Source: an uncultured Eubacteriales bacterium (GTDB lineage Bacteria > Bacillota > Clostridia > Oscillospirales > CAG-272). From it: a stretch of 64,000 bases of DNA. The position numbers and the translations under genes are program-made. Numbering within the stretch: position 1 is the first letter of the stretch; each line of letters starts with the position of its first letter. Of this stretch, positions 1 to 64,000 are shown piece by piece. The stretch lies in the NCBI GenBank assembly GCA_934432725.1, contig CAKRZE010000001.1:207031-271030 (forward strand). Reading direction: 5' to 3'. A model generated the notes under the pieces. It worked only from the letters and a program-made list of their open reading frames with translations. It did no database searches and had not been told where the DNA came from.

Positions 1-9477: not shown

Positions 9478-9933
9478 TTATCCGTGACGCTGATACGAAG
9501 CGTGCTTTTTCTTCAGCAGATTGTATTCCGACCGCGGATTGACAATTTCACGCCAGTCAAGATCCCCTCTGTCCAGCGCACGCACCAGAATTTCGGCGGT
9601 CGCAATGTTGGTTGCCACAGGGATGTTGTGAATATCACAGTTCCTCAGCATGACGGAGGCAACCTTGTCCTCCTCGTCATCCATAACGGCGGTATCGCGG
9701 AAGTAAATCAGCATGTCGATTTCATCATACGAAATCCGGGAGGTGATTTGCTGCATTCCGCCGTGAGGACCGGACAAAAGACGTTCAATGGAAAGTCCCG
9801 TTGCATCCGAAATATATTTTCCGGTTATTCCCGTTGCACATAGATTATGCTTGCTCAGGATACCGCAGTAGGCAATACAGAATTGTGTGATCAGTTCCTT
9901 TTTTCTGTCGTCTGCGATAATGGCAATTTCCAT
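9478..9933 (-). CDS. mgsA: methylglyoxal synthase
   Basis: 151-aa ORF. MEIAIIADDRKKEL...LCATGITG...LSGPHGGMQQI...DIHNIPVATN is the MGS-like domain pattern. Confidence 0.85.
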   Translation of the reverse strand: MEIAIIADDRKKELITQFCIAYCGILSKHNLCATGITGKYISDATGLSIERLLSGPHGGMQQITSRISYDEIDMLIYFRDTAVMDDEEDKVASVMLRNCDIHNIPVATNIATAEILVRALDRGDLDWREIVNPRSEYNLLKKKHASYQRHG

Positions 9934-9960
9934 CTCAATCAGTCCTTTCGATATATTGAA

Positions 9961-10761
9961 TTATTGTAGGTGCTTAAGCAGCCGGCTTCTGGAAACACCG
10001 CGGAAACCGGTGAAAAGCGGAACCTGCACACCGCAGATGCGCGATGCAAGATTCTGATACGCGATCGGAACGTTGGAGCCCTTGATCATATACACAGGCT
10101 TTTGCGCTGCCTGATACGCCATCACGCGGCTGTCAAACGGAATCACGGAAATCAGCTGCAAATAGGTATCATCAATGACACCGGATAAGCTGAATGGCTC
10201 CTGTACGGTATCGGCAGGATTCAGATCAAAGCAGTTGATCACAAGCCTTCTCTGCGTGATGCCGAGATCAAGAAGCACAGAGCCTGTCCGCTCTGCCGCG
10301 CGAATGGAGGTAGGCTGATTGGTCGCCACCACCAGTGCCATAGCAGAAACGGAGGCTGCCATCCTTACACTTTGTCCGATTTCACCGGGGGTATCCAGCA
10401 GAATATAATCATACTGCATTCTCTCCGCAATGGAATGCACCATGCGGCGGAACGCCTCCGGATCTACGCTGTCCTCCGAGCGGCTGTACGGCGCGGCAAG
10501 CAGCGACAGATTCGGGCATTCCGGATACGGAAGAATTGCCTTTTCCGGGGAGATCACACCCGCCATAATGTCGCAGACATCATAAATAACACTGTCCTCG
10601 ATGCCGAGAATCAGATCAAGCGAACGAATGCCGAAGTCACAATCGATCACCAGCACCCGAAATCCCTTTTGTGCCAGTGAAATTCCCAGATTGGCAGATA
10701 TTGTGGATTTACCGACTCCGCCCTTGCAGGACGTAATCATAAGAATTTTTGTACCATTCAT
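9961..10761 (-). CDS. MinD/ParA-family P-loop ATPase
   Basis: ORF 9961-10878 trimmed to ATG 10761 (MNGTKILMITSCKGGVGKSTISANLG, a deviant Walker A). LVIDCD and ILLDTPG motifs are present. It sits immediately upstream of mgsA. Confidence 0.8.
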   Translation of the reverse strand: MNGTKILMITSCKGGVGKSTISANLGISLAQKGFRVLVIDCDFGIRSLDLILGIEDSVIYDVCDIMAGVISPEKAILPYPECPNLSLLAAPYSRSEDSVDPEAFRRMVHSIAERMQYDYILLDTPGEIGQSVRMAASVSAMALVVATNQPTSIRAAERTGSVLLDLGITQRRLVINCFDLNPADTVQEPFSLSGVIDDTYLQLISVIPFDSRVMAYQAAQKPVYMIKGSNVPIAYQNLASRICGVQVPLFTGFRGVSRSRLLKHLQ

Positions 10762-10898
10762 GCGGCAGCCTCTTAAATTCGGTATTCCGGACATCCGGTA
10801 TAAGGCAGCATCTGCTGAAGCCGCAGCCGGTTCCCCGCTTTTCGAAAAACCGAAAAACGGCAGAAACCTTTTCCGCACAGCAAAACTCTCACGATACT

Positions 10899-10927
10899 AT
10901 CATATCAGAATATCCGTAGAATGTCAA
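10899..10927 (-). promoter_or_regulatory. candidate sigma-A promoter for the minD-like/mgsA operon
   Basis: Minus strand reads TTGACA (10927-10922), a 17-nt spacer, then TATGAT (10904-10899). A perfect 9-bp palindrome GCATGAAAT-aga-ATTTCATGC at 10959-10979 sits just upstream and could be an operator. Confidence 0.55.
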
Positions 10928-11198
10928 TCAAATACATAAAGTTTTATCTGTCAAGTCCGCATGAAATAGAATTTCATGCATAATTCCCGAATCGGATCAT
11001 GCAATCCGAAACACAACGCGCTATTATACCACAAAGGATTCATTTTGTCAATGTCAAAGGATTCCTCCGACAGACCTGCAAACGCAATGCAGACACGCTT
11101 TCCGCAGAATCCGATCATGCAGAGACAGCCGGGCGGATTCCGCAAAAAAGCATCTTTCGGAAAACCAGCCGCAAAGCAGCTTGCTTTTCTGTCTGCCC

Positions 11199-12983
11199 TT
11201 ATGCCTCCGGGGCAGGCTTCAGCAGAAGCGACGGCTGCATGGTTGCTTTCAGCTTATACATCAGGTAATCGTCATCCACCTTGGTCACGGCTCCCCCGAT
11301 GATCGGATATTCCTCAAGATTTGCCTTGGTTTCCCGCAGCATATCTTCACAAAAAACCATTCCGGGCGTTTCATCAAATTCCGCAATCAGATTGCGGTCA
11401 TCCGTCAGTCTGAATTTTATCAGTCTGGTGCAGGGCGTTTCCTGATAGCTGATCCTGAGCTTCAGAACAGGACGCTCCTCCTCATCCACCGCGCACTGTC
11501 CGGACACCGCCACCCGGTACGGCGCCTTCCGGAAGGTCAGGTCCGTCACCTCCGGCACATCAAAGCCGACCGGCAAACAATAGTCCTCCTCCTGCTCGGT
11601 AAAATGCAAAAGGAATTTTCCGTCTGCACAGGAAAAACCGATTTTCCACAGACCGCCCGTATACCGGTTGCTGATCATTTGCAGCAGCATCGGCATCAGT
11701 CCGATATGGGAAGCAATGTCTTCCTCTGTCACGAATACCTTCCCGGACCAGATATTCACGCATTCGGAGGGATATGGCAGCTCCTGCCGGCGCGGTCTGT
11801 GAAAGAAAAGGAGCCAGTGGTGCTTCGGTTCTGGTCTGCGGTGCGGAATCAGAGAACGGCAGAGCGCTTTCAGCTGTTCCTCGCCCGTATGCGACGGAGG
11901 AAGAGACACAGGCGGCGTCAGATTTCCGAAAAACCGCTCTACAAGCTTAAAGTAATTTCCCTGCTGGAACATTTCGTCATTTCCGGCATTTGTCACAAGC
12001 AGAATGCCGCTGTCGCGCATACCGAGCACGTTCTGCCCCAGCATGCCGTTAAATAAAAACCAGTCGTGCCTGCGGCAGCGCCATATCTGATACCCGTAAT
12101 CAAAATCGCCGTATTCCTCCGGCGCCTGCGCATGCACTGCCGTTGCCTGCCGAAGATACGCCTCGGAAATCAGACGACTCCCCTTCCAGATTCCGTCCTG
12201 CAAGACAAGCTGCCCGATCTTTGCAAAATCCTCTGGTCTGATGTAAAGCCCCCAGCCGCCCTTTTCGGTGCCTGCCGGACATGTTTCCCAGAAATATGAG
12301 CCGATACCGAGCGGTTCATACAGCCGCTGCCGCAAAAATTCCGTCATACTCTTTCCGCTGAGCTTTCGGACGATCGCAGAAAGAAGGTATGTATTCAGGC
12401 TGTTATACCGGAAGGTTTTTCCGATTTCCCCAGTCACGGCAGAGTTCAGATAGCATTTCAGCCAGTCCGTATCGGTCATAGCTTCCGCTTCATTGAATAC
12501 GATTCCGCTCCGCATTGTCAGAACGTCCTCCACGCGCAGCGCGCCGAGCTTCAGCCGCACAATCGGAGAGATCTGCTTTTCGAATATAGAAACAATCTTG
12601 TCATCCAGCCGCAGCTTTCCGTCGTCAATCAGCATACCGATCGCAAGCGATGTCACACTTTTGCATGCGGAAAACGTATATTTCGGAACAAGAATATCCT
12701 GATCACCGAAGGAGGACTCAAAAATCACCTTTCCTCCGCGCAGAATCATCATATTGTGCATGTGAAGCGAACGGTCATTTTTGACCGCCAGAACAAAGTC
12801 CCGCAGCATGGCAGAGGAAATCCCCTGTGATTCCGGGGTCGCGCGCTCAAACGGCTGATCTATGGGAGAAATCACGCATGCAGGCTTTTCCACCGGCGTA
12901 TCCGTAATCGGAATCACGCTGTGATGGACGTCAAAAACTCTGTTCAGAAGGGTCAGGGTATGTCCGACTGAATTGATATTCAT
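11199..12983 (-). CDS. serine hydrolase (class C beta-lactamase/PBP-related family)
   Basis: ORF trimmed to ATG 12983 (MNINSVG), with an AAAGGAG SD 7 nt upstream. An S-x-x-K motif lies in FTFSACKSVTSLAIGMLIDDGKL. About 594 aa with a C-terminal extension. Confidence 0.75.
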   Translation of the reverse strand: MNINSVGHTLTLLNRVFDVHHSVIPITDTPVEKPACVISPIDQPFERATPESQGISSAMLRDFVLAVKNDRSLHMHNMMILRGGKVIFESSFGDQDILVPKYTFSACKSVTSLAIGMLIDDGKLRLDDKIVSIFEKQISPIVRLKLGALRVEDVLTMRSGIVFNEAEAMTDTDWLKCYLNSAVTGEIGKTFRYNSLNTYLLSAIVRKLSGKSMTEFLRQRLYEPLGIGSYFWETCPAGTEKGGWGLYIRPEDFAKIGQLVLQDGIWKGSRLISEAYLRQATAVHAQAPEEYGDFDYGYQIWRCRRHDWFLFNGMLGQNVLGMRDSGILLVTNAGNDEMFQQGNYFKLVERFFGNLTPPVSLPPSHTGEEQLKALCRSLIPHRRPEPKHHWLLFFHRPRRQELPYPSECVNIWSGKVFVTEEDIASHIGLMPMLLQMISNRYTGGLWKIGFSCADGKFLLHFTEQEEDYCLPVGFDVPEVTDLTFRKAPYRVAVSGQCAVDEEERPVLKLRISYQETPCTRLIKFRLTDDRNLIAEFDETPGMVFCEDMLRETKANLEEYPIIGGAVTKVDDDYLMYKLKATMQPSLLLKPAPEA

Positions 12984-13052
12984 CGCAAATCTCCTTTCGG
13001 TCATCAAACGAAGAACGGATTCCGGGGCTTTTCAATTCCGGCACGGCTGTTT

Positions 13053-13766
13053 TCAGTCCGCCGTGTGAAACGGATTCAGGAAGCGGCTTCCCAATGCGCT
13101 TTTGGTATAGTCGGAGGTTTTTCCGAAAAACAGCTGCTTATGCCCCAGCTGAAGAATACGGTTCGCATATTTGACGGCTGCCGGAATGTCGTGCGACACC
13201 ATAATCACGGTAATTCCGTGCTTCTGATTGATCTCCGATATCACACGGTACATGGAAGCCGTTGCCATAGGATCCAGTCCCGCAACCGGTTCATCCAGAA
13301 GCAAAAGCCGACTGGTTGCACACAGTGCGCGCGCCAGAAGAACTCTCTGCTGCTGCCCGCCGGACAAAGCCTGAAAGCTCTGCTTTTTCATGGCTTCCAT
13401 TCCCATAAGAGCAAGCTTTTCATCCGCATCCGCCCGGTCTGCCTTTCTGTAAAACGGAAGCACACCGCATTGGTTCAGGCGGCCGGAAAGAACCACCTCA
13501 TAAACGCTCGCCGGGAAATCCTTCTGTGCCGCTGACTGCTGCGGAAGATATCCGATTCCGTCCGGCTTCAAGCCGTCTCCGTATAAAATACTCCCGGTTT
13601 CCGGCGCCTTCAGTCCCAAAAGTCCCTTGATCAGAGTGCTCTTTCCGGAGCCGTTTTCCCCGACAATGCACAGGTAATCCCCCGCGTTGACCGAGAAGGA
13701 TACGTCATGCAGCACGGTTTTCCCGCCATACGCAAAGGATACATTTTCACAGGTGATAAAAGCCAC
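13053..13766 (-). CDS. ABC transporter ATP-binding protein (metal/Znu-Mnt type)
   Basis: GTG start with a GAGGAGGGA SD. Walker A GENGSGKST, signature LSGGQQQRV and Walker B LLLLDEP are present. No cognate permease or binding protein is adjacent. Confidence 0.85.
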   Translation of the reverse strand: MAFITCENVSFAYGGKTVLHDVSFSVNAGDYLCIVGENGSGKSTLIKGLLGLKAPETGSILYGDGLKPDGIGYLPQQSAAQKDFPASVYEVVLSGRLNQCGVLPFYRKADRADADEKLALMGMEAMKKQSFQALSGGQQQRVLLARALCATSRLLLLDEPVAGLDPMATASMYRVISEINQKHGITVIMVSHDIPAAVKYANRILQLGHKQLFFGKTSDYTKSALGSRFLNPFHTAD

Positions 13767-13956
13767 TCCGTTCCCTCCTCAAAAAAGCCTGTCCGTTCTC
13801 TTTCCAAGCGTTTTCGGGCTGATCGTTTTTCAGGAAGCAGCCGTAACGCAAAAGCATTTCGAAACCGGAAAACGGTCCGCGCAGCCGGCACGTTTTGCCC
13901 GGACCGGCACACGCACCCGCAAAGCAGCCGTCAATCCAAAGCAGCCGTTCCGACAG

Positions 13957-15345
13957 TCAAGCCACGGCATCCCGGTACTGCATTGCCGCAATCCGGCGGT
14001 CAAGCCTGCGTTTGACCACGGTGTAGCAGATAACATGCACCGCCAGTGTGATAAACCACGAAATCGGATACGAAATATACAGGGATTCCAGCGTCCTGAA
14101 CTGTGCAAACACCGTATAGATCCACACGATCCGCAGTCCGCATGCACCGACAAGCGACACAATCATCGGCATAACGGAATATCCGAGTCCGCGCAGCATT
14201 CCGACCATCGTATCCATCATACCGCACAGAAAGTATGTAACGCAGATAAGACTCATACGCTTCATTCCGACCGCAATGGCTTCCTGCTTGTCCGTATAAA
14301 TACTCAGAAGCTGCGGTGCAAACACAAAAGCAAGCACCCCGGTCAAAGCGCCCGCCGCAAACACAAAGATCAGGCAGTCGCGCAGGATCTTATTGATCCG
14401 GTCATACTTCTTTGCACCGTAATTCTGACCGGTAAAGGTAATTGCCGCATGGTAAACGGAATTCATGATCGTATAAATAAAGCCTTCGATATTGGACGCT
14501 GCCGTGTTGCCTGCAACAACCGCCGTGGATTGGAAGGAGTTTACCGCCGACTGGATCATAACGTTGGACACGGAAAAGATCGATCCCTGAAGCCCCGCCG
14601 GCAAGCCGATTTTCGCCATCATCAAAAGAATTTCTTTGCTGACACGGAGCTTTCGAAGCTCCAGACGGAACGAGCCGGGCATACGCATCAGGCAGATAAC
14701 CACCAGTATTGCAGACAGCGTCTGTGAAACGGTCGTTGCCAACGCGACACCGCTGACGCCCATATGAAAACCAATGACCGTCACAAGATTCAGAATCACG
14801 TTCAAAACCCCTGCCGCAGTCAGGAAATAAAGCGGACGTCTGGTATCTCCTTCGGCGCGGAGAATGGCGCTGCCGAAGTTATAGACCATGCATGCCGGCA
14901 TTCCGATGAAGTATATTTTCATATACTGCACGGCAAGCGGAAGCACGTCGGGCGGCGTATCCATCAGCGTCAAAAGAGGCTTTGCCATCAGAAAACCGAA
15001 TACCCCGACCGCAATTCCGCCGATCAGGCTGACCAGAATTGATGTATGCACCGTCCGGCTGACCCCGTCCTCATCCTGTGCACCGAAAAACCGGGCAGCC
15101 ACGACATTGGTTCCGACGGACAGCCCCATAAACACCTGCACGATCAGATTCACCAGAGAGCCGGTCGATCCTACGGCGCCCAGCGCCTCTTCCCCCGAGT
15201 ACCTTCCGACCACCACAAGATCCGCCGCATTGAACAGCAGCTGGAGCACGCCGGATGCCATTAAAGGAAGGGAAAACAGCAGTATTTTCGGAAACAGCTT
15301 CCCTTCCGTCATATCTATTTCATTTTGTCCCTTTTTGATCCACAT
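13957..15345 (-). CDS. MATE family efflux transporter
   Basis: 462-aa polytopic membrane ORF with the typical MATE N-terminus (KLFPKILLFSLPLMASGVLQLLFNAADLVVVGR) and twofold internal symmetry. Confidence 0.85.
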   Translation of the reverse strand: MWIKKGQNEIDMTEGKLFPKILLFSLPLMASGVLQLLFNAADLVVVGRYSGEEALGAVGSTGSLVNLIVQVFMGLSVGTNVVAARFFGAQDEDGVSRTVHTSILVSLIGGIAVGVFGFLMAKPLLTLMDTPPDVLPLAVQYMKIYFIGMPACMVYNFGSAILRAEGDTRRPLYFLTAAGVLNVILNLVTVIGFHMGVSGVALATTVSQTLSAILVVICLMRMPGSFRLELRKLRVSKEILLMMAKIGLPAGLQGSIFSVSNVMIQSAVNSFQSTAVVAGNTAASNIEGFIYTIMNSVYHAAITFTGQNYGAKKYDRINKILRDCLIFVFAAGALTGVLAFVFAPQLLSIYTDKQEAIAVGMKRMSLICVTYFLCGMMDTMVGMLRGLGYSVMPMIVSLVGACGLRIVWIYTVFAQFRTLESLYISYPISWFITLAVHVICYTVVKRRLDRRIAAMQYRDAVA

Positions 15346-15551
15346 ATCCTGTCACTTTTTATCACTTTCAGAAAACATGCGGGAACACGCTCCGGCATTC
15401 CCGTCAAATATAATCAGATATAAGAAGTATAGCACATTCTCCCGCATTTTGCAAGTACCGCCGGAAAATTGCCGTTCCAAAGCGGATGCCCGTTGGCTTT
15501 CCTTTTTTATACAAAAAACGGCTTGCCCCGCCTAAACCGCCTCAAAGCAAA

Positions 15552-15590
15552 CATAAAAGGAAACGGAGCCAAAGAACTCCGTCCCCGTTT
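15552..15590 (-). terminator. rho-independent terminator downstream of the SDR gene
   Basis: Minus strand reads GGGGACGGAG-ttctttgg-CTCCGTTTCC followed by TTTTATGTTT. Confidence 0.5.
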
Positions 15591-15644
15591 TATGCCGACA
15601 GTATCTTCCGCAGCCGGAAGTACCGATACACCGAGCGATCCGTT

Positions 15645-16445
15645 TTACGGTCTCTGCCCCATGCCGCCTTCCAGTGTAAGCGTTTCACCGCTCATGTACT
15701 TGAAGTCCTCAGACGCCAGCTGCACGCAGACGCGCCCGATTTCCTTCTCCACATCGCCGTAATGTCCCATCGGAGGCATCTTCACATTCGCCTTAAACGC
15801 CTCCGGATATGCCTGCTCGAACTTTTCAAGCTGTGCGGTCCATGCCAGCGGGCAGATCACATTGACGTTAATACCGTCCTTGCCCCATTCGGTTGCGGCA
15901 ACTCTGGTCAGTCCGCGGATACCTTCCTTGGCAGCGGCATATGCGCACTGTCCGTAATTTCCGAACAAACCTGCTCCGGACGCAAAATTGATCACAGTAC
16001 CTTTTGTTTCCTTCAGATACGGATAGCATGCCTTCATATAGTAAAATGCTGCATACAGACCGGAATACAGAGCCAGATCAAACTGCTCTGTGGTATGATC
16101 CGCCAGCGTCACACCGGAAGCGGATGCCTGCGCGTTATTGATCAGAACATCGATTCTGCCAAAGGTCTCCACTGCTTTTTTCACGACACCCTGCACAATC
16201 GCTTCGTTGTCAGAGCCGGCGCTCACGTCAGCCTGCACGGGAAGGACCTTGATCTGATAGAGCCGTTCAAGCTCCTCCTTTGCGTCCTCCAGCTTCTTTA
16301 CGTTTCTCCCGGTCAGAACGAGATTGGCGCCTTCCTTTGCATATGCCGTGGCAATTCCGTAACCGATCGAGCCGCAGCTTCCGTCAGAAAGCACCGCTCT
16401 GCCTCCGCCGGTGATAATCGCCGTCTTATTCGTTAAAAATCCCAT
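15645..16445 (-). CDS. SDR family oxidoreductase
   Basis: 266 aa. Glycine-rich NAD(P)-binding TGGGRAV...GSIG near the N-terminus, an NNAQ motif and a catalytic Y-x-x-x-K (YAAAKEG). An AAAGGAG SD lies 8 nt upstream. Confidence 0.85.
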   Translation of the reverse strand: MGFLTNKTAIITGGGRAVLSDGSCGSIGYGIATAYAKEGANLVLTGRNVKKLEDAKEELERLYQIKVLPVQADVSAGSDNEAIVQGVVKKAVETFGRIDVLINNAQASASGVTLADHTTEQFDLALYSGLYAAFYYMKACYPYLKETKGTVINFASGAGLFGNYGQCAYAAAKEGIRGLTRVAATEWGKDGINVNVICPLAWTAQLEKFEQAYPEAFKANVKMPPMGHYGDVEKEIGRVCVQLASEDFKYMSGETLTLEGGMGQRP

Positions 16446-16956
16446 TCTTATAGCTCCTTTCTGCTTACAGGATTCGACTATAGTGTAGCAGGTTTTCTGT
16501 CAAAAGTCAATCCCACAGGGCATAAAATGTGACAGAATCCCCCTTTGGGGAAAGCATCCGGCTTCCCGCCGCACCTTCGGCATTGAGCCTTTCTTTTTCG
16601 GCTCCGGCATTCAAAATAAAGCCCGGTCAACTGCCGAGCTGCCCCATTCCTGCCCTTTACGTATTGCGGCAGGTCCCCGTATCCCCCCGGCAAAACAGAG
16701 AACAACTGCGCCCGCAGCATTCGGGCCCTCCGCACTTGACCGCATCCAAAAGGTAAAGCCGCATGCCGGAATGACTGCATCGAAGTGAAATATCGGCTGT
16801 ACCGGATGGGAATTTGCCGCTTGCATCGCCCTTGCGGGATCTGTGAAATTCGCTTTATGTGTGAAATACGCTTTCGGTGTGCGGAATGCCGGCGGACCCG
16901 GTTTTATTTCGCATTGCGATGGCGGCGGTGAGTAATGCTTTGCGGCGCTGTTCAAT

Positions 16957-16990
16957 GAAAAAACCACTTGCAAAAGCAAGTGGTTTTTCG
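16957..16990 (-). terminator. bidirectional rho-independent terminator just 3' of tRNA-Ser
   Basis: CCACTTGC-aaaa-GCAAGTGG hairpin (16964-16983), flanked by an A-run on one side and a T-run on the other. Confidence 0.8.
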
Positions 16991-17080
16991 TGGCGGAGAA
17001 GGCGAGGATCGAACTCGCGCGCCGGAAACCCGACCTAACAGTTTAGCAAACTGCCCCCTTAACCCCTTGGGTACTTCTCC
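16991..17080 (-). tRNA. tRNA-Ser (anticodon GCT)
   Basis: The reverse complement reads GGAGAAGTACCCAAGGGGTTAAGGGGGCAGTTTGCTAAACTGTTAGG...GCGAGTTCGATCCTCGCCTTCTCCGCCA. It has a 7-bp acceptor stem, anticodon loop TTGCTAA, a long variable arm, a T-arm and an encoded CCA. Confidence 0.9.
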
Positions 17081-17195
17081 GTGTCAACATTTGTTATTAT
17101 ACCACAAAGCGTTTTGTTTGGCAATAGTCTAAATATAAACATTCTGTGAACATTGGAACAATTTGCTTTCATGCTCCGGCGCCGGCACCTCCGCG

Positions 17196-17233
17196 ATAAA
17201 AGACGCGGGACAGCGGCATATCCGCTGTCCCGC
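17196..17233 (-). terminator. rho-independent terminator downstream of the Cys-repeat lipoprotein gene
   Basis: Perfect 12-bp stem GCGGGACAGCGG/CCGCTGTCCCGC (17205-17233) with a 5-nt loop. On the minus strand it is followed by GTCTTTTAT. Confidence 0.7.
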
Positions 17234-17246
17234 CGGTCTGTGCGTA

Positions 17247-18503
17247 TCAGCTTTTGCTCTTATACTCGGTCGATTCGTAGCCGTAGATACCGCACTCCGT
17301 TGTGCCGTCGAAATATTCAAGCTCAATTTCACCGATGCGCAGCTTGCTCAGTTGACTTTTCTTAGTAATATTCTTCATATAGACATGAAACTCGCCAGAC
17401 AAATCTTTGTAAGCTTTTATCACTTCTCCGTCCTTGAACGGTCCGGTATATTTATACTTTTCCGTAAGGACCTTATCCCCCACCCTGTTATAAAATTCAA
17501 GCGTGAACGTAATGTACTTTATATCCTTTCCGCTTGTATTATATGCTTCAAAATCAAATGCATAACTATCGTTTGAATATATGGAGGCTTCCGCAAGAAA
17601 CTCCCCGCCGATCGGCGCGCCGATACGGGTCCTCATATCCACCATGTTTCTCTCGCCGCATCTTTGACATACGCCGTCGGAAAACGCATGTCCGAGTGCG
17701 GCTGTCTGATTCTTTTTATAGCTGTCAGAGCAGTTTCTGCACTGATACAGCGTATAGCCTTCGCTTTCACAGGTCGGAGCCACAGTTGTGGTTTTGTAAT
17801 CGTGTCCGGTCGCCCTGACTGTTTCGGTATAGCTGTACCCGCAGCCCGTGCAGGTATATTTTTTCTCGCCGGAGGATACGCAGCTGCTGCTTTTAAGAAT
17901 CTCAACCGAATAGCTGTGTCCCTTCGCCTCAAGCTTCTTCTGATATTCGCCTCCGCATCTTGCGCAGACATAAAATTCCTTTCCTGCCTTTGTACAGGTG
18001 TTCTTTTCAGATGATTTCAGCTTGTAATCGTGCCCTTTTTTGGCGATCGGTGCGGGCTTTTCAATTTCCGCCCCGCAAGTCCGGCAAATCGCACCGCCCG
18101 TATGACCGTCCTCGGTGCAGGTCGCCTCTTTTGCGGGCAAAGCCTCCCTGGTATGACCTACAGCCGGAATCACCTCCTGCTTTTCCGTGATTTCGCCGCA
18201 AACGGAGCAATGACTGCCCTCGGTCAAGCCATCGGTGACACAGCCCGGTGCGACAGCCTCATCGGTAACGATTGTGTGACCGCCCGAAAGCGTTTCCGTC
18301 TCGGTCATACCGCAGAGTCTGCATGTGCGCTCCCTTTTGCGGGGCAAATCACAGGACGTGCGTTTTTCCTCCTGCCATTCCCCGAACATATGCACGCATT
18401 CCTTCGTTATCGCAGGAGCCTTTCCGAAAAATTTGCATGCCGACAGCATGCTCAGGAGAAGAACAAGTGCAAGGATGCCAATCATCAAACCAGTCTTTTT
18501 CAT
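17247..18503 (-). CDS. lipoprotein with six tandem Cys-rich (GH..C...C..C) repeats
   Basis: ORF trimmed to MKKTGLMIGILALVLLLSMLSAC (lipobox LSAC). It has six ~35-aa repeats, each starting GH(T/D/S/A) and carrying C...C-x2-C(G) pairs, then a ~130-aa Cys-poor C-terminal domain. Confidence 0.75.
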   Translation of the reverse strand: MKKTGLMIGILALVLLLSMLSACKFFGKAPAITKECVHMFGEWQEEKRTSCDLPRKRERTCRLCGMTETETLSGGHTIVTDEAVAPGCVTDGLTEGSHCSVCGEITEKQEVIPAVGHTREALPAKEATCTEDGHTGGAICRTCGAEIEKPAPIAKKGHDYKLKSSEKNTCTKAGKEFYVCARCGGEYQKKLEAKGHSYSVEILKSSSCVSSGEKKYTCTGCGYSYTETVRATGHDYKTTTVAPTCESEGYTLYQCRNCSDSYKKNQTAALGHAFSDGVCQRCGERNMVDMRTRIGAPIGGEFLAEASIYSNDSYAFDFEAYNTSGKDIKYITFTLEFYNRVGDKVLTEKYKYTGPFKDGEVIKAYKDLSGEFHVYMKNITKKSQLSKLRIGEIELEYFDGTTECGIYGYESTEYKSKS

Positions 18504-18600
18504 GTCTCTTCCCTGCTTTTGCTTTGTAAAAGAAGCCTTCATACTGTGAAAACCGCTTTCCCAAAATAAAAGCTCTCCCTTTCTTGATTGATTTTTCTTA

Positions 18601-18790
18601 GGAAAACAAAAAAGTGCGCCCCCAATGAGAGACGCACCGAAAAAGTGCCGCTCTCATTGTTGCCACACAATCTCAATCAAGCCGCAAAGGGACAAATGAA
18701 ATGAGTAAAGAGAGAAAACACTTTTTACCAAAGTAATTTTCCCTTACGACTTGAATAATATTCGATTGTGTGGCAGTTTCAGTATAGCAC
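18601..18790 (-). promoter_or_regulatory. candidate promoter plus structured 5' leader (possible attenuator) upstream of the lipoprotein gene
   Basis: The minus strand has an extended -10 TGCTATACT (18789-18781). An 11-bp long-range inverted repeat GCCACACAATC/GATTGTGTGGC (18774-18764 and 18672-18662) follows. Next come two mutually exclusive hairpins: CAATGAGAG..CTCTCATTG versus GTGCG..CGCAC plus TTTTTTGTTTT (18660-18603). Confidence 0.35.
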
Positions 18791-19225
18791 ACTCCTCAAT
18801 AAAATGGAAGAGCTTTTCAAAATTTTTTTTGATTTTTTCATACCCCCTCTGTCATCCTCCGAATCGGGCTTTGCCGCCGGACATTCCACTCCCGCATCAG
18901 CCTTCCCGCGGTCCGGCCTCGCGTCAGGAGCCGAAAGCCGGCATTCGGACAGTTCGGACATCGGAGCCTTCCGGGCAGTGAGAGACCCGGGAGAATAAAA
19001 TCCTGCCGTTTCGCATAAAAATGTCGCAGAACGTTTGCCTTCGGAGCACAGTGGAATGCTGCGATGCGAAAGCCGCAACCACGGTCACGTCTTTATGCCC
19101 GTCATAACAGTGCTTCGCGGCAGTGCCGCATGGCATTCCTCCGGGCAATGCGTACCCGCTGCCTTCACAGAGGCACAAATTCAGATATTCAGCCGCTGAC
19201 AGCGGCAGGGAGACTGGAGCACGGT

Positions 19226-20071
19226 ATGAACTATTCTTTCGTCAAAATGCAGAGCGCAGGAAATGACTATATTTACCTTGACTGCATGGAGGGCATGCCG
19301 GAAAACCCGGGCGCCATGGCGCGCACACTGTCAAGGCGGCGTTTTTCGGTCGGCAGCGACGGGCTGGTTCTGATCTGCCCGTCACGGCGGGCTGACGCCG
19401 GAATGCGCATGTTCAACGCGGACGGCAGCGAGGGAAGCATGTGCGGAAACGCCGTCCGCTGTGTCGGAAAATACCTATATGACAGCGGCAAGGTTTTGAA
19501 AACATCGATCACGGTGGAAACCGAAAGCGGTATCCGTCAGCTTTGGCTGTCTCCCGGTTCGCTTCGCGCCCGCCCGGTATCGGCTGACATGGGCTTTGCG
19601 AGCTTCCGTCCGGAGGACATTCCGGCAGCTTCCGAGGCAAGCCTGATTGACAAAAGCATAATCGCCGCAGGAAAGCCGCTCCGCATCACCGCGCTTTCTG
19701 TCGGAAATCCCCATGCCGTTATCTTTTCGGAAGATTCCCGGGATCCGGACCCGACCAGTCTGGGACCCATACTGGAGCGTCATTCCCTGTTCCCGGATCG
19801 GACCAATGTGGAATTTGTCCGCATCCCGGCTTCAGGCACGCTTGCCGTTCGCGTATGGGAACGGGGAAGCGGAGAAACCATGGCTTGCGGAACAGGCGCA
19901 TGTGCCGCCGCTGCCGCCGCAGTCAGAACAGGCAGAATGCCGCCCTCGCTTCCGATTACGGTCCGGATGCCGGGAGGGGAGCTTACGGTTTTATGCAAGC
20001 CGGACTTCCGTCTGACTTTATCCGGCGTCTGCGAAACGGTGTATCGGGGTGAGGTCTCCTATCCGGAATAG
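19226..20071 (+). CDS. dapF: diaminopimelate epimerase
   Basis: ORF 19064-20071 trimmed to ATG 19226 (MNYSFVKMQSAGNDYIYLD). It carries the two catalytic Cys contexts (GSMCGNAVRC and ETMACGTGACAAA). Confidence 0.9.
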   Translation: MNYSFVKMQSAGNDYIYLDCMEGMPENPGAMARTLSRRRFSVGSDGLVLICPSRRADAGMRMFNADGSEGSMCGNAVRCVGKYLYDSGKVLKTSITVETESGIRQLWLSPGSLRARPVSADMGFASFRPEDIPAASEASLIDKSIIAAGKPLRITALSVGNPHAVIFSEDSRDPDPTSLGPILERHSLFPDRTNVEFVRIPASGTLAVRVWERGSGETMACGTGACAAAAAAVRTGRMPPSLPITVRMPGGELTVLCKPDFRLTLSGVCETVYRGEVSYPE

Positions 20072-20333
20072 TCCGTTTCGGACAGGAGTTTCCCCCATTC
20101 TGCCATAAAAGCCCCGCCCCGGAGGCTGCTGCCTGCGGGCTTTTCCGACCTTTTCAAGGCAGCATTCCAATACAAAGCAGAGGCAGCCGGGATGCGCTCC
20201 GTTTTGCAGCGAACGCCTCACAGGCGCATACCTCCTATCTTCCCTCCGCAGAAAATCCGCCATTTGTTCTCAAAAAGCCGCACCACATTACAGGAAAGGA
20301 ATACCGCGCCAAAGCAAACGCGCCGGTCATTTT

Positions 20334-21518
20334 ATGAAGATCAGTCTGAATATGCATTACAACGACCTCTCCAAGCGTTACCTTTTCTCCGAGGTCTCCT
20401 GCCGTGTCCGGCAATTTCAAAGCCTGCATCCCCATAAAAAACTTCTGCGTCTCGGAATCGGGGATGTCACGCTCCCCTTGACGGCAAGCATTACCTCTGC
20501 GATGCAGCTTGCCTGCTGTGAGCAATCGCTGAAAAGCGGATTTCACGGGTACGGTCCGGAAAACGGCTATGAGTTTCTCCGTGTTTCCGTTGTCTCCCTC
20601 TACCGGGAACGCGGCGTCATTCTTTCCCCCGATGAGATTTTCATCTCCGGCGGAGCCAAGGACGATCTCGGCAATCTGACCGAGCTTTTCGGCGACAGTC
20701 CGGTTTATCTGCCGGATCCTGCTTATCCCGCGTACCGGGACGTCAATCTTCTGCGCGGTGCCGAAATCATTGACATGGACGCCGGTGCGGAAAGCGATTT
20801 TCTTCCCATGCCGCAGAGCGGCTTCGGAACGGGAATCTATTATCTGTGCTCTCCCTCCAATCCGACAGGAGCCGTATTTTCGGAAAAGCAGCTGCGCACA
20901 TGGGTTGACTTTGCAAACCGCACCGGCTCTCTTCTTCTTTTTGATGCTGCGTACCGGGCATTCATTCACTCCCCCGTGCCGCATTCCGTCTTTGAAATCG
21001 CGGGCGCGCGCACCTGTGCGCTTGAGGTCTGCTCCTTCTCCAAAAGCGCCGGCTTTACGGGAACACGGTGCGGATATACGGTAATTCCGAAGGAGCTCGG
21101 GTGCGGCGATATGCTGCTTCACCGGATGTGGCAAAGAAGGCAGGCGGCAAAATCCAACGGTGTCGCTTACGTTGTACAGCGGGGAGCCGAAGCCGCGCTC
21201 TCTCCGGCAGGAAGAAAGGAATGCCGGGAAAACATTGCCTATTATATGGAAAATGCCAGTCTGATTCATGCCTTGCTGCAAAAGCACCGCATCCCCCACA
21301 GCGGCGGCACCGATTCTCCGTATATCTGGATGCAGTGCCCGGACGGTCTTGCCTCATGGGAGCTTTTCGACCTTCTGCTGAACCGGATTCAGGTGATCGG
21401 AACACCCGGAGCCGGCTTCGGACGGCGCGGTGAGGGTTACTTTCGTCTCTCTGCCTTCGGAAGCCATGAAGATACGGTTGAAGCGGTCAGGCGCATGGAC
21501 ACCCTTTTTTCAAAATGA
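20334..21518 (+). CDS. dapL: LL-diaminopimelate aminotransferase
   Basis: 394 aa. The N-terminus ...NDLSKRYLFSEVSCRV...LRLGIGDVTLPL and the PLP-Lys context SFSKSAGFTGTRCGY are typical of the DapL family. It is adjacent to dapF. Confidence 0.85.
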   Translation: MKISLNMHYNDLSKRYLFSEVSCRVRQFQSLHPHKKLLRLGIGDVTLPLTASITSAMQLACCEQSLKSGFHGYGPENGYEFLRVSVVSLYRERGVILSPDEIFISGGAKDDLGNLTELFGDSPVYLPDPAYPAYRDVNLLRGAEIIDMDAGAESDFLPMPQSGFGTGIYYLCSPSNPTGAVFSEKQLRTWVDFANRTGSLLLFDAAYRAFIHSPVPHSVFEIAGARTCALEVCSFSKSAGFTGTRCGYTVIPKELGCGDMLLHRMWQRRQAAKSNGVAYVVQRGAEAALSPAGRKECRENIAYYMENASLIHALLQKHRIPHSGGTDSPYIWMQCPDGLASWELFDLLLNRIQVIGTPGAGFGRRGEGYFRLSAFGSHEDTVEAVRRMDTLFSK

Positions 21519-21730
21519 CCCTCATTGCTGCATCGGCAAAAAGAAAAAGACTGTCCGCAGTCAAAATATCGGACCGCTCCTTGCCCCGCACAAAGTAAGG
21601 ACAGCCGGAGAACGCTCAAAATTGCTTTTCCGGTCAGACCAGAAGGCACCGCCTGAGCATAACCGTTATTTCCCCAAAACAAAGTGAATGCAGAACGGCA
21701 GCCGGGAGCGACCATGTCACACAAAACTCC

Positions 21731-21961
21731 GTGCCGGTATATCGGAACCCCGCCGTGCGGTTTTTCCGGCTTTTCGAAGTAAAATAAAAGGAGATGCCCG
21801 GATGCATCCCGCCAAAGACCCGTGTAAGCATAACAACCCCCGCTTTCGGAGATAACCGAAGCAAAAGCATCCGTACAAGCGCGTCCCACAAAGCCCATGC
21901 ACGCGTGCCGGAACCCCGCCGTGCGGCTTTTTATGCCGGTTGAAACAAAATAAAAGAGGAG
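21731..21961. repeat. two ~60-bp direct repeats in a 590-bp ORF-poor gap
   Basis: Copy 1 at 21731-21793 and copy 2 at 21905-21961 share GTGCCGG..GGAACCCCGCCGTGCGG(C)TTTTT..CCGG..GAA..AAAATAAAAG(A)GGAG. Confidence 0.6.
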
Positions 21962-22106
21962 CACGTGTCCGAAGACAAGTGCTCCCGTATCTGCGCACAG
22001 GGCACACGGCATATTCGGGACTGCATCCGCATTTGGAAAAGCGCCTGCCCGGGTTCCTTGCTTCAGGCAAGATTGATTCCGGAATGCGGACATGTCCCGG
22101 TCCCGC

Positions 22107-22997
22107 CTATTCCTCCGCAGAATCCGGAATCAGCTCTACCACAACAAGCTCCGGCGGGTTATTGACACGCGGAATGAAGCGGTATCCCGCAAGCCCCGAG
22201 GTGATGATCATCTGCATATGCGCTCCCAATCGGTAATATCCCTTGTCATACTCGGGAAACCACTCCTGCATCGGAGCATACAAGCCTCCCACAAACGGTA
22301 TCCGAATCAAGCCGCCGTGCGTATGTCCGCTGAACACAAGATCAACGTCCCAACGCAGAAAGGCTCCGTTGAAAATAAAGGTATCCGGCATATGCGCAAG
22401 GCATATTTTCGGTATATCGGTATGTTCAAAATCTGTAAGAAAGCGATATTCCGGAGACGCCTTGAATTCCTCCTCCGTTCTGCCAAAAGCAAAGCCGTGC
22501 CCCATAGTGCCCCCGATCCGGAGCGGCTGACCGGCTATCGTCACGTCCACATAGCTGTCGTTGACGACTACGGCCCCGGCCTCCGCCACCTGCGTAAGGA
22601 AGGAAGCATCGGCTTGCATGTATGTAAGCTCATGGTTACCGGGAGCAAAATAGACCGGTGCAATTTCGCAAAGCGCCTCCACCAGCCGAAGAAGCTTCTG
22701 CACGTCCGCCGCATCCGCGGTGCGATCAATCATGTCGCCGACGAGGAAGACCGCATCCGGAGTTTGTTCCCGGATTTTTGAGATCAGGCGGACGTTATCC
22801 CTGCCGAAGGATTTGCCGTGGAGATCGGAAATCAGAACAACACGAAGCGGAGCGAAAATTCCCTCAAGTGAGACACGGTAGGAGGACGTCCGGATGCAGA
22901 CGGCATCGAGGAAAACGGAAATTCCCAAAATCAAAACGATACCGGCTGTGAGAACGCAGAGAACATGTTTAACCCTTGTTTTGCGCAAGATATTCAT
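22107..22997 (-). CDS. membrane-anchored metallophosphoesterase (calcineurin-like)
   Basis: N-terminal TM helix, then the motifs ISDLHG, GDMID, GNHE and SGHTHGG. The start is uncertain (ATG 22997, 23021 or 23042). It is the last gene of the glycan operon. Confidence 0.8.
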   Translation of the reverse strand: MNILRKTRVKHVLCVLTAGIVLILGISVFLDAVCIRTSSYRVSLEGIFAPLRVVLISDLHGKSFGRDNVRLISKIREQTPDAVFLVGDMIDRTADAADVQKLLRLVEALCEIAPVYFAPGNHELTYMQADASFLTQVAEAGAVVVNDSYVDVTIAGQPLRIGGTMGHGFAFGRTEEEFKASPEYRFLTDFEHTDIPKICLAHMPDTFIFNGAFLRWDVDLVFSGHTHGGLIRIPFVGGLYAPMQEWFPEYDKGYYRLGAHMQMIITSGLAGYRFIPRVNNPPELVVVELIPDSAEE

Positions 22998-24108
22998 TGA
23001 TACAATTGACGATCCTTTCATAGTACGGAACCGCAAAATCACCCTTGTAGATCCCTGGCATCCCGTATAACTCCGGTATGCTTTTTAGCGCTTCCCCCGC
23101 ATCCTTACAATAACGGATAAAAGGAAACGCTTTCAGCCATCTGTAAGTCTCCCGAACCTTATGATTATAGTTGCTCAATGCAATACAGGGTGTCCCGGTG
23201 ATTGCGCAGAAAACCATGCCGTGCAGGCGGTCCGTTACTACAAGAGACGCGCTCTTGAACTGATCAAGCTTCTTCCGGAATATCTCTTCTCTTCTCTCAA
23301 ACGGAACGAATGGCTCCCCGGCGTGCATATCCGTATACACGACACCGTCCGTCAGCGAACGGCATTCACGCTCAATATTCTGTATATCGCTTTCCGAAAT
23401 GCTTTTTTCCCAATCGGAGCGAAAGCACAGCAATATTCCGCTTCTCTCCTTTTCGGGAAGCATACCGTTCAGAGACATCACAATATCCGGCGTCAAAAGA
23501 ATCTCCGTCTTCGGGAAAGCGTCCTTCATATTCCGGTATGATTCCTCTTCCCGTGCAATCAGCAAAAGATGCTTATTTTTTTCATAAATCTTCGCCGCAT
23601 GAGCCTTTTCTCTGCGTCCTCTCTCCGTGTCCGGAAAACACATTGTCTGCGGCATGGATACAATCAGCTGATCCTTATATCTTTTGATAATTTCTTCCCG
23701 GTGCTTTTCATGAAGAACCGTATTGCCGATGCTTCCGCCGCCGCGGAGAATAATCACATCGCCCGGGCGAATCTGCCGTGCTATTTCGCGCTCATAACGG
23801 GCATATACCGCTTCATAAATAAAGTGCTTCGGAATATCCGGATAGCATCGGTCGAAAAAGCGTTTTTCGGCAATCCCGATGGCAATGTCTCCGATATTAT
23901 CGTGTCCCTGTTCCAGTAAAAACCAGAAATTAACTCCTTGTGCACGTTGTACATTTCGCAGGCAATCTTCTGCGTCATTCAGACGGTAATTGACCTCATC
24001 GGCAAGGCGCTGCCAACGCTTTTCACAATAAGCGGAATACGGAAGGTATACAAGCTTATGCAAAACCTTGTTTTCCAAGCACAACCGTTTAACGAACTGT
24101 TTCAACAT
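22969..24108 (-). CDS. polysaccharide pyruvyl transferase family protein
   Basis: 379 aa. GHDNIGDIAIG, LRGGGSIGN and VVTDRLHGMVFCAITGTPCIAL are PS_pyruv_trans-type blocks. It overlaps the Wzt stop by 20 nt. Confidence 0.8.
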   Translation of the reverse strand: MLKQFVKRLCLENKVLHKLVYLPYSAYCEKRWQRLADEVNYRLNDAEDCLRNVQRAQGVNFWFLLEQGHDNIGDIAIGIAEKRFFDRCYPDIPKHFIYEAVYARYEREIARQIRPGDVIILRGGGSIGNTVLHEKHREEIIKRYKDQLIVSMPQTMCFPDTERGRREKAHAAKIYEKNKHLLLIAREEESYRNMKDAFPKTEILLTPDIVMSLNGMLPEKERSGILLCFRSDWEKSISESDIQNIERECRSLTDGVVYTDMHAGEPFVPFERREEIFRKKLDQFKSASLVVTDRLHGMVFCAITGTPCIALSNYNHKVRETYRWLKAFPFIRYCKDAGEALKSIPELYGMPGIYKGDFAVPYYERIVNCINEYLAQNKG

Positions 24109-25369
24109 TTTCTATCACCAGATCGGGCAGCTGCAAATATCCCCAATATGTTTTGTTCCACGCCAGTCTTGTTCCGCTTTCACTTTGCTGTATCAGAAAT
24201 GACGCTGCGTCCACAATCACATCCAGATGCTGTTCCGCACCGTATTCATTTATCAGATATATTGCCGGCTTCAGTTTATATTTTCCGGGCGCAAGACCGA
24301 TCAGGGGCATTCTGACACAAATGCTTTTCCCGTTGACCGTAAACGGCACAACTGTCGTTGCCATGGCAACCGGTGTATCATCGGCTGCATTCAGAACAAT
24401 CCGCAGCATCAGATCACTGCGCTTCTGAAAGGAATCCATCTGAATGGTAATCCGCATCTCATCCCCGGAAGAGTACGCGGCATTGGGTTTATCAAACCTT
24501 AGCTCCGTCATTTTCACAACGGGATTGTGCGGAACACCCGTGTGCTTCTTGCTTCTGAGATCAACCGTCTGCCGCAGCTCCTGAACCGCCGTCTGGGCAT
24601 AGATGTCTATCGCTTTTTCCACATCTCCGTCAAAAATGAGACTCCCGTGGTCAAGCACAAGGCACCTTGTGCAGAGCTGCCGGATTGTATTCATATTATG
24701 GCTGACATACAAAACCGTCCTGCCCTCCGCGCCTGCCGCATCGCCCATTTTGCCGAGGCACTTCTGCTGGAATTTCATGTCTCCGACCGCCAGCACCTCG
24801 TCCATGACCATGATCTCACTGTCAAGGTGCGCCGCAACGGCAAACGCAAGCTTGACGTACATGCCGGAGGAATAGCGCTTAACCGGCGTATCGATAAATT
24901 TCTCCATCTCCGCAAACTCCACAATCTGATCGAATTTGCGGTCAATTTCCGCTTTTGTCATTCCGAGAATCGCGCCGTTCATATAGACATTCTCCCGCCC
25001 GGTCAGCTCCGGGTGAAAGCCCGTGCCCACCTCCAGCATGGAGGCAATGCGCCCGTTATAGGAAATGGTTCCCTTTGTTGGAGCGGTCACGCGGGACAGA
25101 AGCTTCAGAAGCGTGGATTTTCCGGCGCCGTTGTGTCCGATGATGCCGAGCGCCTCCCCCTTTTTCACGGAAAAGGACACGTCCTTCAAGGCCTGAAAGC
25201 GTTCTCCGCGGCGCTTCTCCCCGCTGCTGCCGATCTGGCTGTTCGGATCCTCTCTGCCGCGGACCGAAGCCCACCAGCTCTGCAAATCGCCGCGCAGTGT
25301 TCCGCCTCCGATTGCACCCAGCCGATATTCCTTGGAGACGTGATCGATTTTGATTGCAAGTTCGTCCAT
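24089..25369 (-). CDS. glycopolymer ABC exporter ATP-binding protein (Wzt/TagH-like) with C-terminal extension
   Basis: Trimmed to ATG 25369 (MDELAIKIDHVSKEY, SD AGGGAAAAAAG). Walker A GHNGAGKST, signature YSSGM and Walker B IMVMDE are present. A ~180-aa extra C-terminal domain follows the NBD. Confidence 0.85.
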   Translation of the reverse strand: MDELAIKIDHVSKEYRLGAIGGGTLRGDLQSWWASVRGREDPNSQIGSSGEKRRGERFQALKDVSFSVKKGEALGIIGHNGAGKSTLLKLLSRVTAPTKGTISYNGRIASMLEVGTGFHPELTGRENVYMNGAILGMTKAEIDRKFDQIVEFAEMEKFIDTPVKRYSSGMYVKLAFAVAAHLDSEIMVMDEVLAVGDMKFQQKCLGKMGDAAGAEGRTVLYVSHNMNTIRQLCTRCLVLDHGSLIFDGDVEKAIDIYAQTAVQELRQTVDLRSKKHTGVPHNPVVKMTELRFDKPNAAYSSGDEMRITIQMDSFQKRSDLMLRIVLNAADDTPVAMATTVVPFTVNGKSICVRMPLIGLAPGKYKLKPAIYLINEYGAEQHLDVIVDAASFLIQQSESGTRLAWNKTYWGYLQLPDLVIENVETVR

Positions 25370-25379
25370 CTTTTTTCCC

Positions 25380-26240
25380 TCAGACCGTATCCATAAAGTT
25401 CTTTTCCACCCGGCTGAACAGCACCACGCCGATAAACAGGAGTACAAACGTGGTCCCCCATCCGATCAGGTAATAGTTCCATTCTACAGCACCCGTCCCC
25501 AGATAAGCATATCGGAACAGGTTGACAATGGGTGAGATCGGGTTGCACATATACAGCGCATGCCATCTGCCGCCCGGAGCAAAGACAGAAAAGCGGAACA
25601 TATCGTAAGCGATAGGCGAGCCGTACATCCAAAGCTGTACCCCAAAGCCCACAAGCATGGCAAGATCCCGGTATTTTGTGGTCAGTGCCGAAATAATGAT
25701 GCCGCAGCCGAGGCTGAGCATGGCAAGCTGAAGTACAATCAGCGGTGTCATCAGCATCCAAAGATTCGGATGAACCCCCTGCCCCGTCACAGCATAATAA
25801 ACCAAAAAGATCACAAGGAAGCAATATTGAATCGCAAGACCGATCAGCTCCGAAAATACCGTAGAGATCGGCATGACAAGACGGGGGAAATAAACCTTTC
25901 CCATCGTCGCACTGTTGGCAACAAAGGTATTCGCCGTCTGCGTCAGGCAGTTTGAAAAATATGTCCACAGAATCGTTCCGGCAAGATAAAAAACAAACGG
26001 CGGAACCCCATCAGGGGCAAGTCCGGCAATGTTGCCGAACACAAGCGTAAAAACCACGGTTGTCAGAAGCGGCTGAATAATCGCCCATGCAGGTCCTAAG
26101 ATCGTCTGCTTGTATTTGGACACAAAGTTTCGCTTGACGAAGAGAAAAATCAGGTCACGGTAAGCAAAGACCTCGCCAAGATGCAGATCAAACCAGCCGG
26201 TCTTGGGCTTGATCACCGTGGTAAAATGTTGTTCTTCCAT
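25380..26240 (-). CDS. ABC-2 type glycopolymer exporter permease (Wzm/TagG-like)
   Basis: 286 aa, 6 predicted TM helices. The N-terminus ...YRDLIFLFVKRNFVSKYKQTILGPAWAIIQP is typical of ABC-2 polysaccharide and teichoic-acid permeases. Confidence 0.85.
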   Translation of the reverse strand: MEEQHFTTVIKPKTGWFDLHLGEVFAYRDLIFLFVKRNFVSKYKQTILGPAWAIIQPLLTTVVFTLVFGNIAGLAPDGVPPFVFYLAGTILWTYFSNCLTQTANTFVANSATMGKVYFPRLVMPISTVFSELIGLAIQYCFLVIFLVYYAVTGQGVHPNLWMLMTPLIVLQLAMLSLGCGIIISALTTKYRDLAMLVGFGVQLWMYGSPIAYDMFRFSVFAPGGRWHALYMCNPISPIVNLFRYAYLGTGAVEWNYYLIGWGTTFVLLFIGVVLFSRVEKNFMDTV

Positions 26241-26254
26241 CGGAGCTCCTTTAT

Positions 26255-27427
26255 TTACAGCAATTCATACAGTTTTTTCAGAATCACGGCATTATCCGCT
26301 TCAAAGCTGTGACGCGCCAGCTCATCGCGATATCTTTGCAGAATTTGAGGGAAATTTCGCAAACGCTTCACGGAATCCGCGACAGACGCTGCATCTGTTT
26401 CGCAAAGCATCCCGTTCCTCCCGTTTTCTATCTGCTCTTCGGCTGCGCTTTTCGTCGCCAGAATGGGCACTCCCAGCAGCCGAGCCTCCAGCACCGTAAC
26501 GCTGTGCCCCTCAAACCGGCTGGACTGTACATACAGATCAGCCTGCCGGATATACGGATAGGGGTTCGACTGCATGCCGAGAAGCGTCATATGCTTTTCC
26601 ATGCCGCGCTGGCGGATCCGCTCCCGCAACGCTGCTTCCTCCGGTCCGCCGCCGACAATCCACCAGTGAATATCGGCAATGCCGTCCCCGACCAGCATGG
26701 CGCAGGCATCTACAGCAATGTCCATACCTTTTTCGGGTGAAAGCCGTCCGCAGGAAACAATGTGAAAGCCACCCTTCGGAAAAACCGTTCCCGGAACCTC
26801 AAGACTTTTTTTGCGCACGCCGTCCGCATCGATCAGGTTATTGACCGCGAGAATCTTATCCGCATATTGCGGGCGGAACTGTCGAAGCCTCTCCGCAAGC
26901 GACTCCGACACGGCGATGACTTTCTCCGCTTTTCTGTAACCGTATCCGTCGTGATACTCCTTACGCATTGCGCCGTGATGATAAAACATCAGAAACCGGT
27001 CTGCGGAAACCGCGCGGACTGCGGTCTCGGCTGCGCGGTCACTGTAAATCACAGCTGTATCAAAATGCTCGGAGGCAAGCTGCTTTTTGATATAAGCGGC
27101 ATAGCGCCTCGCTTCGGGCGCCCGCAGGGTCAGACACAAAATGCGCCAGATAAGCCGGCGAAGACCGGAGGCATTCTGCGGCTCCTCCATCAGGTTATAT
27201 ATCCGCTTGCAGGGATACGGCGCGGAAAAGGTCACGGGATGCTGCCTGTCGGAGACGATCAGACGGCACCTCGACGGAATGCGCGGCGCCAGCTCCCTGC
27301 TGTCTCGCAGGATCAGACAGGTCACATCATAGCGGTCGTAATCCAACCTGTTCAAAAGATTCACCAGCGCCGTTTCGATCCCGCCGATCCAAAGCGCTTC
27401 CGTGATAAAAATAAGCTTTTTTTTCAT
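26255..27427 (-). CDS. glycosyltransferase family 4
   Basis: 390 aa. GGIE near the N-terminus and the E-x7-E region SSRFEGHSVTVLEARLLGVPILAT. Its start overlaps the upstream stop (ATGA). Confidence 0.8.
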   Translation of the reverse strand: MKKKLIFITEALWIGGIETALVNLLNRLDYDRYDVTCLILRDSRELAPRIPSRCRLIVSDRQHPVTFSAPYPCKRIYNLMEEPQNASGLRRLIWRILCLTLRAPEARRYAAYIKKQLASEHFDTAVIYSDRAAETAVRAVSADRFLMFYHHGAMRKEYHDGYGYRKAEKVIAVSESLAERLRQFRPQYADKILAVNNLIDADGVRKKSLEVPGTVFPKGGFHIVSCGRLSPEKGMDIAVDACAMLVGDGIADIHWWIVGGGPEEAALRERIRQRGMEKHMTLLGMQSNPYPYIRQADLYVQSSRFEGHSVTVLEARLLGVPILATKSAAEEQIENGRNGMLCETDAASVADSVKRLRNFPQILQRYRDELARHSFEADNAVILKKLYELL

Positions 27428-28425
27428 TTTTCAAATCCGCTCTTTTCGGGCAGAAACTCCTTAAAGGCACCGCGCAGCCTTTCGCGGAGCTTCTCAAAAT
27501 TCACGCTCCGCTCGGGATCATTGATGCACAGCATATCGTGGCTCTGCTCCCGTATGATGCGGCACAGCCCGTCCACCGTGCTTTCATCGGCACAGGACAC
27601 GTAATTGTCCGTATTGAAGGGAGCAAACTGTCCGCTTGCCACCTGCCACCAGAGACACACCCATTGGTTCACATCATCGGCACTGCGGAAACGGTGAGCC
27701 GTTGTATGCGCCAAAAGCTCCGGCTCCGCGCGCCAGACCGCTTCAAATGTACTCTTGGTGTAAGCCGCAGGTGCGTGCAGGTTTTTAAAACCGGTAAAAT
27801 AATCGGGAAACAGCCGTTCAACCAGCCTTGTACGAAGGTTGTCCTGCCAGCGGTACGCACGGTTGACATATTTCCTGCCGTGTTTTTTTACCTGCTCGCG
27901 CTTGCAGAAATGCGCATTGATCACGCCCATATCATTCACCGCCGCATGCTGCCAGATGCCGATCTCTCCCACAAGCTCTATGGGGTGCTCCCCTCCGTAG
28001 GTACAGGGCAGACCATTCCTAAAAAAAGAGGTCGGAGGCGCGGGACGGAGCAGAAACGTGTCGTCATTAAAGTAAACAAAATGCTCCGCCAGCCCCGGAA
28101 TGCGGTGCAGATTCATCTCAATGGCGTGAGAACTGAAGGTGGGAAGCACCTCTGCCGGAAGAAACTCCGTGTGCTTCACATGATGAAGCTTCGGATGCTC
28201 CGTATTCAGAAACGAAGGAATATGTCCGCAGGTGACAAAATGAATCTTTCTCACCCACGGCGCAAAGTTCTCCACTGCGCGGAACCAGTACGGCATCAGC
28301 CCCCAATCCCGGAAGCGGTTGACGGAATTGCCGTCGTTTATCGTTTTGCTCTGGTATTTTGCCTTTTCCGCCTGCCAGACGGGATCGTTTCCGTCCACCC
28401 ACAGAACGACGAAATCAATGTCCAT
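27424..28425 (-). CDS. Stealth family hexose-1-phosphoryl transferase (CR1-CR3 present)
   Basis: CR1 is DIDFVVLWVDGNDP, CR2 is APWVRKIHFVTCGHIPSFL and CR3 is FSSHAIEMNLHRIPGLAEHFVYFNDDTFL. Confidence 0.8.
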   Translation of the reverse strand: MDIDFVVLWVDGNDPVWQAEKAKYQSKTINDGNSVNRFRDWGLMPYWFRAVENFAPWVRKIHFVTCGHIPSFLNTEHPKLHHVKHTEFLPAEVLPTFSSHAIEMNLHRIPGLAEHFVYFNDDTFLLRPAPPTSFFRNGLPCTYGGEHPIELVGEIGIWQHAAVNDMGVINAHFCKREQVKKHGRKYVNRAYRWQDNLRTRLVERLFPDYFTGFKNLHAPAAYTKSTFEAVWRAEPELLAHTTAHRFRSADDVNQWVCLWWQVASGQFAPFNTDNYVSCADESTVDGLCRIIREQSHDMLCINDPERSVNFEKLRERLRGAFKEFLPEKSGFEK

Positions 28426-28434
28426 ATGTACTCC

Positions 28435-29481
28435 TCAGGTGATTTTCTTGCCCACAACCGGGAGCTTGCGGATCAGCCATGTCAGAAGAAGGCTGATCAA
28501 ATATACAATAATCGTTAGCATCGGAACCATCACCAATGGTGACGCGCTAATAACGGTAATATTGGAAAGGTTCAGCATCTCAATGATCAGCGCGTGAACC
28601 AAATAAACTCCAAAGCCATGGATCGTTAAAAATTCCCATATTTTTTTTGCCAATGGGGAAAAGGAAAGCCGGGAGACCCTTTTAACAAAGAATGTGAATA
28701 TTGCCGCAGATTCAACTATTACATTTGGCATTAAGTATTTTGAGAACCACTCAGTATAAACGCCATTAAGCCGAGACTGCCACGTCGTAGCAAAACAGGA
28801 AAAAAACACACAAAGAATGCCGAGCACATACAGTATTCTCTCCAGCTTATCGGATACTTTATAGGTCACAAGATAGTAACCAAGCATATAATACCCAGTA
28901 AAACCCAATGTAAAGTGAAATGTCGCCTTATTAAATATCTCTGCTATTACAGCGCCAATATAGGGAAGGCTGATTCCATAGTTTGCAACAAACTCCATAA
29001 GGATAAAGAGAAGTAAAAAATACTGAAGCAGCACCTTGTTACTAGTGAATTGTTTCAAAAATGGAACTACCATATAGATCCCTACAAGCATAAATAAATA
29101 CCAAAACGGATATGGACCAACTAAGAATTGCGATATAATGCCTTTCCAGTTTAAGTTGTTGTGTCCGGTATAATAGTACCAAACTTGAAAAATCGCAGAC
29201 CAAATACAAAAACAGATCACAATATGCTTAATATATTTTTTATACATAAGCTTAATGGAAACATCTCTTTTAGGGTCCAGGAACAAGCATCCTGATATCA
29301 TAACAAATACAGGAACATCCCATGTTACTGCTGCCCTCAAACAGTTTAAAACGCTCCAATTGAAGCTATATATATCTATACTTTTAACGGGCCCTCCGCA
29401 TAAGTGCGTCATAATGACGGCAAGCGTAGAAATAAACCGCAATATGTCAAGCTCTGTCTCTCGTTTTTTCTGCTCCGTCAT
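28435..29481 (-). CDS. membrane O-acyltransferase (acyltransferase_3 family)
   Basis: 348 aa, ~10 TM helices. The N-terminal ELDILRFISTLAVIMTH motif is typical of acyltransferase 3 proteins. The gene is visibly more AT-rich than its neighbours. Confidence 0.75.
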   Translation of the reverse strand: MTEQKKRETELDILRFISTLAVIMTHLCGGPVKSIDIYSFNWSVLNCLRAAVTWDVPVFVMISGCLFLDPKRDVSIKLMYKKYIKHIVICFCIWSAIFQVWYYYTGHNNLNWKGIISQFLVGPYPFWYLFMLVGIYMVVPFLKQFTSNKVLLQYFLLLFILMEFVANYGISLPYIGAVIAEIFNKATFHFTLGFTGYYMLGYYLVTYKVSDKLERILYVLGILCVFFSCFATTWQSRLNGVYTEWFSKYLMPNVIVESAAIFTFFVKRVSRLSFSPLAKKIWEFLTIHGFGVYLVHALIIEMLNLSNITVISASPLVMVPMLTIIVYLISLLLTWLIRKLPVVGKKIT

Positions 29482-29574
29482 AGATCCTCCCTTTGATTTC
29501 CGTATTTTTTTACAATCGTGTTGGATATTGCTGTGCAGACGGGCTATCCGGCTCCGCAGCCGAGGTCGGATTTC

Positions 29575-30555
29575 TCAGACCGACTTCTCCACTTGCCGCC
29601 GGTACAGACCGCAGCTTTTCACAGCGATCGCCAGTCTGTGCCGCAGCTGCGTTTTCCGATTGCGAAGATAGATGCCAAGCGGGCTTCCCATCTCTATGGA
29701 AGCATATTTGCTTTGCTTATGCTCTGCGATAATCCTGCGGTTTTGGGGCAGCGGCGCATAATAGAGCTTTTGGCACAGCAGCATTTTATAAAGCATCCCG
29801 ACTTCCTTCCCGGAAACGCCGAGTGCCCCCAGACTCTCCTCAAACGGCAGCATATACTCCGCAAGATTCTGAATCCTTTGAAGCCGACGGTATGCCCGCT
29901 TTTCGTCCTCCCCCTGCCTATAGCGATAAATTACCTCCCGCAAGGAGTAAATCACCCCGCAAAACGGCATAAGCTCCAATACAAAGAGAAAATCCTCCAT
30001 GAGAATCATATCCCTCCGAAATCTCACGCCGGAGTCAAGGAGAATTTTTCGCCGGTACAGCTTATTCCAAACCGGTGTCAGCGCGTTGCAGTCATAAAAC
30101 TCCCGAAAGTTCTTTTTCACTTCCGAAAGCGTCAGCATTCCCTCATCGGGCGGCAGGAGTTTTTCCCTTTCATACAGCCTTCCTCGATGATAATAATCAA
30201 AACTCATTCCAAACAGCAGCATATCCGGTTTCTTTTCCGATGCAATTTCGGATGCGTGTTCCATTGTCCCGGCATCCACCGTGTCATCCGAATCCACAAA
30301 CCAGATGTACTCCCCCTGCGCTTCGTCAATTCCGCGGTTGCGCGCAGCGGAGACACCCGCATTTTTCTGATGGACGCATCGAAGCTTCGGATACTGAACG
30401 CACAGCGCATCGCACAGCTCCGCTGTGCCGTCCGCAGAGCCGTCATCGATGAGCAGAATTTCGTAGTCCGTCAGACCGCAGGCACGGATACTGCTTACCG
30501 TATTCTTTAGTGTTTTCACACAGTTATAGCACGGAATGATCACACTGAATCTCAT
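29575..30555 (-). CDS. glycosyltransferase family 2
   Basis: Trimmed to ATG 30555 (MRFSVIIPCYNC...YEILLIDDGSADGT, DSDD). Overlaps the upstream stop (ATGA). Confidence 0.85.
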   Translation of the reverse strand: MRFSVIIPCYNCVKTLKNTVSSIRACGLTDYEILLIDDGSADGTAELCDALCVQYPKLRCVHQKNAGVSAARNRGIDEAQGEYIWFVDSDDTVDAGTMEHASEIASEKKPDMLLFGMSFDYYHRGRLYEREKLLPPDEGMLTLSEVKKNFREFYDCNALTPVWNKLYRRKILLDSGVRFRRDMILMEDFLFVLELMPFCGVIYSLREVIYRYRQGEDEKRAYRRLQRIQNLAEYMLPFEESLGALGVSGKEVGMLYKMLLCQKLYYAPLPQNRRIIAEHKQSKYASIEMGSPLGIYLRNRKTQLRHRLAIAVKSCGLYRRQVEKSV

Positions 30556-31664
30556 TCGTCCCGGACCTCCCAGCAAAAGCGGTAATTCAGATAGTTATCG
30601 GCGGCATAGGATATTTTGACGCTGAGATTTGTTCTGTAATAATAAAAGCCGGATATCAGAACGGCACAGAGCATGGCAGCCGTTCGCTGCCGGGAGGTCA
30701 AGGTCAGGTGCCTGATATGCGCTCCCGGGAGGACCTCATCCGTCTCCGGATACAGCATCATAGGAAGATACAGGATAAAAAACTGGAAATAATAATCGGT
30801 CAGACGGGTAAATACGTTATCAAACCCGGAAAATATCTGCAAAACCGCGGCGATGATCATCAGATTCATCAACTTATTAAAGGATTTTCCCTCCATGCCC
30901 CGCAAAAGAACGCCGACTACGACAAGTGCCAGAATCATCACAAAGCGGAGTCCAAGTCTGCTTCCGGTCACAAAATCCGTCTCATCATAATAGAATCCGC
31001 TGATAAAGGATACGATCTGCCTCCGAAACAGGAATACAAAACCGGCGAAAACTGCATACAGAAGCAGCTTTCGCGTATTCAGACACGTTTTGGCTATCCA
31101 GCGGGCAGGCAGAAAAACCAGAGCCGGGGCATGGACGCATCCGGCAAGAAGCGTCAGAGCATAGAACCGTTTCGGCTTCTCCTCCATAATCCCGGTAAAG
31201 GCAAGCATCACAAGCGCCATTGCCAAAGCCTGCTTGATGGCGCTGAAGCCGAAAAGATAAAATCCGAAGCAGTTCCAGACAAGATAGCTCAGCCACGGAC
31301 GGGGAGAATAGCGGTAAATCAAAACCGCCACCGCAAGCTCTGTCACCACGGCAATAAAAATCAGAAAAATCTGGAAATTGCCGTCAGTCACCATAGAAAA
31401 CGCTTTCTGAAGCCACGAAAACAGAAAATTCCGCCCGCCGTGAAAAACCTCGCTGCTGAACCAGCCCTTATCCGCAATGGTGTAATAATCCCATGCATAT
31501 TTGCGCAAATCTCCGGTCAGATACATATAACGCCAGCCGCAGACAAAGGCATGGAGCGCAGCCATCAGAATCACATAGGTTTTTCGGCGCTTGTCCTTTT
31601 GCGGAAAAAGAAGCCCTCCCGCAAGAACCGCGGCAACCAAATAATAATAGACCTTAATGCCCAT
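30552..31664 (-). CDS. EpsG-family polytopic membrane protein (Wzy-like polymerase candidate)
   Basis: 370 aa, ~10 TM helices and no soluble domain. The sequence style matches EpsG/O-antigen polymerase-like proteins (WRYMYLTGDL..Y, AIKQALAMALV). Confidence 0.6.
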   Translation of the reverse strand: MGIKVYYYLVAAVLAGGLLFPQKDKRRKTYVILMAALHAFVCGWRYMYLTGDLRKYAWDYYTIADKGWFSSEVFHGGRNFLFSWLQKAFSMVTDGNFQIFLIFIAVVTELAVAVLIYRYSPRPWLSYLVWNCFGFYLFGFSAIKQALAMALVMLAFTGIMEEKPKRFYALTLLAGCVHAPALVFLPARWIAKTCLNTRKLLLYAVFAGFVFLFRRQIVSFISGFYYDETDFVTGSRLGLRFVMILALVVVGVLLRGMEGKSFNKLMNLMIIAAVLQIFSGFDNVFTRLTDYYFQFFILYLPMMLYPETDEVLPGAHIRHLTLTSRQRTAAMLCAVLISGFYYYRTNLSVKISYAADNYLNYRFCWEVRDE

Positions 31665-32805
31665 TTACGTTCTCCGTTTTTTTGAAATATTCCCGCTTCA
31701 GAAAATCTTCCGTCTCCCGCGCCAATCGGTCTCGGCTGAAATCCTTTCCGCGTCGGGCTGCCTTCGCGGCGTACCGCTCCGCAAGCCCCGGCTCGGTCAG
31801 CATCCGTTTCAGTCCCCGGTAAAACGCTTCGTCTCCGTTTTCGGTGATCAGACCGTATTCACCGTCGCCCAGAAGCTCCCGCATACCGGAAACATCGGTG
31901 GTAACGATGGGCTTTCCCAGAATCAAGCCCTCCGTGATAAAGGTGCTGAAGCCCTCATAAACCGATGAGCAGACAAGGACATCGGCAGCCCGCATCAGAC
32001 AGTACGGATTTTCCCGGAAGCCGAGCAGTTTTGCCGAAGTCTCCAGACGGTTTTCACGGATAAAGGTCTCCAGAGCCGTGCGCTCTTCCCCTTCCCCGAT
32101 GATCCAGAGATCATGGTCAATGCCGTCATTGAGAAGACGTCTGTGCGCAGAAAGCGCGCGCATCATTCTTTTTGGGGCGGTCAGTCTGCCCACAAGCACC
32201 AAGGTTAGCCTCTGTTTCCGCACATCCTGCGGAAGCGGTTCGGATGCCCTTCGCCTGATCTCGCCGTCATCTACAGTATTGTATACTACCGCCGTGCGGA
32301 CCGTGCCGCCGTAAAGCTCCGCAAAGCTTTCCCGGACGCTTTCGGACACGCATACCGCATAATCGAATTTTTCATAGTATTTTTTCGTTTCCGCCGCAAA
32401 GGCAACCGGATCCCCTATTCGGTTTTTCAGATCGCAATGCACCCATGAAAGCTTCAGCGCCTTTTGATTGGCGGAGCCAGCCATGATTTTGGTTGAACCG
32501 CATTCCAGATACGCGGCTTCAATATCATAATCATCCTTCATATGCAGCGGATATGTAAGCCCGAGGGCAGCCTCTGCCCGCATGCGCATCCGGTTCAGCA
32601 GGGATGCATTCTTATAGCAGTACCTGTACCGGATTCCGGGAGCAAGGTATTTTGACGCATCCTCCGGATAGAGCGTCTGCACGGTGATGGAAAACTCCGT
32701 CCGGTCCATCGCATTCACCAGATTGCGCAGGACCTTCTCCGCACCGCCGCCGGAAAGCGATTCGATAAAAAAGAGTATTTTAATCACAAGGCTTTCCCTT
32801 CTCAT
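31654..32805 (-). CDS. glycosyltransferase family 4
   Basis: 383 aa. IESLSGGGAEKV N-terminus and SSVYEGFSTFITEGLILGKPIVTTD (E-x7-E). The start could be GTG 32787. Confidence 0.8.
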   Translation of the reverse strand: MRRESLVIKILFFIESLSGGGAEKVLRNLVNAMDRTEFSITVQTLYPEDASKYLAPGIRYRYCYKNASLLNRMRMRAEAALGLTYPLHMKDDYDIEAAYLECGSTKIMAGSANQKALKLSWVHCDLKNRIGDPVAFAAETKKYYEKFDYAVCVSESVRESFAELYGGTVRTAVVYNTVDDGEIRRRASEPLPQDVRKQRLTLVLVGRLTAPKRMMRALSAHRRLLNDGIDHDLWIIGEGEERTALETFIRENRLETSAKLLGFRENPYCLMRAADVLVCSSVYEGFSTFITEGLILGKPIVTTDVSGMRELLGDGEYGLITENGDEAFYRGLKRMLTEPGLAERYAAKAARRGKDFSRDRLARETEDFLKREYFKKTENVNGH

Positions 32806-33904
32806 AAATCAAGTATATTTTTCGCATTGCAGCTCCGGTATCAAAGCCGGACGCCTGCATCACCCCGGCATATCTTTCAGAGTCCTTCCGCTCCGCACCG
32901 CAGATTGCATTCACCCAAGCCGTTTTGTCCTCAAGCGGCAGCGGCGAAAGCAGCTCTGTCAAAAATACATCCTTCGGCACTCTGTCCGAAATCACGCACG
33001 GCAGACCGTTTGCCTGCACCTCCAGCATTGAGAGCGGCATTCCCTCATACAGCGAGGGAAACGCAAATACGTCCATCGCACAGAGATAATCCGAAACGTT
33101 CCGCACATTTCCCGTCAGCCTGACACAGTCTTCAAGATGCAGCTCCCTGATTTTCCGCTCCAGCATGGCTCGATCCGCGCCCTCTCCCAAAAGAAGCAGA
33201 AAGGCATTTCCGCGTTTCTTAAGGATTTCCGGCATCAGATTAAGCAGAAACACCTGATTTTTGACGGCTGCCAGATGCCCGGCATGTCCGATCACAAATG
33301 CGTTCTGCAAGCCAAGCCCGGCACGGAATGCATCCCGCCTTTTCGGGTCAAAGGCAAACTTTCCGGTATCGATTCCGTTTAAAATCAGCTTACCCCTCCG
33401 CTGAAATGCCCACTTCCCGTAAAGCCGCTGTCCTGCCGCCACGCCGCACGCCACACAATCTGTCGCACAGGTGAGGATCAGAAGCCGCATGGCAGCCTCA
33501 TACAGCCGCACCTTCAGACCGCGCTTTTCCGACAGTGCGGAGTGCGCATGGGAGACTCGCACCGGCACGCCGCACAGCCTGCCCGCAAGCATCGCCCACC
33601 CGATGTTGAACATGGTGTGGGCATGGATCACATCGTAACGGCGGGTTTGAAGCAGCCTCCTCAGGCTTTTCATGTAAGAGCGGTAGCCGCAGGACGGCTG
33701 CGGAAGGTGAAATACGCGGCATCCGCGCGACTCCAGCTCCGGCTCATATGCCCCGACCTCATCGCCGAACACGACATAGTCTACCGTATATTTCTTTGGA
33801 TCGGCGCGGAACCCAATATCTGCCGCAACCTTCTCCGCGCCGCCGATCTGAAGAGAGCCCGCCACAACCAAAACACAGTCTGTTCTCATGGCAATCTCCT
33901 TCAT
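32780..33904 (-). CDS. glycosyltransferase family 4
   Basis: 374 aa. GSLQIGGAEKV and PSLYEGMPLSMLEVQANGLPCVISD. ATGA overlap with the upstream gene. Confidence 0.8.
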   Translation of the reverse strand: MKEIAMRTDCVLVVAGSLQIGGAEKVAADIGFRADPKKYTVDYVVFGDEVGAYEPELESRGCRVFHLPQPSCGYRSYMKSLRRLLQTRRYDVIHAHTMFNIGWAMLAGRLCGVPVRVSHAHSALSEKRGLKVRLYEAAMRLLILTCATDCVACGVAAGQRLYGKWAFQRRGKLILNGIDTGKFAFDPKRRDAFRAGLGLQNAFVIGHAGHLAAVKNQVFLLNLMPEILKKRGNAFLLLLGEGADRAMLERKIRELHLEDCVRLTGNVRNVSDYLCAMDVFAFPSLYEGMPLSMLEVQANGLPCVISDRVPKDVFLTELLSPLPLEDKTAWVNAICGAERKDSERYAGVMQASGFDTGAAMRKIYLIYEKGKPCD

Positions 33905-34890
33905 TTTCCTGCCTTTTTCCGAGCCAGCAGATCAATTGCGTATGACCACCCAAGCGTAACCGGAAGGGCGATGATCCGGCATTTCAGACCGGCAGGCTTC
34001 ACCTTTTCTTCACGGTATAGTTTACAGATGTTCCGAATTTCCCGCCGCCGCTCCTTTGCGGAATAGTCAAATTTCAAAAGCTCCTTACAGCAGGAATAGA
34101 CACTGCGGTAAGTCATATAGGACAATGCAGCTTCAAGCTGCTTTGCTGCCTCCGGAGAATGAGAAACGGAACGATACGCCCGATACATACGCCGATTGAC
34201 CTCCGCAAGCTGCTCCGTCAGATAGGGACGCGCCTTGCGGGAAAGCGAACCGCTGTCTCCTGTATCTATCAAATACAGAATATTCTCTACCGAAGCAATG
34301 CTGCGGATATGCATCGCATATTCAAACAGAAAATTCTGATCCTCTCCAATTTCCAAATCCTCACAGAAGCGCAGTTTATTCTCACGAATCAGCTCTGCCC
34401 GAAAGCATTTTGACACCATAGAGCTGAACAGATACCGCTGCATCGCCTCTGCGATCCTTCGTGCGATATTGGGTTCTTCCGCCTCATAATAAGTACCTGT
34501 GATCCATGCCCGCTTTTCTGCTCCGGCGCTTGCGGCACCGAACATCAGAAGATCGGACGGGTGCTGCGCAAGCTCCCGGTCGATCACGGTCAAATAGTCG
34601 TCCGACACATAATCATCGCTGTCCACAAACAGAATATACCTTCCTTCTGCCTGCTCCAACCCCAGATTCCGCGCAGAGGACACGCCGCCGTTCTCTTTTT
34701 GAAAATATCTGATCTGCGGGTAACGATCTGCGTAATCCCGGCACACGGCATCGCTTCCGTCTGTCGAGCCGTCATTGATCAAAAGTATCTCATAATCCGC
34801 AGCCGGCTGCTTTACCAGGCTGTCAAGGCAGCGCGGCAAAGTCAATTCGGAATTATAGACCGGTACAATTACAGAATACTGTTTCTCCAT
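33901..34890 (-). CDS. glycosyltransferase family 2
   Basis: 329 aa. YSVIVPVYNSELTLPRCLDSL...YEILLINDGSTDGS, VDSDD. Confidence 0.85.
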   Translation of the reverse strand: MEKQYSVIVPVYNSELTLPRCLDSLVKQPAADYEILLINDGSTDGSDAVCRDYADRYPQIRYFQKENGGVSSARNLGLEQAEGRYILFVDSDDYVSDDYLTVIDRELAQHPSDLLMFGAASAGAEKRAWITGTYYEAEEPNIARRIAEAMQRYLFSSMVSKCFRAELIRENKLRFCEDLEIGEDQNFLFEYAMHIRSIASVENILYLIDTGDSGSLSRKARPYLTEQLAEVNRRMYRAYRSVSHSPEAAKQLEAALSYMTYRSVYSCCKELLKFDYSAKERRREIRNICKLYREEKVKPAGLKCRIIALPVTLGWSYAIDLLARKKAGK

Positions 34891-35940
34891 CTATGCACGA
34901 CTCCTTAAATGGTTCATAACTTTCAGCAGTACTAACCACGGTAAATACAGTTTCTTTTTCACGCAAAAGAAAAACAATTTCCAATGGAGCGAAAATTCAC
35001 AAAGCGACAGGTTTTCCAATGGCTTTCCGTAATGTTCGGATTCCCGAATCCGCCGAAGCTCCGTCAGACAGCTTCTTTGACTTTTTTCGTGATCCTCCAC
35101 CAATCGTATGCCAAGCCCGATTATACTCAAAGAACAACGGTTTTGCAGCGCTTCACTGTACTCCCGCGGAAGTCCCTTTTGTTCAATAAATACCTGCATT
35201 CTTCGTTGGAGCTCGGCGTATCGTTCCGACAGATCGGCTTGATATTTATGCGTCAGAGATCTGCTGTTCTCCTTTTGATAGTGATACATCGGTTTTGCGA
35301 CATATGCAATTGTATTCGCTTTGTAGAATACAGGGATATTAAACAGCAGATCCTCTGACCCTATTGCCCATAGGTCCTCAAATCTCTCTCCTGTCAGCAA
35401 TTCCCTGCGATAAAGCTTGCCCCACACAGTAACGATGCTATCGACTTTTTGCGGGCGGGCAAGTTCCTTTCCCGTCGGACCGAACAAACGCCTCAAAATG
35501 TCTTTTGCCTGTTCCGCATGCCAGACTTCGTCTTTTCCGTCAAACAGCTCCACAGGATAGCTGCCCTTCGGATATTCCCGTGCATACGACCACATAACAA
35601 TATCTGCCGCGCTCATTTCCGCAAACCGGATCGCACTCTCACAGGTATCTTTGTCGATCCAATCATCGCTGTCCACAAACATCACATAGCTGCCGGTGGC
35701 AGCAGAGATACCCGCATTTCTTGCCGCCGAAAGTCCCTGATTATTCTGTGTTATGACTTTCACACGACCGTCCTCCGCCGCGTAGCTTTTCAGCATTTCC
35801 GGAGAATTGTCATCGCTTCCGTCGTTCACAAAAATAATTTCCAGCGCCTGATAGGTCTGACTCATAATCATGCCTGCGCATTTTGCCAAATACCTTTCTG
35901 TGTTGTATACAGGAACGATTATGCTAATTACATCCTCCAC
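34891..35940 (-). CDS. glycosyltransferase family 2
   Basis: 349 aa. ISIIVPVYNTERYLAKC...LEIIFVNDGSDDNS, VDSDD. Confidence 0.85.
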   Translation of the reverse strand: MEDVISIIVPVYNTERYLAKCAGMIMSQTYQALEIIFVNDGSDDNSPEMLKSYAAEDGRVKVITQNNQGLSAARNAGISAATGSYVMFVDSDDWIDKDTCESAIRFAEMSAADIVMWSYAREYPKGSYPVELFDGKDEVWHAEQAKDILRRLFGPTGKELARPQKVDSIVTVWGKLYRRELLTGERFEDLWAIGSEDLLFNIPVFYKANTIAYVAKPMYHYQKENSRSLTHKYQADLSERYAELQRRMQVFIEQKGLPREYSEALQNRCSLSIIGLGIRLVEDHEKSQRSCLTELRRIRESEHYGKPLENLSLCEFSLHWKLFFFCVKKKLYLPWLVLLKVMNHLRSRA

Positions 35941-35962
35941 AAGAGCGACACCACCTTTTACC

Positions 35963-37078
35963 TCATAGCTCCATCAATCGGCATACTACTTGTTCAACTT
36001 CTCGGATATCATACTTCTTTACGGCATGCAAGCCATTCCGGGTTACAGTCCGGCATAACTGTATGTTTTTATAATACCGCTCAATTCCTTCCGCAAAGCC
36101 GCTTACATCGTCAAAATCATAGGAAAAACCCGTTATACCGTTTTTTACATAATCCGGAATTCCGCCAACATTGGATGTGAGCAGTGGTAATCCGCTCGCC
36201 ATTGCCTCCAATGCAGCGATTCCCAACCCCTCCCGCATAGACGGATGCGCGTACAGATCCGCACAGTGAAGAATCTCGATAACGTCCCGTCGGTATCCAA
36301 AAAACAACACACGATCCTGTATCCCTAACTGCCTTGCCGCAGAACGCAGCTGTTCCAATAACTCGCCGCGCCCGCAAATGCCATAATAGATATTCTTTTC
36401 CTCTATTTTCCCCAGCGCTCGAATCAAAACCTCATGGTTCTTTCGATGTTGCAGTTCTCCCACAGACACCATAAAAAACGCATCATCAGGAACGCCAAGC
36501 TCTGCACGCTTTTTTGCTCTGTCCACCGAACAGGCAGAAAATTTTTCCGTATCCAGCCCAATCCCGTTGATCCTCTCCACCCGCTTCGCGTGAAACTTCT
36601 TTGCTCTCTCATAATCCTCATTGTTGATGGTAACGATCATATCGCACAGGCGGGAGCAGTATTTCTCCACCGGATAGTACAGCAGCCAGTTCCGGAGCGG
36701 CGCTCCCTTGTAAAAGTGAAAGCCGTGCACCATATAGATGATCTTTGTCCCGCGTTTTCGCGCCTCACGCGCCGCAAGACGGGTCATAACCCCCATCACA
36801 GGCTCATTCGTCCAAATCACATCCCACGAGCTGCCGTCAATCATTTTTTTCAGGTCGCCATAGCCCTTGCTGTTCTTTGCCGAAAAGGGGCTGCGTACCA
36901 ATCGGACAACATGAATCGGCGCAATGCCGTCCAGCGCCTTGTGCAGATCCTCCAGCCGCCCACCGACATCAGAGCAGGCAAGCTCCACGGAAAAGCCGTG
37001 CCGGGACAGATATTTCACATGCGGCACCAGAAACTGAATTGCCATAAGATCCGTGCAGGTCAAAAGCAAATGCTTCAT
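35963..37078 (-). CDS. glycosyltransferase family 4
   Basis: 371 aa. PSMREGLGIAALEAMASGLPLLTSNVGGIPD (E-x7-E). Its start shares one base with the upstream stop. Confidence 0.8.
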   Translation of the reverse strand: MKHLLLTCTDLMAIQFLVPHVKYLSRHGFSVELACSDVGGRLEDLHKALDGIAPIHVVRLVRSPFSAKNSKGYGDLKKMIDGSSWDVIWTNEPVMGVMTRLAAREARKRGTKIIYMVHGFHFYKGAPLRNWLLYYPVEKYCSRLCDMIVTINNEDYERAKKFHAKRVERINGIGLDTEKFSACSVDRAKKRAELGVPDDAFFMVSVGELQHRKNHEVLIRALGKIEEKNIYYGICGRGELLEQLRSAARQLGIQDRVLFFGYRRDVIEILHCADLYAHPSMREGLGIAALEAMASGLPLLTSNVGGIPDYVKNGITGFSYDFDDVSGFAEGIERYYKNIQLCRTVTRNGLHAVKKYDIREVEQVVCRLMEL

Positions 37079-38034
37079 CAGAGCGCCTCCAGAATTTGTT
37101 TCGCGATGCCGTCAGCGTCCAAACCGAACTGCGCACGCAGGTATTTCTGATTGCCGACAACGGCACAGTACGTATCGTGCAGTCCGATGCGCTTCAGCCG
37201 CGCATGGATCGGAAGCTCCGCCAGAACCTCCGCCACTGCGCTGCCGAAGCCGCCGGAGAGGTTGTGCTCCTCCACGGTGACAATCAGATCAAACACCTTT
37301 GCACAGCGTGCAATCGTCTCACGGTCGATGGGCTTGACGGTCGGGAAGGTCCAGACAGCGGGATGCAGATCATGTGCTGCAAGAATCGTTTCCGCACCCA
37401 AAACTTCTTCAAAAACAGCGCCGGTAGAGAATATGGCAATGCGCTCGCCGTCATGAACCGGAAGCGCCTTCCCGATCTCAAAGCAGTCAATGCGGTCATG
37501 GATCCGCTTCTCCCCGCCGCGTCCGAGCCGGAGATAGCAGGTGCCGGGATAACCTGCAATGGCTTTTGTCGCCGCTTCTGCCTCCACCGGATCTCCGGGG
37601 CAAAGCACTGCCACATCCGGCAGCGCCCGCATCACGGCAATGTCCTCGGTTGCCTGATGGCTCATGCCGAGCGAGCCATAGACAAAGCCGCCGCCCACAC
37701 AGACGATTTTTACATTGGCACGGTGATATGCACAGTCGTTGCGAATCTGCTCCAGACAGCGCAGAGTGGGAAAGTTTCCGATGGAATAGGTGAAAACCGT
37801 CTTCCCCTCCAGCGCCATGCCTGCCGCCAGTGAGGTCATGTTCTGCTCTGCGATTCCGGCGTTGACGAACTGATCCGGCAGCTGCTCCCAAAAGGGCTTC
37901 AGCACACCGAAGCCGAGATCGCCGGTCACAAGCTCGATATCAGGATTTTCTTTTGCAAGCGCAATCAGCGTGCGGACAAAGGTATCTCTCATTGAACGGT
38001 CTCCTTTTGCCGCGCTTTCAGCAGTCTGCTGCAC
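37078..38034 (-). CDS. transketolase-family protein, C-terminal (pyrimidine-binding) subunit
   Basis: 318 aa. GIAEQNMTSLAAGMALEGKTVFTYSIGNF and the ...SHQATEDIAVMRALP... pattern of split transketolase B subunits. Confidence 0.85.
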   Translation of the reverse strand: MQQTAESAAKGDRSMRDTFVRTLIALAKENPDIELVTGDLGFGVLKPFWEQLPDQFVNAGIAEQNMTSLAAGMALEGKTVFTYSIGNFPTLRCLEQIRNDCAYHRANVKIVCVGGGFVYGSLGMSHQATEDIAVMRALPDVAVLCPGDPVEAEAATKAIAGYPGTCYLRLGRGGEKRIHDRIDCFEIGKALPVHDGERIAIFSTGAVFEEVLGAETILAAHDLHPAVWTFPTVKPIDRETIARCAKVFDLIVTVEEHNLSGGFGSAVAEVLAELPIHARLKRIGLHDTYCAVVGNQKYLRAQFGLDADGIAKQILEAL

Positions 38035-38969
38035 GGCTTCTGAATAAGTTGTGCGAGTTTATGAACCAGATATGCGTAAATCAGGATCAAACCTGTCACG
38101 ACAATAAAGTTAAGCGGGAACGCCAATGTACAGAACCGCGCGATGATCGGATACTGCCCGAGGTAAATTTCAAGTGAAATTGCGGCAACGAACTTCATCG
38201 GCTTATCCACAATCCCCGAACGGTTCTCAAAAAAGCCCCGCTTTTCCAGTTTCACAAAGAGTAAGCTGATGCAGCATACACTCAAAACGGTCAGAATCGG
38301 AAAAGCAAGCTGAAGCACACTCAATTCCGTATAACGAACAATCAGCTTTTTACCGGCAAAATATCCGGCAAAGGACAATACAAGTCCTATTACTTCCAAA
38401 AGCGTTATTTTCTTGCTGATCGTCTCATATCGCTCTCGGATGTATGCGCCGAGCAGCATTGACTCGAAAAACATAAAATAGCACCATTTCTCATCAATGC
38501 TGTCTATATGATAAAAGCTCTTGTCAAAAACAGTCAGATAAAGCACAAAAAGCAAAGCAAAAACTGCCACAATGATCCATCTGATATCTAAACGAAGCCG
38601 CCTCAGCAACCAAACAACAATGTAATATGCCACGTAAAGCAGCATAATCGCTCCGATAAAATGGTACCACGTTGGATAAAAGAGGCAGTGCACATATGCC
38701 ATAATACCATCCGCACGCCAGAAGCCTGTGAGCAGATTTACCGCAGCGACGATCCACAGGGCCGGATAGATGCGAATGATGCGCTTGGCATACCATCCAG
38801 GAAATGACTCCCGAATGTTGTACAGGCAAAAGCCCGATACGAAGAAATAGATGCAGTTTCCGAAGTGTCCTCCGAATGCCATAGCAGAAACGGGCCAGAT
38901 GTCCGCATAGTGCGAATTGGTAATCATCACAGCCGCGATCGCGCGCAGCCAGTAAACAAACTGGAACAC
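37989..38969 (-). CDS. membrane O-acyltransferase (acyltransferase_3 family)
   Basis: 326 aa polytopic membrane ORF (LRAIAAVMITNSH...). It is inserted between the two transketolase subunit genes and overlaps the downstream one by 46 nt. Confidence 0.7.
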   Translation of the reverse strand: MFQFVYWLRAIAAVMITNSHYADIWPVSAMAFGGHFGNCIYFFVSGFCLYNIRESFPGWYAKRIIRIYPALWIVAAVNLLTGFWRADGIMAYVHCLFYPTWYHFIGAIMLLYVAYYIVVWLLRRLRLDIRWIIVAVFALLFVLYLTVFDKSFYHIDSIDEKWCYFMFFESMLLGAYIRERYETISKKITLLEVIGLVLSFAGYFAGKKLIVRYTELSVLQLAFPILTVLSVCCISLLFVKLEKRGFFENRSGIVDKPMKFVAAISLEIYLGQYPIIARFCTLAFPLNFIVVTGLILIYAYLVHKLAQLIQKPCSRLLKARQKETVQ

Positions 38970-38984
38970 AACTTATCTCCTTAC

Positions 38985-39929
38985 TTACTGTATCTTTATA
39001 TAGGTCGGGTGCCAGCCGGCAGAGGTCGTGTGGTCATTTCCGATATCCGCCCCCGGCTCCGGTACGGCAGGCGAAGCAATGCCGTCCGGCGTATACGGGT
39101 CAACCGCACCGTCGGGTTTTGCGGCATGCAGCTCTGTCACGGCACCGTCATACTCCCATCCATCGTGCGGGAAGCGGTAATGCCAAAGAATATCGTTCTC
39201 CATGAAGGACACGCCCTTGCCCTTCACGGTGTCGGCAATGACGACCGTTGGCTTGTGTCCGGGATTTTTTGTATCGGCAAGCGCCGCGCGAAGCGCATCG
39301 TGGTCATGCCCGTCAAGCTCGGTCACATTCCAGCCGAACGCACGCCATTTTGCGCCGAAATCCTCCAGAGCCAGCGTTTTTTCGCAGGTATCAAGGCTCT
39401 GCATCCGATTGTGGTCCACAATGGCAATAAGGTTTTCCAGCCGGTACTGATTGGCGAACAGCGCCGCCTCCCAGACCGCCCCCTCATCGCACTCGCCATC
39501 GCCGAGCACCGCAAATACGCGATGATGCTTTCCGTCCTGCTTTGCAGCCAGCGCCATTCCCGCCGCAGCCGACAAGCCGTGCCCCAGAGAGCCGGTGGAA
39601 AAATCAACACCGGGAAGATGGTGTGAAACATGTCCGGACAGCCTGCTTCCGTTCTGATAATGCGTCCGGAGCTCGGCGGGATCGAAGAAACCGCTTTCGG
39701 CAAGCGCTGCATACACGGCGGCGCCGGCATGCCCCTTGCTCATGATGAAGCGGTCCCTTTCATCCCACTTCGGATTTCCCGGATCAAACCGCAAAATATC
39801 CGCATACAGCACGGCAATGATGTCGGCTGCGGAAAGAATCGCGCCGATATGGCTTCCGCCGGAAAGATGCGTCATTTCAATGCCGTGGCGGCGGATCAGC
39901 CAGGCAAGCTCTTTGCTTGTTTTTTTCAT
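38985..39929 (-). CDS. transketolase-family protein, N-terminal (ThDP-binding) subunit
   Basis: 314 aa. SGGSHIGAILS, SKGHAG and the ThDP motif LGDGECDEGAVWEAALFA...IVDHN. Confidence 0.85.
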   Translation of the reverse strand: MKKTSKELAWLIRRHGIEMTHLSGGSHIGAILSAADIIAVLYADILRFDPGNPKWDERDRFIMSKGHAGAAVYAALAESGFFDPAELRTHYQNGSRLSGHVSHHLPGVDFSTGSLGHGLSAAAGMALAAKQDGKHHRVFAVLGDGECDEGAVWEAALFANQYRLENLIAIVDHNRMQSLDTCEKTLALEDFGAKWRAFGWNVTELDGHDHDALRAALADTKNPGHKPTVVIADTVKGKGVSFMENDILWHYRFPHDGWEYDGAVTELHAAKPDGAVDPYTPDGIASPAVPEPGADIGNDHTTSAGWHPTYIKIQ

Positions 39930-40864
39930 CCCGACACCTCATTTAATTCCGAAAGCTCGTCCGCACTCAGCTGCCATCCCAGCGCTCCGGCGTTTGAGAT
40001 AAGCTGCCCAGGCCGCTTCACGCCGCAAATGACCGCCGAATCCGGCAAGGTATCCAGAATCCAGCGGACCGCACAGGCGGCAACGGTTTTTTCATGGTTT
40101 TCGGCTATTTTCGTAAGAACCTCCACGATGCGAAGATTCTGTTCCAGCTTTTTGCCGTGAAAATTCACATAAATCTCCCTGCTGCGGCGATCGTCCGTGC
40201 CGAAACCGATATTGTCCTTTGTATATTTCCCGGTGAGAATACCCTGACCGAGACTGCCCCATGTCATGGGCGTTGCATGAAGAACATCCTGCACGGCACG
40301 AAGATCCTTCTCGTTTTTGCGGCACGCGAGGGAATATTCATCCTGACAGCAGGCGAATTTTCCGGCATACGGAAGAAGCTCGCGCATATCCTCGCTGTGA
40401 ATGTTGGAAAGCCCGTAGTTCCGGATCTTACCGGCAGCTTTCAGCTCATCCAGCTTTCCGACCACCTCCGAAACCGGCGTCCTTCCATCGCGGTAGTGGA
40501 TAGTATAAATATCGATATAGTCCGTGTTCAGCCGTCTGAGACTGCCCTCCAACGCTTTCTCAATGTATTCCGGAGAATTGTCATATTCGGTTTTTCCCGC
40601 CCCCGCGCGCACACCGAATTTTGATTCGATCACGACCTCGCAGCGCCGTCCGCCAAGCCCCTTGGCAAGCGTCATTTCCGACTGCCCCAAACCGTATGTA
40701 TCGGCGGTATCAAAAAAATTCACGCCGCAGTCAAGCGCAGCATGCACAGCGGCAAGAAGCTCTCCTTCATCCACCCTGCCCCAGCCGTAGCCGCCCATGG
40801 GACAGCCGCCCATGCACAGCCTTGAAACGCGCAGATCCGTGTTTTGCAGCATAATATATTCCAT
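39926..40864 (-). CDS. aldo/keto reductase
   Basis: 312 aa. LCMGGCPMGG, FFDTADTYG and IDIYTIHYRD are typical AKR blocks. ATGA overlap with the downstream transketolase gene. Confidence 0.85.
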   Translation of the reverse strand: MEYIMLQNTDLRVSRLCMGGCPMGGYGWGRVDEGELLAAVHAALDCGVNFFDTADTYGLGQSEMTLAKGLGGRRCEVVIESKFGVRAGAGKTEYDNSPEYIEKALEGSLRRLNTDYIDIYTIHYRDGRTPVSEVVGKLDELKAAGKIRNYGLSNIHSEDMRELLPYAGKFACCQDEYSLACRKNEKDLRAVQDVLHATPMTWGSLGQGILTGKYTKDNIGFGTDDRRSREIYVNFHGKKLEQNLRIVEVLTKIAENHEKTVAACAVRWILDTLPDSAVICGVKRPGQLISNAGALGWQLSADELSELNEVSG

Positions 40865-40868
40865 ATGC

Positions 40869-41588
40869 TCACTCCCCGCAGGATTTTTTGAAAAGTACGC
40901 GCCACGCCTTTTTCAAAACGCAGCCGACCGTCTTTACAAACAGCTGAAAATCAGTGCGCAGGGATACCTCTCTGGCATAGCGGATCCTCAGCCGGTTCTT
41001 TTTTTGCAGCACATATTTTTCGTACATTTCATCAGCGTTTTCGGCGCCGACAATTTCGTCAAGACTGATAAATGCGATGGAGCTGAAATCCGTGATCCCC
41101 GGACGGACCTCAAGAATCAGCTTTTCCTCATTCTGATACGCATCGGTATATCGCAGAAGCTCCGGGCGCGGTCCGACAAAGCTCATGGTCCCGATCAGAA
41201 CATTGTACACCTGCGGAAGCTCATCCAGTTTCAGCTTTCTCAGGATTCTCCCCGTCCGCGTAATCCGTGGATCGTTCAGCGCGGTGGTTCCTCCGTAGCG
41301 GTCCGCGTCCTTCCGCATGGTCCGGAGCTTGAAGATCCGGAACGGCTTGCCGCGGTATCCGCCCCGCAGCGGCGTATAAAGGACGGGAAAGCCGTCCTCG
41401 GCGGCAATCACGATGCCGAGCAGCAAAACAACCGGCGTCACCGGAACCGCAAGCAAAAGCGCCAGAATAAAGTCTATTCCGCGTTTGATCCACCGATTGT
41501 AAATCCCATAGCAGCCGCACCGCTGCGTCGGGGAAACCGCCTCTGCGGAATGTTCTTTATGTACCTCATAATTCAGCTCTGTTTTCAC
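40869..41588 (-). CDS. undecaprenyl-phosphate sugar-1-phosphate transferase (small PglC/EpsL-type bacterial sugar transferase)
   Basis: ORF 40869-41843 trimmed to GTG 41588 (GGAG SD 8 nt upstream). KRGIDFILALLL TM hairpin, FKLRTM, DELPQ and SFVGPRPE motifs are present. The upstream 85 codons are R/G-rich filler. Confidence 0.8.
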   Translation of the reverse strand: MKTELNYEVHKEHSAEAVSPTQRCGCYGIYNRWIKRGIDFILALLLAVPVTPVVLLLGIVIAAEDGFPVLYTPLRGGYRGKPFRIFKLRTMRKDADRYGGTTALNDPRITRTGRILRKLKLDELPQVYNVLIGTMSFVGPRPELLRYTDAYQNEEKLILEVRPGITDFSSIAFISLDEIVGAENADEMYEKYVLQKKNRLRIRYAREVSLRTDFQLFVKTVGCVLKKAWRVLFKKSCGE

Positions 41589-41863
41589 ACGAATATCTCC
41601 ATTCCGCCGCCAAAGCGCCGGCACAATCAATGGATGAAGCTCTTCCGTATCCCTTCCGGAAAGCAAAATCTGCGAAGCTCTGTCTCCAAAGCAAACGCAG
41701 GCATACCCCCGCAGCCTTCCGAAAAAGCCGGCGAATCCATCACGCCGTTCTCCTCCGGCAAATAACCGATCCGCCCTGCGCGCAGGAATACAAAAATCCC
41801 CGGAAGCGCAAAAACCGTCAATTCTTAAAAATGCACAGTACACTCCATTTTCCCAATAAAAAA

Positions 41864-41892
41864 ATTATAACACCATTGCGCCTGAAAGGCAA
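41864..41892 (-). promoter_or_regulatory. candidate sigma-A promoter of the glycan operon
   Basis: Minus strand reads TTGCCT (41892-41887), a 17-nt spacer, then the extended -10 TGtTATAAT (41872-41864). It lies ~270 nt upstream of the first gene. Confidence 0.5.
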
Positions 41893-42301
41893 TACCAAAC
41901 CTTTAAAAAGAGGCGGTATTTTTTGTGATATTCCACTTCCCGGCAAACACTCTGCGCAGTATGCCCCAAAGCAGCACAGACTGTCTGCCGAAGCAGCCTC
42001 CGCCCCCCGAAAGCAGCAAAAAGCCTCCACCGCTCTCCCGGGTTTTCCTTCTGCATCTTGCTCCAGGGCTTTATAAAAGCATGCATGATCGGCGAAAGCA
42101 TCAAAAAACACCGCACCGCCGTATCGGCGAAGCGATGTAAGACAGCACTCTTTTCACAGCCGGCAGGCAATCCGGCTTTTGCCGGTTTCCCGCGTTCTGC
42201 GTTGTCAATATCTCATGAAGACTCCGGCCCCCTCGGTTTTATCATCCGCACGCGCCAAGGGGAAAACCGGGGATCCGGCTTCCCCATGTGATGGAGCGTT
42301 T

Positions 42302-42673
42302 TTACGGTTCATCGACAGTGACGGATCGAATCATGCTGCTGTTGTCCTCAAATACCACGCGGAGCTTTGCGGAAACAGCTTGCCCCTTATCGTTTTCCAT
42401 GACGCAATAGATACTGAACTCATTTTCCGAAATCTGCTCCATCCTTCCGAGCGCCTTCCGCTCCGGGCAGACCGAGACGATTTCTCCGTACCGTTCGGAA
42501 AACGCCCCCTGCTCCTTGACATACGCCTCTATCCGCTGGCACAAGCCTTCTGCCTTCATTTTTCGGGACCAATATCCGGTCAGGGAAAAGACAAGAATAT
42601 TCATCGCAGCAAACAGAGCAACCGTGCAAATAACCGTAATTCCGATTTTCCCCTTCCGACTCATACGCTTCAT
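42302..42673 (-). CDS. small N-terminally membrane-anchored protein (paralog of 58666-59052)
   Basis: Shares MNILVFSLTGYWS(R/K)KMKA.GLCQ, RMEQIS.NE and AKLRV.FEDN with the protein inside the RHS array. It has one TM helix. The start was chosen at ATG 42673 (AAGGAAGGG upstream). Confidence 0.6.
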   Translation of the reverse strand: MKRMSRKGKIGITVICTVALFAAMNILVFSLTGYWSRKMKAEGLCQRIEAYVKEQGAFSERYGEIVSVCPERKALGRMEQISENEFSIYCVMENDKGQAVSAKLRVVFEDNSSMIRSVTVDEP

Positions 42674-42872
42674 GCGCCATGCCCTTCCTTTCATACCGTC
42701 CATACCGCCCGGCTTCCGCAGGTGCGGAGCGAAAGCAGCAAAGGACCCCTCTCCGAATGTCCTGTCAACCCGCCGGCATACCCCGCCGTTTCAGAAATGC
42801 GCATTCTCTCTGCGCCCCCTTGCGTTTGGGGATATGCTGCCGCCGAGCACCTCCGGCAGCCGAAATCCGTAT

Positions 42873-43373
42873 TTACCGGATGCTCATACGGGTGCGTCCG
42901 TCATCATAATCGGTTTTTATCCGAATATTCGTTGCATGCAGCGCAGCAGCATTTTTGATAAATTGCAGCAAGAGCTGCTCATCTTTTGCATATATTTCAA
43001 AACAATCTCCGTCAGTAACAAGCACGGCAAACCGGCAGCTGCTTGCCAGAAAGTCGCGGTAATCCCTGATATCCTGCCGCGCATCTCCCCTGCGGTATGC
43101 CTGCAAATTAAGAAAAAACACAAAATAGGGTATGCACGCCTTCAATTTCTCAAAATAGGATGAATCCGTCTTGCCGCCAACAGCAGGCAGTGCGGCGGAA
43201 GTGTGTATTTCCTCCTCACTGATATAAAAATCATACCCGCAAAGCGGAATATTCGCAAAAATACCGCCAAGTACGTCCCCATACCCGATATCAGATAAAA
43301 ATTCTATTCCTCTCATAAAACGATCATTTTGCGTATGCAAAAGCTTCCTTCCCCGGGACAGGAGCGGCATCAC
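42873..43373 (-). CDS. hypothetical protein (immunity-like, no recognisable motif)
   Basis: 166-aa ORF in the same-strand run. The start is uncertain (GTG 43373, ATG 43370 or ATG 43316). Confidence 0.45.
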   Translation of the reverse strand: MMPLLSRGRKLLHTQNDRFMRGIEFLSDIGYGDVLGGIFANIPLCGYDFYISEEEIHTSAALPAVGGKTDSSYFEKLKACIPYFVFFLNLQAYRRGDARQDIRDYRDFLASSCRFAVLVTDGDCFEIYAKDEQLLLQFIKNAAALHATNIRIKTDYDDGRTRMSIR

Positions 43374-43466
43374 AGCACAGGCACGCGCTTTCGGACATCA
43401 GACACCGCCGCTCCTTCTCCACACATTCCTTTTTCTCCGTCAGCCAGCCGCAGCACGGCGCACCGC

Positions 43467-43994
43467 CTATGCCATAAGCCGCATGATCCGCCTCTCATCC
43501 TCCCCCTCAAAGGAAATCTGAGAAATGTCCTCTAAAGATACTGCCGATACTCCGTCCGCTTCCCCGTCGCAGGTAAATTGTCTGATCCGGCATTTTCCCT
43601 CATCTGCCGTCTCAACAAACCCGGTAATGTCATCATACCCGCTTTGGCAAAGCTCAAATGACACAAGGGTCCGGCGGTCTTTTGCAATCTTCAGCACGGA
43701 AAGCATTATATTTTCTCCGTCAATTTTTTCACAAAAATCCGGGAAAGACCCGTCCGAACACAGCTTTTCCATTCTCCTGCCGTATTTTCCGTCTGTCTCT
43801 ATGCGAAAAACACAGCCTGTATCCATGACAACAACTCCATCGTATGCTCCGTCGGGACTTGCAAGCTGCAATACGACCCAGTTTTCGTCCACCGCAAGCA
43901 CCTTACCGTAAATGAACCTTGACGGTTCCTGCTCATCTGTATAGATTCCCGCTTTTTTCCCACTTGCGCATAATTCTCTTAACAATCCGATCAT
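43467..43994 (-). CDS. hypothetical protein with two beta-rich half-domains
   Basis: Trimmed to ATG 43994 (MIGLLRE, SD AAAGGGAG 6 nt upstream). About 175 aa with no recognisable family motif. Confidence 0.55.
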   Translation of the reverse strand: MIGLLRELCASGKKAGIYTDEQEPSRFIYGKVLAVDENWVVLQLASPDGAYDGVVVMDTGCVFRIETDGKYGRRMEKLCSDGSFPDFCEKIDGENIMLSVLKIAKDRRTLVSFELCQSGYDDITGFVETADEGKCRIRQFTCDGEADGVSAVSLEDISQISFEGEDERRIMRLMA

Positions 43995-44058
43995 AACATG
44001 CTCCCTTTCTCTCTGCCGCCTGACGGAATAAACACCGCCGGGCAAATTGTCCGTTTAT

Positions 44059-44580
44059 CTACTGTTCCCGGACCTGCCGATCAAAAACAAGATGGTACGC
44101 CGTATTCCTTACATCCGCCGGACGGCGGCGCTCCGGATCAAAGCAAACCGAAAAATCTCCGCTGTCTGAATAACAGAATAGCAGCTCTGCAAAATGATTC
44201 GAAACCATCTCATCCAACCTGTGTTTTTGATAGTCACGATAAAACCGCTTGAAGGTCTCCCATTCCGAGACAGGATAAAATAACACTGTTTCAAGATAAT
44301 AATCGAAAACAGACGGGATGAAATGATAAATATCCTCTCCCGCTTTGATTCTGGCAACCGTCAGATACTCATTCAGCGCCTGTATCTCTCCGCGGCTTCG
44401 AAAGAACGCTGGAATTTCACTTTTAAGTTCTCTCTCCCGTTTTGCCGTCAGATTTACCCCGTCCGTGCGGTAAAAACCGAAAAACAATTCCTCTCCGGTC
44501 AAAAACGTCTTTAAAATCCGGTCCATGCTGCTCAAATAACCGCTTTGAAAACGAAAATTTTCAAATGTTATTACATGCAT
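44059..44580 (-). CDS. hypothetical protein
   Basis: ORF 44059-44757. The first 59 codons are R/G-rich, so it was trimmed to ATG 44580 (MHVITFENF). No recognisable motif. Confidence 0.45.
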   Translation of the reverse strand: MHVITFENFRFQSGYLSSMDRILKTFLTGEELFFGFYRTDGVNLTAKRERELKSEIPAFFRSRGEIQALNEYLTVARIKAGEDIYHFIPSVFDYYLETVLFYPVSEWETFKRFYRDYQKHRLDEMVSNHFAELLFCYSDSGDFSVCFDPERRRPADVRNTAYHLVFDRQVREQ

Positions 44581-44780
44581 CCCCGAAATCCCCGTATATT
44601 CATGCACGGCAAGCCGCCTCAACTCTGCCGCCTCCTTTCCCGCCCTCCAAAATACCCCGGAACCGTGTCGTCCTTTCCGGATCATCCGGCTGCGACCGGC
44701 AGAACGGAAAATAACATCTGTCGCCGCCTCGGTCTGTCCGCATGCCCTGCGCATCAAGCCGAAAGCGGCTTGGGCCTCCG

Positions 44781-45164
44781 TCAGGATACCGACTGCTTTC
44801 TTTCCGTTTCCTTTTCAATTTCAATGATCCGGATTGCCTTTTGCAAAAAACTTGCCTCCATAAGAATGAAAAGACACAACCCTAATATACCGTCCACAAT
44901 ATCCAAAACAATTCCATATATACGTAAGAAATCTCCTCTCACCACTCTCCATATTTCAAAGCCAAGCCAATCCGCCGTCATATATAAAACCAGACAAAAT
45001 AATGCACTGATCCAAAAACGGCATTTGAGCAAGCGGTTTGCGCTTTTGGGAATTTTAGAATAAATGATAATATTTTCAATTTCTTTGACATGGTCATAAT
45101 AACTGTTAGTTCTTATGTGGAATCGCTCGCCCAAGATATAAAAACACAAGTCCTTCAAGCTCAT
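44781..45164 (-). CDS. hypothetical small membrane protein (2 TM)
   Basis: Trimmed to ATG 45164 (MSLKDL, GGAGGAG SD 9 nt upstream). Hydrophobic segments WISALFCLVLYMTADWLGF and IVLDIVDGILGLCLFILM. The gene is AT-richer than its flanks. Confidence 0.55.
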   Translation of the reverse strand: MSLKDLCFYILGERFHIRTNSYYDHVKEIENIIIYSKIPKSANRLLKCRFWISALFCLVLYMTADWLGFEIWRVVRGDFLRIYGIVLDIVDGILGLCLFILMEASFLQKAIRIIEIEKETERKQSVS

Positions 45165-45448
45165 TTTCAAAATCTCCTCCGATGTCAACCGATCCGGAAT
45201 GCTTGCAGACTCTCACGTATCCGCAAACCGCCGGCGTCCGTATGGACCCGGTCATCCCCATTCTGCTTTTCGCTGAGGAAATACGGTCCGTTTACCGTCA
45301 ATCCGCGCCCGCCCGCAGATCAATCCCGCAAGAAACGCCTCAAGAACCGGCAGAAGAACCTCATGCCTGTCTGCTTTCCGTGCCATATGCCGCCAAGCCT
45401 ATCATACTCCGTCAAAGGCTCCGTGCCGCCTCTCTCCTTTTCAGACCT

Positions 45449-46102
45449 TCACTTCCGATTCATCTCAAGGCGCTTCATTTCTTCAAACGAAATCCGCTGT
45501 CCGCACTCCGAGCATCGAAAAAAGCATATCCTGAATTCCATGTCCCCGTCCGCATATGCATCACCGATTTCAAAATCATAGCTTCCGGCTTCCGGCGAAT
45601 CGGAATTTACACTCACGCTGTCATATGCCACTTCCATTTGTTGTCCGCACACGGGGCAAGCGTGCTTTTTCCAATAAACATAAACCGGCGATGCTCCGTT
45701 ATAGATATATTTTACCGCAGTCGGCTGATCCGGTCCTGTTCCCTCCGCCTTCCCACAGAAGGTGAGAGAAAGAAGGAGCAGCACCGCCGCAACGAGAACA
45801 CAGCATCCCAGGATTCTCCGAAGCAGCGACGGTTTGTAATGTTCAATCTTTTTCATTTCGTCAACCGTATAGCTTTTCCCGCAATGACCGCATTGAAACT
45901 CCGTTCGGACAACCCTGACATTTCCGATCATACATCCGTCATCGAATGAAAAATCATAGTTTTTTGCCTCATCCGAGCCTGAATTGACAATTTTTGAAGC
46001 CCGGGTCACTTCCAGTTCCCTGCCGCACAAAGGGCAATGATGCTTCCTGTATTTCACATAAAACGGACTTTCCCGAACCCACATAATATTATGAACGCCC
46101 AT
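45449..46102 (-). CDS. membrane protein with duplicated double-CxxC (zinc-ribbon-like) module
   Basis: Module 1 is HHCPLCGRELEV...FQCGHCGKSYTVDEMKKIE. Module 2 is HACPVCGQQMEV...FRCSECGQRISFEEMKRLE. They are separated by the TM helix ILGCCVLVAAVLLLLSL. Confidence 0.6.
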   Translation of the reverse strand: MGVHNIMWVRESPFYVKYRKHHCPLCGRELEVTRASKIVNSGSDEAKNYDFSFDDGCMIGNVRVVRTEFQCGHCGKSYTVDEMKKIEHYKPSLLRRILGCCVLVAAVLLLLSLTFCGKAEGTGPDQPTAVKYIYNGASPVYVYWKKHACPVCGQQMEVAYDSVSVNSDSPEAGSYDFEIGDAYADGDMEFRICFFRCSECGQRISFEEMKRLEMNRK

Positions 46103-46271
46103 TCTCCCATACCCCCGTTTATTTCTTCACAGTCAAAGCTGTCATGTAAAATGAACCACCGCCGAAGCCGTCGTCGGTCTGACCGACCCACGTCAGCCCA
46201 GCCGTTTATCCATCCGCAGGCGTTTCCGTGTCTTTAGAGTCCCTCCCGGATGCAAACCCCGAAGTCTCCGG

Positions 46272-46799
46272 TCAATCCGCCAGTTTAAGATACAATTGCG
46301 CACACGCCAATGCCGCATCCACCGCTATAGGGGCTGACGGATACTCAAATACCGACTTATACCGCAGATACACCTTCGGAAGGTTATGCAGTGCCTGAAG
46401 CAAATACCAAATCTTCTGCTGCTTTTTCCTGCTCAATGACTGCACCGTGTGCTCCAGCTGTTCGGCAATCGCCTGCATTGTCCGATTTATTTCCAAATAA
46501 GGCGAAAGATCACAAAGCGACGACAAAGCGAAATTCTCTTCTTTCCACTGATTGAATGACGCTTCGCTGATGCGGAATTGTTCCGTCCTTTCAAGAATTT
46601 TTTTGACAGTTTCATGATCACGCGCCGTTATATGATCGCAGGATATTGCCCGGACCATTTCGCTCATCAGATCAACAGAATCGGCAAGCTCTGCAATATA
46701 GCTTTTTGCCCACCACAGCTTGCCCGGGTTGCATCTTCCCTTTTCATAAACGGTCAGCCGATACAAAGCTTCTCCAAAAAACGATTGCTTACAAACCAT
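46272..46799 (-). CDS. hypothetical helical protein, weakly similar to the immunity candidate at 57027-57485
   Basis: ATG 46799 with an AAAGGGA SD. It shares the pattern (I/L)EH.(V/L)..L...K..(Q/E)....(L/F)..A(L/I)H(N/E)LP with ORF 57027-57485. Confidence 0.55.
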   Translation of the reverse strand: MVCKQSFFGEALYRLTVYEKGRCNPGKLWWAKSYIAELADSVDLMSEMVRAISCDHITARDHETVKKILERTEQFRISEASFNQWKEENFALSSLCDLSPYLEINRTMQAIAEQLEHTVQSLSRKKQQKIWYLLQALHNLPKVYLRYKSVFEYPSAPIAVDAALACAQLYLKLAD

Positions 46800-47076
46800 C
46801 ACAGTCCCTTTCGGCTTTTTTCAGGAATCGATTGTCAGGGCGCAGAAAACCGCATTCGGAGCCGAGCACGTCCGACTGCACACCCGGTCTGTCATATATA
46901 CCGATATATCCGATCTTTTCGCTTTCATTATACATCATTTATGCCAATCGGTCAAGGTTTTTTCCAGATAATTCAACTCCGGTCATGCACCTCTGCGCAT
47001 CCGGCGAGCGCTTCCGCTCCGTCCGGGTACGCGTCGGTCTCTTTTCCCCATGCCTTTGTCCCAGCTGCGGCAAACC

Positions 47077-47124
47077 GAAAAGCCGGTTGATACAACCTCC
47101 GTTGGCTGCACCGACCGGCTTTTC
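47077..47124 (-). terminator. possible terminator after the ABC exporter genes
   Basis: 11-bp stem GAAAAGCCGGT/ACCGGCTTTTC with a 26-nt loop. The minus strand continues CTTTTCGGTTTG. Confidence 0.35.
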
Positions 47125-47178
47125 CCGCCTCTTTTTTATATACATTTTCCGCCGATGCAGGGGCATTGGCGCCTCATT

Positions 47179-48825
47179 TCATCTGTCAGCCGCCCTGATC
47201 TCCACTGTCCTTCCGCCGAGGCTTTCATAAATGCGATGGGAGATGGAAAGCACGGTGCGTCCCTCGGAGACGCGGTACAGCGCTTTCAGGACGCGCGCCT
47301 CGGTTTCCGCATCAAGGTTGGCGGTAATCTCATCGAGAAGCAGCACAGCAGGATTTGCCGCCGCGGCGCGGGCGATGGACAGAAGCTGCCACTCCCCCTG
47401 TGAAAACATGCCCTCCGTGCATACGGTATCATATCCGTCCGGAAGCGCACGGATCGTTTCATCCATGCCGGCAAGCCCTGCCGCATTTTGCGCCATTTCC
47501 TCGGAAATGGAAGGATCTCCGAGCGTGATCTGGTCGAGCACCGTTCCGGGCACACGGCTGAAATGCTGTTCCACACAGCCGATGCGGCTCCGCCGCTCAC
47601 AGTCGGAAATATCCGAAACATCCGTGCCGCCGACGGTGACCGTACCGCTTTCCGGACGGTAAAGACCGAGAATCAGGCGGAATACCGTGCTTTTGCCGGC
47701 TCCCGTCCTGCCGACAAGCGTGACCTGTTCTCCCTCCTTCACCGTCATGGAAAAGTCGCGCAGCACCGGCTTTTCGCCATATCCGAAGGTGACATGGGAC
47801 AGAACCACATCCCCGTGTGCAGCATCGGTCCGCCCCATCGGGACCGTCCGCTCCGGCTGAGAAAGAAACGCATCGATCCGTCTGACTCCCGCCATTGCCG
47901 ACTGAATGGTCTGTATTTCCATGCCGAGACTTTCGATCGGGGAGAAAATACGGGAGATGTAGTTGATCACGGCGACCGATGTGCCGACCGACATCCCGAA
48001 CAGCGTCAGGATTTCCGCTTTGCCGGAAGCGGAAAGCAGCATCACGATTCCCACCACCGCCGCATTCAGCAAAAGCACCACGGGAGAGTATATGGCGTCA
48101 TAGAAGTTTGTTTTTTCCACGGCGGCATAGCTTTCGCCGATGCTTCGGTCATAGCGGCGCTCCATATAGTGCTCCGTGCCGAGCGCGTGGATGGTGCGGA
48201 TGTTATGAAGCGTTTCCGGAACCTGCCCGGACACCCTTGCGACAGCGCGGCGGTTATCAAGCTGCGCGGCAAGCATTTTCTTCTGCACATGTCGGGTAAA
48301 GACGGCAAAAAGCGGAAGGATCAGCAGCAAAACGATCGCAAGTCCTATGTTTTTGACCGCGATAACCGCAAAGATCGAAAGAATGCGGCACGCGTCCGCA
48401 GCCATACTGATAATGCCGGAGGTAAAGAGCGCCTCCACGGTATCCACATCCCCCGAAAAGCGCGCCGCCACCTCGCCGGGATTCTGCGAAACAAGTGTTT
48501 CTGCCGGCAGCCGCGTAAGCTTTTGCGACATTTCGGAGCGCAGCGCATGGGTCATTTTCTGACCGAACAGTACAAGCAGCGTTTCCTGCGCCGAAGAGAG
48601 CACTCCTTCAAGAGCAAGGCTTCCGAAATAGAGGAGCGCGGCGGCAAACGTCAACGGCATTCCGGCGGTCAGACGGTCGATGACGCGGGCAAGCAAAAGC
48701 GGCGGAAGAAGCGAAGCCGCAACCGATGCCGCCACACACAAAAGCGTGCCCAGAGTAAGAAACCGATGTGTCACAGCCGCCGATCTCACAGAGGCAAACA
48801 CGCCGCTCTTATTCCTGTTCTTCAT
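47179..48825 (-). CDS. ABC transporter permease/ATP-binding protein (type I exporter half-transporter)
   Basis: Trimmed to ATG 48825 (MKNRNKSG). Six TM helices plus an NBD with GRTGAGKST, FSQGEWQLLSIARA and LLLLDE. Confidence 0.85.
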   Translation of the reverse strand: MKNRNKSGVFASVRSAAVTHRFLTLGTLLCVAASVAASLLPPLLLARVIDRLTAGMPLTFAAALLYFGSLALEGVLSSAQETLLVLFGQKMTHALRSEMSQKLTRLPAETLVSQNPGEVAARFSGDVDTVEALFTSGIISMAADACRILSIFAVIAVKNIGLAIVLLLILPLFAVFTRHVQKKMLAAQLDNRRAVARVSGQVPETLHNIRTIHALGTEHYMERRYDRSIGESYAAVEKTNFYDAIYSPVVLLLNAAVVGIVMLLSASGKAEILTLFGMSVGTSVAVINYISRIFSPIESLGMEIQTIQSAMAGVRRIDAFLSQPERTVPMGRTDAAHGDVVLSHVTFGYGEKPVLRDFSMTVKEGEQVTLVGRTGAGKSTVFRLILGLYRPESGTVTVGGTDVSDISDCERRSRIGCVEQHFSRVPGTVLDQITLGDPSISEEMAQNAAGLAGMDETIRALPDGYDTVCTEGMFSQGEWQLLSIARAAAANPAVLLLDEITANLDAETEARVLKALYRVSEGRTVLSISHRIYESLGGRTVEIRAADR

Positions 48826-50551
48826 GCTGCTGCCCTCCTGTCTGCCCTTCGTAAAGCCGGCGGTATGACGGAGCCGATCCCATAAGCTCCTCATGCGTGC
48901 CGACTGCCGTTTTTCCGTCCTCCATAAAAATCACCCTCTGTATTTCGGGAAAATGGTACAGCCTGTGGGAAAGCAGAAAGACAATCTTGTCCTTCGCGTA
49001 ATTCCGCAGATTTGCAAAAACCGCATCCTCCGTGTTCCGGTCAAGTGCGGAAAACGGGTCGTCCAGGATCAGCACCGGGCGCGGATGCGCAAGCGTTCTT
49101 GCCAGAGCCAGTCTCTGTGCCTGTCCTCCCGAAAGGCGAATGCCGCCCGTTCCGATTGCGGTTTCAAGACCGTCCTCCATGGCAAGCACCTCACCGTACA
49201 GCGAGGCAGCGGCAAGATACGGCACAGCATCCTGCTCACTGCCGCAAAGCACGTTGTTCCGCACAGTATCGGTGCTGAGCTCGGGATCATGCCCCAGATA
49301 GCCGAATGTCGCCGCGATCTCACGCGAAGAAAGGTCCGAAAGCTCTCTGCCGCCGAAACGGACAGAGCCGCTGTACGGCGCTTCACAGAGAAACACCCGT
49401 CCGAGGGTAGATTTTCCGCAGGCAACGGGACCGGTCACGCCGATGATGTCGCCGGGACGCGCTGTCAGGGAAAGTCCCGAGAAAATCTGCTTCTCTCCGT
49501 AGGCAAAGGACAGGTTGTCAAGCGTTATACTGTCCGGCTGCGGTATGTTGAGTGCTTTCAGCGGCTCCGGCGATCTCATCAGCGGCTGAATTCTTTTCCA
49601 AGAAACCTCCGCCTTCTGCACGGAGTTAAACAGCTTTGCAATCTTGGAGGATTTAGCGGTCAGCTTTGTAAAACAGGAAAGAAAGGTGGTAAATGCCGCA
49701 ATGTCCCACCCGCTCCATCCGGCTCCGAGCACATTTTTCGCACCGAACCACAGAATAAAAAGCACCCCGGCGCCGGATGCCGCAAGGTACAGAGGCGGAA
49801 GCGCCGACTGCCAGACATTGCTTCGCACAGCGGTCTTTTCATAGTTTTTCAGGGCATCCTCATACCGCTCCGCCCTTGCAGCCTCGCAGCCGTATATGCG
49901 GTAGGTCACGGCATTCTCCGCGCGGTCAAGTGTGGCACCGCTCAATGCTCCCGCAGCCTTTTTATACGCCGCCCCCGCGCGCTGCACCGGCTTCTTCATC
50001 CATGCCGCGCAAAAATACGAAACCGGTGTGAAAATCAGGCTGAGCAGTGCCAGCCGCCAATCGTATACAAAAAGCATCACCGTATAGCCGACCAGAGCCA
50101 CGCCGGTATCAAAGACCTCTGTGGTAAATTTCCGCATTCCCTCCACGCAGTCATCCACATCGGAGATCGCTTTTGTCATCAGCTCTCCGACTCCCTCTTT
50201 TTCTAAGGAAGCCCGGCTTGTGCGCACCAAATTGGCATAAAGAATGCCCTTCATCCGGCGGTTGATGTTGTTGGCAAAGCGGCGGACATAAAAACGCTTG
50301 ATGAACCGCGCAGCCTGCACAACCAGCGTAACCGCAAGAAAAGCAAGAACCAGAACCGCCATTGCGCCTGCCGTCTCACTTCCGCCGAGAATATCGGCAA
50401 GGCACTGGGCAAGCCGTCCCTCAAACCACGGTGTCGCAAGCAGTCCGACATTATAAAGCAATCCGGAAACGGTCACAAAGGTCAGCGGCATCCATTCAAC
50501 ACGAAAATAAGAGCGTATTTTTTCCGGGCAGAAAATTTTTTCAGACTTCAT
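48809..50551 (-). CDS. ABC transporter permease/ATP-binding protein (type I exporter half-transporter)
   Basis: 580 aa. TMD plus an NBD with GPVACGKST, LSGGQAQRLALAR and ILILDDP. It is the probable heterodimer partner of the downstream gene. Confidence 0.85.
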   Translation of the reverse strand: MKSEKIFCPEKIRSYFRVEWMPLTFVTVSGLLYNVGLLATPWFEGRLAQCLADILGGSETAGAMAVLVLAFLAVTLVVQAARFIKRFYVRRFANNINRRMKGILYANLVRTSRASLEKEGVGELMTKAISDVDDCVEGMRKFTTEVFDTGVALVGYTVMLFVYDWRLALLSLIFTPVSYFCAAWMKKPVQRAGAAYKKAAGALSGATLDRAENAVTYRIYGCEAARAERYEDALKNYEKTAVRSNVWQSALPPLYLAASGAGVLFILWFGAKNVLGAGWSGWDIAAFTTFLSCFTKLTAKSSKIAKLFNSVQKAEVSWKRIQPLMRSPEPLKALNIPQPDSITLDNLSFAYGEKQIFSGLSLTARPGDIIGVTGPVACGKSTLGRVFLCEAPYSGSVRFGGRELSDLSSREIAATFGYLGHDPELSTDTVRNNVLCGSEQDAVPYLAAASLYGEVLAMEDGLETAIGTGGIRLSGGQAQRLALARTLAHPRPVLILDDPFSALDRNTEDAVFANLRNYAKDKIVFLLSHRLYHFPEIQRVIFMEDGKTAVGTHEELMGSAPSYRRLYEGQTGGQQHEEQE

Positions 50552-50572
50552 ATGTCTTCCAGCCTCCCGCGA

Positions 50573-51019
50573 TTATCGGATCAGGTGCAGAAATCCGGAC
50601 CGGCTTTCGGCTTTCGATGCCGTGTAGAGCTTATCCAGCAGCGCAGCAAAGGTCTGCGCTTCCGTTTCGGTCAGAACCGAGGTCAGGTACTCATAAAAGG
50701 ACGACTCGATCTCCGCCTTGGAGCATTTCAGCTTCTCGGCTTTCTCGGTGGGGAAAAGCAGCCTGCTGCGCCGGTCATCCGGATCATCCTCGCGCACAAG
50801 AAAGCCTTTTTCTTCAAGGTTTTTTGTTCTTCGCGCAACAGCCGCTTTATCCGCATGCAGCAGCTCTGCAAGCTTTGCCTGCGTACAGCCGGGATGGTGA
50901 CGCAGCGCATGAATCAGATCGATTTCCGCCGTGCCGACTCCCTCTTCCCGCAGGGAAAGCAGCACCAGTTTTTCCGCCTCGCGTGCAATTTTCGTGATTT
51001 TCCGCTCCGTAATGTCCAT
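50573..51019 (-). CDS. MarR family transcriptional regulator
   Basis: ORF 50573-51301 trimmed to ATG 51019 (MDITERK, GGAGG SD 5 nt upstream). Winged-helix region CTQAKLAELLHADKAAVARRTKNLEEKGFLVREDDPDDRRS. Confidence 0.85.
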   Translation of the reverse strand: MDITERKITKIAREAEKLVLLSLREEGVGTAEIDLIHALRHHPGCTQAKLAELLHADKAAVARRTKNLEEKGFLVREDDPDDRRSRLLFPTEKAEKLKCSKAEIESSFYEYLTSVLTETEAQTFAALLDKLYTASKAESRSGFLHLIR

Positions 51020-51214
51020 AGGTGCCTCCGCGTTTTCGTATAGTTGCAGGTACATCGTTGTATATACATCTATCATATCCGAAAACGGCGTTTTGTCAAG
51101 GGACATTTTGCCTGCAAGCCAAAAACATACGGATTCCATATCGTATCCCGAGCTCCGCAAAACGCTGCCTTCTGCTTCCAAGCGGCAGAGAGGGAGACAG
51201 CCGGCATTGATTCC

Positions 51215-51357
51215 GGCGGCTGAACGCCGCCGTTTTGCCTCGGAAAAATCCGAAAAAAAGGCACAGGGAAAAACGGCAAAGACCGCATCAAAAATGCCCA
51301 AAGCCCGGCCTGTATATTTGAGGGGCTGTTAAACGCATCGTTTTTTTTAACAGCCCC
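51215..51357. repeat. left copy of an inverted ~145-bp homologous element (partner at 55055-55200)
   Basis: Contains GCGGCTGAACGCCGCCGTTTT, AAAGGCACAGGG and the 12-bp-stem hairpin GGGGCTGTTAAA..TTTAACAGCCCC (51322-51357). The partner carries the same three blocks in reverse-complement order. Confidence 0.65.
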
Positions 51358-51520
51358 ATTTGTTTTATTCTTGCCTGAGCCGGCTGTATCCGGTCCCCGG
51401 GCAGCGGTTTTGTACATGGTCCCGTTCCAAAATCCGGAACAGCGAATATGCTCCCTTCCGGGCGGATCACAGTTGAACCCCGATACAGGGCATTTCCGAT
51501 TGGTGCCCGGCATGCCGCAT

Positions 51521-52093
51521 TCATACCTGCTGTTCTTCCGCGCTCATCTGCTTAAGCACAGCCGTCTGCTCCCGGCTTTTTTGTTCCAGCTCTGCGCCGT
51601 AACGGAAGATCAATGAGACGAGAATCAGAACAATCCCGGTTATCACACTTCCGAAATTACCGGCATCTCCGATATGCTCCACCCCCTGCCAGACGGCAAC
51701 AGCCCCCGATACGGAAATGGCGATAACGGGAATATAGATAAAGCGAATGCCGAGCTTTTTCAGCCTCCCCGCGCCCTTTTCCGTAAACGGTGTACCGTCT
51801 GCCAGCTCGGATTTCAGATAACCGTATGCAAGTCCGAAAAGAATCGCATCCGCAATCAGCATAAATGCCGCGGACAGCAGCTCCACACATTTTTGCAGAA
51901 GATCTGTCCCATCGGCAAAGATTTTCAGCGGCTCGCCGTAAATCAGAAATACCGAACCGCCATGATACTGCGCTGCGGCACACAGCGCACCGACACCGAA
52001 CGCCGCCGCGCCGATGATGCAGAGGATATACGCGATCTTGGATAAAATGCGGAAGACGCGAAATGTCTTCTGAATGGCTTCAAGTGATTTCAT
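51521..52093 (-). CDS. polytopic membrane protein (paralog of 55575-56117)
   Basis: 190 aa, 4 TM helices. The N-terminus MKSLEAIQKTFRVFRILSKIAYIL resembles MKSLKSIQTLSKVGKILSEIAIVL of the paralog. Confidence 0.65.
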   Translation of the reverse strand: MKSLEAIQKTFRVFRILSKIAYILCIIGAAAFGVGALCAAAQYHGGSVFLIYGEPLKIFADGTDLLQKCVELLSAAFMLIADAILFGLAYGYLKSELADGTPFTEKGAGRLKKLGIRFIYIPVIAISVSGAVAVWQGVEHIGDAGNFGSVITGIVLILVSLIFRYGAELEQKSREQTAVLKQMSAEEQQV

Positions 52094-52485
52094 TTTGTTT
52101 TCTCCTTCAACTGAATATGAATTTTCCCTTTTGCACGGCGAGCCTCCACCCGAACAGAATACGCGCCGTCCTTTGGAATATTCACGGTAAAATCCGTTGC
52201 TCCCTTACCGTTCCCGGAGTACAGCACATCTCCGTCCGGCGCCCGGATCTCCATGTGCAGCGAGCCCTTTGCGGTTTGAAACCGAATGGCAAGCGCCGCC
52301 CCTTCCCTCAGCTCCAATGTGTGCAGATCCGCCCCGGTCATATATTGGATATCAAGCATGTAAGAATCCGGAGCCGCTGTGCGATCCCCGGCAAAGTCCT
52401 GCCGGTTATACAAAATCAGAGCGGCTGCCAGCCCGACAATCAGAATCGGGAAAAACAAAAGTACGATAATTCTCTGTCTGGTCAT
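52090..52485 (-). CDS. small membrane-anchored protein with beta-sandwich-like ectodomain
   Basis: Trimmed to ATG 52485 (MTRQRIIVLLFFPILIVGLAAALIL, GGAGGTG SD). ATGA overlap with the downstream gene. Confidence 0.6.
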   Translation of the reverse strand: MTRQRIIVLLFFPILIVGLAAALILYNRQDFAGDRTAAPDSYMLDIQYMTGADLHTLELREGAALAIRFQTAKGSLHMEIRAPDGDVLYSGNGKGATDFTVNIPKDGAYSVRVEARRAKGKIHIQLKEKTK

Positions 52486-52570
52486 ATCTTCACCTCCGCA
52501 GCGTGCCGGATGCTTCCCCTTTCGCAACAACCCGTTTTCACGGCAGCTCCGGCAAACGGAAGCATCCGTT

Positions 52571-52852
52571 TCATTCCTTCCCGCCGTCCCCGGGTCTTTT
52601 CGGAATACACATGCCGACAGTGAGACCGACAAGCATGCCAAGGGAAATCGCAATGCCGGTATAGCTTTCAAGCATTGTCCCGATCAGAAGACCAAGGCAC
52701 ATTCCGAGGCTCATTCCTTCCATCCCGTAATCGGCATCCTGTTTTTTGCCCTTCCTTTTCTTTGTCACACCGCGTGCAGCCAGAATCGCCACGGCTAAGC
52801 CGACCGCGATCCAGGGCGCAGCAGCTCTGATAAAATCCCAAGCCGTGTTCAT
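52571..52852 (-). CDS. small membrane protein (2 TM)
   Basis: 93-aa ORF with the helices PWIAVGLAVAILAA and SLGMCLGLLIGTML..GIAISLGMLVGLTVGM. Confidence 0.5.
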   Translation of the reverse strand: MNTAWDFIRAAAPWIAVGLAVAILAARGVTKKRKGKKQDADYGMEGMSLGMCLGLLIGTMLESYTGIAISLGMLVGLTVGMCIPKRPGDGGKE

Positions 52853-53269
52853 ATCTGTTCCCCTTATACTCTCTCATCCTGCCATTGTTTTTATGAGCAA
52901 ATCCGGCAGAGGATTCCCGCTTCGGAGCGGAAGCAGCCTCCGGAGCCGCACATCGCCCCGACCGCTCTCCAAAAAGCAGCGGGTTACAGGCTTCGGCAGC
53001 CTTAAATGCCCCATCCGCGCCTTCTCTGCCGGAAAACCAAGGCGCCTGCTTTCTCATACCACATTCAGGGCATGGTTCCGGAAAGGAAGCGTGCCGTAGT
53101 GCCGGAAAAGCAGGACTGCCCCGGCTGCAAGCCCGCTCCAAGACTTGAAATCGGCATACATGCCCCCGGCGGCGCATCCCTGCCCGGCAACGCTGCCCGT
53201 TTGCGGCAGATTGCCGATGACCGCAGCGGAAAGCACCGTGGACGGCATAAAAAGCAAAGCGTATGTGCT

Positions 53270-53695
53270 TTATCCGTTTGAAAAGCGTTCTTCCCCCCAC
53301 CAAGCCGGCATCAATTCCTTCAGAGTCACGGTTTCTCTTGTTTCATAGTTCACCATAATCTCCATGTTTTCATTTTCTTTGTTCAGCTGATACAGAAACT
53401 CACGGCACGCACCGCAGGGCATTCCGCTTCCGCCGCCGGACGGAGCCTCATCCCGAAAAGCGATCATTCTTTTGATTCTCGTCTGACCGCTGTTCACATA
53501 CATGTTAAGAGCGGCAACGCGCTCCGCACACAGGTTCATTACACCGCTGCACGCCTCAATGCAAAAGCCTGCATAAATGGTGCCGTCCCCGCTTTCCAGA
53601 GCGCATACCACATGATGTGCGTACACAAAAGGCGATACGTCCTCCGGGTGATATTCTTTTTTCGCCCGTCTATAGAGCTTTTCCCATATATCCAT
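53270..53695 (-). CDS. cytidine/deoxycytidylate deaminase-fold protein (cytidine or blasticidin-S deaminase-like)
   Basis: 141 aa with the zinc-binding motifs CAE (LCAERVA) and PCGACREF. Confidence 0.8.
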   Translation of the reverse strand: MDIWEKLYRRAKKEYHPEDVSPFVYAHHVVCALESGDGTIYAGFCIEACSGVMNLCAERVAALNMYVNSGQTRIKRMIAFRDEAPSGGGSGMPCGACREFLYQLNKENENMEIMVNYETRETVTLKELMPAWWGEERFSNG

Positions 53696-53977
53696 ATTCT
53701 CCTCCTAAAGTCAGAAAAACAGCCTGTCGTTCGGAAGCGCTTTGATCAAACGAATTGCGACCGCGCCGGGCGGCGCAGCCCGCAGACCGCTCCCTGTCAC
53801 ACGGCAGCTTCAACCATTTATCCGCCTGTGCTTTTACAATAAGCCCAATCATGATTGCAGCGACCGCCATGCGCACAATTATCGGGGGATGAAACCGGCA
53901 AAGCCCCGCCCAAAAGGGTTCCCCCTTCGATTTTATGCCATGCCTTTTACAACGGCAAAAGCTCCCGTTCTGCGGCT

Positions 53978-54021
53978 TTGCAATCGCTTTCCAATCGGCT
54001 TGCAATCGGTTCCCAATGCCG
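53978..54021. repeat. four tandem 11-bp units (TTSCAATCGGY)
   Basis: ttgcaatcgct ttccaatcggc ttgcaatcggt tcccaatgccg. The array lies between the TetR stop and the deaminase start. Confidence 0.7.
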
Positions 54022-54122
54022 GATCGCTTTCGCATGAAGATAAAATCCGCAAATCTCCGCCTGAAGAATTTATCCTTCAGTCCCTCTCCTGCCGATTCCG
54101 ATCGATGTTTTTTCGGAAAGAA

Positions 54123-54773
54123 TCATATTTTGTTTGACGCATCGATATCCGTCTTTTGCCCGTATATCGCTAAAAACTGCCGGATATGCCGCCCGATCAG
54201 CTTCATCACCTCATCCTCGCGCTCCGGCTCACGGTCACAGAGATTGATCCAGACGGAGACAGGAAGGCAGAGCTGCGCCGCCATAATCTCCGGGTCATTG
54301 TCCGCCAGTCTGCTCTGACGGATGAGAAACCGTACAAGCCCGGTAAAATAGCGCATAACGTCCGTATAGTTCTGCTTGGTCTGAAGCTCCTTCAGCTTCG
54401 GATTCTGAAACTGCTCGATGGTCAGCATCTTACGGGATTTGCTGATCTGCGGATCGTGCAGGATATAGCGGATATGCCCCAGAACCATCTGTACCGCAAG
54501 ATCGGGCGTAATATCCTGCCTGCCCTCGGTAAATGCAGGGTCATCCCAGTCTGCATGTGCAAAAATCGAATGGTTCCCGTACTCCTCCAAAACCTTTTGC
54601 ACCAGTTCCTCCAGAATCTCCCGCTTACTTCCGAAATGACTGTAAAGCGAAGCCTTTCGAATGCCGACGGCATCTGCAATTTGTGAAATAGAGGTGGCTT
54701 CATAGCCTTTTACAGAGAAGAGATCCAGTGCCGTTTCCAGAATCTCCTGTTTCGTATTGCCCTTTTCCATCAT
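54123..54773 (-). CDS. TetR/AcrR family transcriptional regulator
   Basis: ORF 54123-55028 trimmed to ATG 54773 (MMEKGNTKQEILETALDLFSVKGYEATSISQIADAVGIRKASLYSHF). Confidence 0.85.
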   Translation of the reverse strand: MMEKGNTKQEILETALDLFSVKGYEATSISQIADAVGIRKASLYSHFGSKREILEELVQKVLEEYGNHSIFAHADWDDPAFTEGRQDITPDLAVQMVLGHIRYILHDPQISKSRKMLTIEQFQNPKLKELQTKQNYTDVMRYFTGLVRFLIRQSRLADNDPEIMAAQLCLPVSVWINLCDREPEREDEVMKLIGRHIRQFLAIYGQKTDIDASNKI

Positions 54774-55054
54774 TCCGCTGCCCCCTGTCGGTCGTAATCT
54801 CAGTGTCATTATAGCTTCCGACCGGTCGTTTGTCAATAGGAAACAGCGCTTTTTTAAGAAGCTCTCGCCGGTTCCTTTGCAAGAGCACCCAAAAACGTCG
54901 GCAGCGCTTCGTTTCCCGCACGAAATGACTGTCCGAATGAACAAATGACGCTGTCGTAAGCATTGCTTTTGCATCTGCAAAGGTTTCTTTTCGAACCGAA
55001 TCAGGACCGGTCCGATAGACAGAAGCACCGCCGCCCGGGCTGTGCGGATGCAAA

Positions 55055-55200
55055 GGGACTGTTAAAAATACCGATGTTTTTAACAGCCCATTAAAAATGT
55101 CAGTCAGAATTCCGCATTATGATGCCATCCCGATCGTTTTCGTCCCTGTGCCTTTGTTTTTTCAGCTTTCCCTGTGGGTAAAACGGCGGCGTTCAGCCGC
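55055..55200. repeat. right copy of the inverted ~145-bp homologous element (partner at 51215-51357)
   Basis: Hairpin GGGACTGTTAAAAA..TTTTTAACAGCCC (55055-55089), then CCCTGTGCCTTT, then AAAACGGCGGCGTTCAGCCGC (55180-55200). Confidence 0.65.
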
Positions 55201-55210
55201 TAAGACCAAC

Positions 55211-55254
55211 GCCAAAAGGGTGTAAAAAAACTCAAAACGAATTTTTTACACCCC
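55211..55254 (-). terminator. rho-independent terminator after the TfoX-like gene
   Basis: Perfect 12-bp stem GGGTGTAAAAAA/TTTTTTACACCC (55218-55253). The minus strand continues TTTTGG. Confidence 0.7.
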
Positions 55255-55260
55255 TTTAAA

Positions 55261-55578
55261 TTACTTTTGTATTTTTCGTTTGGGAAGCGGCGTGACCCGA
55301 AGCAGGATTTCTATGACTGCCTTAGCCAGCTCCCGGTTTTCGATATCCAATACGTAATGCACCTTGGCTCCGTCATAGGGAAAGTCCTCCGGCGCGTCCT
55401 TCATGATACCTTCAAGCTCCGGCAGCTTTTTGACCATGACGCAGTTGTCGCAGACAAGCAGAATCGGCTTTCCCTGAATATAGACAAGATACTCCCCGAA
55501 CATTTTTTTACAGGCAACGCCGTCGATTCCGCTCAGCTGATCCAGAACAAACTGAATATACTCTTTTGATGTACTCAT
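55261..55578 (-). CDS. TfoX/Sxy N-terminal domain protein
   Basis: Trimmed to ATG 55578 (MSTSKEYIQFVLDQLSGIDGVACKKMFGEYLVYIQGKPILLVCDN). ATGA overlap with the upstream gene. Confidence 0.75.
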   Translation of the reverse strand: MSTSKEYIQFVLDQLSGIDGVACKKMFGEYLVYIQGKPILLVCDNCVMVKKLPELEGIMKDAPEDFPYDGAKVHYVLDIENRELAKAVIEILLRVTPLPKRKIQK

Positions 55579-56117
55579 TGATCTTCCGCGCTTTCCCGCA
55601 GCTCTGCACCGCAGCGGCAAAGCAGAGAACCTATTATAAACATGATACCGAGTACGATGCTTTCTCTGTTATGATAAAGCAAGTCCATAGCCGCAACCTT
55701 TCCGTTCGGTATAAAGATTCCCCGGAGGATAATTTTGATCACAGCACAGCCCTCGGGGAGGATAAGTGCCAGAATGCCGAGCCGCAGCAGCTCTTTTGCA
55801 CCGGCAAGGGTAAAGGGAGTCCCGGCTTTCAGTTCGTTTTTGAAGAAGCTCTCCGCAAAGCATGCCAGTACCACTTCGCCGGCGCAGACAATCATCCAGC
55901 CCAAAACCGTTGCGACAAGGCCGGCATCGTACGAATCCCATGAGATCAGTCCGTGCAGGGTAAGCTCGCCTATTTTGATCAGACTGCTGCCGCCGAAAAG
56001 CAGACCGACAAGTGCCGCAATACATCCGCCCAAGCCGATGGAAGCCAGAACAATGGCGATTTCGCTGAGTATTTTCCCGACCTTGGAAAGCGTTTGAATA
56101 CTCTTAAGTGATTTCAT
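55575..56117 (-). CDS. polytopic membrane protein (paralog of 51521-52093)
   Basis: Trimmed to ATG 56117 (MKSLKSIQTLSKVGKIL). Same length class and TM layout as 51521-52093. Confidence 0.65.
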   Translation of the reverse strand: MKSLKSIQTLSKVGKILSEIAIVLASIGLGGCIAALVGLLFGGSSLIKIGELTLHGLISWDSYDAGLVATVLGWMIVCAGEVVLACFAESFFKNELKAGTPFTLAGAKELLRLGILALILPEGCAVIKIILRGIFIPNGKVAAMDLLYHNRESIVLGIMFIIGSLLCRCGAELRESAEDQ

Positions 56118-56341
56118 AAAAAGTCCTCCGTTTTTATCGAATCTCAATGTCTCCGTTTGCAGCTTCCACGGTCAGCCTGCCGTACAGGCTGCAAAGCGGA
56201 CGATACGGCGTCTGCGATTTGCTCTTTCCTGCGGAGCAACACCTCCCAAAGAACCTGACGTAAGCTTCAGCGCCCGTGCAAAGGTTTTTCCCTTTCCAAG
56301 CCGCCTCCGGCGCGTTCTGTCAAGTCCGGACCATTCCAGCC

Positions 56342-56554
56342 TCATGTATGTGCCTTCCCGGCAAACAGCACAGTCCTTCCCTTCATAGATATTTTTTTGA
56401 CCTCATAACCGTAATCTTCCAGCTCTTTTTTGTATTTCAAAAAAGAATGGTCAAGCGGTACGCCCGCAATTTGTTCTATCTCATCAAAGGTCAATACCAT
56501 CTGCGGCTTTCCGTTTGCCCGTATGTATTCCCAAAGTGCATTGTATTTGCTCAT
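56342..56554 (-). CDS. small hypothetical protein (70 aa)
   Basis: ATG 56554 with a strong AAAGGAGGGG SD (MSKYNALWEYIRANGKPQMVLTFDEIEQIAGVPLDHSFLKYKKELEDYGYEV...). The upstream part of ORF 56342-56788 is a recombination remnant. Confidence 0.6.
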   Translation of the reverse strand: MSKYNALWEYIRANGKPQMVLTFDEIEQIAGVPLDHSFLKYKKELEDYGYEVKKISMKGRTVLFAGKAHT

Positions 56555-56933
56555 TGCCCCTCCTTTGCTGACAATACAGCCCTCACTCTTACAGATCACC
56601 GCATGCGGAACTGATTCATCGTCTGCCATTTTTCCCTTAGAATCTAAGGTTTTTCTGTAAAACGCAATATCTTCATCATGAATAGTCCTACTATCAATAA
56701 ATTTATCATCCAATTTCTGAAATATCCTATAACTCTGAAAAAACGGTGATTTGGAGCACATGCGTATTGTCGCAGACCGCGATGACATCTCCCTGAAGGT
56801 TCGTGATATAGAAATTCAGAAGGATGTCCCCGTCATTTTCATCGTACCGCAGGCAGTATGTGGGCGAACCGTTCTCATCATAGAAGTATTCGATCCAGTT
56901 ATTCCCCCACGTTTCACGCAAAAGCTGCGTGCC
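56555..56933 (-). pseudogene. recombination scar: truncated RHS core fragment fused to an internal fragment of a 63248-63817-like gene
   Basis: 56766-56933 encodes (T)QLLRETWGNNWIEYFYDENG...VCDNTHV, then breaks. 56630-56765 is ~90% identical at the DNA level to 63506-63643. Confidence 0.7.
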
Positions 56934-57026
56934 GCTTTGCCGAGAGCAGGCAGGTTTGCCTGCTCTCGGGCTACTTGATGAAGGAATAACAATGGAGAAA
57001 AACAGGTTTTACGTTAGTGTGGAGGG
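56934..57026 (-). repeat. conserved cassette-junction element, copy A (13-bp-stem hairpin)
   Basis: ~95 bp shared with 58538-58632 and 62134-62230. Hairpin cCGAGAGCAGGCA-ggtt-TGCCTGCTCTCGg at 56940-56969. Confidence 0.8.
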
Positions 57027-57485
57027 TCACCGCTTTCTAATGTTTGTGTGCCACTTTTTTTCATACGGTTTTATATAAACTTTATCAAAACCTCGCGGCA
57101 ACCTATAATGATGATACACTAGTATCTCAGGAAGTTCATGTATCGCATCCACAAAATCATATGCTTGTTCATTTTTTCGATTCTTTAATAAATCCAATAC
57201 ATGCTCAATGCAATTCGTCAATAAAGCATATATTTTTTCATCATACAAAAAATCTCTATGAACATAATAATTATACGTAAAAGCGAATTCATATCGAAGA
57301 TCGCTAGAATCTACAACTGTTACTAATTTCTTACGTATAATATTGTCTGTATATGTTTTGTCACACCCTTTTTTTAACACTTGATGTATTTGATCCAATA
57401 TCATAATGTTATTTTCATGGTTCACATCCATTCTAATAACCATTAAAACATACGATATATCATACAGATCATTATCGTCTATCAT
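57027..57485 (-). CDS. putative immunity protein for the toxin tip at 57488-58066
   Basis: 152-aa AT-rich ORF. Its ATG lies 2 nt after the toxin stop (TAAagATG). Confidence 0.65.
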   Translation of the reverse strand: MIDDNDLYDISYVLMVIRMDVNHENNIMILDQIHQVLKKGCDKTYTDNIIRKKLVTVVDSSDLRYEFAFTYNYYVHRDFLYDEKIYALLTNCIEHVLDLLKNRKNEQAYDFVDAIHELPEILVYHHYRLPRGFDKVYIKPYEKKWHTNIRKR

Positions 57486-57487
57486 CT

Positions 57488-58537
57488 TTACCCCCTGTAT
57501 GCATATACAAATACATCAACAGCTTTTTTGGCTTTAATTGCATATGCAACCCTATGATTACCATTCAAAATAACAACATCAATACCAACCTCCACCATAT
57601 GATCCCCGCCAAATTTTATTGCATTATTCATACGATAAGGATCCAATGTTGAAAATTTTTTCTTTGGTATTAATGTTTTTGGATCAACCCCATACTGTGG
57701 TCCGGTCACTCCGGGCTTAAAAGGCACTCCTATTTTAGGAGACAATTTTTCCACTATATTTCCAGCAAGTTTGCTCGCGCCATAACCAACAGCCGCTTTA
57801 GTTGTTCCCCATGCAAATGATTTTGCTGCATCCGCAACATCATCTATCTCACCATCAATTGCATCCATTACAACTTCAGTAATACCAGATACCACACATC
57901 CAGCCACTGGTCCTACAGCTGAAGTAATAGCACCGGATACCGCTGCCACACCACCCCTATTCCAATTTATTTCAGATATAGAATTACCTGAAAGAAGCTG
58001 TCCAACAACCTCTAAACCAGCAGAAACCACGGCACCTGCAATTATGTGCCAAAACTCGCCGCCTCCGTCAGCACGGACAACGGGGTTATTGTCACAATAA
58101 GCATACAGGTTTTTATCGGTCAGAGCAGATGGGGACGCCATCAGAATTTCAGCCGAATCCGGCGATATCATTCTTCCGATCTCAGGATCGTAATACCGAC
58201 TGGATACGTAGTACAGCCCCGTTTCGCTGTCGTAGACATAGCCTCTGTAGCGCAGACTGTTCCACGATGCCGCGTTGGTCGCGTTCGTCACATCGTCGCC
58301 GTTTGTGTTTGTGACGGAAAGCAGCTTGCCCCATGCGTCATAATGGTAGAAGAACCGCGGCACATGCGTATTGTCGCACATCGCAATGACATCGCCTTGC
58401 AGATTCGTCACAAAGAAGCTGAGCTGAAGGAAGCCCACACGCTCGTCATACCGCAGCATGTACGACGGTACGCCGTTTTCGTCGTAATAATATTCGACCC
58501 AGTTATTCCCCCACGATTCACGCAGAAGCTGCGTGCC
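57488..58537 (-). CDS. orphan RHS C-terminal fragment with ~190-aa toxin tip (possible ParB/Srx-like nuclease end); no own start codon evident
   Basis: RHS core end: GTQLLRESWGNNWVEYYYDENG...YYVSSRYYDPEIGRMISPDS...NLYAYCDNNPVVRAD. A Gly/Ala-rich linker follows, then ...VVILNGNHRVAYAIKAKKAVDVFVY. RHS homology starts abruptly at 58537. Confidence 0.65.
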   Translation of the reverse strand, partial: GTQLLRESWGNNWVEYYYDENGVPSYMLRYDERVGFLQLSFFVTNLQGDVIAMCDNTHVPRFFYHYDAWGKLLSVTNTNGDDVTNATNAASWNSLRYRGYVYDSETGLYYVSSRYYDPEIGRMISPDSAEILMASPSALTDKNLYAYCDNNPVVRADGGGEFWHIIAGAVVSAGLEVVGQLLSGNSISEINWNRGGVAAVSGAITSAVGPVAGCVVSGITEVVMDAIDGEIDDVADAAKSFAWGTTKAAVGYGASKLAGNIVEKLSPKIGVPFKPGVTGPQYGVDPKTLIPKKKFSTLDPYRMNNAIKFGGDHMVEVGIDVVILNGNHRVAYAIKAKKAVDVFVYAYRG

Positions 58538-58632
58538 GCTTTGCCGAGAGCAGGCAGGTTTGCCTGCTCTCGGTCTGCTTGATGGAAGAATAACAATGAA
58601 GAAAAGCAAGTTTTTCGTTCGTATGGAGGGGT
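58538..58632 (-). repeat. conserved cassette-junction element, copy B
   Basis: Same ~95-bp element. Perfect hairpin at 58544-58573. Confidence 0.8.
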
Positions 58633-58665
58633 ACTTCTTTCTTCATTTTCCAAGCAAATTAGTTT

Positions 58666-59052
58666 TCACTTACTCAATGGTCTAAATTCAGTAATAACAA
58701 TATTCTCAATTACATTGCCATTATCCTCAAATATCACCCGAAGTTTAGCGAAAAAAGCACTTCCCATATCATTTTTCAAGATGCAATATATCATATATTC
58801 ATTTGATGAAATCTGCTCCATTCTTTTGATATTCTTTTGATCAGGAGCAACGGAAACAATATTGCCACATTTTTCGAAAAACGTGGGGGCGTCTTTCACA
58901 TATTCTGTTATCAACTGACATAAACCATCCGCCTTCATTTTTTTCGACCAATACCCTGTCAAGGAAAAAACAAGAATGTTCATCATACAAAATAATACAA
59001 TTGCACATACTACAAACACCCGAATTTGAGTTTTTCGTTTCATGCTACTCAT
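58666..59052 (-). CDS. small N-terminally membrane-anchored protein (paralog of 42302-42673)
   Basis: ATG 59052 (MSSMKRKTQIRVFVVCAIVLFCMMNILVFSLTGYWSKKMKADGLCQ...). It sits between cassettes inside the RHS array and is AT-rich. Confidence 0.6.
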   Translation of the reverse strand: MSSMKRKTQIRVFVVCAIVLFCMMNILVFSLTGYWSKKMKADGLCQLITEYVKDAPTFFEKCGNIVSVAPDQKNIKRMEQISSNEYMIYCILKNDMGSAFFAKLRVIFEDNGNVIENIVITEFRPLSK

Positions 59053-59163
59053 TTCTTGAAGCACCTCTCAAAGAACTTGGTCAAATTCAACCCAGCGCTA
59101 AAATATGCACCGCCAATCGCGTGAATTCCTCCAAAAACAGAACTCAAGACAGCAATCGTATAG

Positions 59164-59571
59164 TCAAATGATAATTTCAATATCTACTCCTTTTGATACA
59201 ATATGCAATTCACCTCCCGAAAACATTTGAAACAGCAAGTAAAGACAGGATTCCATACATTCGCTGTTTTTTGGAAGATACGTCTTCAGATATGAAAAAT
59301 CTTCTTCCACAGTTAGCGAAATGATTGTTTCAGAACTTCCATATTTATCGCCCTTAATTGCAAATGCAATTTCTATACCATGAAAGATTAAGATAATCTT
59401 AACATTAAAAATCGGATTAATTAATTCGATTTTTATATTATCTTCACCACATTGATATTGGATATTTTTAAACTTCGCATCATGGACATAACTATTGTAC
59501 AGTAGTTCTTTTAATTCCCGGAGATTACCCTTATCGTATTTTAGCACATCTTCACCTTCATCATTATCCAT
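59164..59571 (-). CDS. putative immunity protein for the toxin tip at 59564-60091
   Basis: ATG 59571 overlaps the last codons and stop of the toxin ORF (ATGGATAA). About 135 aa and AT-rich. Confidence 0.6.
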   Translation of the reverse strand: MDNDEGEDVLKYDKGNLRELKELLYNSYVHDAKFKNIQYQCGEDNIKIELINPIFNVKIILIFHGIEIAFAIKGDKYGSSETIISLTVEEDFSYLKTYLPKNSECMESCLYLLFQMFSGGELHIVSKGVDIEIII

Positions 59572-60727
59572 ATGGAAAATAGATTGTTGCATATGGTTCT
59601 GGCACAATAGTTCCCGGATAATAATGCCCTGTGCCGTATATGTGATAATGTGGACCATTTGCATAAATAGGGTTTTCATCCCATCGAAACACTTCGGTAT
59701 CCGTAAGAGGATTCATCCAACTAATAAATGCCCCATTCTTTGTCCCTGCTCTAAATACTTTAACTAATCCAACCGGATTGAAAGTATTTGGATCTACAGG
59801 AAAAATAACTGACCTGTCAGGCTCTTTGGGAGTTGCTATGTCTTCCGATTTTTCTTCAGATTTCGGAACAGAAATATCTGGATATTTCGTGGCTTGATAA
59901 ATTCCATATCCTATAGCACTTGCAGTTAACAACGCAGCACCAGCCACGGCAACAGCATCTCCAAATGGAAGCGGTCCATCAACCGCAGCCACGCCCCCGC
60001 ACCCCGCATAAGCAGGAGACATAACGCCCATTGCTTTTCTGATTTCGGCAGCAGCTGTTTTAGCAAATTCCCATATTTCGCTCCAAAGTTTTCCCGTATA
60101 GTCAACCCTATTTACAGAATTATTTCCACAATAAGCAAACATGTTAGTGCCCAACACATTGTGCCCTGTAGAACATAACTATCCGGACTAATCCACCGAC
60201 CGATCTCAGGATCGTAATACCGACTGGATACGTAGTACAGCCCCGTTTCCCTATCGTAAACATACCCGCGATAAAGAAGCGTATTCCAGCCCGCAGAGTT
60301 ATCCGTGCTTGTGACAACGTTGCCGTTGACATCCGTCACGGAAAGCAGCTTGCCCCATGCATCGTAGTGATAGAAGAACCGCAGCGCGTGCGTATTGTCG
60401 CACATCGCAATGATATCGCCCTGAAGGTTCGTCACAAAGAAGCTGAGCTGAAGGAAGCCTACCCGCTCGTCATACCGCAGCATGTACGACGGTACGCCGT
60501 TTTCATCGTAATAATATTCAACCCAGTTATTCCCCCACGATTCACGCAAAAGCTGCGTGCCGTCGAAGATATACTGATGCTCCACGCCGTCAACCGTCTT
60601 GGACATCCGGATGCCGTCCGCGTTATACGCATAGCTGTAGGTTTTTCCTCCTACCGTTGCGCTTTGCAGCTGTCTGCCGTTCTGCCATGTGAACGTATAC
60701 CGCCTGCCGTTGTAATAGCTCAGCGCT
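59564..60727 (-). pseudogene. orphan RHS C-terminal fragment plus toxin tip, interrupted by a frameshift
   Basis: Frame A runs QALSYYNGRRYTFTWQNGRQL...YYVSSRYYDPEIGRWISPDS and then goes out of frame. Frame C continues NVLGTNMFAYCGNNSVNRVDYTG...GPHYHIYGTGHYYPG. The shift lies within 60161-60177. Confidence 0.7.
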
Positions 60728-60728
60728 T

Positions 60729-60814
60729 GTCAGGAGCACTCCTGACACCTTTAAGGGCTTGGAATTATCCCAGAGGTCTGCCTTTTGTCCCCAAAGGGCA
60801 ATGCTGGCTGGGAT
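60729..60814. repeat. alternative cassette junction with two palindromes
   Basis: Perfect palindrome GTCAGGAG-ca-CTCCTGAC (60729-60746) and ATCCCAG...CTGGGAT arms (60767-60814). Confidence 0.6.
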
Positions 60815-60842
60815 AGTTATACTATAATTTCATAACTCGCCT

Positions 60843-61148
60843 CTATTCTGTAACAAATATCACATAAAATGAATTTCCGTTTGTTCTTATATAATTTGAA
60901 ATATATTCAAATGCAACCTTAATACTACATTCGACATTGAATTTGGAATCCCGACTGGATTCCATGTTATAATACCAACTATCATAGTTGTATTCCAATT
61001 TTTCTGTCAGAATATCCCCCCCTAAAACGATTTTCTTTTTGATTTTAAAATGCTTAAGGATTAAAATAGCATCTTCTATCATCCAAGCCGTTTCAGTATT
61101 GGAAAAATCCACAGAAGTGATTGTTTTATTTCCAATAGTAATTTTCAT
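60843..61148 (-). CDS. putative immunity protein for the toxin tip at 61153-61656
   Basis: 101-aa AT-rich ORF starting 4 nt after the toxin stop. Confidence 0.6.
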   Translation of the reverse strand: MKITIGNKTITSVDFSNTETAWMIEDAILILKHFKIKKKIVLGGDILTEKLEYNYDSWYYNMESSRDSKFNVECSIKVAFEYISNYIRTNGNSFYVIFVTE

Positions 61149-61152
61149 CTAC

Positions 61153-62133
61153 TCACCTCATCTTCCTAAAAAAACGGTGATTGCACAAACCATTAGGTTC
61201 TAAAATGTACTCAAAAACGCCGGGCGTATTATTTATACTTCCAGGCAGTTCAATCAAATTGCGCATAATACCGTCACCACCTTTTAATGGACGCCCCGAA
61301 TTAATATCAACAAATGTATCAATAACTGACGGAAAAGCGTGATTTAAATCTGCCGCATTATTCATTTGTTTTATAACCTTATCAGTATATCTAATACCGC
61401 TCGCGGATGTGTCAACGATATTCTCAACCCTATTTGCTGTTTTTGCTATATCATGTGTTGTATCTACCACATCAGCGACTTTATTAACCGTTTTAACAGC
61501 TCATGTCACTTCACCAACGCCTGTTACAAACGGAATAAGATCAATTGCATCTCCTGCTAATCCCGCCCATGCCCAAGGATCTGTTGGATTGACACAAACC
61601 TCAACAATACTCGCTCCAAGAGAAATAACATCAAAAACAGTTTCCCAGAGCTGACCGCCGTAGTCAACTCTTACAACAGGATTATTGTCACAATATGCAT
61701 ACAGATTTTTATCGGTCAGAGCAGATGGGGACGCCATCAGAATTTCAGCCGAATCCGGCGATATCATTCTTCCGATCTCAGGATCATAATACCGACTGGA
61801 TACGTAGTACAGCCCCGTTTCCCTATCGTAAACATACCCGCGACAAAGAAGCGTATTCCAGCCTGCGGAGTTATCCGTGCTTGTGACAACGTTGCCGTTG
61901 ACATCCGTCACGGAAAGCAGCTTGCCCCATGCGTCATAATGGTAGAAGAACCGCAGCGCGTGCGTATTGTCGCAGACTGCGATGACATCTCCCTGAAGGT
62001 TCGTGATATAGAAATTCAGAAGGATATCCCCGTCATTTTCATCATACCGCAGGCAGTATGTGGGCGAACCGTTCTCATCATAGAAGTATTCGACCCAGTT
62101 ATTCCCCCACGATTCACGCAAAAGCTGCGTGCC
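61153..62133 (-). pseudogene. orphan RHS C-terminal fragment, TG-motif pre-toxin linker and toxin tip, with an in-frame TGA
   Basis: ...NLYAYCDNNPVVRVDYGG...DLIPFVTGVGEVT-TGA(61503-61501)-AVKTVNKVADVVDTTHDIAKT...GVFEYILEPNGLCNHRFFRKMR. Both halves are in the same frame. Confidence 0.7.
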
Positions 62134-62230
62134 GCTTTACCGAGAGCAGGCAGGTTTGCCTGCTCGCGGGTTGCTTAATGGAAGAATAACAATGGAAAAA
62201 AGCAGGTTTTGCGTTAGTATGGAAGGGGCC
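62134..62230 (-). repeat. conserved cassette-junction element, copy D
   Basis: Same ~95-bp element. Hairpin at 62140-62169 with one mismatch. Confidence 0.8.
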
Positions 62231-62260
62231 CCGTCCTCTTTTTGCATTATTTCATGACAG

Positions 62261-62494
62261 TCAATCGTTTTTTGAATATATACTAACGAGTTGATTTAAC
62301 ATATATTGCAATGCATCACTTTCTGAAGGAAACCCCATACAATCATACTCCACTCCCCTTTCTCTGACAAATGTTTCCCAACAAAGTCGATTTTTGCGGA
62401 TATTATATCCCTCATTTACACTATTATTAAAAGAAACAATTTCGGGAGAAATTCCGTTCTTTTTCAGTTGATCACCAAACTCAGCTCTGTCCAT
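62261..62494 (-). CDS. small hypothetical protein (immunity-like)
   Basis: 77-aa AT-rich ORF (MDRAEFGDQLKKNGISPEIV...) directly upstream of junction element D. Confidence 0.5.
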   Translation of the reverse strand: MDRAEFGDQLKKNGISPEIVSFNNSVNEGYNIRKNRLCWETFVRERGVEYDCMGFPSESDALQYMLNQLVSIYSKND

Positions 62495-62617
62495 ATCATA
62501 TCAACCCAATGCTCAACGTCTCAAAACTAATCATAATCGGTCACCGCGTAAATGATATGTCTTCATATCGCCCTCATCTTTTCCTGACACGAAAAACCAA
62601 ACCTCCTACAATTGCAC

Positions 62618-63058
62618 TCACACAGCAGGATGATAAAACTCAATTTTTCCCATATGGTTCTCAATAGAGCGCCATCTGAGCTTTGAAGCACAAATTACAG
62701 TACCCGTATACTCATCCAAATCGGATTCCGTCATATCACCGCAATCGCACCAATAAATATTTTCATCTTTCATAATCATTGTGGAATCCAATATTTCACA
62801 GGTGTAATTTTCATCAACCGGAAAAAGCCGGACGTATTTCAAACCCTCAAATTCCATCTCTATCATAGAATCCTTTTCGAATTGCCGTTGAATAAGAACA
62901 CGCAACACCCTGCGATTATTCAACGGATACATGGAAAGATCAGCATCAACATATGCACCGCTTACATAGCTCATTTCTTTTATACAGCTATCGTGAAAAT
63001 TGCATACTTTTTCCATAAACTTCAGCATTTCATCGTAAGTATTGATTATCTCCCACAT
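62618..63058 (-). CDS. hypothetical protein (immunity-like)
   Basis: Trimmed to ATG 63058 (MWEIINTYDEMLKFMEKV..., AAAGGG SD). About 146 aa and AT-rich. Confidence 0.55.
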   Translation of the reverse strand: MWEIINTYDEMLKFMEKVCNFHDSCIKEMSYVSGAYVDADLSMYPLNNRRVLRVLIQRQFEKDSMIEMEFEGLKYVRLFPVDENYTCEILDSTMIMKDENIYWCDCGDMTESDLDEYTGTVICASKLRWRSIENHMGKIEFYHPAV

Positions 63059-63247
63059 AAAGCACCCTTTTTCATAATCATCCAAATATCAAGACCAAAC
63101 CCCGTCCCCGGTTCCTGACAGTCCGGGCAAGAAATCATCAACAAAGCCATTGATTACTATGTAGTCACCGCAAATAAGTTATCCTATTTAAGCCCTCCGA
63201 ACGCCAATATGAAAATAACACCACGAATAAGTCTGCACACAGCCGCT

Positions 63248-63817
63248 TTACTTTCTTTCAATTGCACAATATTTCGTTATTATCGCTGTTAATGGCGCAA
63301 AAACCCCCATGTCATTAACATAAATCTCCATCTCCTTGGCTCCAAACATCGAAACATATACGGGTGCCGAGAATTTAAGCCGTTGCCTACAGGATTTCGG
63401 ACTTTTAAACGATTCTTTGCAGTGTTGTGTCAGTTCGCTTATATCTTTTACGGCGACATATTCCATATCAACATTTTCCATGCAAAGAGACTCCTTGAAA
63501 ACCTCGTCCGCCATTTTTCTCTTAGGATCTAAGGTTTCTCTGTAAAACGCAATATCTTCATCATGAATAGTCCTCCTCTCAATAAATTCATCATCCAATT
63601 TCTGAAATATCATATAACTTCGAAAAAAGCCGGTAATTGGAATTACATAACTATATCCCAATACTTTTCTAGTTTCATAAAAGGAATACAAATGATATCT
63701 GCTGTTCAAAAACTGATTAATATCCCACACCATATCGTTTTTGATTCGGTTTTTGTCAGAACTGCCAGGTGCCCATATTGAAATATTATTTTCCCGGATA
63801 CGGTAAATGTTATGCAT
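63248..63817 (-). CDS. hypothetical protein (immunity-like); an internal 135 bp is duplicated at 56630-56765
   Basis: Trimmed to ATG 63817 (MHNIYRIRENN, AAAGGAG SD 8 nt upstream). About 189 aa and AT-rich. Confidence 0.55.
   Translation of the reverse strand: MHNIYRIRENNISIWAPGSSDKNRIKNDMVWDINQFLNSRYHLYSFYETRKVLGYSYVIPITGFFRSYMIFQKLDDEFIERRTIHDEDIAFYRETLDPKRKMADEVFKESLCMENVDMEYVAVKDISELTQHCKESFKSPKSCRQRLKFSAPVYVSMFGAKEMEIYVNDMGVFAPLTAIITKYCAIERK

Positions 63818-64000: not shown

Follow-up and report, generated by a model that had tools for sequence, protein, structure and literature searches.

Addition of a carbon branch to a keto-sugar by a ThDP-dependent enzyme has been demonstrated for YerE-like enzymes and for E1 alpha/beta enzymes (PMC12247030). 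For miharamycin and amipurimycin of Streptomyces, the same source carries the proposal that split-gene transketolases move a hydroxyacetyl group onto a keto-sugar after an oxidoreductase step. That summary also counts, after Krug et al. (2024), thirteen putative Streptomyces split transketolases, for which the branching chemistry is proposed only. The original prediction for the locus described here, that no transketolase-type enzyme has an established role of this kind, holds in that none has been demonstrated in the literature found, but PMC12247030 does propose one for miharamycin and amipurimycin.

The window, by which we mean the whole 64-kb stretch of DNA analysed, carries on its minus strand, in this order, genes for a phosphoglycosyl transferase (PGT), an aldo/keto reductase (AKR), the N-half of a split transketolase-like enzyme (TK-N), an AT3 acyltransferase and the C-half (TK-C), and then glycosyltransferases (Table 1). 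The AKR, acyltransferase and two transketolase genes had all been predicted, and their domains are as expected. So is the ATGA overlap that joins the AKR stop to the TK-N start at 39926-39929; a second ATGA joins the AT3 stop to the TK-C start at 37992, and the start of the GT4 gene overlaps the TK-C stop by one base. For TK-C the predicted reading frame and domains stand but its start does not: translation almost certainly begins at Met15, since all homologues start there, an AAAGGAG ribosome-binding site lies upstream, and the overlap with AT3 falls at that codon. The PGT reading frame extends to 41843, the likely start being a GTG near 41588 that gives a protein of about 239 aa. The protein has the short Bac_transf catalytic domain but no WbaP-type N-terminal membrane domain, its homologues measure 215-260 aa, and among solved structures it is closest to PglC (2.4e-29). 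As predicted, no nucleotidyltransferase, dehydratase or epimerase is found in the operon or among the scanned ORFs of the window, nor is a 4,6-dehydratase or other obvious keto-sugar-forming enzyme found in the 64 kb. It was too strong, however, to call the reductase and transketolase the only soluble sugar-modifying enzymes, as genes for a polysaccharide pyruvyl transferase, a Stealth phosphotransferase and a metallophosphoesterase lie in the operon too.

Table 1. Genes of the cassette and its immediate neighbour, in window coordinates
Feature	Coordinates	Strand	Domain evidence
Small monotopic polyprenyl-phosphate phosphoglycosyl transferase (PGT, PglC-like), first cassette gene	40869..41588	-	Pfam Bac_transf, 1.2e-47
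Aldo/keto reductase (AKR11/13-like), cassette carbonyl reductase	39926..40864	-	Pfam Aldo_ket_red, 6.5e-61, full length
TK-N, ThDP/Mg-binding (PP-domain) subunit of split transketolase-like enzyme	38985..39929	-	Pfam Transketolase_N, 3e-46
AT3-family integral-membrane acyltransferase, accessory, between the TK halves here	37989..38969	-	Pfam Acyl_transf_3, 1.8e-21, residues 6-299
TK-C, pyrimidine-binding and C-terminal subunit of split transketolase-like enzyme	37078..37992 (ORF 37078-38034)	-	Pfam Transket_pyr + Transketolase_C
GT4 glycosyltransferase, directly downstream of TK-C	35963..37078	-	Pfam Glycos_transf_1 + Glyco_transf_4

A scan of 185,579 species genomes (GTDB) returned at least 537 relatives of TK-C, of which the best 80, species loci at 66-89% identity, were compared. 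TK-N and TK-C are adjacent in all 80. Where enough upstream DNA was present (at least 3.2 kb, 60 loci), a PGT was found in 59 and a reductase also in 59. The acyltransferase is less constant: it occurs in about a quarter of related loci (about 20 of 75), in varying positions, and its place between the two halves is confined to the window and the metagenomic loci closest to it (L001-L005), being seen in none of the 80 species loci. Of the gene combination whose co-occurrence the original prediction proposed to check, the halves and the reductase recur, and the wedged acyltransferase, real as it is in the window, is incidental in position. PGT, carbonyl reductase, TK-N and TK-C together form the conserved unit, to which AT3 is an accessory. 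A GT4 homologue (39-80% identity) directly follows TK-C in about one-third of related loci, in both of the cassette variants described below, and is a candidate for the enzyme adding the second sugar. The carriers among the best 80 include Oscillospiraceae, Acutalibacteraceae, Lachnospiraceae, R. flavefaciens 007c, Atribacteria and Pelotomaculum, and further Bacteroides, Prevotella and Muribaculaceae (Bacteroidota), Victivallales, Gastranaerophilales, Bacillus and Paenibacillus. Cultured carriers are R. flavefaciens 007c, B. fengqiuensis DSM 26745 and P. cremeus JC52. The cassette is widespread and uncharacterised, and in gut and soil bacteria it stands at the head of cell-surface glycan operons. 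Its patchy spread across phyla at 66-75% identity suggests horizontal transfer.

The two cassette variants differ in the reductase. AKR homologues (56-79% identity) are present in 53 of the 60 loci and a classical 252-aa SDR in eight, two of which (L022 and L077) have both. The SDR is not homologous to the AKR that it replaces, and the exchange indicates that a carbonyl oxidoreduction step is integral to the cassette. In the window AKR the segments DTADTYG, SK and IHY match the Asp/Tyr/Lys/His catalytic positions of 3N2T and 1PZ1 in an alignment read by eye. Relatives of the protein include the side-chain ketoreductase MtmW.

TK-N carries the motif GDGECDEG...HN, in agreement with the ThDP/Mg2+ pattern GDG-X(25-30)-N, and its best solved relative is the N chain of the C. 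hydrogenoformans split transketolase (6YAK, 5e-68). His37, His77, His110 and His258 (human numbering) are kept together with the GDG..N site, and over the aligned columns the same four histidines and metal site are conserved in 71 of 71 N-halves of the clade. By its sequence TK-N is a canonical transketolase-type subunit with the donor-site histidines retained; these include the residues that hold the C1-OH of the donor, and the donor site appears built for a hydroxylated C2 unit. Assignment as an E1_dh alpha subunit of the alpha-KADH2 type was considered and rejected, the scores being 158 bits for Transketolase_N and 36 bits for E1_dh.

TK-C, whose best solved relative is 6YAJ (2e-52), departs from the canonical pattern. 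In yeast, E. coli and human transketolase, the equivalents of Ser345, His416 and Asp424 bind the substrate phosphate and the 2-OH of the acceptor. In the clade, the window included, these are Gly, Gly and Leu in 76 of 76 C-halves. The whole signature (human numbering: R318, G for S345, I for F389, G for H416, L for D424, H, R474) is invariant in the same 76, as is the cofactor-activating Glu (AEQNM). The Pyr domain has therefore lost three of the canonical substrate contacts while keeping the phosphate-binding Arg318 and Arg474; Glu366 is also retained. Among 150 more distant representatives (37-57% identity), nearly all lack His416 and Asp424, whereas canonical split transketolases (C. hydrogenoformans 6YAJ and the catabolic pair of E. 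gilvus) retain Ser/Ala-His-Asp. A YerE-like identity in the decarboxylase superfamily was rejected on the Pfam domains of the two halves: the single-polypeptide TPP_enzyme_N/M/C architecture is absent, apart from a sub-threshold TPP_enzyme_C match of 19.7 bits.

This invariant remodelling of the acceptor pocket argues strongly against a housekeeping transketolase. That the pair is the pentose-phosphate enzyme of the organism, situated by chance in a glycan operon, would fit its closest solved relative, a genuine split transketolase, and the fact that many Clostridia use split transketolases. We nevertheless regard it as highly improbable. Apart from the three invariant replacements, both halves score below the NCBIfam transketolase cut-off (NF004559: 280 and 173.5 bits against 488), the genes are tied to a PGT and a reductase in glycan loci of 59 of 60 species, and their distribution is patchy across phyla. 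Carriers also include Bacillus and Paenibacillus, genera that have full-length tkt.

With Arg318 and Arg474 still in place, an ordinary sugar phosphate could serve as substrate too, and canonical transketolases take aldehydes, not ketones, as acceptors. The enzyme and the reductase might then act on free sugar phosphates of central metabolism, supplying a heptulose or octulose phosphate or a polyol precursor. Such a role would be in keeping with the lack of a dehydratase or nucleotidyltransferase in the operon and window, and with the AKR group, whose members mostly reduce small carbonyls. It is quite unlikely, however. The loss of Asp424 to Leu, and of His416 and Ser345 to Gly, abolishes the contacts that hold a linear aldose phosphate. 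The constant partner, PGT, requires an NDP-sugar, and no kinase, mutase or nucleotidyltransferase that could activate the product is co-conserved with the cassette (GalU is found in only 3 of 80 loci). The relatives of the cassette described next also speak against it.

A PglF/CapD-like UDP-GlcNAc 4,6-dehydratase gene is present in 13 of the 80 clade loci, and in L006 and L007, always on the immediate upstream flank of the cassette; it directly abuts the PGT gene in eight of the 13. The nearest sister clades, at about 45-52% identity, carry a signature of the same type, and a quick neighbour-joining distance tree without support values puts them on one branch with the window clade. In Methylovirgula pHY1 the sister locus reads rfbF-rfbG-extended SDR-rfbH-TKN-TKC, a gene set that would lead to CDP-3,6-dideoxy-4-ketohexose, the acceptor of YerE. 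Pfam families and gene sizes point to the same kind of set in L098 and L099; in all, two annotated and two inferred sets lie beside sister clades. In P. cellulosilyticus the order is rfbF-rfbG-methyltransferase-[extended SDR fused to TK-N]-TKC-TylF methyltransferase, the fusion partner being an SDR of the NDP-sugar type. In L097, L100 and L101 the halves are followed by a DegT aminotransferase and a methyltransferase (TKN-TKC-DegT-methyltransferase). Close to these genes is one of the PglF-like or 4,6-dehydratase family, and L097 and L101 also have a Bac_transf gene upstream. The sister clades thus appear to sit within NDP-4-keto-sugar pathways, a setting at odds with free sugar phosphates as substrates.

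Our preferred reading, held as a whole with moderate confidence, is that these genes form the 5' 'initiating-sugar' cassette with which a cell-surface glycan operon opens. A ThDP enzyme would transfer a hydroxyacetyl group to a keto-sugar, the carbonyl would be reduced and O-acylation, where it occurs, would follow, leaving a two-carbon branch on the sugar that begins the polymer. What we observe directly is which genes are present, that the cassette is conserved, that the pocket is altered and that the sister clades lie in NDP-keto-sugar contexts; from this we infer the chemistry, the donor, the acceptor and the order of steps. An alpha2beta2 enzyme would form the dihydroxyethyl-ThDP carbanion, the ketol donor being hydroxypyruvate or a ketose phosphate. 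It would add this carbanion to the carbonyl of a keto-sugar linked to a nucleotide or to undecaprenyl diphosphate, rather than to an aldose phosphate. The likeliest acceptor is a sugar of the UDP-4-keto-6-deoxy-HexNAc type, which would acquire a hydroxyacetyl C-branch; were the carbonyl instead a C6 aldehyde, the result would be a two-carbon chain extension. The AKR would reduce the ketone newly formed on the side chain, giving a 1,2-dihydroxyethyl group, PGT would load the branched sugar on undecaprenyl phosphate as first residue, AT3, where present, would O-acylate it, and the downstream glycosyltransferases would extend from it. The sequence of ketol transfer, AKR reduction and O-acylation in the original prediction thus finds support in the comparative evidence, namely the cross-phylum cassette, the remodelled TK-C pocket, the sister-clade contexts and the donor histidines of TK-N.

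The same branching could take place with the oxidoreductase working in the opposite direction. The AKR or SDR would then generate the keto or aldehyde acceptor by oxidising a hydroxyl group on the initiating sugar, and the hydroxyacetyl branch would stay unreduced. Most loci, the window among them, have no dehydratase to provide a ketone, and the miharamycin proposal puts a keto-forming oxidoreductase before the split transketolase; in the two loci with both AKR and SDR, one could oxidise and the other reduce. However, AKRs of this type normally run reductively with NADPH, loci with a PglF-like dehydratase have the AKR all the same, and in sister clades the transketolase neighbours an aminotransferase, which would need a ketone present only after branching. 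We consider oxidation by the cassette enzyme unlikely and retain the order in which reduction follows branching.

It is quite possible, and we put it forward tentatively, that the clade represents a large, unrecognised subfamily of two-subunit transketolase-type enzymes, whose pocket has gained width through Gly/Gly and become hydrophobic where the Asp stood, providing a third route to C-branched sugars. If so, this route, after the YerE-like and E1-type ones, would serve the cell-surface glycans of many phyla rather than antibiotics. Among the Clostridia and Bacteroidota abundant in the gut, the enzyme would be hard-wired to the priming transferase, and a hydroxyacetyl- or dihydroxyethyl-branched, or two-carbon-extended, sugar would be expected at the reducing end of the capsule or exopolysaccharide, a feature undescribed for these bacteria.

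The likeness to known systems varies with the system. [quoted passage not shown] The Streptomyces enzymes, likened here by gene arrangement and not by sequence, belong to secondary-metabolite clusters and are reported from Streptomycetes only, whereas the cassette is locked to a PGT in primary cell-surface glycan operons of hundreds of species of Clostridia, Bacteroidota, Bacilli and other phyla. YerE/YerF (yersiniose A, Yersinia pseudotuberculosis) and ErwE resemble the reaction proposed here, namely ThDP-dependent C-C coupling on an NDP-4-keto-sugar, after which the branch carbonyl is reduced, and the rfbF, rfbG and rfbH genes of sister-clade loci are the same ones that make the YerE substrate. 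However, YerE, a member of the decarboxylase (acetolactate-synthase-like) superfamily, takes pyruvate as its donor and so attaches an acetyl branch, while the window enzyme has the transketolase fold, two subunits and a donor site apparently suited to a hydroxylated C2 unit. The alpha-KADH2 enzymes AlmDI/DII (aldgamycin), KbDH (kibdelomycin) and AviB1/B2 (avilamycin) likewise have two subunits of the wider transketolase/E1 fold and add a C2 branch to a deoxy-keto-sugar, whose branch ketone is then reduced or transaminated, in parallel with the AKR, SDR and DegT neighbours here; unlike TK-N, they are E1_dh proteins using pyruvate. Finally, the C. hydrogenoformans split transketolase (6YAK/6YAJ; PMC7661550) has the same alpha2beta2 split architecture and ThDP and metal sites, but the C-halves are 35% identical and the substrate pocket, RSFHEDHR in C. 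hydrogenoformans with Ser, His and Asp kept, reads RGIGSLHR in the window clade.

The split transketolase of the window, with N- and C-halves (TK-N and TK-C), lies near the head of a long glycan operon, behind a phosphoglycosyl transferase (PGT) and an aldo/keto reductase (AKR), and has an Acyl_transf_3 membrane acyltransferase (AT3) between its halves (table). The gene content of the original prediction is correct, the domains of the four genes being as claimed, and the ATGA overlap of AKR and TK-N was also found. TK-C is present as described, but its start had been placed 14 codons too far upstream: every homologue starts at Met15 of the frame, which is preceded by an AAAGGAG site and makes a second ATGA overlap, with the AT3 stop. 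As predicted, no nucleotidyltransferase, dehydratase or epimerase is encoded in the operon, nor in any frame scanned across the 64 kb. To call the transketolase and AKR the only soluble sugar-modifying enzymes was an overstatement, since the operon also encodes a pyruvyl transferase and a Stealth protein.

Features of the window and of one related locus, with positions where available
Feature	Position	Strand	Content
Glycan operon	~41.8 kb down to ~22.1 kb	-	
Operon genes 1-5, in order		-	small Bac_transf PGT; AKR; Transketolase_N (TK-N); AT3 membrane acyltransferase; Transket_pyr + Transketolase_C (TK-C)
Following TK-C, in order		-	GT4, GT2, GT2, GT4, GT4 glycosyltransferases
Next		-	EpsG-type polymerase; further GT2; second AT3
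Next		-	Stealth protein; further GT4
Next		-	ABC-2 permease with Wzt-like ATPase
Operon end		-	polysaccharide pyruvyl transferase; metallophosphoesterase
AKR/TK-N overlap	39926-39929	-	ATGA shared by AKR stop and TK-N start
TK-C start	37992	-	ATG
Assembly and export segment	22107-31664	-	EpsG-type (Wzy-like) polymerase and ABC-2/Wzt-type exporter pair in one operon; Stealth hexose-1-phosphoryl transferase; pyruvyl transferase; metallophosphoesterase
MatE protein	13957-15345		weak Polysacc_synt_3 match
Upstream of PGT, ~5 kb	41844-47178		short ORFs only, without family or with weak matches (DUF2691, zinc-ribbon)
Segment of lowered GC	56000-64000		GC from ~0.52 to 0.39-0.44; ORFs mostly without Pfam match
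RHS-repeat fragment	61501-62121		one Pfam match within the segment of lowered GC
FG-GAP protein	3950-7993		1347 aa; FG-GAP repeats; long C-terminal region with weak apolipoprotein-like coiled-coil matches
SDR/TK-N fusion, Paenibacillus cellulosilyticus	L090 7097-9004, plasmid NZ_CP054609.1		635 aa, annotated SDR

Several other features of the window are recorded here in their own right. The mix of polymerase and exporter means either that two assembly and export routes are combined or that two glycans share one transcription unit. A Wzx flippase is absent from the operon, the sole candidate being the MatE protein. In Firmicutes EPS loci a Wzz/tyrosine-kinase pair and a CapD-like gene usually precede the PGT; neither was found in the ~5 kb upstream of the window PGT, and three close relatives of the locus (L001-L003) likewise have only small unannotated frames there. 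The segment of lowered GC may be foreign or mobile. The FG-GAP protein is probably a large surface protein, unrelated to the transketolase finding.

Homologues of the N-half number in the thousands, the best 120 being 85-99% identical and from gut metagenomes. Contigs with close N-half homologues (L001-L005) repeat the window order PGT-AKR-TKN-AT3-TKC-GT4, and a slightly more distant lineage (L006-L009) has PglF-like dehydratase-PGT-AKR-AT3-TKN-TKC-GT4. A scan with the C-half of one genome per species (185,579 species) gave at least 537 relatives, of which the best 80, at 66-89% identity, were used for locus counts. These come from Oscillospiraceae, Acutalibacteraceae, Lachnospiraceae (and Ruminococcus flavefaciens 007c), Bacteroides, Prevotella, Muribaculaceae, Victivallales, Gastranaerophilales and Atribacteria, and from Bacillus fengqiuensis, Paenibacillus cremeus, Sporotomaculum and Pelotomaculum. 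When the window proteins were mapped onto these loci, TK-N directly adjoined TK-C in all 80. Upstream sequence of at least 3.2 kb is available for 60 of them; a PGT within the cassette is present in 59 and a reductase in 59, the lone exception (L060) being an operon that begins with TKN-TKC. The core unit is PGT, reductase, TK-N and TK-C, with a related GT4 often next.

The acyltransferase is not part of this core. About 20 of 75 loci have an AT3 within the cassette, replaced in one case by a hexapeptide acetyltransferase. It usually lies between AKR and TK-N and in one locus follows TK-C; in none does it separate the transketolase halves, and its sequence is poorly conserved. The emphasis first put on an acyltransferase wedged between the halves was therefore misplaced: because AT3 is optional and varies in site and sequence, the wedge is a local rearrangement of an accessory gene. 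That AT3 might use an acyl donor derived from the transketolase was rejected, as it is missing from about three-quarters of the loci and varies in these same respects.

The reductase is an AKR in 53 loci and a classical 252-aa SDR in eight, two loci having both. In the SDR type the order is SDR-PGT-TKN-TKC. The replacement of AKR by a non-homologous SDR is good evidence that carbonyl oxidoreduction belongs to the pathway. Relatives of the AKR include the side-chain ketoreductase MtmW, and for that reason the AKR appears suited to reduction of a branch ketone. In the two loci with both reductases (L022 and L077) the cassette is doubled, PGT-AKR-SDR-PGT-TKN-TKC, and both PGT types occur; such a layout may be an intermediate of recombination between the variants, or may serve a pathway needing both oxidation and reduction. 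Separately, three SDR-type loci carry GalU (UTP-glucose-1-phosphate uridylyltransferase), directly upstream of SDR in B. fengqiuensis (L058) and P. cremeus (L079) and further downstream in Pelotomaculum (L064), which hints at a UDP-hexose origin of the modified sugar.

Among solved structures, the two chains of the split transketolase from Carboxydothermus hydrogenoformans are the closest relatives (6YAK, 5e-68; 6YAJ, 2e-52); human transketolase, whose numbering is used here, comes next. The N-half is canonical throughout, with the GDG...N metal site and His37, 77, 110 and 258 present in the window protein, in 71 aligned clade sequences and in all sister-clade sequences examined. The C-half retains Arg318, the cofactor-activating Glu366, the His at the yeast His481 position and Arg474. 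In all 76 clade sequences, Gly takes the place of Ser345 and of His416, and Leu that of Asp424. In yeast, E. coli and human transketolases, this Ser and His help to hold the substrate phosphate, and the acceptor aldose is hydrogen-bonded through its 2-hydroxyl to the Asp; engineered replacements at the same positions of the E. coli enzyme (S385, H461, D469) allow non-phosphorylated, non-hydroxylated or bulky acceptors to be taken. The pocket residues read RGIGSLHR in the window clade, against RSFHEDHR in C. hydrogenoformans and RAFHEDHR in the catabolic pair of Enterococcus gilvus. In the wider subfamily, the best 150 of 1.84 billion cluster representatives searched (37-57% identity) essentially all have Ile and Gly at the Phe389 and His416 positions, a residue other than Asp at 424 (mostly Leu, also Gln, Ala and His), Arg318, and Arg or Lys at 474. 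Both halves also score under the NCBIfam transketolase cut-off. Judged by its pocket residues and this cut-off, the pair falls outside the canonical transketolases. The possibility that it is simply the housekeeping enzyme is excluded for practical purposes, because the pocket signature, the sub-cut-off scores and the synteny stand together against it.

The sister clades place related enzymes beside keto-sugar genes. In a translated search of annotated plasmids, the two best matches were about 45% identical. Methylovirgula pHY1 has the order rfbF (glucose-1-P cytidylyltransferase), rfbG (CDP-glucose 4,6-dehydratase), extended SDR, rfbH (3-dehydrase), TK-N, TK-C; such a gene set yields CDP-3,6-dideoxy-4-ketohexose, the acceptor for the two-carbon branch added by YerE in yersiniose biosynthesis (PMC12247030). 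P. cellulosilyticus has rfbF and rfbG followed by a methyltransferase, a 635-aa fusion of an NDP-sugar-type extended SDR with TK-N, then TK-C and a TylF-type methyltransferase; the fusion points to reductase and transketolase-like enzyme as functional partners. Plasmid matches below 40% identity (Rhizobium, Phaeobacter, Paraburkholderia, Enterococcus) were set aside as catabolic split transketolases in sugar or polyol operons, with other signatures, and served as outgroups; a Streptomyces plasmid match carries no annotation. A profile from 16 outgroup representatives found five further contexts, all glycan loci. In two (L098, L099), TKN-TKC is preceded by an NTP-transferase, a 4,6-dehydratase-family gene and a DegT-family protein of RfbH-like length (442-445 aa); from Pfam families and gene sizes these may be read as the same CDP-dideoxyhexose route. 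In the other three (L097, L100, L101) the order is TKN-TKC-DegT aminotransferase-methyltransferase, close to a gene of the 4,6-dehydratase family, PglF-like or other, and a Bac_transf gene is upstream in L097 and L101; their layout is similar to the methyltransferase-TKN-TKC-aminotransferase order of the Actinoplanes wps-2 EPS cluster, published without interpretation. Sister-clade signatures are of the same type (SIGAAHK, SIGGQHK, RSIGALHK and similar), and a neighbour-joining tree groups these proteins with the window clade, separately from the canonical and catabolic split transketolases. Within the window clade, a PglF/CapD-like UDP-GlcNAc 4,6-dehydratase occurs in 13 of the 80 loci, mostly just upstream of the cassette and abutting PGT in eight, and also in L006 and L007. 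The best solved relative of PGT is PglC, which in nature uses a donor made from the PglF product.

The observations concern anatomy, conservation, active-site signature and genomic contexts only; from them we infer which donor and acceptor are used, the regiochemistry, in which direction the oxidoreductase works and at what point PGT acts. With its donor site intact as in transketolase, the two-subunit ThDP enzyme would form dihydroxyethyl-ThDP from a ketol donor. Its wider, less polar acceptor pocket, with two arginines possibly holding a (di)phosphate, would take a nucleotide- or lipid-linked keto-sugar instead of a linear aldose phosphate. Attack on the carbonyl would produce a tertiary alcohol with a hydroxyacetyl branch or, where that carbonyl is a C6 aldehyde, lengthen the chain by two carbons. 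The new ketone would be reduced by AKR or SDR in the window clade and transaminated by the DegT enzyme in the sister clades. The strict coupling of the cassette to PGT points to the modified sugar as the residue that initiates the polymer; AT3, where present, would O-acylate it. The main weakness of this model is that no keto-sugar-making enzyme is encoded in the window or in most clade loci. Either a dehydratase is encoded elsewhere or AKR/SDR itself creates the acceptor carbonyl, as has been proposed in miharamycin biosynthesis for an oxidoreductase acting ahead of the split transketolase (PMC12247030). The originally proposed series of ketol transfer, AKR reduction and O-acylation gains comparative support from sequence, short of proof.

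Transketolase-type enzymes of one clade, recognisable by a diagnostic active-site signature, are widespread in surface-glycan loci: the PGT-linked clade alone accounts for at least 537 species genomes, and the wider subfamily comprises at least 150 clusters at 50% identity. Their genes are linked to that of the first committed step in assembling the polymer. Should the chemistry be confirmed, a new monosaccharide is predicted in capsules of common gut commensals, glycobiologists would have a sequence signature for locating such sugars, and biocatalysis a natural transketolase scaffold for converting ketones or bulky acceptors to functionalised tertiary alcohols. The hypothesis is specific and directly testable in cultured carriers (R. 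flavefaciens 007c, B. fengqiuensis, P. cremeus, Pelotomaculum propionicicum), and it touches both the glycan chemistry of abundant gut bacteria and a question still open in ThDP enzymology.

Two kinds of ThDP enzyme are established as sugar-branching, the YerE-like members of the decarboxylase family and the E1 alpha/beta type (PMC12247030); by domain architecture, the present enzyme is neither. For transketolases, branching has been proposed only, for miharamycin and amipurimycin, and a bioinformatic survey listed 13 putative sugar-branching members, all split-gene, all from Streptomycetes and none characterised in vitro (2025 review, PMC12247030). In open-access full text, no report of a transketolase-type cassette in capsule, EPS or O-antigen loci was found; besides that review, the nearest mention is a passing domain annotation in the Actinoplanes EPS cluster. 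Matches in the Anabaena and C. butyricum literature concern ordinary transketolases and are irrelevant to the cassette. Branches made by E1-type enzymes are reduced in avilamycin and trioxacarcin and transaminated in kibdelomycin (PMC12247030), a tailoring that AKR/SDR in the window clade and DegT in the sister clades would parallel. The cassette shares the proposed chemistry of miharamycin and amipurimycin but differs in its much larger setting, its clear signature and its fixed partnership with a priming transferase.

Follow-up and report, generated by a model that had tools for sequence, protein, structure and literature searches.

The seven small genes between two operons of this Faecalibacterium/Gemmiger-like gut bacterium are, on balance, best explained as a strain-variable cluster of orphan immunity genes, directed mainly against RHS toxins and carried without the matching toxins. 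The initial annotation had proposed an orphan immunity island on this stretch of DNA (64 kb in all, hereafter the window); that reading is well supported for ORF2 and plausible for ORF1, but finds no positive evidence in ORF3-ORF7, whose immunity role is assumed by association only. Direct contextual support for immunity thus concerns one of the seven genes.

The island consists of seven non-overlapping, co-directional ORFs on the minus strand (42302-46802), with an ABC exporter (ending at 47179) on one side and a Bac_transf gene of a glycan operon (starting at about 41588/41843) on the other. The ORF map agrees with the earlier description of seven small same-strand genes between the glycan operon and the exporter, with likely starts giving proteins of 123 to 217 aa. 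The features discussed below are:

42302-42673, minus strand: ORF1, 123 aa, N-terminal membrane anchor (aa 10-28) followed by a domain of ~85 aa
42873-43316, minus strand: ORF2, 147 aa, DUF2691 (PF10903) protein
43467-43994, minus strand: ORF3, 175 aa, acidic (pI 4.5), soluble
44059-44622, minus strand: ORF4, 187 aa, soluble, TTG start with an AGGAGG Shine-Dalgarno site
44781-45164, minus strand: ORF5, 127 aa, predicted membrane protein with one or two hydrophobic segments, 37% GC
45449-46102, minus strand: ORF6, 217 aa, two duplicated CxxC...CxxC zinc-ribbon-like domains with a hydrophobic segment (aa 97-115) between them
46272-46799, minus strand: ORF7, 175 aa, soluble
44041-46150: variable 2.1-kb segment ORF6-ORF5-ORF4, present or absent according to strain, with ORF4 as its last gene
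46927-46955, minus strand: candidate promoter TTGACC-17-TATAAT upstream of ORF7, the best site of a consensus scan (11 of 12 positions)
57027-57485, minus strand: gene at the immunity position, immediately downstream of RHS toxin tip 57488-58609, possibly a distant relative of ORF7
58666 to about 59046-59064, minus strand: ORF1 paralog in the RHS orphan array, between 59164-59679 and 58609-57488

Under a codon model trained on genes of the host, each of the seven ORFs scores highest in its own frame out of six, with the weakest score for ORF5. The ratio dN/dS against a diverged homolog is 0.13 for ORF3 and 0.16 for ORF2, which identifies both as real genes; purifying selection of this strength indicates that they are maintained and are not junk. 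Intergenic gaps range from 65 to 380 nt, and the promoter-like site upstream of ORF7 could drive the whole island. Hydrophobic segments occur in ORF1, ORF5 and ORF6, as expected from the three membrane proteins predicted earlier, and the duplicated CxxC pairs noticed in one gene are the two zinc-ribbon-like domains of ORF6. The architectures of ORF6 (transmembrane plus zinc ribbon) and ORF5 (multi-TM) are unusual for immunity proteins.

Searches of the seven ORFs against Pfam, NCBIfam, PADLOC and PHROGs returned a single family, DUF2691 for ORF2, and no phage, defence or housekeeping match. None of the seven matches a named Pfam immunity family (Imm1-74, SUKH/SMI1_KNR4, Imm-NTF2 and others) at E <= 1; as a control, the RHS-array gene 60843-61148 matches Imm40. 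The hits of ORF6 in these searches are generic CxxC matches over 10-30 residues, and those to PADLOC models are at chance level (E >= 0.008).

ORF2 matches PF10903 with 63.2 bits (cut-off 25; E 3e-17) over model positions 1-152 of 152, and a profile built from 79 members of the DUF2691 family scores it at 157 bits. Thus, of the families that the initial annotation could not name, that of ORF2 now has a name, and ORF3-ORF7 still belong to no detectable family. Like all other members, ORF2 is a full-length, single-domain protein of ~150 aa. Its AF2 model is confident (pLDDT 90.8) and has no significant neighbour in the PDB (Foldseek). No relative was found in genome contigs scanned with DUF2691 patterns, and a DUF2691 scan of viral contigs found nothing. 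A published functional assignment of DUF2691 (PF10903) was not found in the literature.

Members of the clostridial DUF2691 clade of ORF2 are 53-68% identical to one another. The four closest relatives inspected (53-59% identity, gut metagenomes) all lie in RHS contexts, and two of them start at most 10 nt after a C-terminal RHS tip of the same unnamed family, characterized by the motif WYDDDGNLTKERWYGPDGRVTKDRHHT[DN]HGNSKQHP.VPHDHDW. The first, P0161, seen on five contigs from as many samples, begins 10 nt past the end of an RHS gene whose product reads ...NNPVSRFDPTG and then the tip, and the next RHS fragment comes 20 nt behind it. For the second, P0163, the spacing is 8 nt, and the RHS protein before it shows 79% identity to the gene in contig L102 over the matched C-terminal 242 aa, in which the tip is included. 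In one contig (L108), P0164 follows at a distance of 10 nt a cut gene with a 3' end resembling the tail of the tip, and in another (L107) it is preceded by an RHS remnant; P0166 adjoins an RHS remnant. DUF2691 genes thus stand directly downstream of an RHS tip in contigs L102-L106 and L109, and beside truncated RHS remnants in L107 and L101. No match to the tip paired with the ORF2 relatives was detected by tblastn across the 64-kb window. Because its best-resolved relatives directly follow an RHS tip that is absent from the window, ORF2 is well supported, from sequence and gene context, as a putative orphan immunity gene for this tip family, and it is the only gene of the island for which close homologs were found immediately downstream of a toxin tip. 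Its cognate toxin may sit elsewhere in the genome, beyond the window. In contrast to the RHS-linked clostridial clade, DUF2691 genes from Bacillus, Paenibacillus and Niallia (27-31% identity) are solitary, having unrelated genes as neighbours and no toxin inside 8 kb of those inspected; the family as a whole is therefore not exclusively toxin-linked.

The RHS array of the window bears RHS_repeat and Imm40 matches, with Imm-NTF2-2 in other strains, and these matches mark it as a genuine RHS toxin/immunity array. ORF1 is 57% identical over 122 aa (E 4e-52) to the array gene 58666-59064, which bears out the paralogy claimed earlier. This paralog has 59164-59679, an immunity-position gene, on one side and the following RHS fragment (58609-57488) on the other, and is the second gene after the toxin tip, not the first. 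Since the RHS orphan array of this genome contains its paralog, ORF1 is a plausible candidate for a membrane-anchored orphan immunity protein. Strain SNPs in ORF1 comprise six synonymous and three non-synonymous changes. A homolog search among 5.8 billion proteins returned only ORF1's own cluster, a scan of JGI metagenomes with ORF1 and its paralog found nothing, and a PDB sequence search with an ORF1 profile gave no match. The other link to the array drawn in the initial annotation, between ORF7 and 57027-57485, is much slighter: the similarity is collinear but marginal (28% identity over 29 aa) and is not robust. The gene 57027-57485 has no Pfam match.

A tblastn search of 41800-47250 found no RHS or toxin relic, even at E = 5, in agreement with the earlier statement that the block holds no toxin gene; with the partner tip of the ORF2 relatives also absent from the 64-kb window, no cognate toxin gene was seen in cis. 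The lack of a relic bears on the possible origin of the island as a decayed RHS orphan array, from which the toxin fragments were deleted and in which the remaining immunity genes would have drifted towards host base composition. Such decay does occur, as the RHS remnants beside the DUF2691 genes of L107 and L101 show, and base composition is consistent with it: the island genes have 37-51% GC (mostly 44-51%), compared with 29-37% for the RHS array and 52-59% for the host, codon-usage scores are likewise intermediate between array and host, and ORF1 has 51% GC versus 34% for its paralog in the live array. However, the island retains no RHS relic, and its gaps are too short for degraded RHS fragments. 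We therefore regard this origin as rather unlikely. Being a statement about origin alone, it does not conflict with an orphan-immunity function.

Homologs of the remaining genes are scarce. In a set of 15 billion proteins, the 90% clusters of the island genes contain 3-9 sequences. ORF3, which contains a tandem duplication of a helix-plus-beta-strand unit of ~80 aa, yields two clusters among 5.8 billion proteins, with a single diverged relative on a contig of 1.1 kb that shows no toxin over that length; the AF2 model of ORF3, built from two sequences, is unusable (pLDDT 46). Contig L112 appears to split ORF3, but the interruption is a run of Ns at a scaffold gap and not a frameshift. For ORF7, a JGI metagenome scan and tblastn of plasmids were empty, and PDB sequence searches with ORF2, ORF3, ORF4, ORF7 and the DUF2691 profile gave no match. 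Almost no homologs of ORF3-ORF6 turned up in the searches made, which for ORF4 and ORF6 were narrower scans, and none of them is toxin-linked.

These results leave some room for a mixed accessory "junk drawer", in which ORF2 and perhaps ORF1 would be immunity genes and ORF3-ORF7 unrelated lineage-specific genes in a recombination-permissive gap between operons. In its favour, ORF3-ORF7 have neither an immunity-family match nor a homolog linked to a toxin, two of the genes (ORF1 and ORF3) are near-ORFans, two others (ORF5 and ORF6) encode membrane or zinc-ribbon proteins, and the position is generally variable. The MarR-ABC-ABC operon is the only conserved part of the locus, and both of its flanks differ in every related species. 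However, all seven genes point the same way and have the size usual for immunity genes, the RHS array is only 10 kb away, and ORF2-, ORF3- and ORF4-like genes recur together in permuted order on a contig of another organism (L110, too short to show any toxin), which points to a shared pool or function and not to random assembly. A mixed assortment is accordingly possible, though it is not the account that we favour.

An orphan immunity cluster is also consistent with the variability of the island. A synteny survey of the corresponding loci in 80 related species found none of the seven ORFs beside the conserved MarR-ABC-ABC operon, and was informative only in showing this absence. The block is not conserved in other genomes and its genes match no housekeeping family, so that neither outcome named by the initial annotation as refuting its reading was observed. 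Among strains of the same species, ORF4-ORF6 are present or absent as a 2.1-kb unit: contigs L003-L006 and L008 join ~46150 straight to ~44040 with flank identity above 99%. The junctions are clean, lie ~46-58 nt ahead of the starts of ORF6 and ORF3, and fall in an 8-bp microhomology, CGGCGGTG, with copies at 46157-46164 and 44033-44040. An enrichment of CGGCGGTG in the island gaps was not robust: once any 8-mer is allowed for, it is matched in 14% of simulations, and its reading as a repeated element was discarded for want of flanking conservation. A search for repeated intergenic elements in the island gave only short, chance-level matches, and no recombinase or mobility domain was detected among the called genes at 33.5-54 kb or the flanking ORFs.

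That ORF6, ORF5 and ORF4 are gained or lost together with clean junctions could also mean that they form a separate membrane-associated unit (defence, toxin-antitoxin or signalling) that either entered an older ORF7-ORF3-ORF2-ORF1 array or was lost from it. The composition of the trio, unlike that of the rest of the island (ORF5 has the lowest GC), and its order of zinc-ribbon/TM, TM and soluble proteins would agree with this. However, the trio has no PADLOC, PHROG or Pfam match, and the members scanned gave none either (ORF4 in viral contigs and by tblastn of plasmids, ORF6 in viral contigs). In L110, moreover, the ORF4-like gene follows the ORF3-like gene with no ORF5 or ORF6 between, so that ORF4 is not tied to the other two, and a junction consisting of microhomology alone fits a simple deletion. 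A separate unit is therefore improbable.

Under the favoured reading of an orphan immunity cluster, each small protein would bind and neutralize one toxin domain delivered by competitors. ORF2, which is predicted to be cytosolic, would neutralize the tip family described above, and the membrane-anchored ORF1 may act at the membrane or its outer face, like its paralog in the array. The ORF4-ORF6 indel and the permuted order of the ORF2-, ORF3- and ORF4-like genes in L110 suggest that each island gene acts as a separate cassette, subject to gain, loss and reordering.

The island resembles the orphan immunity modules of Rhs, CDI and LXG systems in its small co-directional genes, its homologs (for ORF2) at RHS immunity positions and a paralog (for ORF1) inside an RHS array, its freedom from toxins and its strain variability. 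It differs from them in its distance from the RHS array, with conserved operons between, in the absence of any RHS fragment, and in that five of its seven families are unnamed near-ORFans. A further parallel is provided by the AID-1/2 and rAID-1 clusters of gut Bacteroidales (Ross et al., bioRxiv 10.1101/471110), which are described as guarding mainly against T6SS effectors of these Gram-negative bacteria. Transfer from strain to strain was demonstrated for AID-1, whereas rAID-1 carries a XerD-like recombinase along with intergenic sequences that are repeated. Shared features are toxin-less arrays of immunity genes in a human-gut bacterium, GC unlike that of the host and strain-variable content. 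In contrast, the island has neither a recombinase or mobility gene nearby nor a repeated intergenic element, and the threat to its host would be the RHS toxins of Gram-positive Oscillospiraceae-type bacteria. Tentatively, the island may be a Gram-positive (Oscillospiraceae) counterpart of AID: a recombinase-free cassette store in which ORF1, ORF3, ORF4 and ORF7 (possibly also ORF5 and ORF6) would represent new immunity families, and DUF2691 would be the immunity partner of an unnamed RHS toxin domain, with a fold lacking any solved relative.

The concept of orphan immunity clusters is already established, so the gain in understanding is incremental. For gut Bacteroidales, both antagonism by toxins and acquired immunity have been documented well; to our knowledge, they have hardly been explored in the abundant Firmicutes of the Faecalibacterium/Gemmiger type. 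If confirmed, the present reading would provide a first function for DUF2691, or at least for its clostridial clade, as an antidote to an unnamed RHS tip, and up to five new candidate immunity families. It would also mean that orphan immunity clusters exist, and vary by strain, in Faecalibacterium/Gemmiger-type Firmicutes.

Seven small ORFs occupy positions 42302-46802, all on the minus strand and without overlap. They are flanked by the second gene of the MarR-ABC-ABC exporter operon (ending at 47179) and, on the other side, by the Bac_transf (priming glycosyltransferase) gene of a long glycan operon. Gene starts were set from inspection of start codons and Shine-Dalgarno sequences, gene calls on identical metagenome contigs and a homolog N-terminus.

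Genes of the island, numbered by rising coordinate
42302-42673, minus strand: ORF1, 123 aa
42873-43316, minus strand: ORF2, 147 aa
43467-43994, minus strand: ORF3, 175 aa
44059-44622, minus strand: ORF4, 187 aa
44781-45164, minus strand: ORF5, 127 aa
45449-46102, minus strand: ORF6, 217 aa
46272-46799, minus strand: ORF7, 175 aa

The initial annotation, which had described seven consecutive small same-strand genes, was largely correct. In a codon model trained on host genes, all seven score best of six frames in their own frame (0.02-0.27 bits per codon, compared with ~0.4 for host core genes and ~0 for RHS-array genes). Against a ~76%-identical homolog, dN/dS is 0.13 for ORF3 and 0.16 for ORF2, which are therefore real, constrained genes. 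The GC content of individual island genes is 37-51%, mostly 44-51%, versus 52-59% in flanking host genes and 29-37% in the RHS array. This intermediate base composition and codon usage suggests that the island genes have been resident for longer than the low-GC RHS cassettes. They may be what is left of a decayed array, with no relic in support: the reported absence of a toxin gene extends to RHS and toxin relics, none of which could be detected within the island, even at E = 5.

The RHS array is genuine, its fragments matching RHS_repeat and YD-shell and the gene at 60843-61148 matching Imm40; Imm-NTF2-2 is among the other cassettes found at the array position in other strains. At the sequence level, ORF1 is an unambiguous paralog of the array gene at 58666-59064 (57% identity over 122 aa, E 4e-52), as first proposed. 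Like this array-borne paralog, ORF1 would probably be a membrane-anchored immunity protein. Two of the three RHS orphan modules of the window strain (59564-60606 and 61153-62121) are each split into two ORFs, with a frame change or a stop between the RHS fragment and its toxin tip; L009 and L010, from other strains, carry an intact 300-aa RHS-tip ORF ahead of the same Imm40 gene, and the split modules are probably pseudogenised.

ORF2 is the only one of the seven to belong to a named family, contrary to the earlier statement that none could be named: it matches DUF2691 (PF10903) over its full length with 63 bits. An exhaustive HMMER scan of 1.84 billion proteins recovered 360 DUF2691 clusters at 50% identity, the best 150 of which are stand-alone proteins of 73-175 aa, mostly ~150 aa. 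We found no paper assigning a function to DUF2691. The AF2 model of ORF2 is confident (pLDDT 90.8), and a Foldseek comparison with solved structures gave no significant neighbour (best E 0.07, TM <= 0.37).

The genomic context of DUF2691 falls into two groups. The DUF2691 proteins of Bacillus, Paenibacillus and Niallia, which share 27-31% identity with ORF2, are solitary among unrelated genes, with no toxin within 8 kb. Gut-metagenome members at 53-59% identity to ORF2 have an RHS context in every case examined. One of these relatives, P0161, is present on five contigs from five samples and starts 10 nt after a gene ending in the RHS core terminus (...RYYDPVVGRFINADS...NMFAYCGNNPVSRFDPTG) and a ~170-aa C-terminal tip; the next RHS fragment begins 20 nt further on, succeeded by a DUF4225-like tip and another small gene, a classic orphan-module layout. 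A second, P0163, starts 8 nt downstream of an RHS protein; the matched C-terminal 242 aa of this RHS protein, tip included, are 79% identical to the gene on contig L102. On contig L108, the gene preceding P0164 has a 3' end similar to the C-terminal tail of the P0161/P0163-type tip; on contig L107, a truncated RHS remnant precedes P0164, and an 85-aa RHS remnant is next after P0166. The tip upstream of DUF2691 has no Pfam family, and tblastn gave no match to it in the entire window; proteins of the RHS-linked clade are 53-68% identical, a range that includes ORF2. Therefore, ORF2 is best interpreted as an immunity gene that lacks its toxin; it would neutralise incoming RHS toxins carrying the DUF2691-linked tip family.

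On L102, the RHS orphan module at 1953-2929, which adjoins the DUF2691 gene, ends in a DUF4225-like region and a ParB-like 'DAHHR' tail. In the window, the tip at 57488-58066 has a similar tail, 'NGNHR'. The 109-aa gene downstream of the L102 module shows no similarity to 57027-57485 or ORF7.

ORF1, ORF3, ORF4, ORF5 and ORF7 have no match in Pfam, NCBIfam, PADLOC or PHROG, and ORF6 has only generic zinc-ribbon matches there. Among 5.8 billion proteins, one cluster was recovered for ORF1 and two for ORF3, and the 90%-identity clusters of all seven ORFs hold 3-9 member sequences each. Positions 1-1119 of L110 (an ENA ERZ15610112 contig too short to reveal the flanks of these genes) are ~76% identical to the window at the nucleotide level and encode, co-directionally, an ORF2-like protein, a 53-aa ORF, an ORF3-like and an ORF4-like protein. 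Thus, the three families travel together in another organism, and their permuted order (2-3-4 versus 4-3-2 in the window) is cassette-like behaviour. A separate membrane system formed by ORF6, ORF5 and ORF4 is a smaller, improbable alternative; these three genes are absent together in some strains (below), but the adjacency of the ORF3-like and ORF4-like genes of L110, without ORF5 or ORF6 between them, speaks against it.

Exact-match look-ups located the island on human-gut metagenome contigs. Five of these (L003-L006 and L008), with flanks >99% identical to the window, lack 2.1 kb from ~46150 to ~44040, a segment comprising ORF6, ORF5 and ORF4 and the regions upstream of them; the junction falls in an 8-bp microhomology, CGGCGGTG (44033-44040 and 46157-46164). 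Between the ABC gene and ORF7 (46995-47005), a ~30-bp insertion with an 11-bp overlap in strains L004-L006 and L008 adds a second indel polymorphism, a small one, at the border of the island.

The 8-mer CGGCGGTG has 10 copies in the window versus 2.7 expected. Five, all on the coding strand, lie within 42.1-46.2 kb (the two junction copies, 42114, 43403 and 45782), four of them in island intergenic gaps. This enrichment is not robust, as 14% of Markov simulations yield some 8-mer at least five times, and there is no conservation flanking the copies.

The synteny survey of related genomes proposed in the initial annotation, in which one genome of each GTDB species was scanned for the neighbouring ABC protein, yielded 80 loci (L015-L094; 77-88% amino-acid identity) from Faecalibacterium, Gemmiger, Subdoligranulum and unnamed Oscillospiraceae or Clostridia. 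All 80 share MarR-ABC-ABC (window 47179-51076), both flanks differ in every one, and within 10 kb none contains the glycan operon, an RHS piece or any of the seven ORFs; the exporter operon resembles a conserved module whose surroundings vary. A DUF2691 pattern scan of the same collection found no ORF2 relative, so no representative genome has a close, pattern-matching one. The island is thus confined to a single species, among whose strains it varies. The main rival explanation, possible but distinctly less probable than an orphan-immunity cluster, limits the immunity role to ORF2 and perhaps ORF1 and takes the remaining genes to be unrelated and lineage-specific, lying in a variable gap; the shared occurrence of the ORF2, ORF3 and ORF4 families on L110 argues against it.

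No recombinase, transposase or phage gene lies near the island, and no match was found to viral contigs (ORF4, ORF6 and DUF2691 searched) or plasmids (ORF4 and ORF7 searched). Defence-system models, a check proposed in the initial annotation, matched none of the ORFs. The island shares its concept with the rAID-1 clusters of gut Bacteroidales (Ross et al., bioRxiv 10.1101/471110) but, having no recombinase nearby and no repeated intergenic elements, lacks two of their defining features.

Between exporter and RHS array, paralogous multi-TM proteins (51521-52093 and 55575-56147; 34% identity) enclose a TetR gene, a TfoX_N-like gene and a deaminase-like gene (53270-53695; borderline cytidine/dCMP deaminase match, 24.6 bits, cut-off 25). 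The former matches DUF2975 weakly, below threshold (19.4 bits, cut-off 27), and the latter has no Pfam match. On either side of the array, the otherwise different ORFs 56342-56788 and 63248-63919 are 79% identical over a shared stretch of 42 aa (FQKLDD.FI..RTIHDEDIAFYR.TLD...KMAD), which could reflect duplicated array borders or a repeated cassette.

An orphan-immunity cluster, as originally suggested, is the best reading of the island, and we hold it with slightly more confidence than doubt: it is strengthened for ORF2 by relatives in RHS contexts, and ORF3-ORF7 count as candidate immunity proteins solely through association. The original interpretation is supported in part. Orphan immunity genes and islands have been recognised before, and the island adds a case from a little-studied group. 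The gain is modest but concrete: the clostridial clade of DUF2691, whose predicted fold has no solved relative, becomes the putative immunity partner of an unnamed RHS toxin tip.

Follow-up and report, generated by a model that had tools for sequence, protein, structure and literature searches.

The 64,000-nucleotide stretch of DNA analysed here (the window) carries on its minus strand a series of repeated units, each consisting of a hairpin, an rhs fragment, a toxin C-terminus, an immunity gene and a spacer (Table 1). The called genes match the Pfam models TEN_YD-shell and RHS_repeat, neighbouring genes match Imm40 and Imm-NTF2-2, and the open reading frames carry the core end ...YYDPEIGR(W/M)ISPD followed by divergent tails, as orphan arrays do. 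The G+C content of the array is low (0.36-0.47 versus about 0.52). On balance, we lean towards reading the locus as an rhs/YD-repeat polymorphic-toxin orphan-cassette array of a gut Clostridia bacterium and the repeated element, termed here the S-element, as its conserved intergenic spacer (leader). Contigs of the same organism hold three further copies past position 64000, namely one full copy, one hairpin-only copy and one variant hairpin, so that the array contains six in total (four full, one hairpin-only, one variant), all of which adjoin rhs at the same nucleotide. The array copies are reproduced at 99-100% identity in independent assemblies from other samples. Since the scaffold ends in an rhs repeat 5 kb past the window, the assembly includes neither the main rhs gene nor the array 5' end; at the related locus L013, the end of a main rhs gene precedes hairpin-capped orphans.

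Table 1. Features of the cassette array within the window.
Feature	Position	Strand	Description
S-element copy 1	56934..57026	-	Full spacer, from the stop codon of a 152-aa immunity-like gene (57027-57485) to a truncated rhs fragment
S-element copy 2	58538..58665	-	Lengthened from 58538-58632 to 128 nt by homology with L014
S-element copy 3	62134..62230	-	TAA in the rhs frame, one codon ahead of the junction
Hairpin of copy 1	56940..56969	-	13 perfect pairs, 4-nt loop; then tail CAAAGC, then rhs
Hairpin of copy 2	58544..58573	-	13 perfect pairs, 4-nt loop
Hairpin of copy 3	62140..62169	-	12/13 pairs, one C.T mismatch
Near-identical block	58490..58573	-	Hairpin and tail plus rhs nt 1-48; identity of 86-100% among the compared S-type copies, L014 included
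rhs-core fragment, last unit	56755..56933	-	Starts at the common breakpoint, cut after ~180 nt and fused to sequence related to 63504-63628
rhs-core fragment, copy-2 unit	58157..58537	-	Common breakpoint to YYDPEIGR core end; then toxin C-terminus and immunity gene
rhs-core fragment, copy-3 unit	61753..62133	-	Starts at the common breakpoint
Long-type rhs fragment, fourth cassette	60181..60720	-	No S-element; homology extends 158 nt further 5'
Truncated L-element	60726..60811	-	Leader of the long-type orphan; ends in hairpin and AAGC directly at the rhs boundary

A preliminary description of this DNA had correctly placed three copies of the element on the minus strand, at 56934-57026, 58538-58632 and 62134-62230. 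At these positions the copies are 93-97 nt long and 82-100% identical, depending on the segment, with a pairwise identity over the whole element of 87.8-89.2% (blastn); the 28-mer CGAGAGCAGGCAAACCTGCCTGCTCTCG has three matches in the window at up to 3 mismatches, whereas 100 shuffles gave an expectation of 0. Each copy is made up of a lineage-specific 5' part (82-84% identical among the copies) followed by a 13-bp GC-rich hairpin and a tail of 5-6 nt (94-100%). The element occupies all of the sequence from the stop codon of the immunity gene ahead of it to the rhs fragment, its start lying at or near that stop codon. Homology between copy 2 and locus L014, a copy from a different sample, spans 128 nt, so that copy 2 starts right after the stop codon of the open reading frame at 58666-59064. 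Complete divergence of the flanks, as initially proposed, is contradicted by this longer match and by a weak AGAAAG-type similarity that runs on for ~20-35 nt. Likewise, all three cassettes singled out before carry the element, but the same interval holds a fourth cassette that lacks it and possesses a different conserved leader. The preliminary description was right in presenting the element as non-rhs, structured, array-specific and unexplained by rhs homology alone.

Two other accounts, a generic genome-wide repeat and a single recent segmental duplication, do not agree with the data, because the copies differ by 6-18% and their 5' flanks are unrelated. A dispersed repeat of the REP or MITE type was rejected since, within the 64-kb window, the copies are confined to the array; the exact hairpin 22-mer has no match in GTDB representative genomes, a metagenome collection and viral contigs. 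The sole gathering-level match of the Rfam covariance models in the window is a tRNA at 16994-17080, and at E<=5 the only overlap with the element is a chance-level match to FsrA (18.5 bits versus a threshold of 80 bits).

Each copy in the window adjoins rhs homology at the same base, immediately before GGCACGCAGC, which corresponds to codon G55 of the rhs query (GTQLLRESW). The same breakpoint, with a hairpin 5-6 nt upstream, also occurs in L013 and L014, diverged lineages with rhs DNA of ~75% identity; the 5' part of the L013 spacer is unrelated. With the same junction present in diverged lineages, the earlier idea of a relic of a common donor is essentially right as far as the origin of the element is concerned. 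We infer that the junction arose once: an old truncation event would have fused the rhs core to non-rhs DNA that terminated in a GC-rich hairpin, and this junction would since have been inherited with every cassette instead of being re-made. In other Clostridia arrays, a common leader is joined to rhs at many points, often 2-6 nt past a hairpin, as expected from occasional illegitimate fusions that were later inherited. Between copy 2 and L014, the spacer is ~94% identical and the neighbouring rhs DNA 72-75%; conservation of the spacer above the adjoining rhs could point either to more function than we assign to it or to recent exchange.

The stem arms CCGAGAGCAGGCA/TGCCTGCTCTCGG form a perfect 13-bp helix without bulges, and 96.6% of the cells of the 13-pair stem are paired over nine copies. 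Three of these pairs are altered on both sides between lineages (A-U to C-G, A-U to U-A and C-G to U-A), and the observed pairing and covariation scores were reached by 0 of 500 shuffles, with slid controls pairing at 29-41%. Because three pairs changed on both sides, pairing of the stem appears to be maintained, and the hairpin would thus seem to be under selection for pairing, not for sequence. This view is weakened by the fact that all three compensatory pairs fall on one branch, between two clades. The hairpin loops lie outside the known stable tetraloop classes. Non-Watson-Crick pairs in the boundary hairpins take the form of G.T on the array-sense strand (three clear cases) and never of A.C; very few as these events are, they provide a hint of an RNA. 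Perfect 13-bp Watson-Crick stems with a constant spacing of their arms would, however, equally suit a palindrome acting at the DNA level, be it a protein-binding site or a cruciform.

A processing or insulating role of the hairpin, as envisaged in the preliminary description, is plausible because compensatory changes keep the pairing, and the hairpin probably acts in the array-sense RNA as a stabilising or insulating structure between cassettes. A stable stem-loop between cassettes would shield the upstream immunity mRNA from 3' exonucleases; alternatively, it would cap the RNA of the downstream cassette, thereby insulating it from the untranslated rhs fragment. Intercistronic stem-loops that stabilise mRNA include the REP-type hairpins of the Escherichia coli malEFG operon and the 5' and 3' stabiliser hairpins of Bacillus mRNAs. 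Like these, the hairpin described here is a GC-rich stem between cistrons that lacks a T-run and in which only pairing matters, and its site after an expressed gene and before an untranslated stretch fits such a role. REP elements, in contrast, are genome-wide repeats, and the element studied here is confined to the array.

Trees of individual segments reveal that the cassettes are mosaics. In the 5' part of the element, c1 groups with u3; in rhs positions +49 to +170, c1 groups with c3 and u4, and u3 with c2; and in positions +171 to +360, u4 groups with u3 and c2, and c3 with the long types. These mosaic identities point to homologous exchange via the hairpin and the first 48 nt of rhs, a near-identical block of ~85 nt that we take as a likely crossover zone. 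The only strain rearrangement seen, variant L008, switches partner inside the rhs repeat and not at the hairpin, but this variant could be an assembly chimera across the 400-nt repeat. The element looks to have been inherited and shuffled by ordinary homologous recombination and does not look to serve as a capture site. Under such a model, units would duplicate, exchange and convert by ordinary homologous recombination, with crossovers falling in short near-identical blocks, especially that formed by the hairpin and the 48 nt of rhs. As any incoming piece of such an array carries the junction, every displaced toxin would become an orphan with the same 5' boundary.

It is unlikely that the element is merely a neutral scar of the ancestral fusion, for instance a former terminator stem whose T-run was deleted, with similarity and pairing upheld by co-conversion with the rhs block and by mismatch correction in the palindrome. 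Such a scar would account for the climb in identity towards the rhs junction from the 5' part to the hairpin, for the single stem mismatches left unrepaired in c3 and u3 and the decayed variant u5, and for the many ad hoc leader/rhs fusions in related arrays. It sits poorly with three independent stem positions changed on both sides in a 13-bp stem that is still perfect. Moreover, GC-rich hairpins recur elsewhere: of the orphan rhs fragments from other species and classes, 26% have one of -18 kcal/mol or stronger just upstream, versus 7% of control positions, and in the ETG class an unrelated hairpin has replaced the original one with its position unchanged.

We consider it distinctly improbable that the hairpin, alone or together with its tail, serves to recombine or process DNA as a site at which cassettes are excised, captured or mobilised singly, and this assessment extends to both conceivable forms of such a site: an attC-, dif- or lox-like core for a tyrosine recombinase, of the kind proposed for the rAID-1 arrays of Bacteroidales, or a hairpin-plus-nick site for a relaxase, a Rep protein or an IS200/IS91-type HUH enzyme. 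Each cassette is bracketed by direct repeats of a perfect palindrome (10-13-bp arms, 4-10-bp centre) whose arms change symmetrically between lineages; two different leaders end in a hairpin, CAA(A)GC and rhs; a sister leader within the array goes back to an element resembling an origin of transfer; L179 carries the full palindromic element 5 nt from the same rhs breakpoint; and immunity arrays that are linked to a recombinase and have repetitive intergenic sequences find a precedent in rAID-1. Nevertheless, no integrase, recombinase, transposase or relaxase was called in the 15.7-kb array or in the window from ~4 kb to 64 kb, i.e., about 60 kb downstream, although a recombinase may be located at the array 5' end, beyond the end of the scaffold. 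The attC R/L-box pattern is absent from the hairpin, as are dif features, and the S hairpin has no similarity to the relaxase-linked origin-of-transfer contexts. In related arrays, the junction hairpins are unrelated in sequence, and neither the leader nor the rhs is joined at a constant point, which is better reconciled with structure-prone illegitimate fusion than with a sequence-specific enzyme. The exchange points observed lie within rhs homology, and the mosaic trees fit homologous exchange; the capture or attachment site suggested at the outset is therefore not supported.

A further elaboration, which we regard as very improbable, would have the hairpin with its tail and the L-element act as working DNA-processing sites for conjugation-coupled spread of cassettes among gut Clostridia. 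The relaxase of a conjugative element, or some other nickase specific for hairpins, would nick the DNA a few bases 3' of the stem, the cassette would exit as single-stranded DNA with rhs homology at its leading end, RecA would drive its insertion into the rhs locus of the recipient, and the next hairpin would terminate transfer.

It is just as doubtful that the element is a cis-regulatory or small RNA in which an A/U-rich hairpin presents the C-rich, anti-Shine-Dalgarno-like loop CCCUCCAYAC and the GC hairpin forms the 3' stem, or, in a variant of this proposal, that its plus strand encodes a peptide, M(E/K)K(S/N)(K/R)F.V..EG, behind an AAGGA ribosome-binding site. Among unpaired stretches, the loop shows the strongest conservation across all S copies, and minus-strand folds of the element yield z-scores of -2.4 to -5.7, yet the first hairpin has an unfavourable covariation term and many broken pairs, neither strand has a promoter consensus, no T-tail follows the hairpin and Rfam offers no match. 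As for the peptide, all copies possess a plus-strand ATG just downstream of a purine-rich stretch (AAGGA/GGAAG), but most codon differences on this strand are non-synonymous, and the C-terminus of the peptide bears no relation from one copy to the next. Promoter-like sites are absent from all copies, and in this respect, as in the lack of a T-run, the preliminary description was accurate. An intrinsic terminator ending each cassette transcript, to which a strong GC-rich stem-loop after each immunity gene might lend itself, is scarcely credible, since CAAAGCGGCACG comes after the hairpin on the array strand and GCTACTTGATG on the other, neither with the T-run that all three genuine terminator-like hairpins of the window possess (3606-3638, 16959-16988 and 17205-17233), and a scan of the array (minus) strand detected no terminator-like site in any copy, a weak plus-strand match at 62221-62242 overlapping the 5' edge of copy 3.

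Orphan rhs and cdiA toxin/immunity cassettes are known to lie downstream of the main gene and to be exchanged by homologous recombination, with displacement of the C-terminus (PMC3150448, PMC3967940, PMC3482391). The array described here resembles these in its rhs-core fragments, which are truncated at the 5' end and lead in each case into a divergent toxin C-terminus and then an immunity gene, in exchange points within rhs homology and in its mosaic sequences. It differs in that several orphans share an exact truncation point and a conserved hairpin-capped non-rhs spacer, and in its host, a Gram-positive gut Clostridia lineage as opposed to Enterobacteria; a literature search found no description of such a hairpin-capped spacer. 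The recombinase-associated acquired interbacterial defence arrays (rAID-1) of Bacteroidales, for which integron-like acquisition has been proposed, begin at the 5' end with an XerD-like tyrosine recombinase, after which come low-GC genes that share one direction and are separated by repetitive intergenic motifs (Ross et al., bioRxiv 10.1101/471110). Like rAID-1, the present array is a long succession of orphan immunity genes and toxin fragments, low in G+C content and with repetitive intergenic sequences, but the repeats here are tied to rhs homology and occur in a different phylum, and the sequenced part, which does not include the array 5' end, holds no recombinase. As in integrons, imperfect or perfect palindromes mark the cassette boundaries in direct orientation and their structure is conserved above their sequence. 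Unlike attC sites, however, the stem is a plain perfect 13-mer that lacks R''/L''-L'/R' boxes, extrahelical bases and a GTTRRRY core, and the boundary of the cassette is also that of rhs homology; with no IntI-type integrase in the array or the window from ~4 to 64 kb and no GTTRRRY at the boundary, an integron attC site was rejected. Conserved repeats also flank silent antigenic-variation cassettes, such as the Sma/Cla repeat of Neisseria pilS and the 17-bp repeats of Borrelia vls. Like these, the S-elements are short conserved non-coding blocks at the edges of 5'-truncated silent cassettes, offering homology for gene conversion. The pilS and vls systems differ in that they diversify a surface antigen at high frequency, in some cases requiring dedicated cis elements such as a G4 structure.

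Arrays of orphan toxin and immunity genes provide bacteria with a means to stockpile and swap weapons and shields, and they are scantly known in gut Firmicutes. The orphans of this array are not random truncations but units with a fixed breakpoint and a conserved leader whose structure appears to be selected. This offers a handle on the expression and exchange of silent cassettes and immunity genes, with a hairpin to mutate and the ~85-nt block to track.

The leader of the fourth cassette fills the same position as the S-element in sister units and in other species. This L-element is a truncated copy of a palindromic element of 128 nt, itself widespread and similar to an origin of transfer, and it shares ~65 nt with a region upstream of nikA-like and MobA/VirD2 genes. 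Conserved to ~90% in several Clostridia families, the L-element lies between cassettes. Its presence suggests that conjugative elements may be connected with the horizontal spread of toxin cassettes.

All three copies of the S-element, the hairpin-ended spacer of about 95 nt between an immunity gene and a truncated rhs fragment, were recovered on the minus strand where the preliminary description had placed them (see the table), and the hairpin 28-mer matched the 64-kb window three times versus none in 100 dinucleotide-preserving shuffles. In each of copies 1 to 3, rhs homology begins at the identical base, GGCACGCAGC, after a short tail that reads CAAAGC, or TAAAGC in copy 3. The stem, initially given as 12 to 13 bp and perfect or nearly so, consists, in copies 1 and 2, of 13 perfect pairs closing a loop of 4 nt; copy 3 is the imperfect one and carries a single C.T mismatch. 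Three points have to be corrected. The flanks do not diverge completely upstream of the element, as weak similarity persists 20-35 nt past the 5' edge then assigned; in copy 2, homology with a copy from another sample extends over 128 nt, which puts the start of copy 2 directly behind the stop codon that ends the preceding gene. Furthermore, the interval contains a fourth cassette, whose rhs fragment has no S-element, and the array runs on past position 64000.

Coordinates of the elements, loci and reading frames discussed in the text (positions in the window unless a locus handle is given)
Feature	Position	Strand or orientation	Remark
S-element, copy 1	56934-57026	minus	junction tail 56934-56939
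S-element, copy 2	58538-58632	minus	junction tail 58538-58543
S-element, copy 3	62134-62230	minus	
rhs fragment of the fourth cassette	60181-60720		junction tail 60721-60725
L-element	60726-60811	minus	leader of the fourth (long-type) cassette; truncated copy of the ~128-nt element
Long perfect GC hairpins	3606-3638; 16959-16988; 17205-17233		
Mosaic last unit	56342-56788 vs 63248-63919; 56619-56743 vs 63504-63628		
Interrupted toxin frame	61470-61501		ORF 61501-62121 stops, resumes as 61153-61470
Interrupted toxin frame	60112-60160		ORF 60112-60606 overlaps 59564-60157 in a different frame
Small immunity-like genes	43000-46800		
Full-length ~128-nt element	L026:1131-1259		
Full-length ~128-nt element	L027:13453-13581		
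Full-length ~128-nt element	L043:11708-11836	inverted	
Interior of the ~128-nt element	L072:4482-4604	+	paired with L056
Interior of the ~128-nt element	L056:2375-2496	-	paired with L072
Leader A	L155:1644-1870		
Leader A	L043:11840-12266		
Full palindromic element at an rhs breakpoint	L179:~4040-4160	reverse	

The region, whose genes all lie on the minus strand, holds an array of 5'-truncated RHS/YD-shell fragments, as judged from translations and precomputed Pfam matches. Each of them terminates in ...YYDPEIGR(W/M)ISPD, with an unrelated C-terminus and small genes downstream; some of these genes match immunity families (Imm40, Imm-NTF2-2), and the G+C content of the cassette DNA is 0.36-0.47 versus about 0.52. 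By exact-protein look-ups, this locus was also located on gut-metagenome contigs of several samples in ENA; samples with this organism include ERZ28614462, ERZ27287336 and, from the Hadza, ERZ4560289. One contig, a 279-kb scaffold, is collinear with the window and breaks off within another rhs repeat 5 kb past the window. The 15.7-kb end of this scaffold (L011) carries nine rhs-fragment units: four with a full S-element (three in the window and one beyond), one with hairpin plus tail only, preceded by unrelated sequence, one in which a variant hairpin (GCCGGGAG...CTCCCGGCAAAGC) precedes just 64 nt of rhs, two 'long-type' units without S-element, and one interrupted by the contig end. The fourth full copy is 98.9% identical to copy 1 but differs from it in the 5' flank and has a mismatch in the stem. 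In all S-type units, namely those with the S-element or its hairpin, the rhs start nucleotide is identical. Since independent assemblies from other samples reproduce the array units at 99-100% identity, these are not artefacts of a single assembly. Our protein search for the main rhs gene yielded only short proteins (≤316 aa), the 5' flank of the array was likewise not recovered, and the putative empty site of the variant copy coincides with a scaffold gap of Ns in locus L007.

The last unit of the array is a mosaic in which ~180 nt of rhs are followed by sequence 92% identical to part of a gene elsewhere in the array region, creating a chimeric 148-aa ORF, and the toxin frames of two cassettes are interrupted; the latter look like pseudogenised orphan toxins next to intact small downstream genes. 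Further small immunity-like genes (with a DUF2691 match and a duplicated zinc-ribbon protein), which may represent an older section of the array, are found about 10 kb downstream of it, beside a cluster for polysaccharide biosynthesis.

Within the window, the S-element is confined to the array. Its exact hairpin 22-mer core has no match in the GTDB contigs (one genome per species), the metagenome collection or the viral contigs. When the complete element was compared by BLAST with 79 rhs loci from other GTDB species and with 120 metagenome loci, all matches were of chance length. The closest rhs loci among the GTDB representatives, with ~50-80% amino-acid identity, belong to Oscillospirales-type MAGs (Faecousia, Acutalibacteraceae, 'Eubacteriales'), which suggests that the host is from a gut Clostridia lineage. 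The copies are 82-84% identical in their 5' part, save for one identical pair, and their upstream flanks are unrelated. Both a generic genome-wide repeat and a single recent segmental duplication with extended flanks are at odds with these data from the window and the collections.

As had been noted at the outset, the S hairpin lacks a T-run, here on either strand, and a sigma-70-like promoter is absent from every copy in a consensus scan; a scan of the same type found no terminator-like site on the array strand at the S-elements. The other long perfect GC hairpins of the window lie just downstream of ORFs and have T-runs, unlike the S hairpin, which is therefore not a classical terminator. 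In the array sense, copy 2 has an open frame across the element, whereas TAA stops occur within copy 1 and, in copy 3, one codon ahead of the junction; with these stop codons and no ribosome-binding site, coding on this strand was rejected. The plus strand offers an ATG with a purine-rich stretch upstream; the peptide differences are mostly non-synonymous and the C-termini unrelated, which argues against coding there as well. Rfam gave no relevant match, neither in a gathering scan of the window nor in a permissive scan of 56-64 kb. A group II intron end, a tRNA-like element, an IS200/IS605 end and a DGR target hairpin were discarded, given the lack of an Rfam match, of a transposase or reverse-transcriptase gene and of a matching end signature; the element also fails the definition of an attC site, and its first A/U-rich hairpin was dropped as a structure for poor covariation in RNAalifold. 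No recombinase, transposase, relaxase or reverse-transcriptase family genes were called in the array or in ~4-64 kb of the window.

Two contigs from other samples, L013 and L014, bear on the age of the junction. Their rhs fragments are only ~75% identical in DNA. L014 carries one S-element, which matches copy 2 at 94.6% identity across 92 nt. Two units of L013 and one of L014 have a different hairpin at the same rhs breakpoint (CCGCGTGCAGGTA-loop-TACCTGCACGCGG, then CGGAAC or CGGAGC), and the sequence upstream of it is unrelated to the S 5' part. L013 moreover retains the end of the main rhs gene, and here the homology between main gene and orphans starts at this very breakpoint. Judged from these comparisons, the rhs/hairpin junction appears to be old. 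Over nine copies, the 13-pair stem has standard pairs in 96.6% of cells, and the two hairpin types differ in both bases of three pairs (A-U/C-G, A-U/U-A, C-G/U-A). The pairing and covariation scores were reached by none of 500 shuffles, and slid controls pair at just 29-41%. Because the three compensations fall on one branch, they reflect one lineage split and not many events; even so, three positions changed with the stem still perfect.

To follow how the units move, we divided them into five segments, whose groupings turned out to be discordant. In the 5' spacer, copy 1 and u3, an S-type unit outside the window, are 100% identical, versus 79-84% to copies 2 and 3 and the L014 copy. Hairpin plus tail (94-100% among all S-type copies of this array, 86-91% for the L014 copy) and rhs +1..48 (88-100% among all units including the long types) form no groups. 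At rhs +49..170, copies 1 and 3 group with u4, a second outside unit (97-99%), and u3 with copy 2 (100%), with ~70% between groups; at +171..360, u4, u3 and copy 2 (97-98%) stand apart from copy 3 and the long types (97-98%), with ~77% between groups. Such discordance is to be expected if homologous recombination or gene conversion places its crossovers in short conserved stretches, one of which may be the ~85-nt block spanning the junction. A strain variant on contig L008 switches from the copy-3 unit to the toxin of another unit inside the rhs repeat, unless it is an assembly chimera. An array fragment spanning two rhs pieces could, by a double homologous crossover, replace the C-terminus of a main rhs gene, and the displaced old C-terminus would stay behind as an orphan bearing exactly the S junction. 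As this exchange leaves orphans with the same junction, the shared boundary needs no dedicated recombinase. The array thereby resembles known rhs orphan arrays and their homologous exchange (PMC3150448, PMC3967940, PMC3482391). It shares repetitive intergenic sequences with rAID-1 arrays (10.1101/471110); the defining recombinase of the latter is, however, absent from the DNA examined here (array and ~4-64 kb of the window).

The two long-type units have in common a second structured leader of ~85 nt, the L-element, which ends in a hairpin and AAGC directly at rhs. Its ~128-nt full form, with 16-23-bp terminal inverted repeats flanking four small hairpins, occurs in about 30 of the 79 rhs loci, across many Clostridia families and at ~90% identity; Rfam had no match in four loci that contain it. 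The interior is found in both orientations against the same conserved downstream flank (GGTA|CATAACAG...), not only in the tabulated pair but also in L027 and L076 (+) versus L030, L032, L040, L043 and L078 (-). This implies that the segment either inverts or is a small, mobile palindrome able to insert in both directions at one target. A 23-nt core of the element is common in the metagenome collection (at least 120 loci), and 84 among the 120 matches listed have it in another context, without terminal inverted repeat or nearby rhs; where aligned, these cores lie directly upstream of a small gene. In L098, the one such locus annotated, this gene is NikA-like and precedes a MobA/VirD2 relaxase, DUF3801, ArdC and a type IV coupling protein, which is a conjugative DNA-processing module. 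The left ~65 nt are common to the palindromic element and the region immediately preceding nikA-like and MobA/VirD2 relaxase genes of conjugative elements, and by this position the element resembles an origin of transfer. If the relaxase nick fell immediately after ...CTGACAAG or ...GGTACATAG, junction formation would be tied to relaxase action.

Palindromes are hotspots of deletion and joining. In related arrays, a common leader downstream of the palindromic element is joined to rhs at ~q1, q11, q33, q54, q64, q70 and q154-159 (codon positions in our rhs-core query), often 2-6 nt past a hairpin. In L179, from a distant species (42% amino-acid identity), 5 nt separate the full palindromic element from the rhs breakpoint D54/G55 downstream of it, and the fragment starts at the same codon as the S class (DSFQLL vs DGTQLL). 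Leader A, which follows the palindromic element, carries an ATG (MRKVKLIVHETYQGKRKRE...) with a GGAGG ribosome-binding site, as well as the hairpin CAGTTGGAGGGTATTTATCCTCTAACTG. Because L155 has this ATG and 19 leader codons fused in frame to an rhs fragment, some 'orphans' own a translation start; the 98-aa ORF behind leader A in L043 matches no Pfam or NCBIfam family. GC-rich hairpins are enriched within 110 nt upstream of 5'-truncated rhs fragments: 26% of these sites have a hairpin of ≤-18 kcal/mol, compared with 7% of positions drawn at random from these loci. In one class of orphans, ETG, a hairpin at fixed distance from rhs can be swapped for an unrelated one. We propose that, in arrays with hairpin-rich leaders, occasional illegitimate fusions to rhs would arise beside hairpins and the successful ones be inherited. 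Among leaders of this kind, the S-element can be read as one specific to its lineage. As the preliminary description had supposed, a hairpin-capped leader with fixed breakpoint was not found in the literature searched, which likewise contained nothing specific on hairpins or inverted repeats at orphan boundaries, on invertons in rhs loci or on an oriT-like element in the same slot.

As to function, selection seems to act on the pairing of the S hairpin and to leave its sequence free. The loops vary, no T-run follows the stem, and the hairpin is always positioned past an immunity gene and right before an untranslated rhs fragment. Where pairs of the boundary hairpins deviate from Watson-Crick, the array-sense strand shows G.T in three clear cases and A.C in none; selection at the RNA level for the sense transcript would leave this pattern, but the numbers are too small for significance. 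On these grounds we favor, with modest confidence, a predicted stem-loop in the RNA by which transcripts between cassettes would be stabilised and insulated. The two rival readings are a role in DNA, where the palindrome would bind a protein, be nicked or serve as a recombination signal, and a neutral scar without any function.

Two minor observations concern the leaders. Hairpin plus CAA(A)GC precedes rhs in both leader types, and the S tail AAGCGG includes, possibly by chance, the pentamer AGCGG, the Chi sequence of Bacillus subtilis. A motif with variable stem and constant loop GGGGACGGTTCT, often followed by TTGACAA, recurs, at times in tandem, in intergenic positions near the rhs cassettes of L020, L021, L036, L045, L048, L054, L055 and L058.
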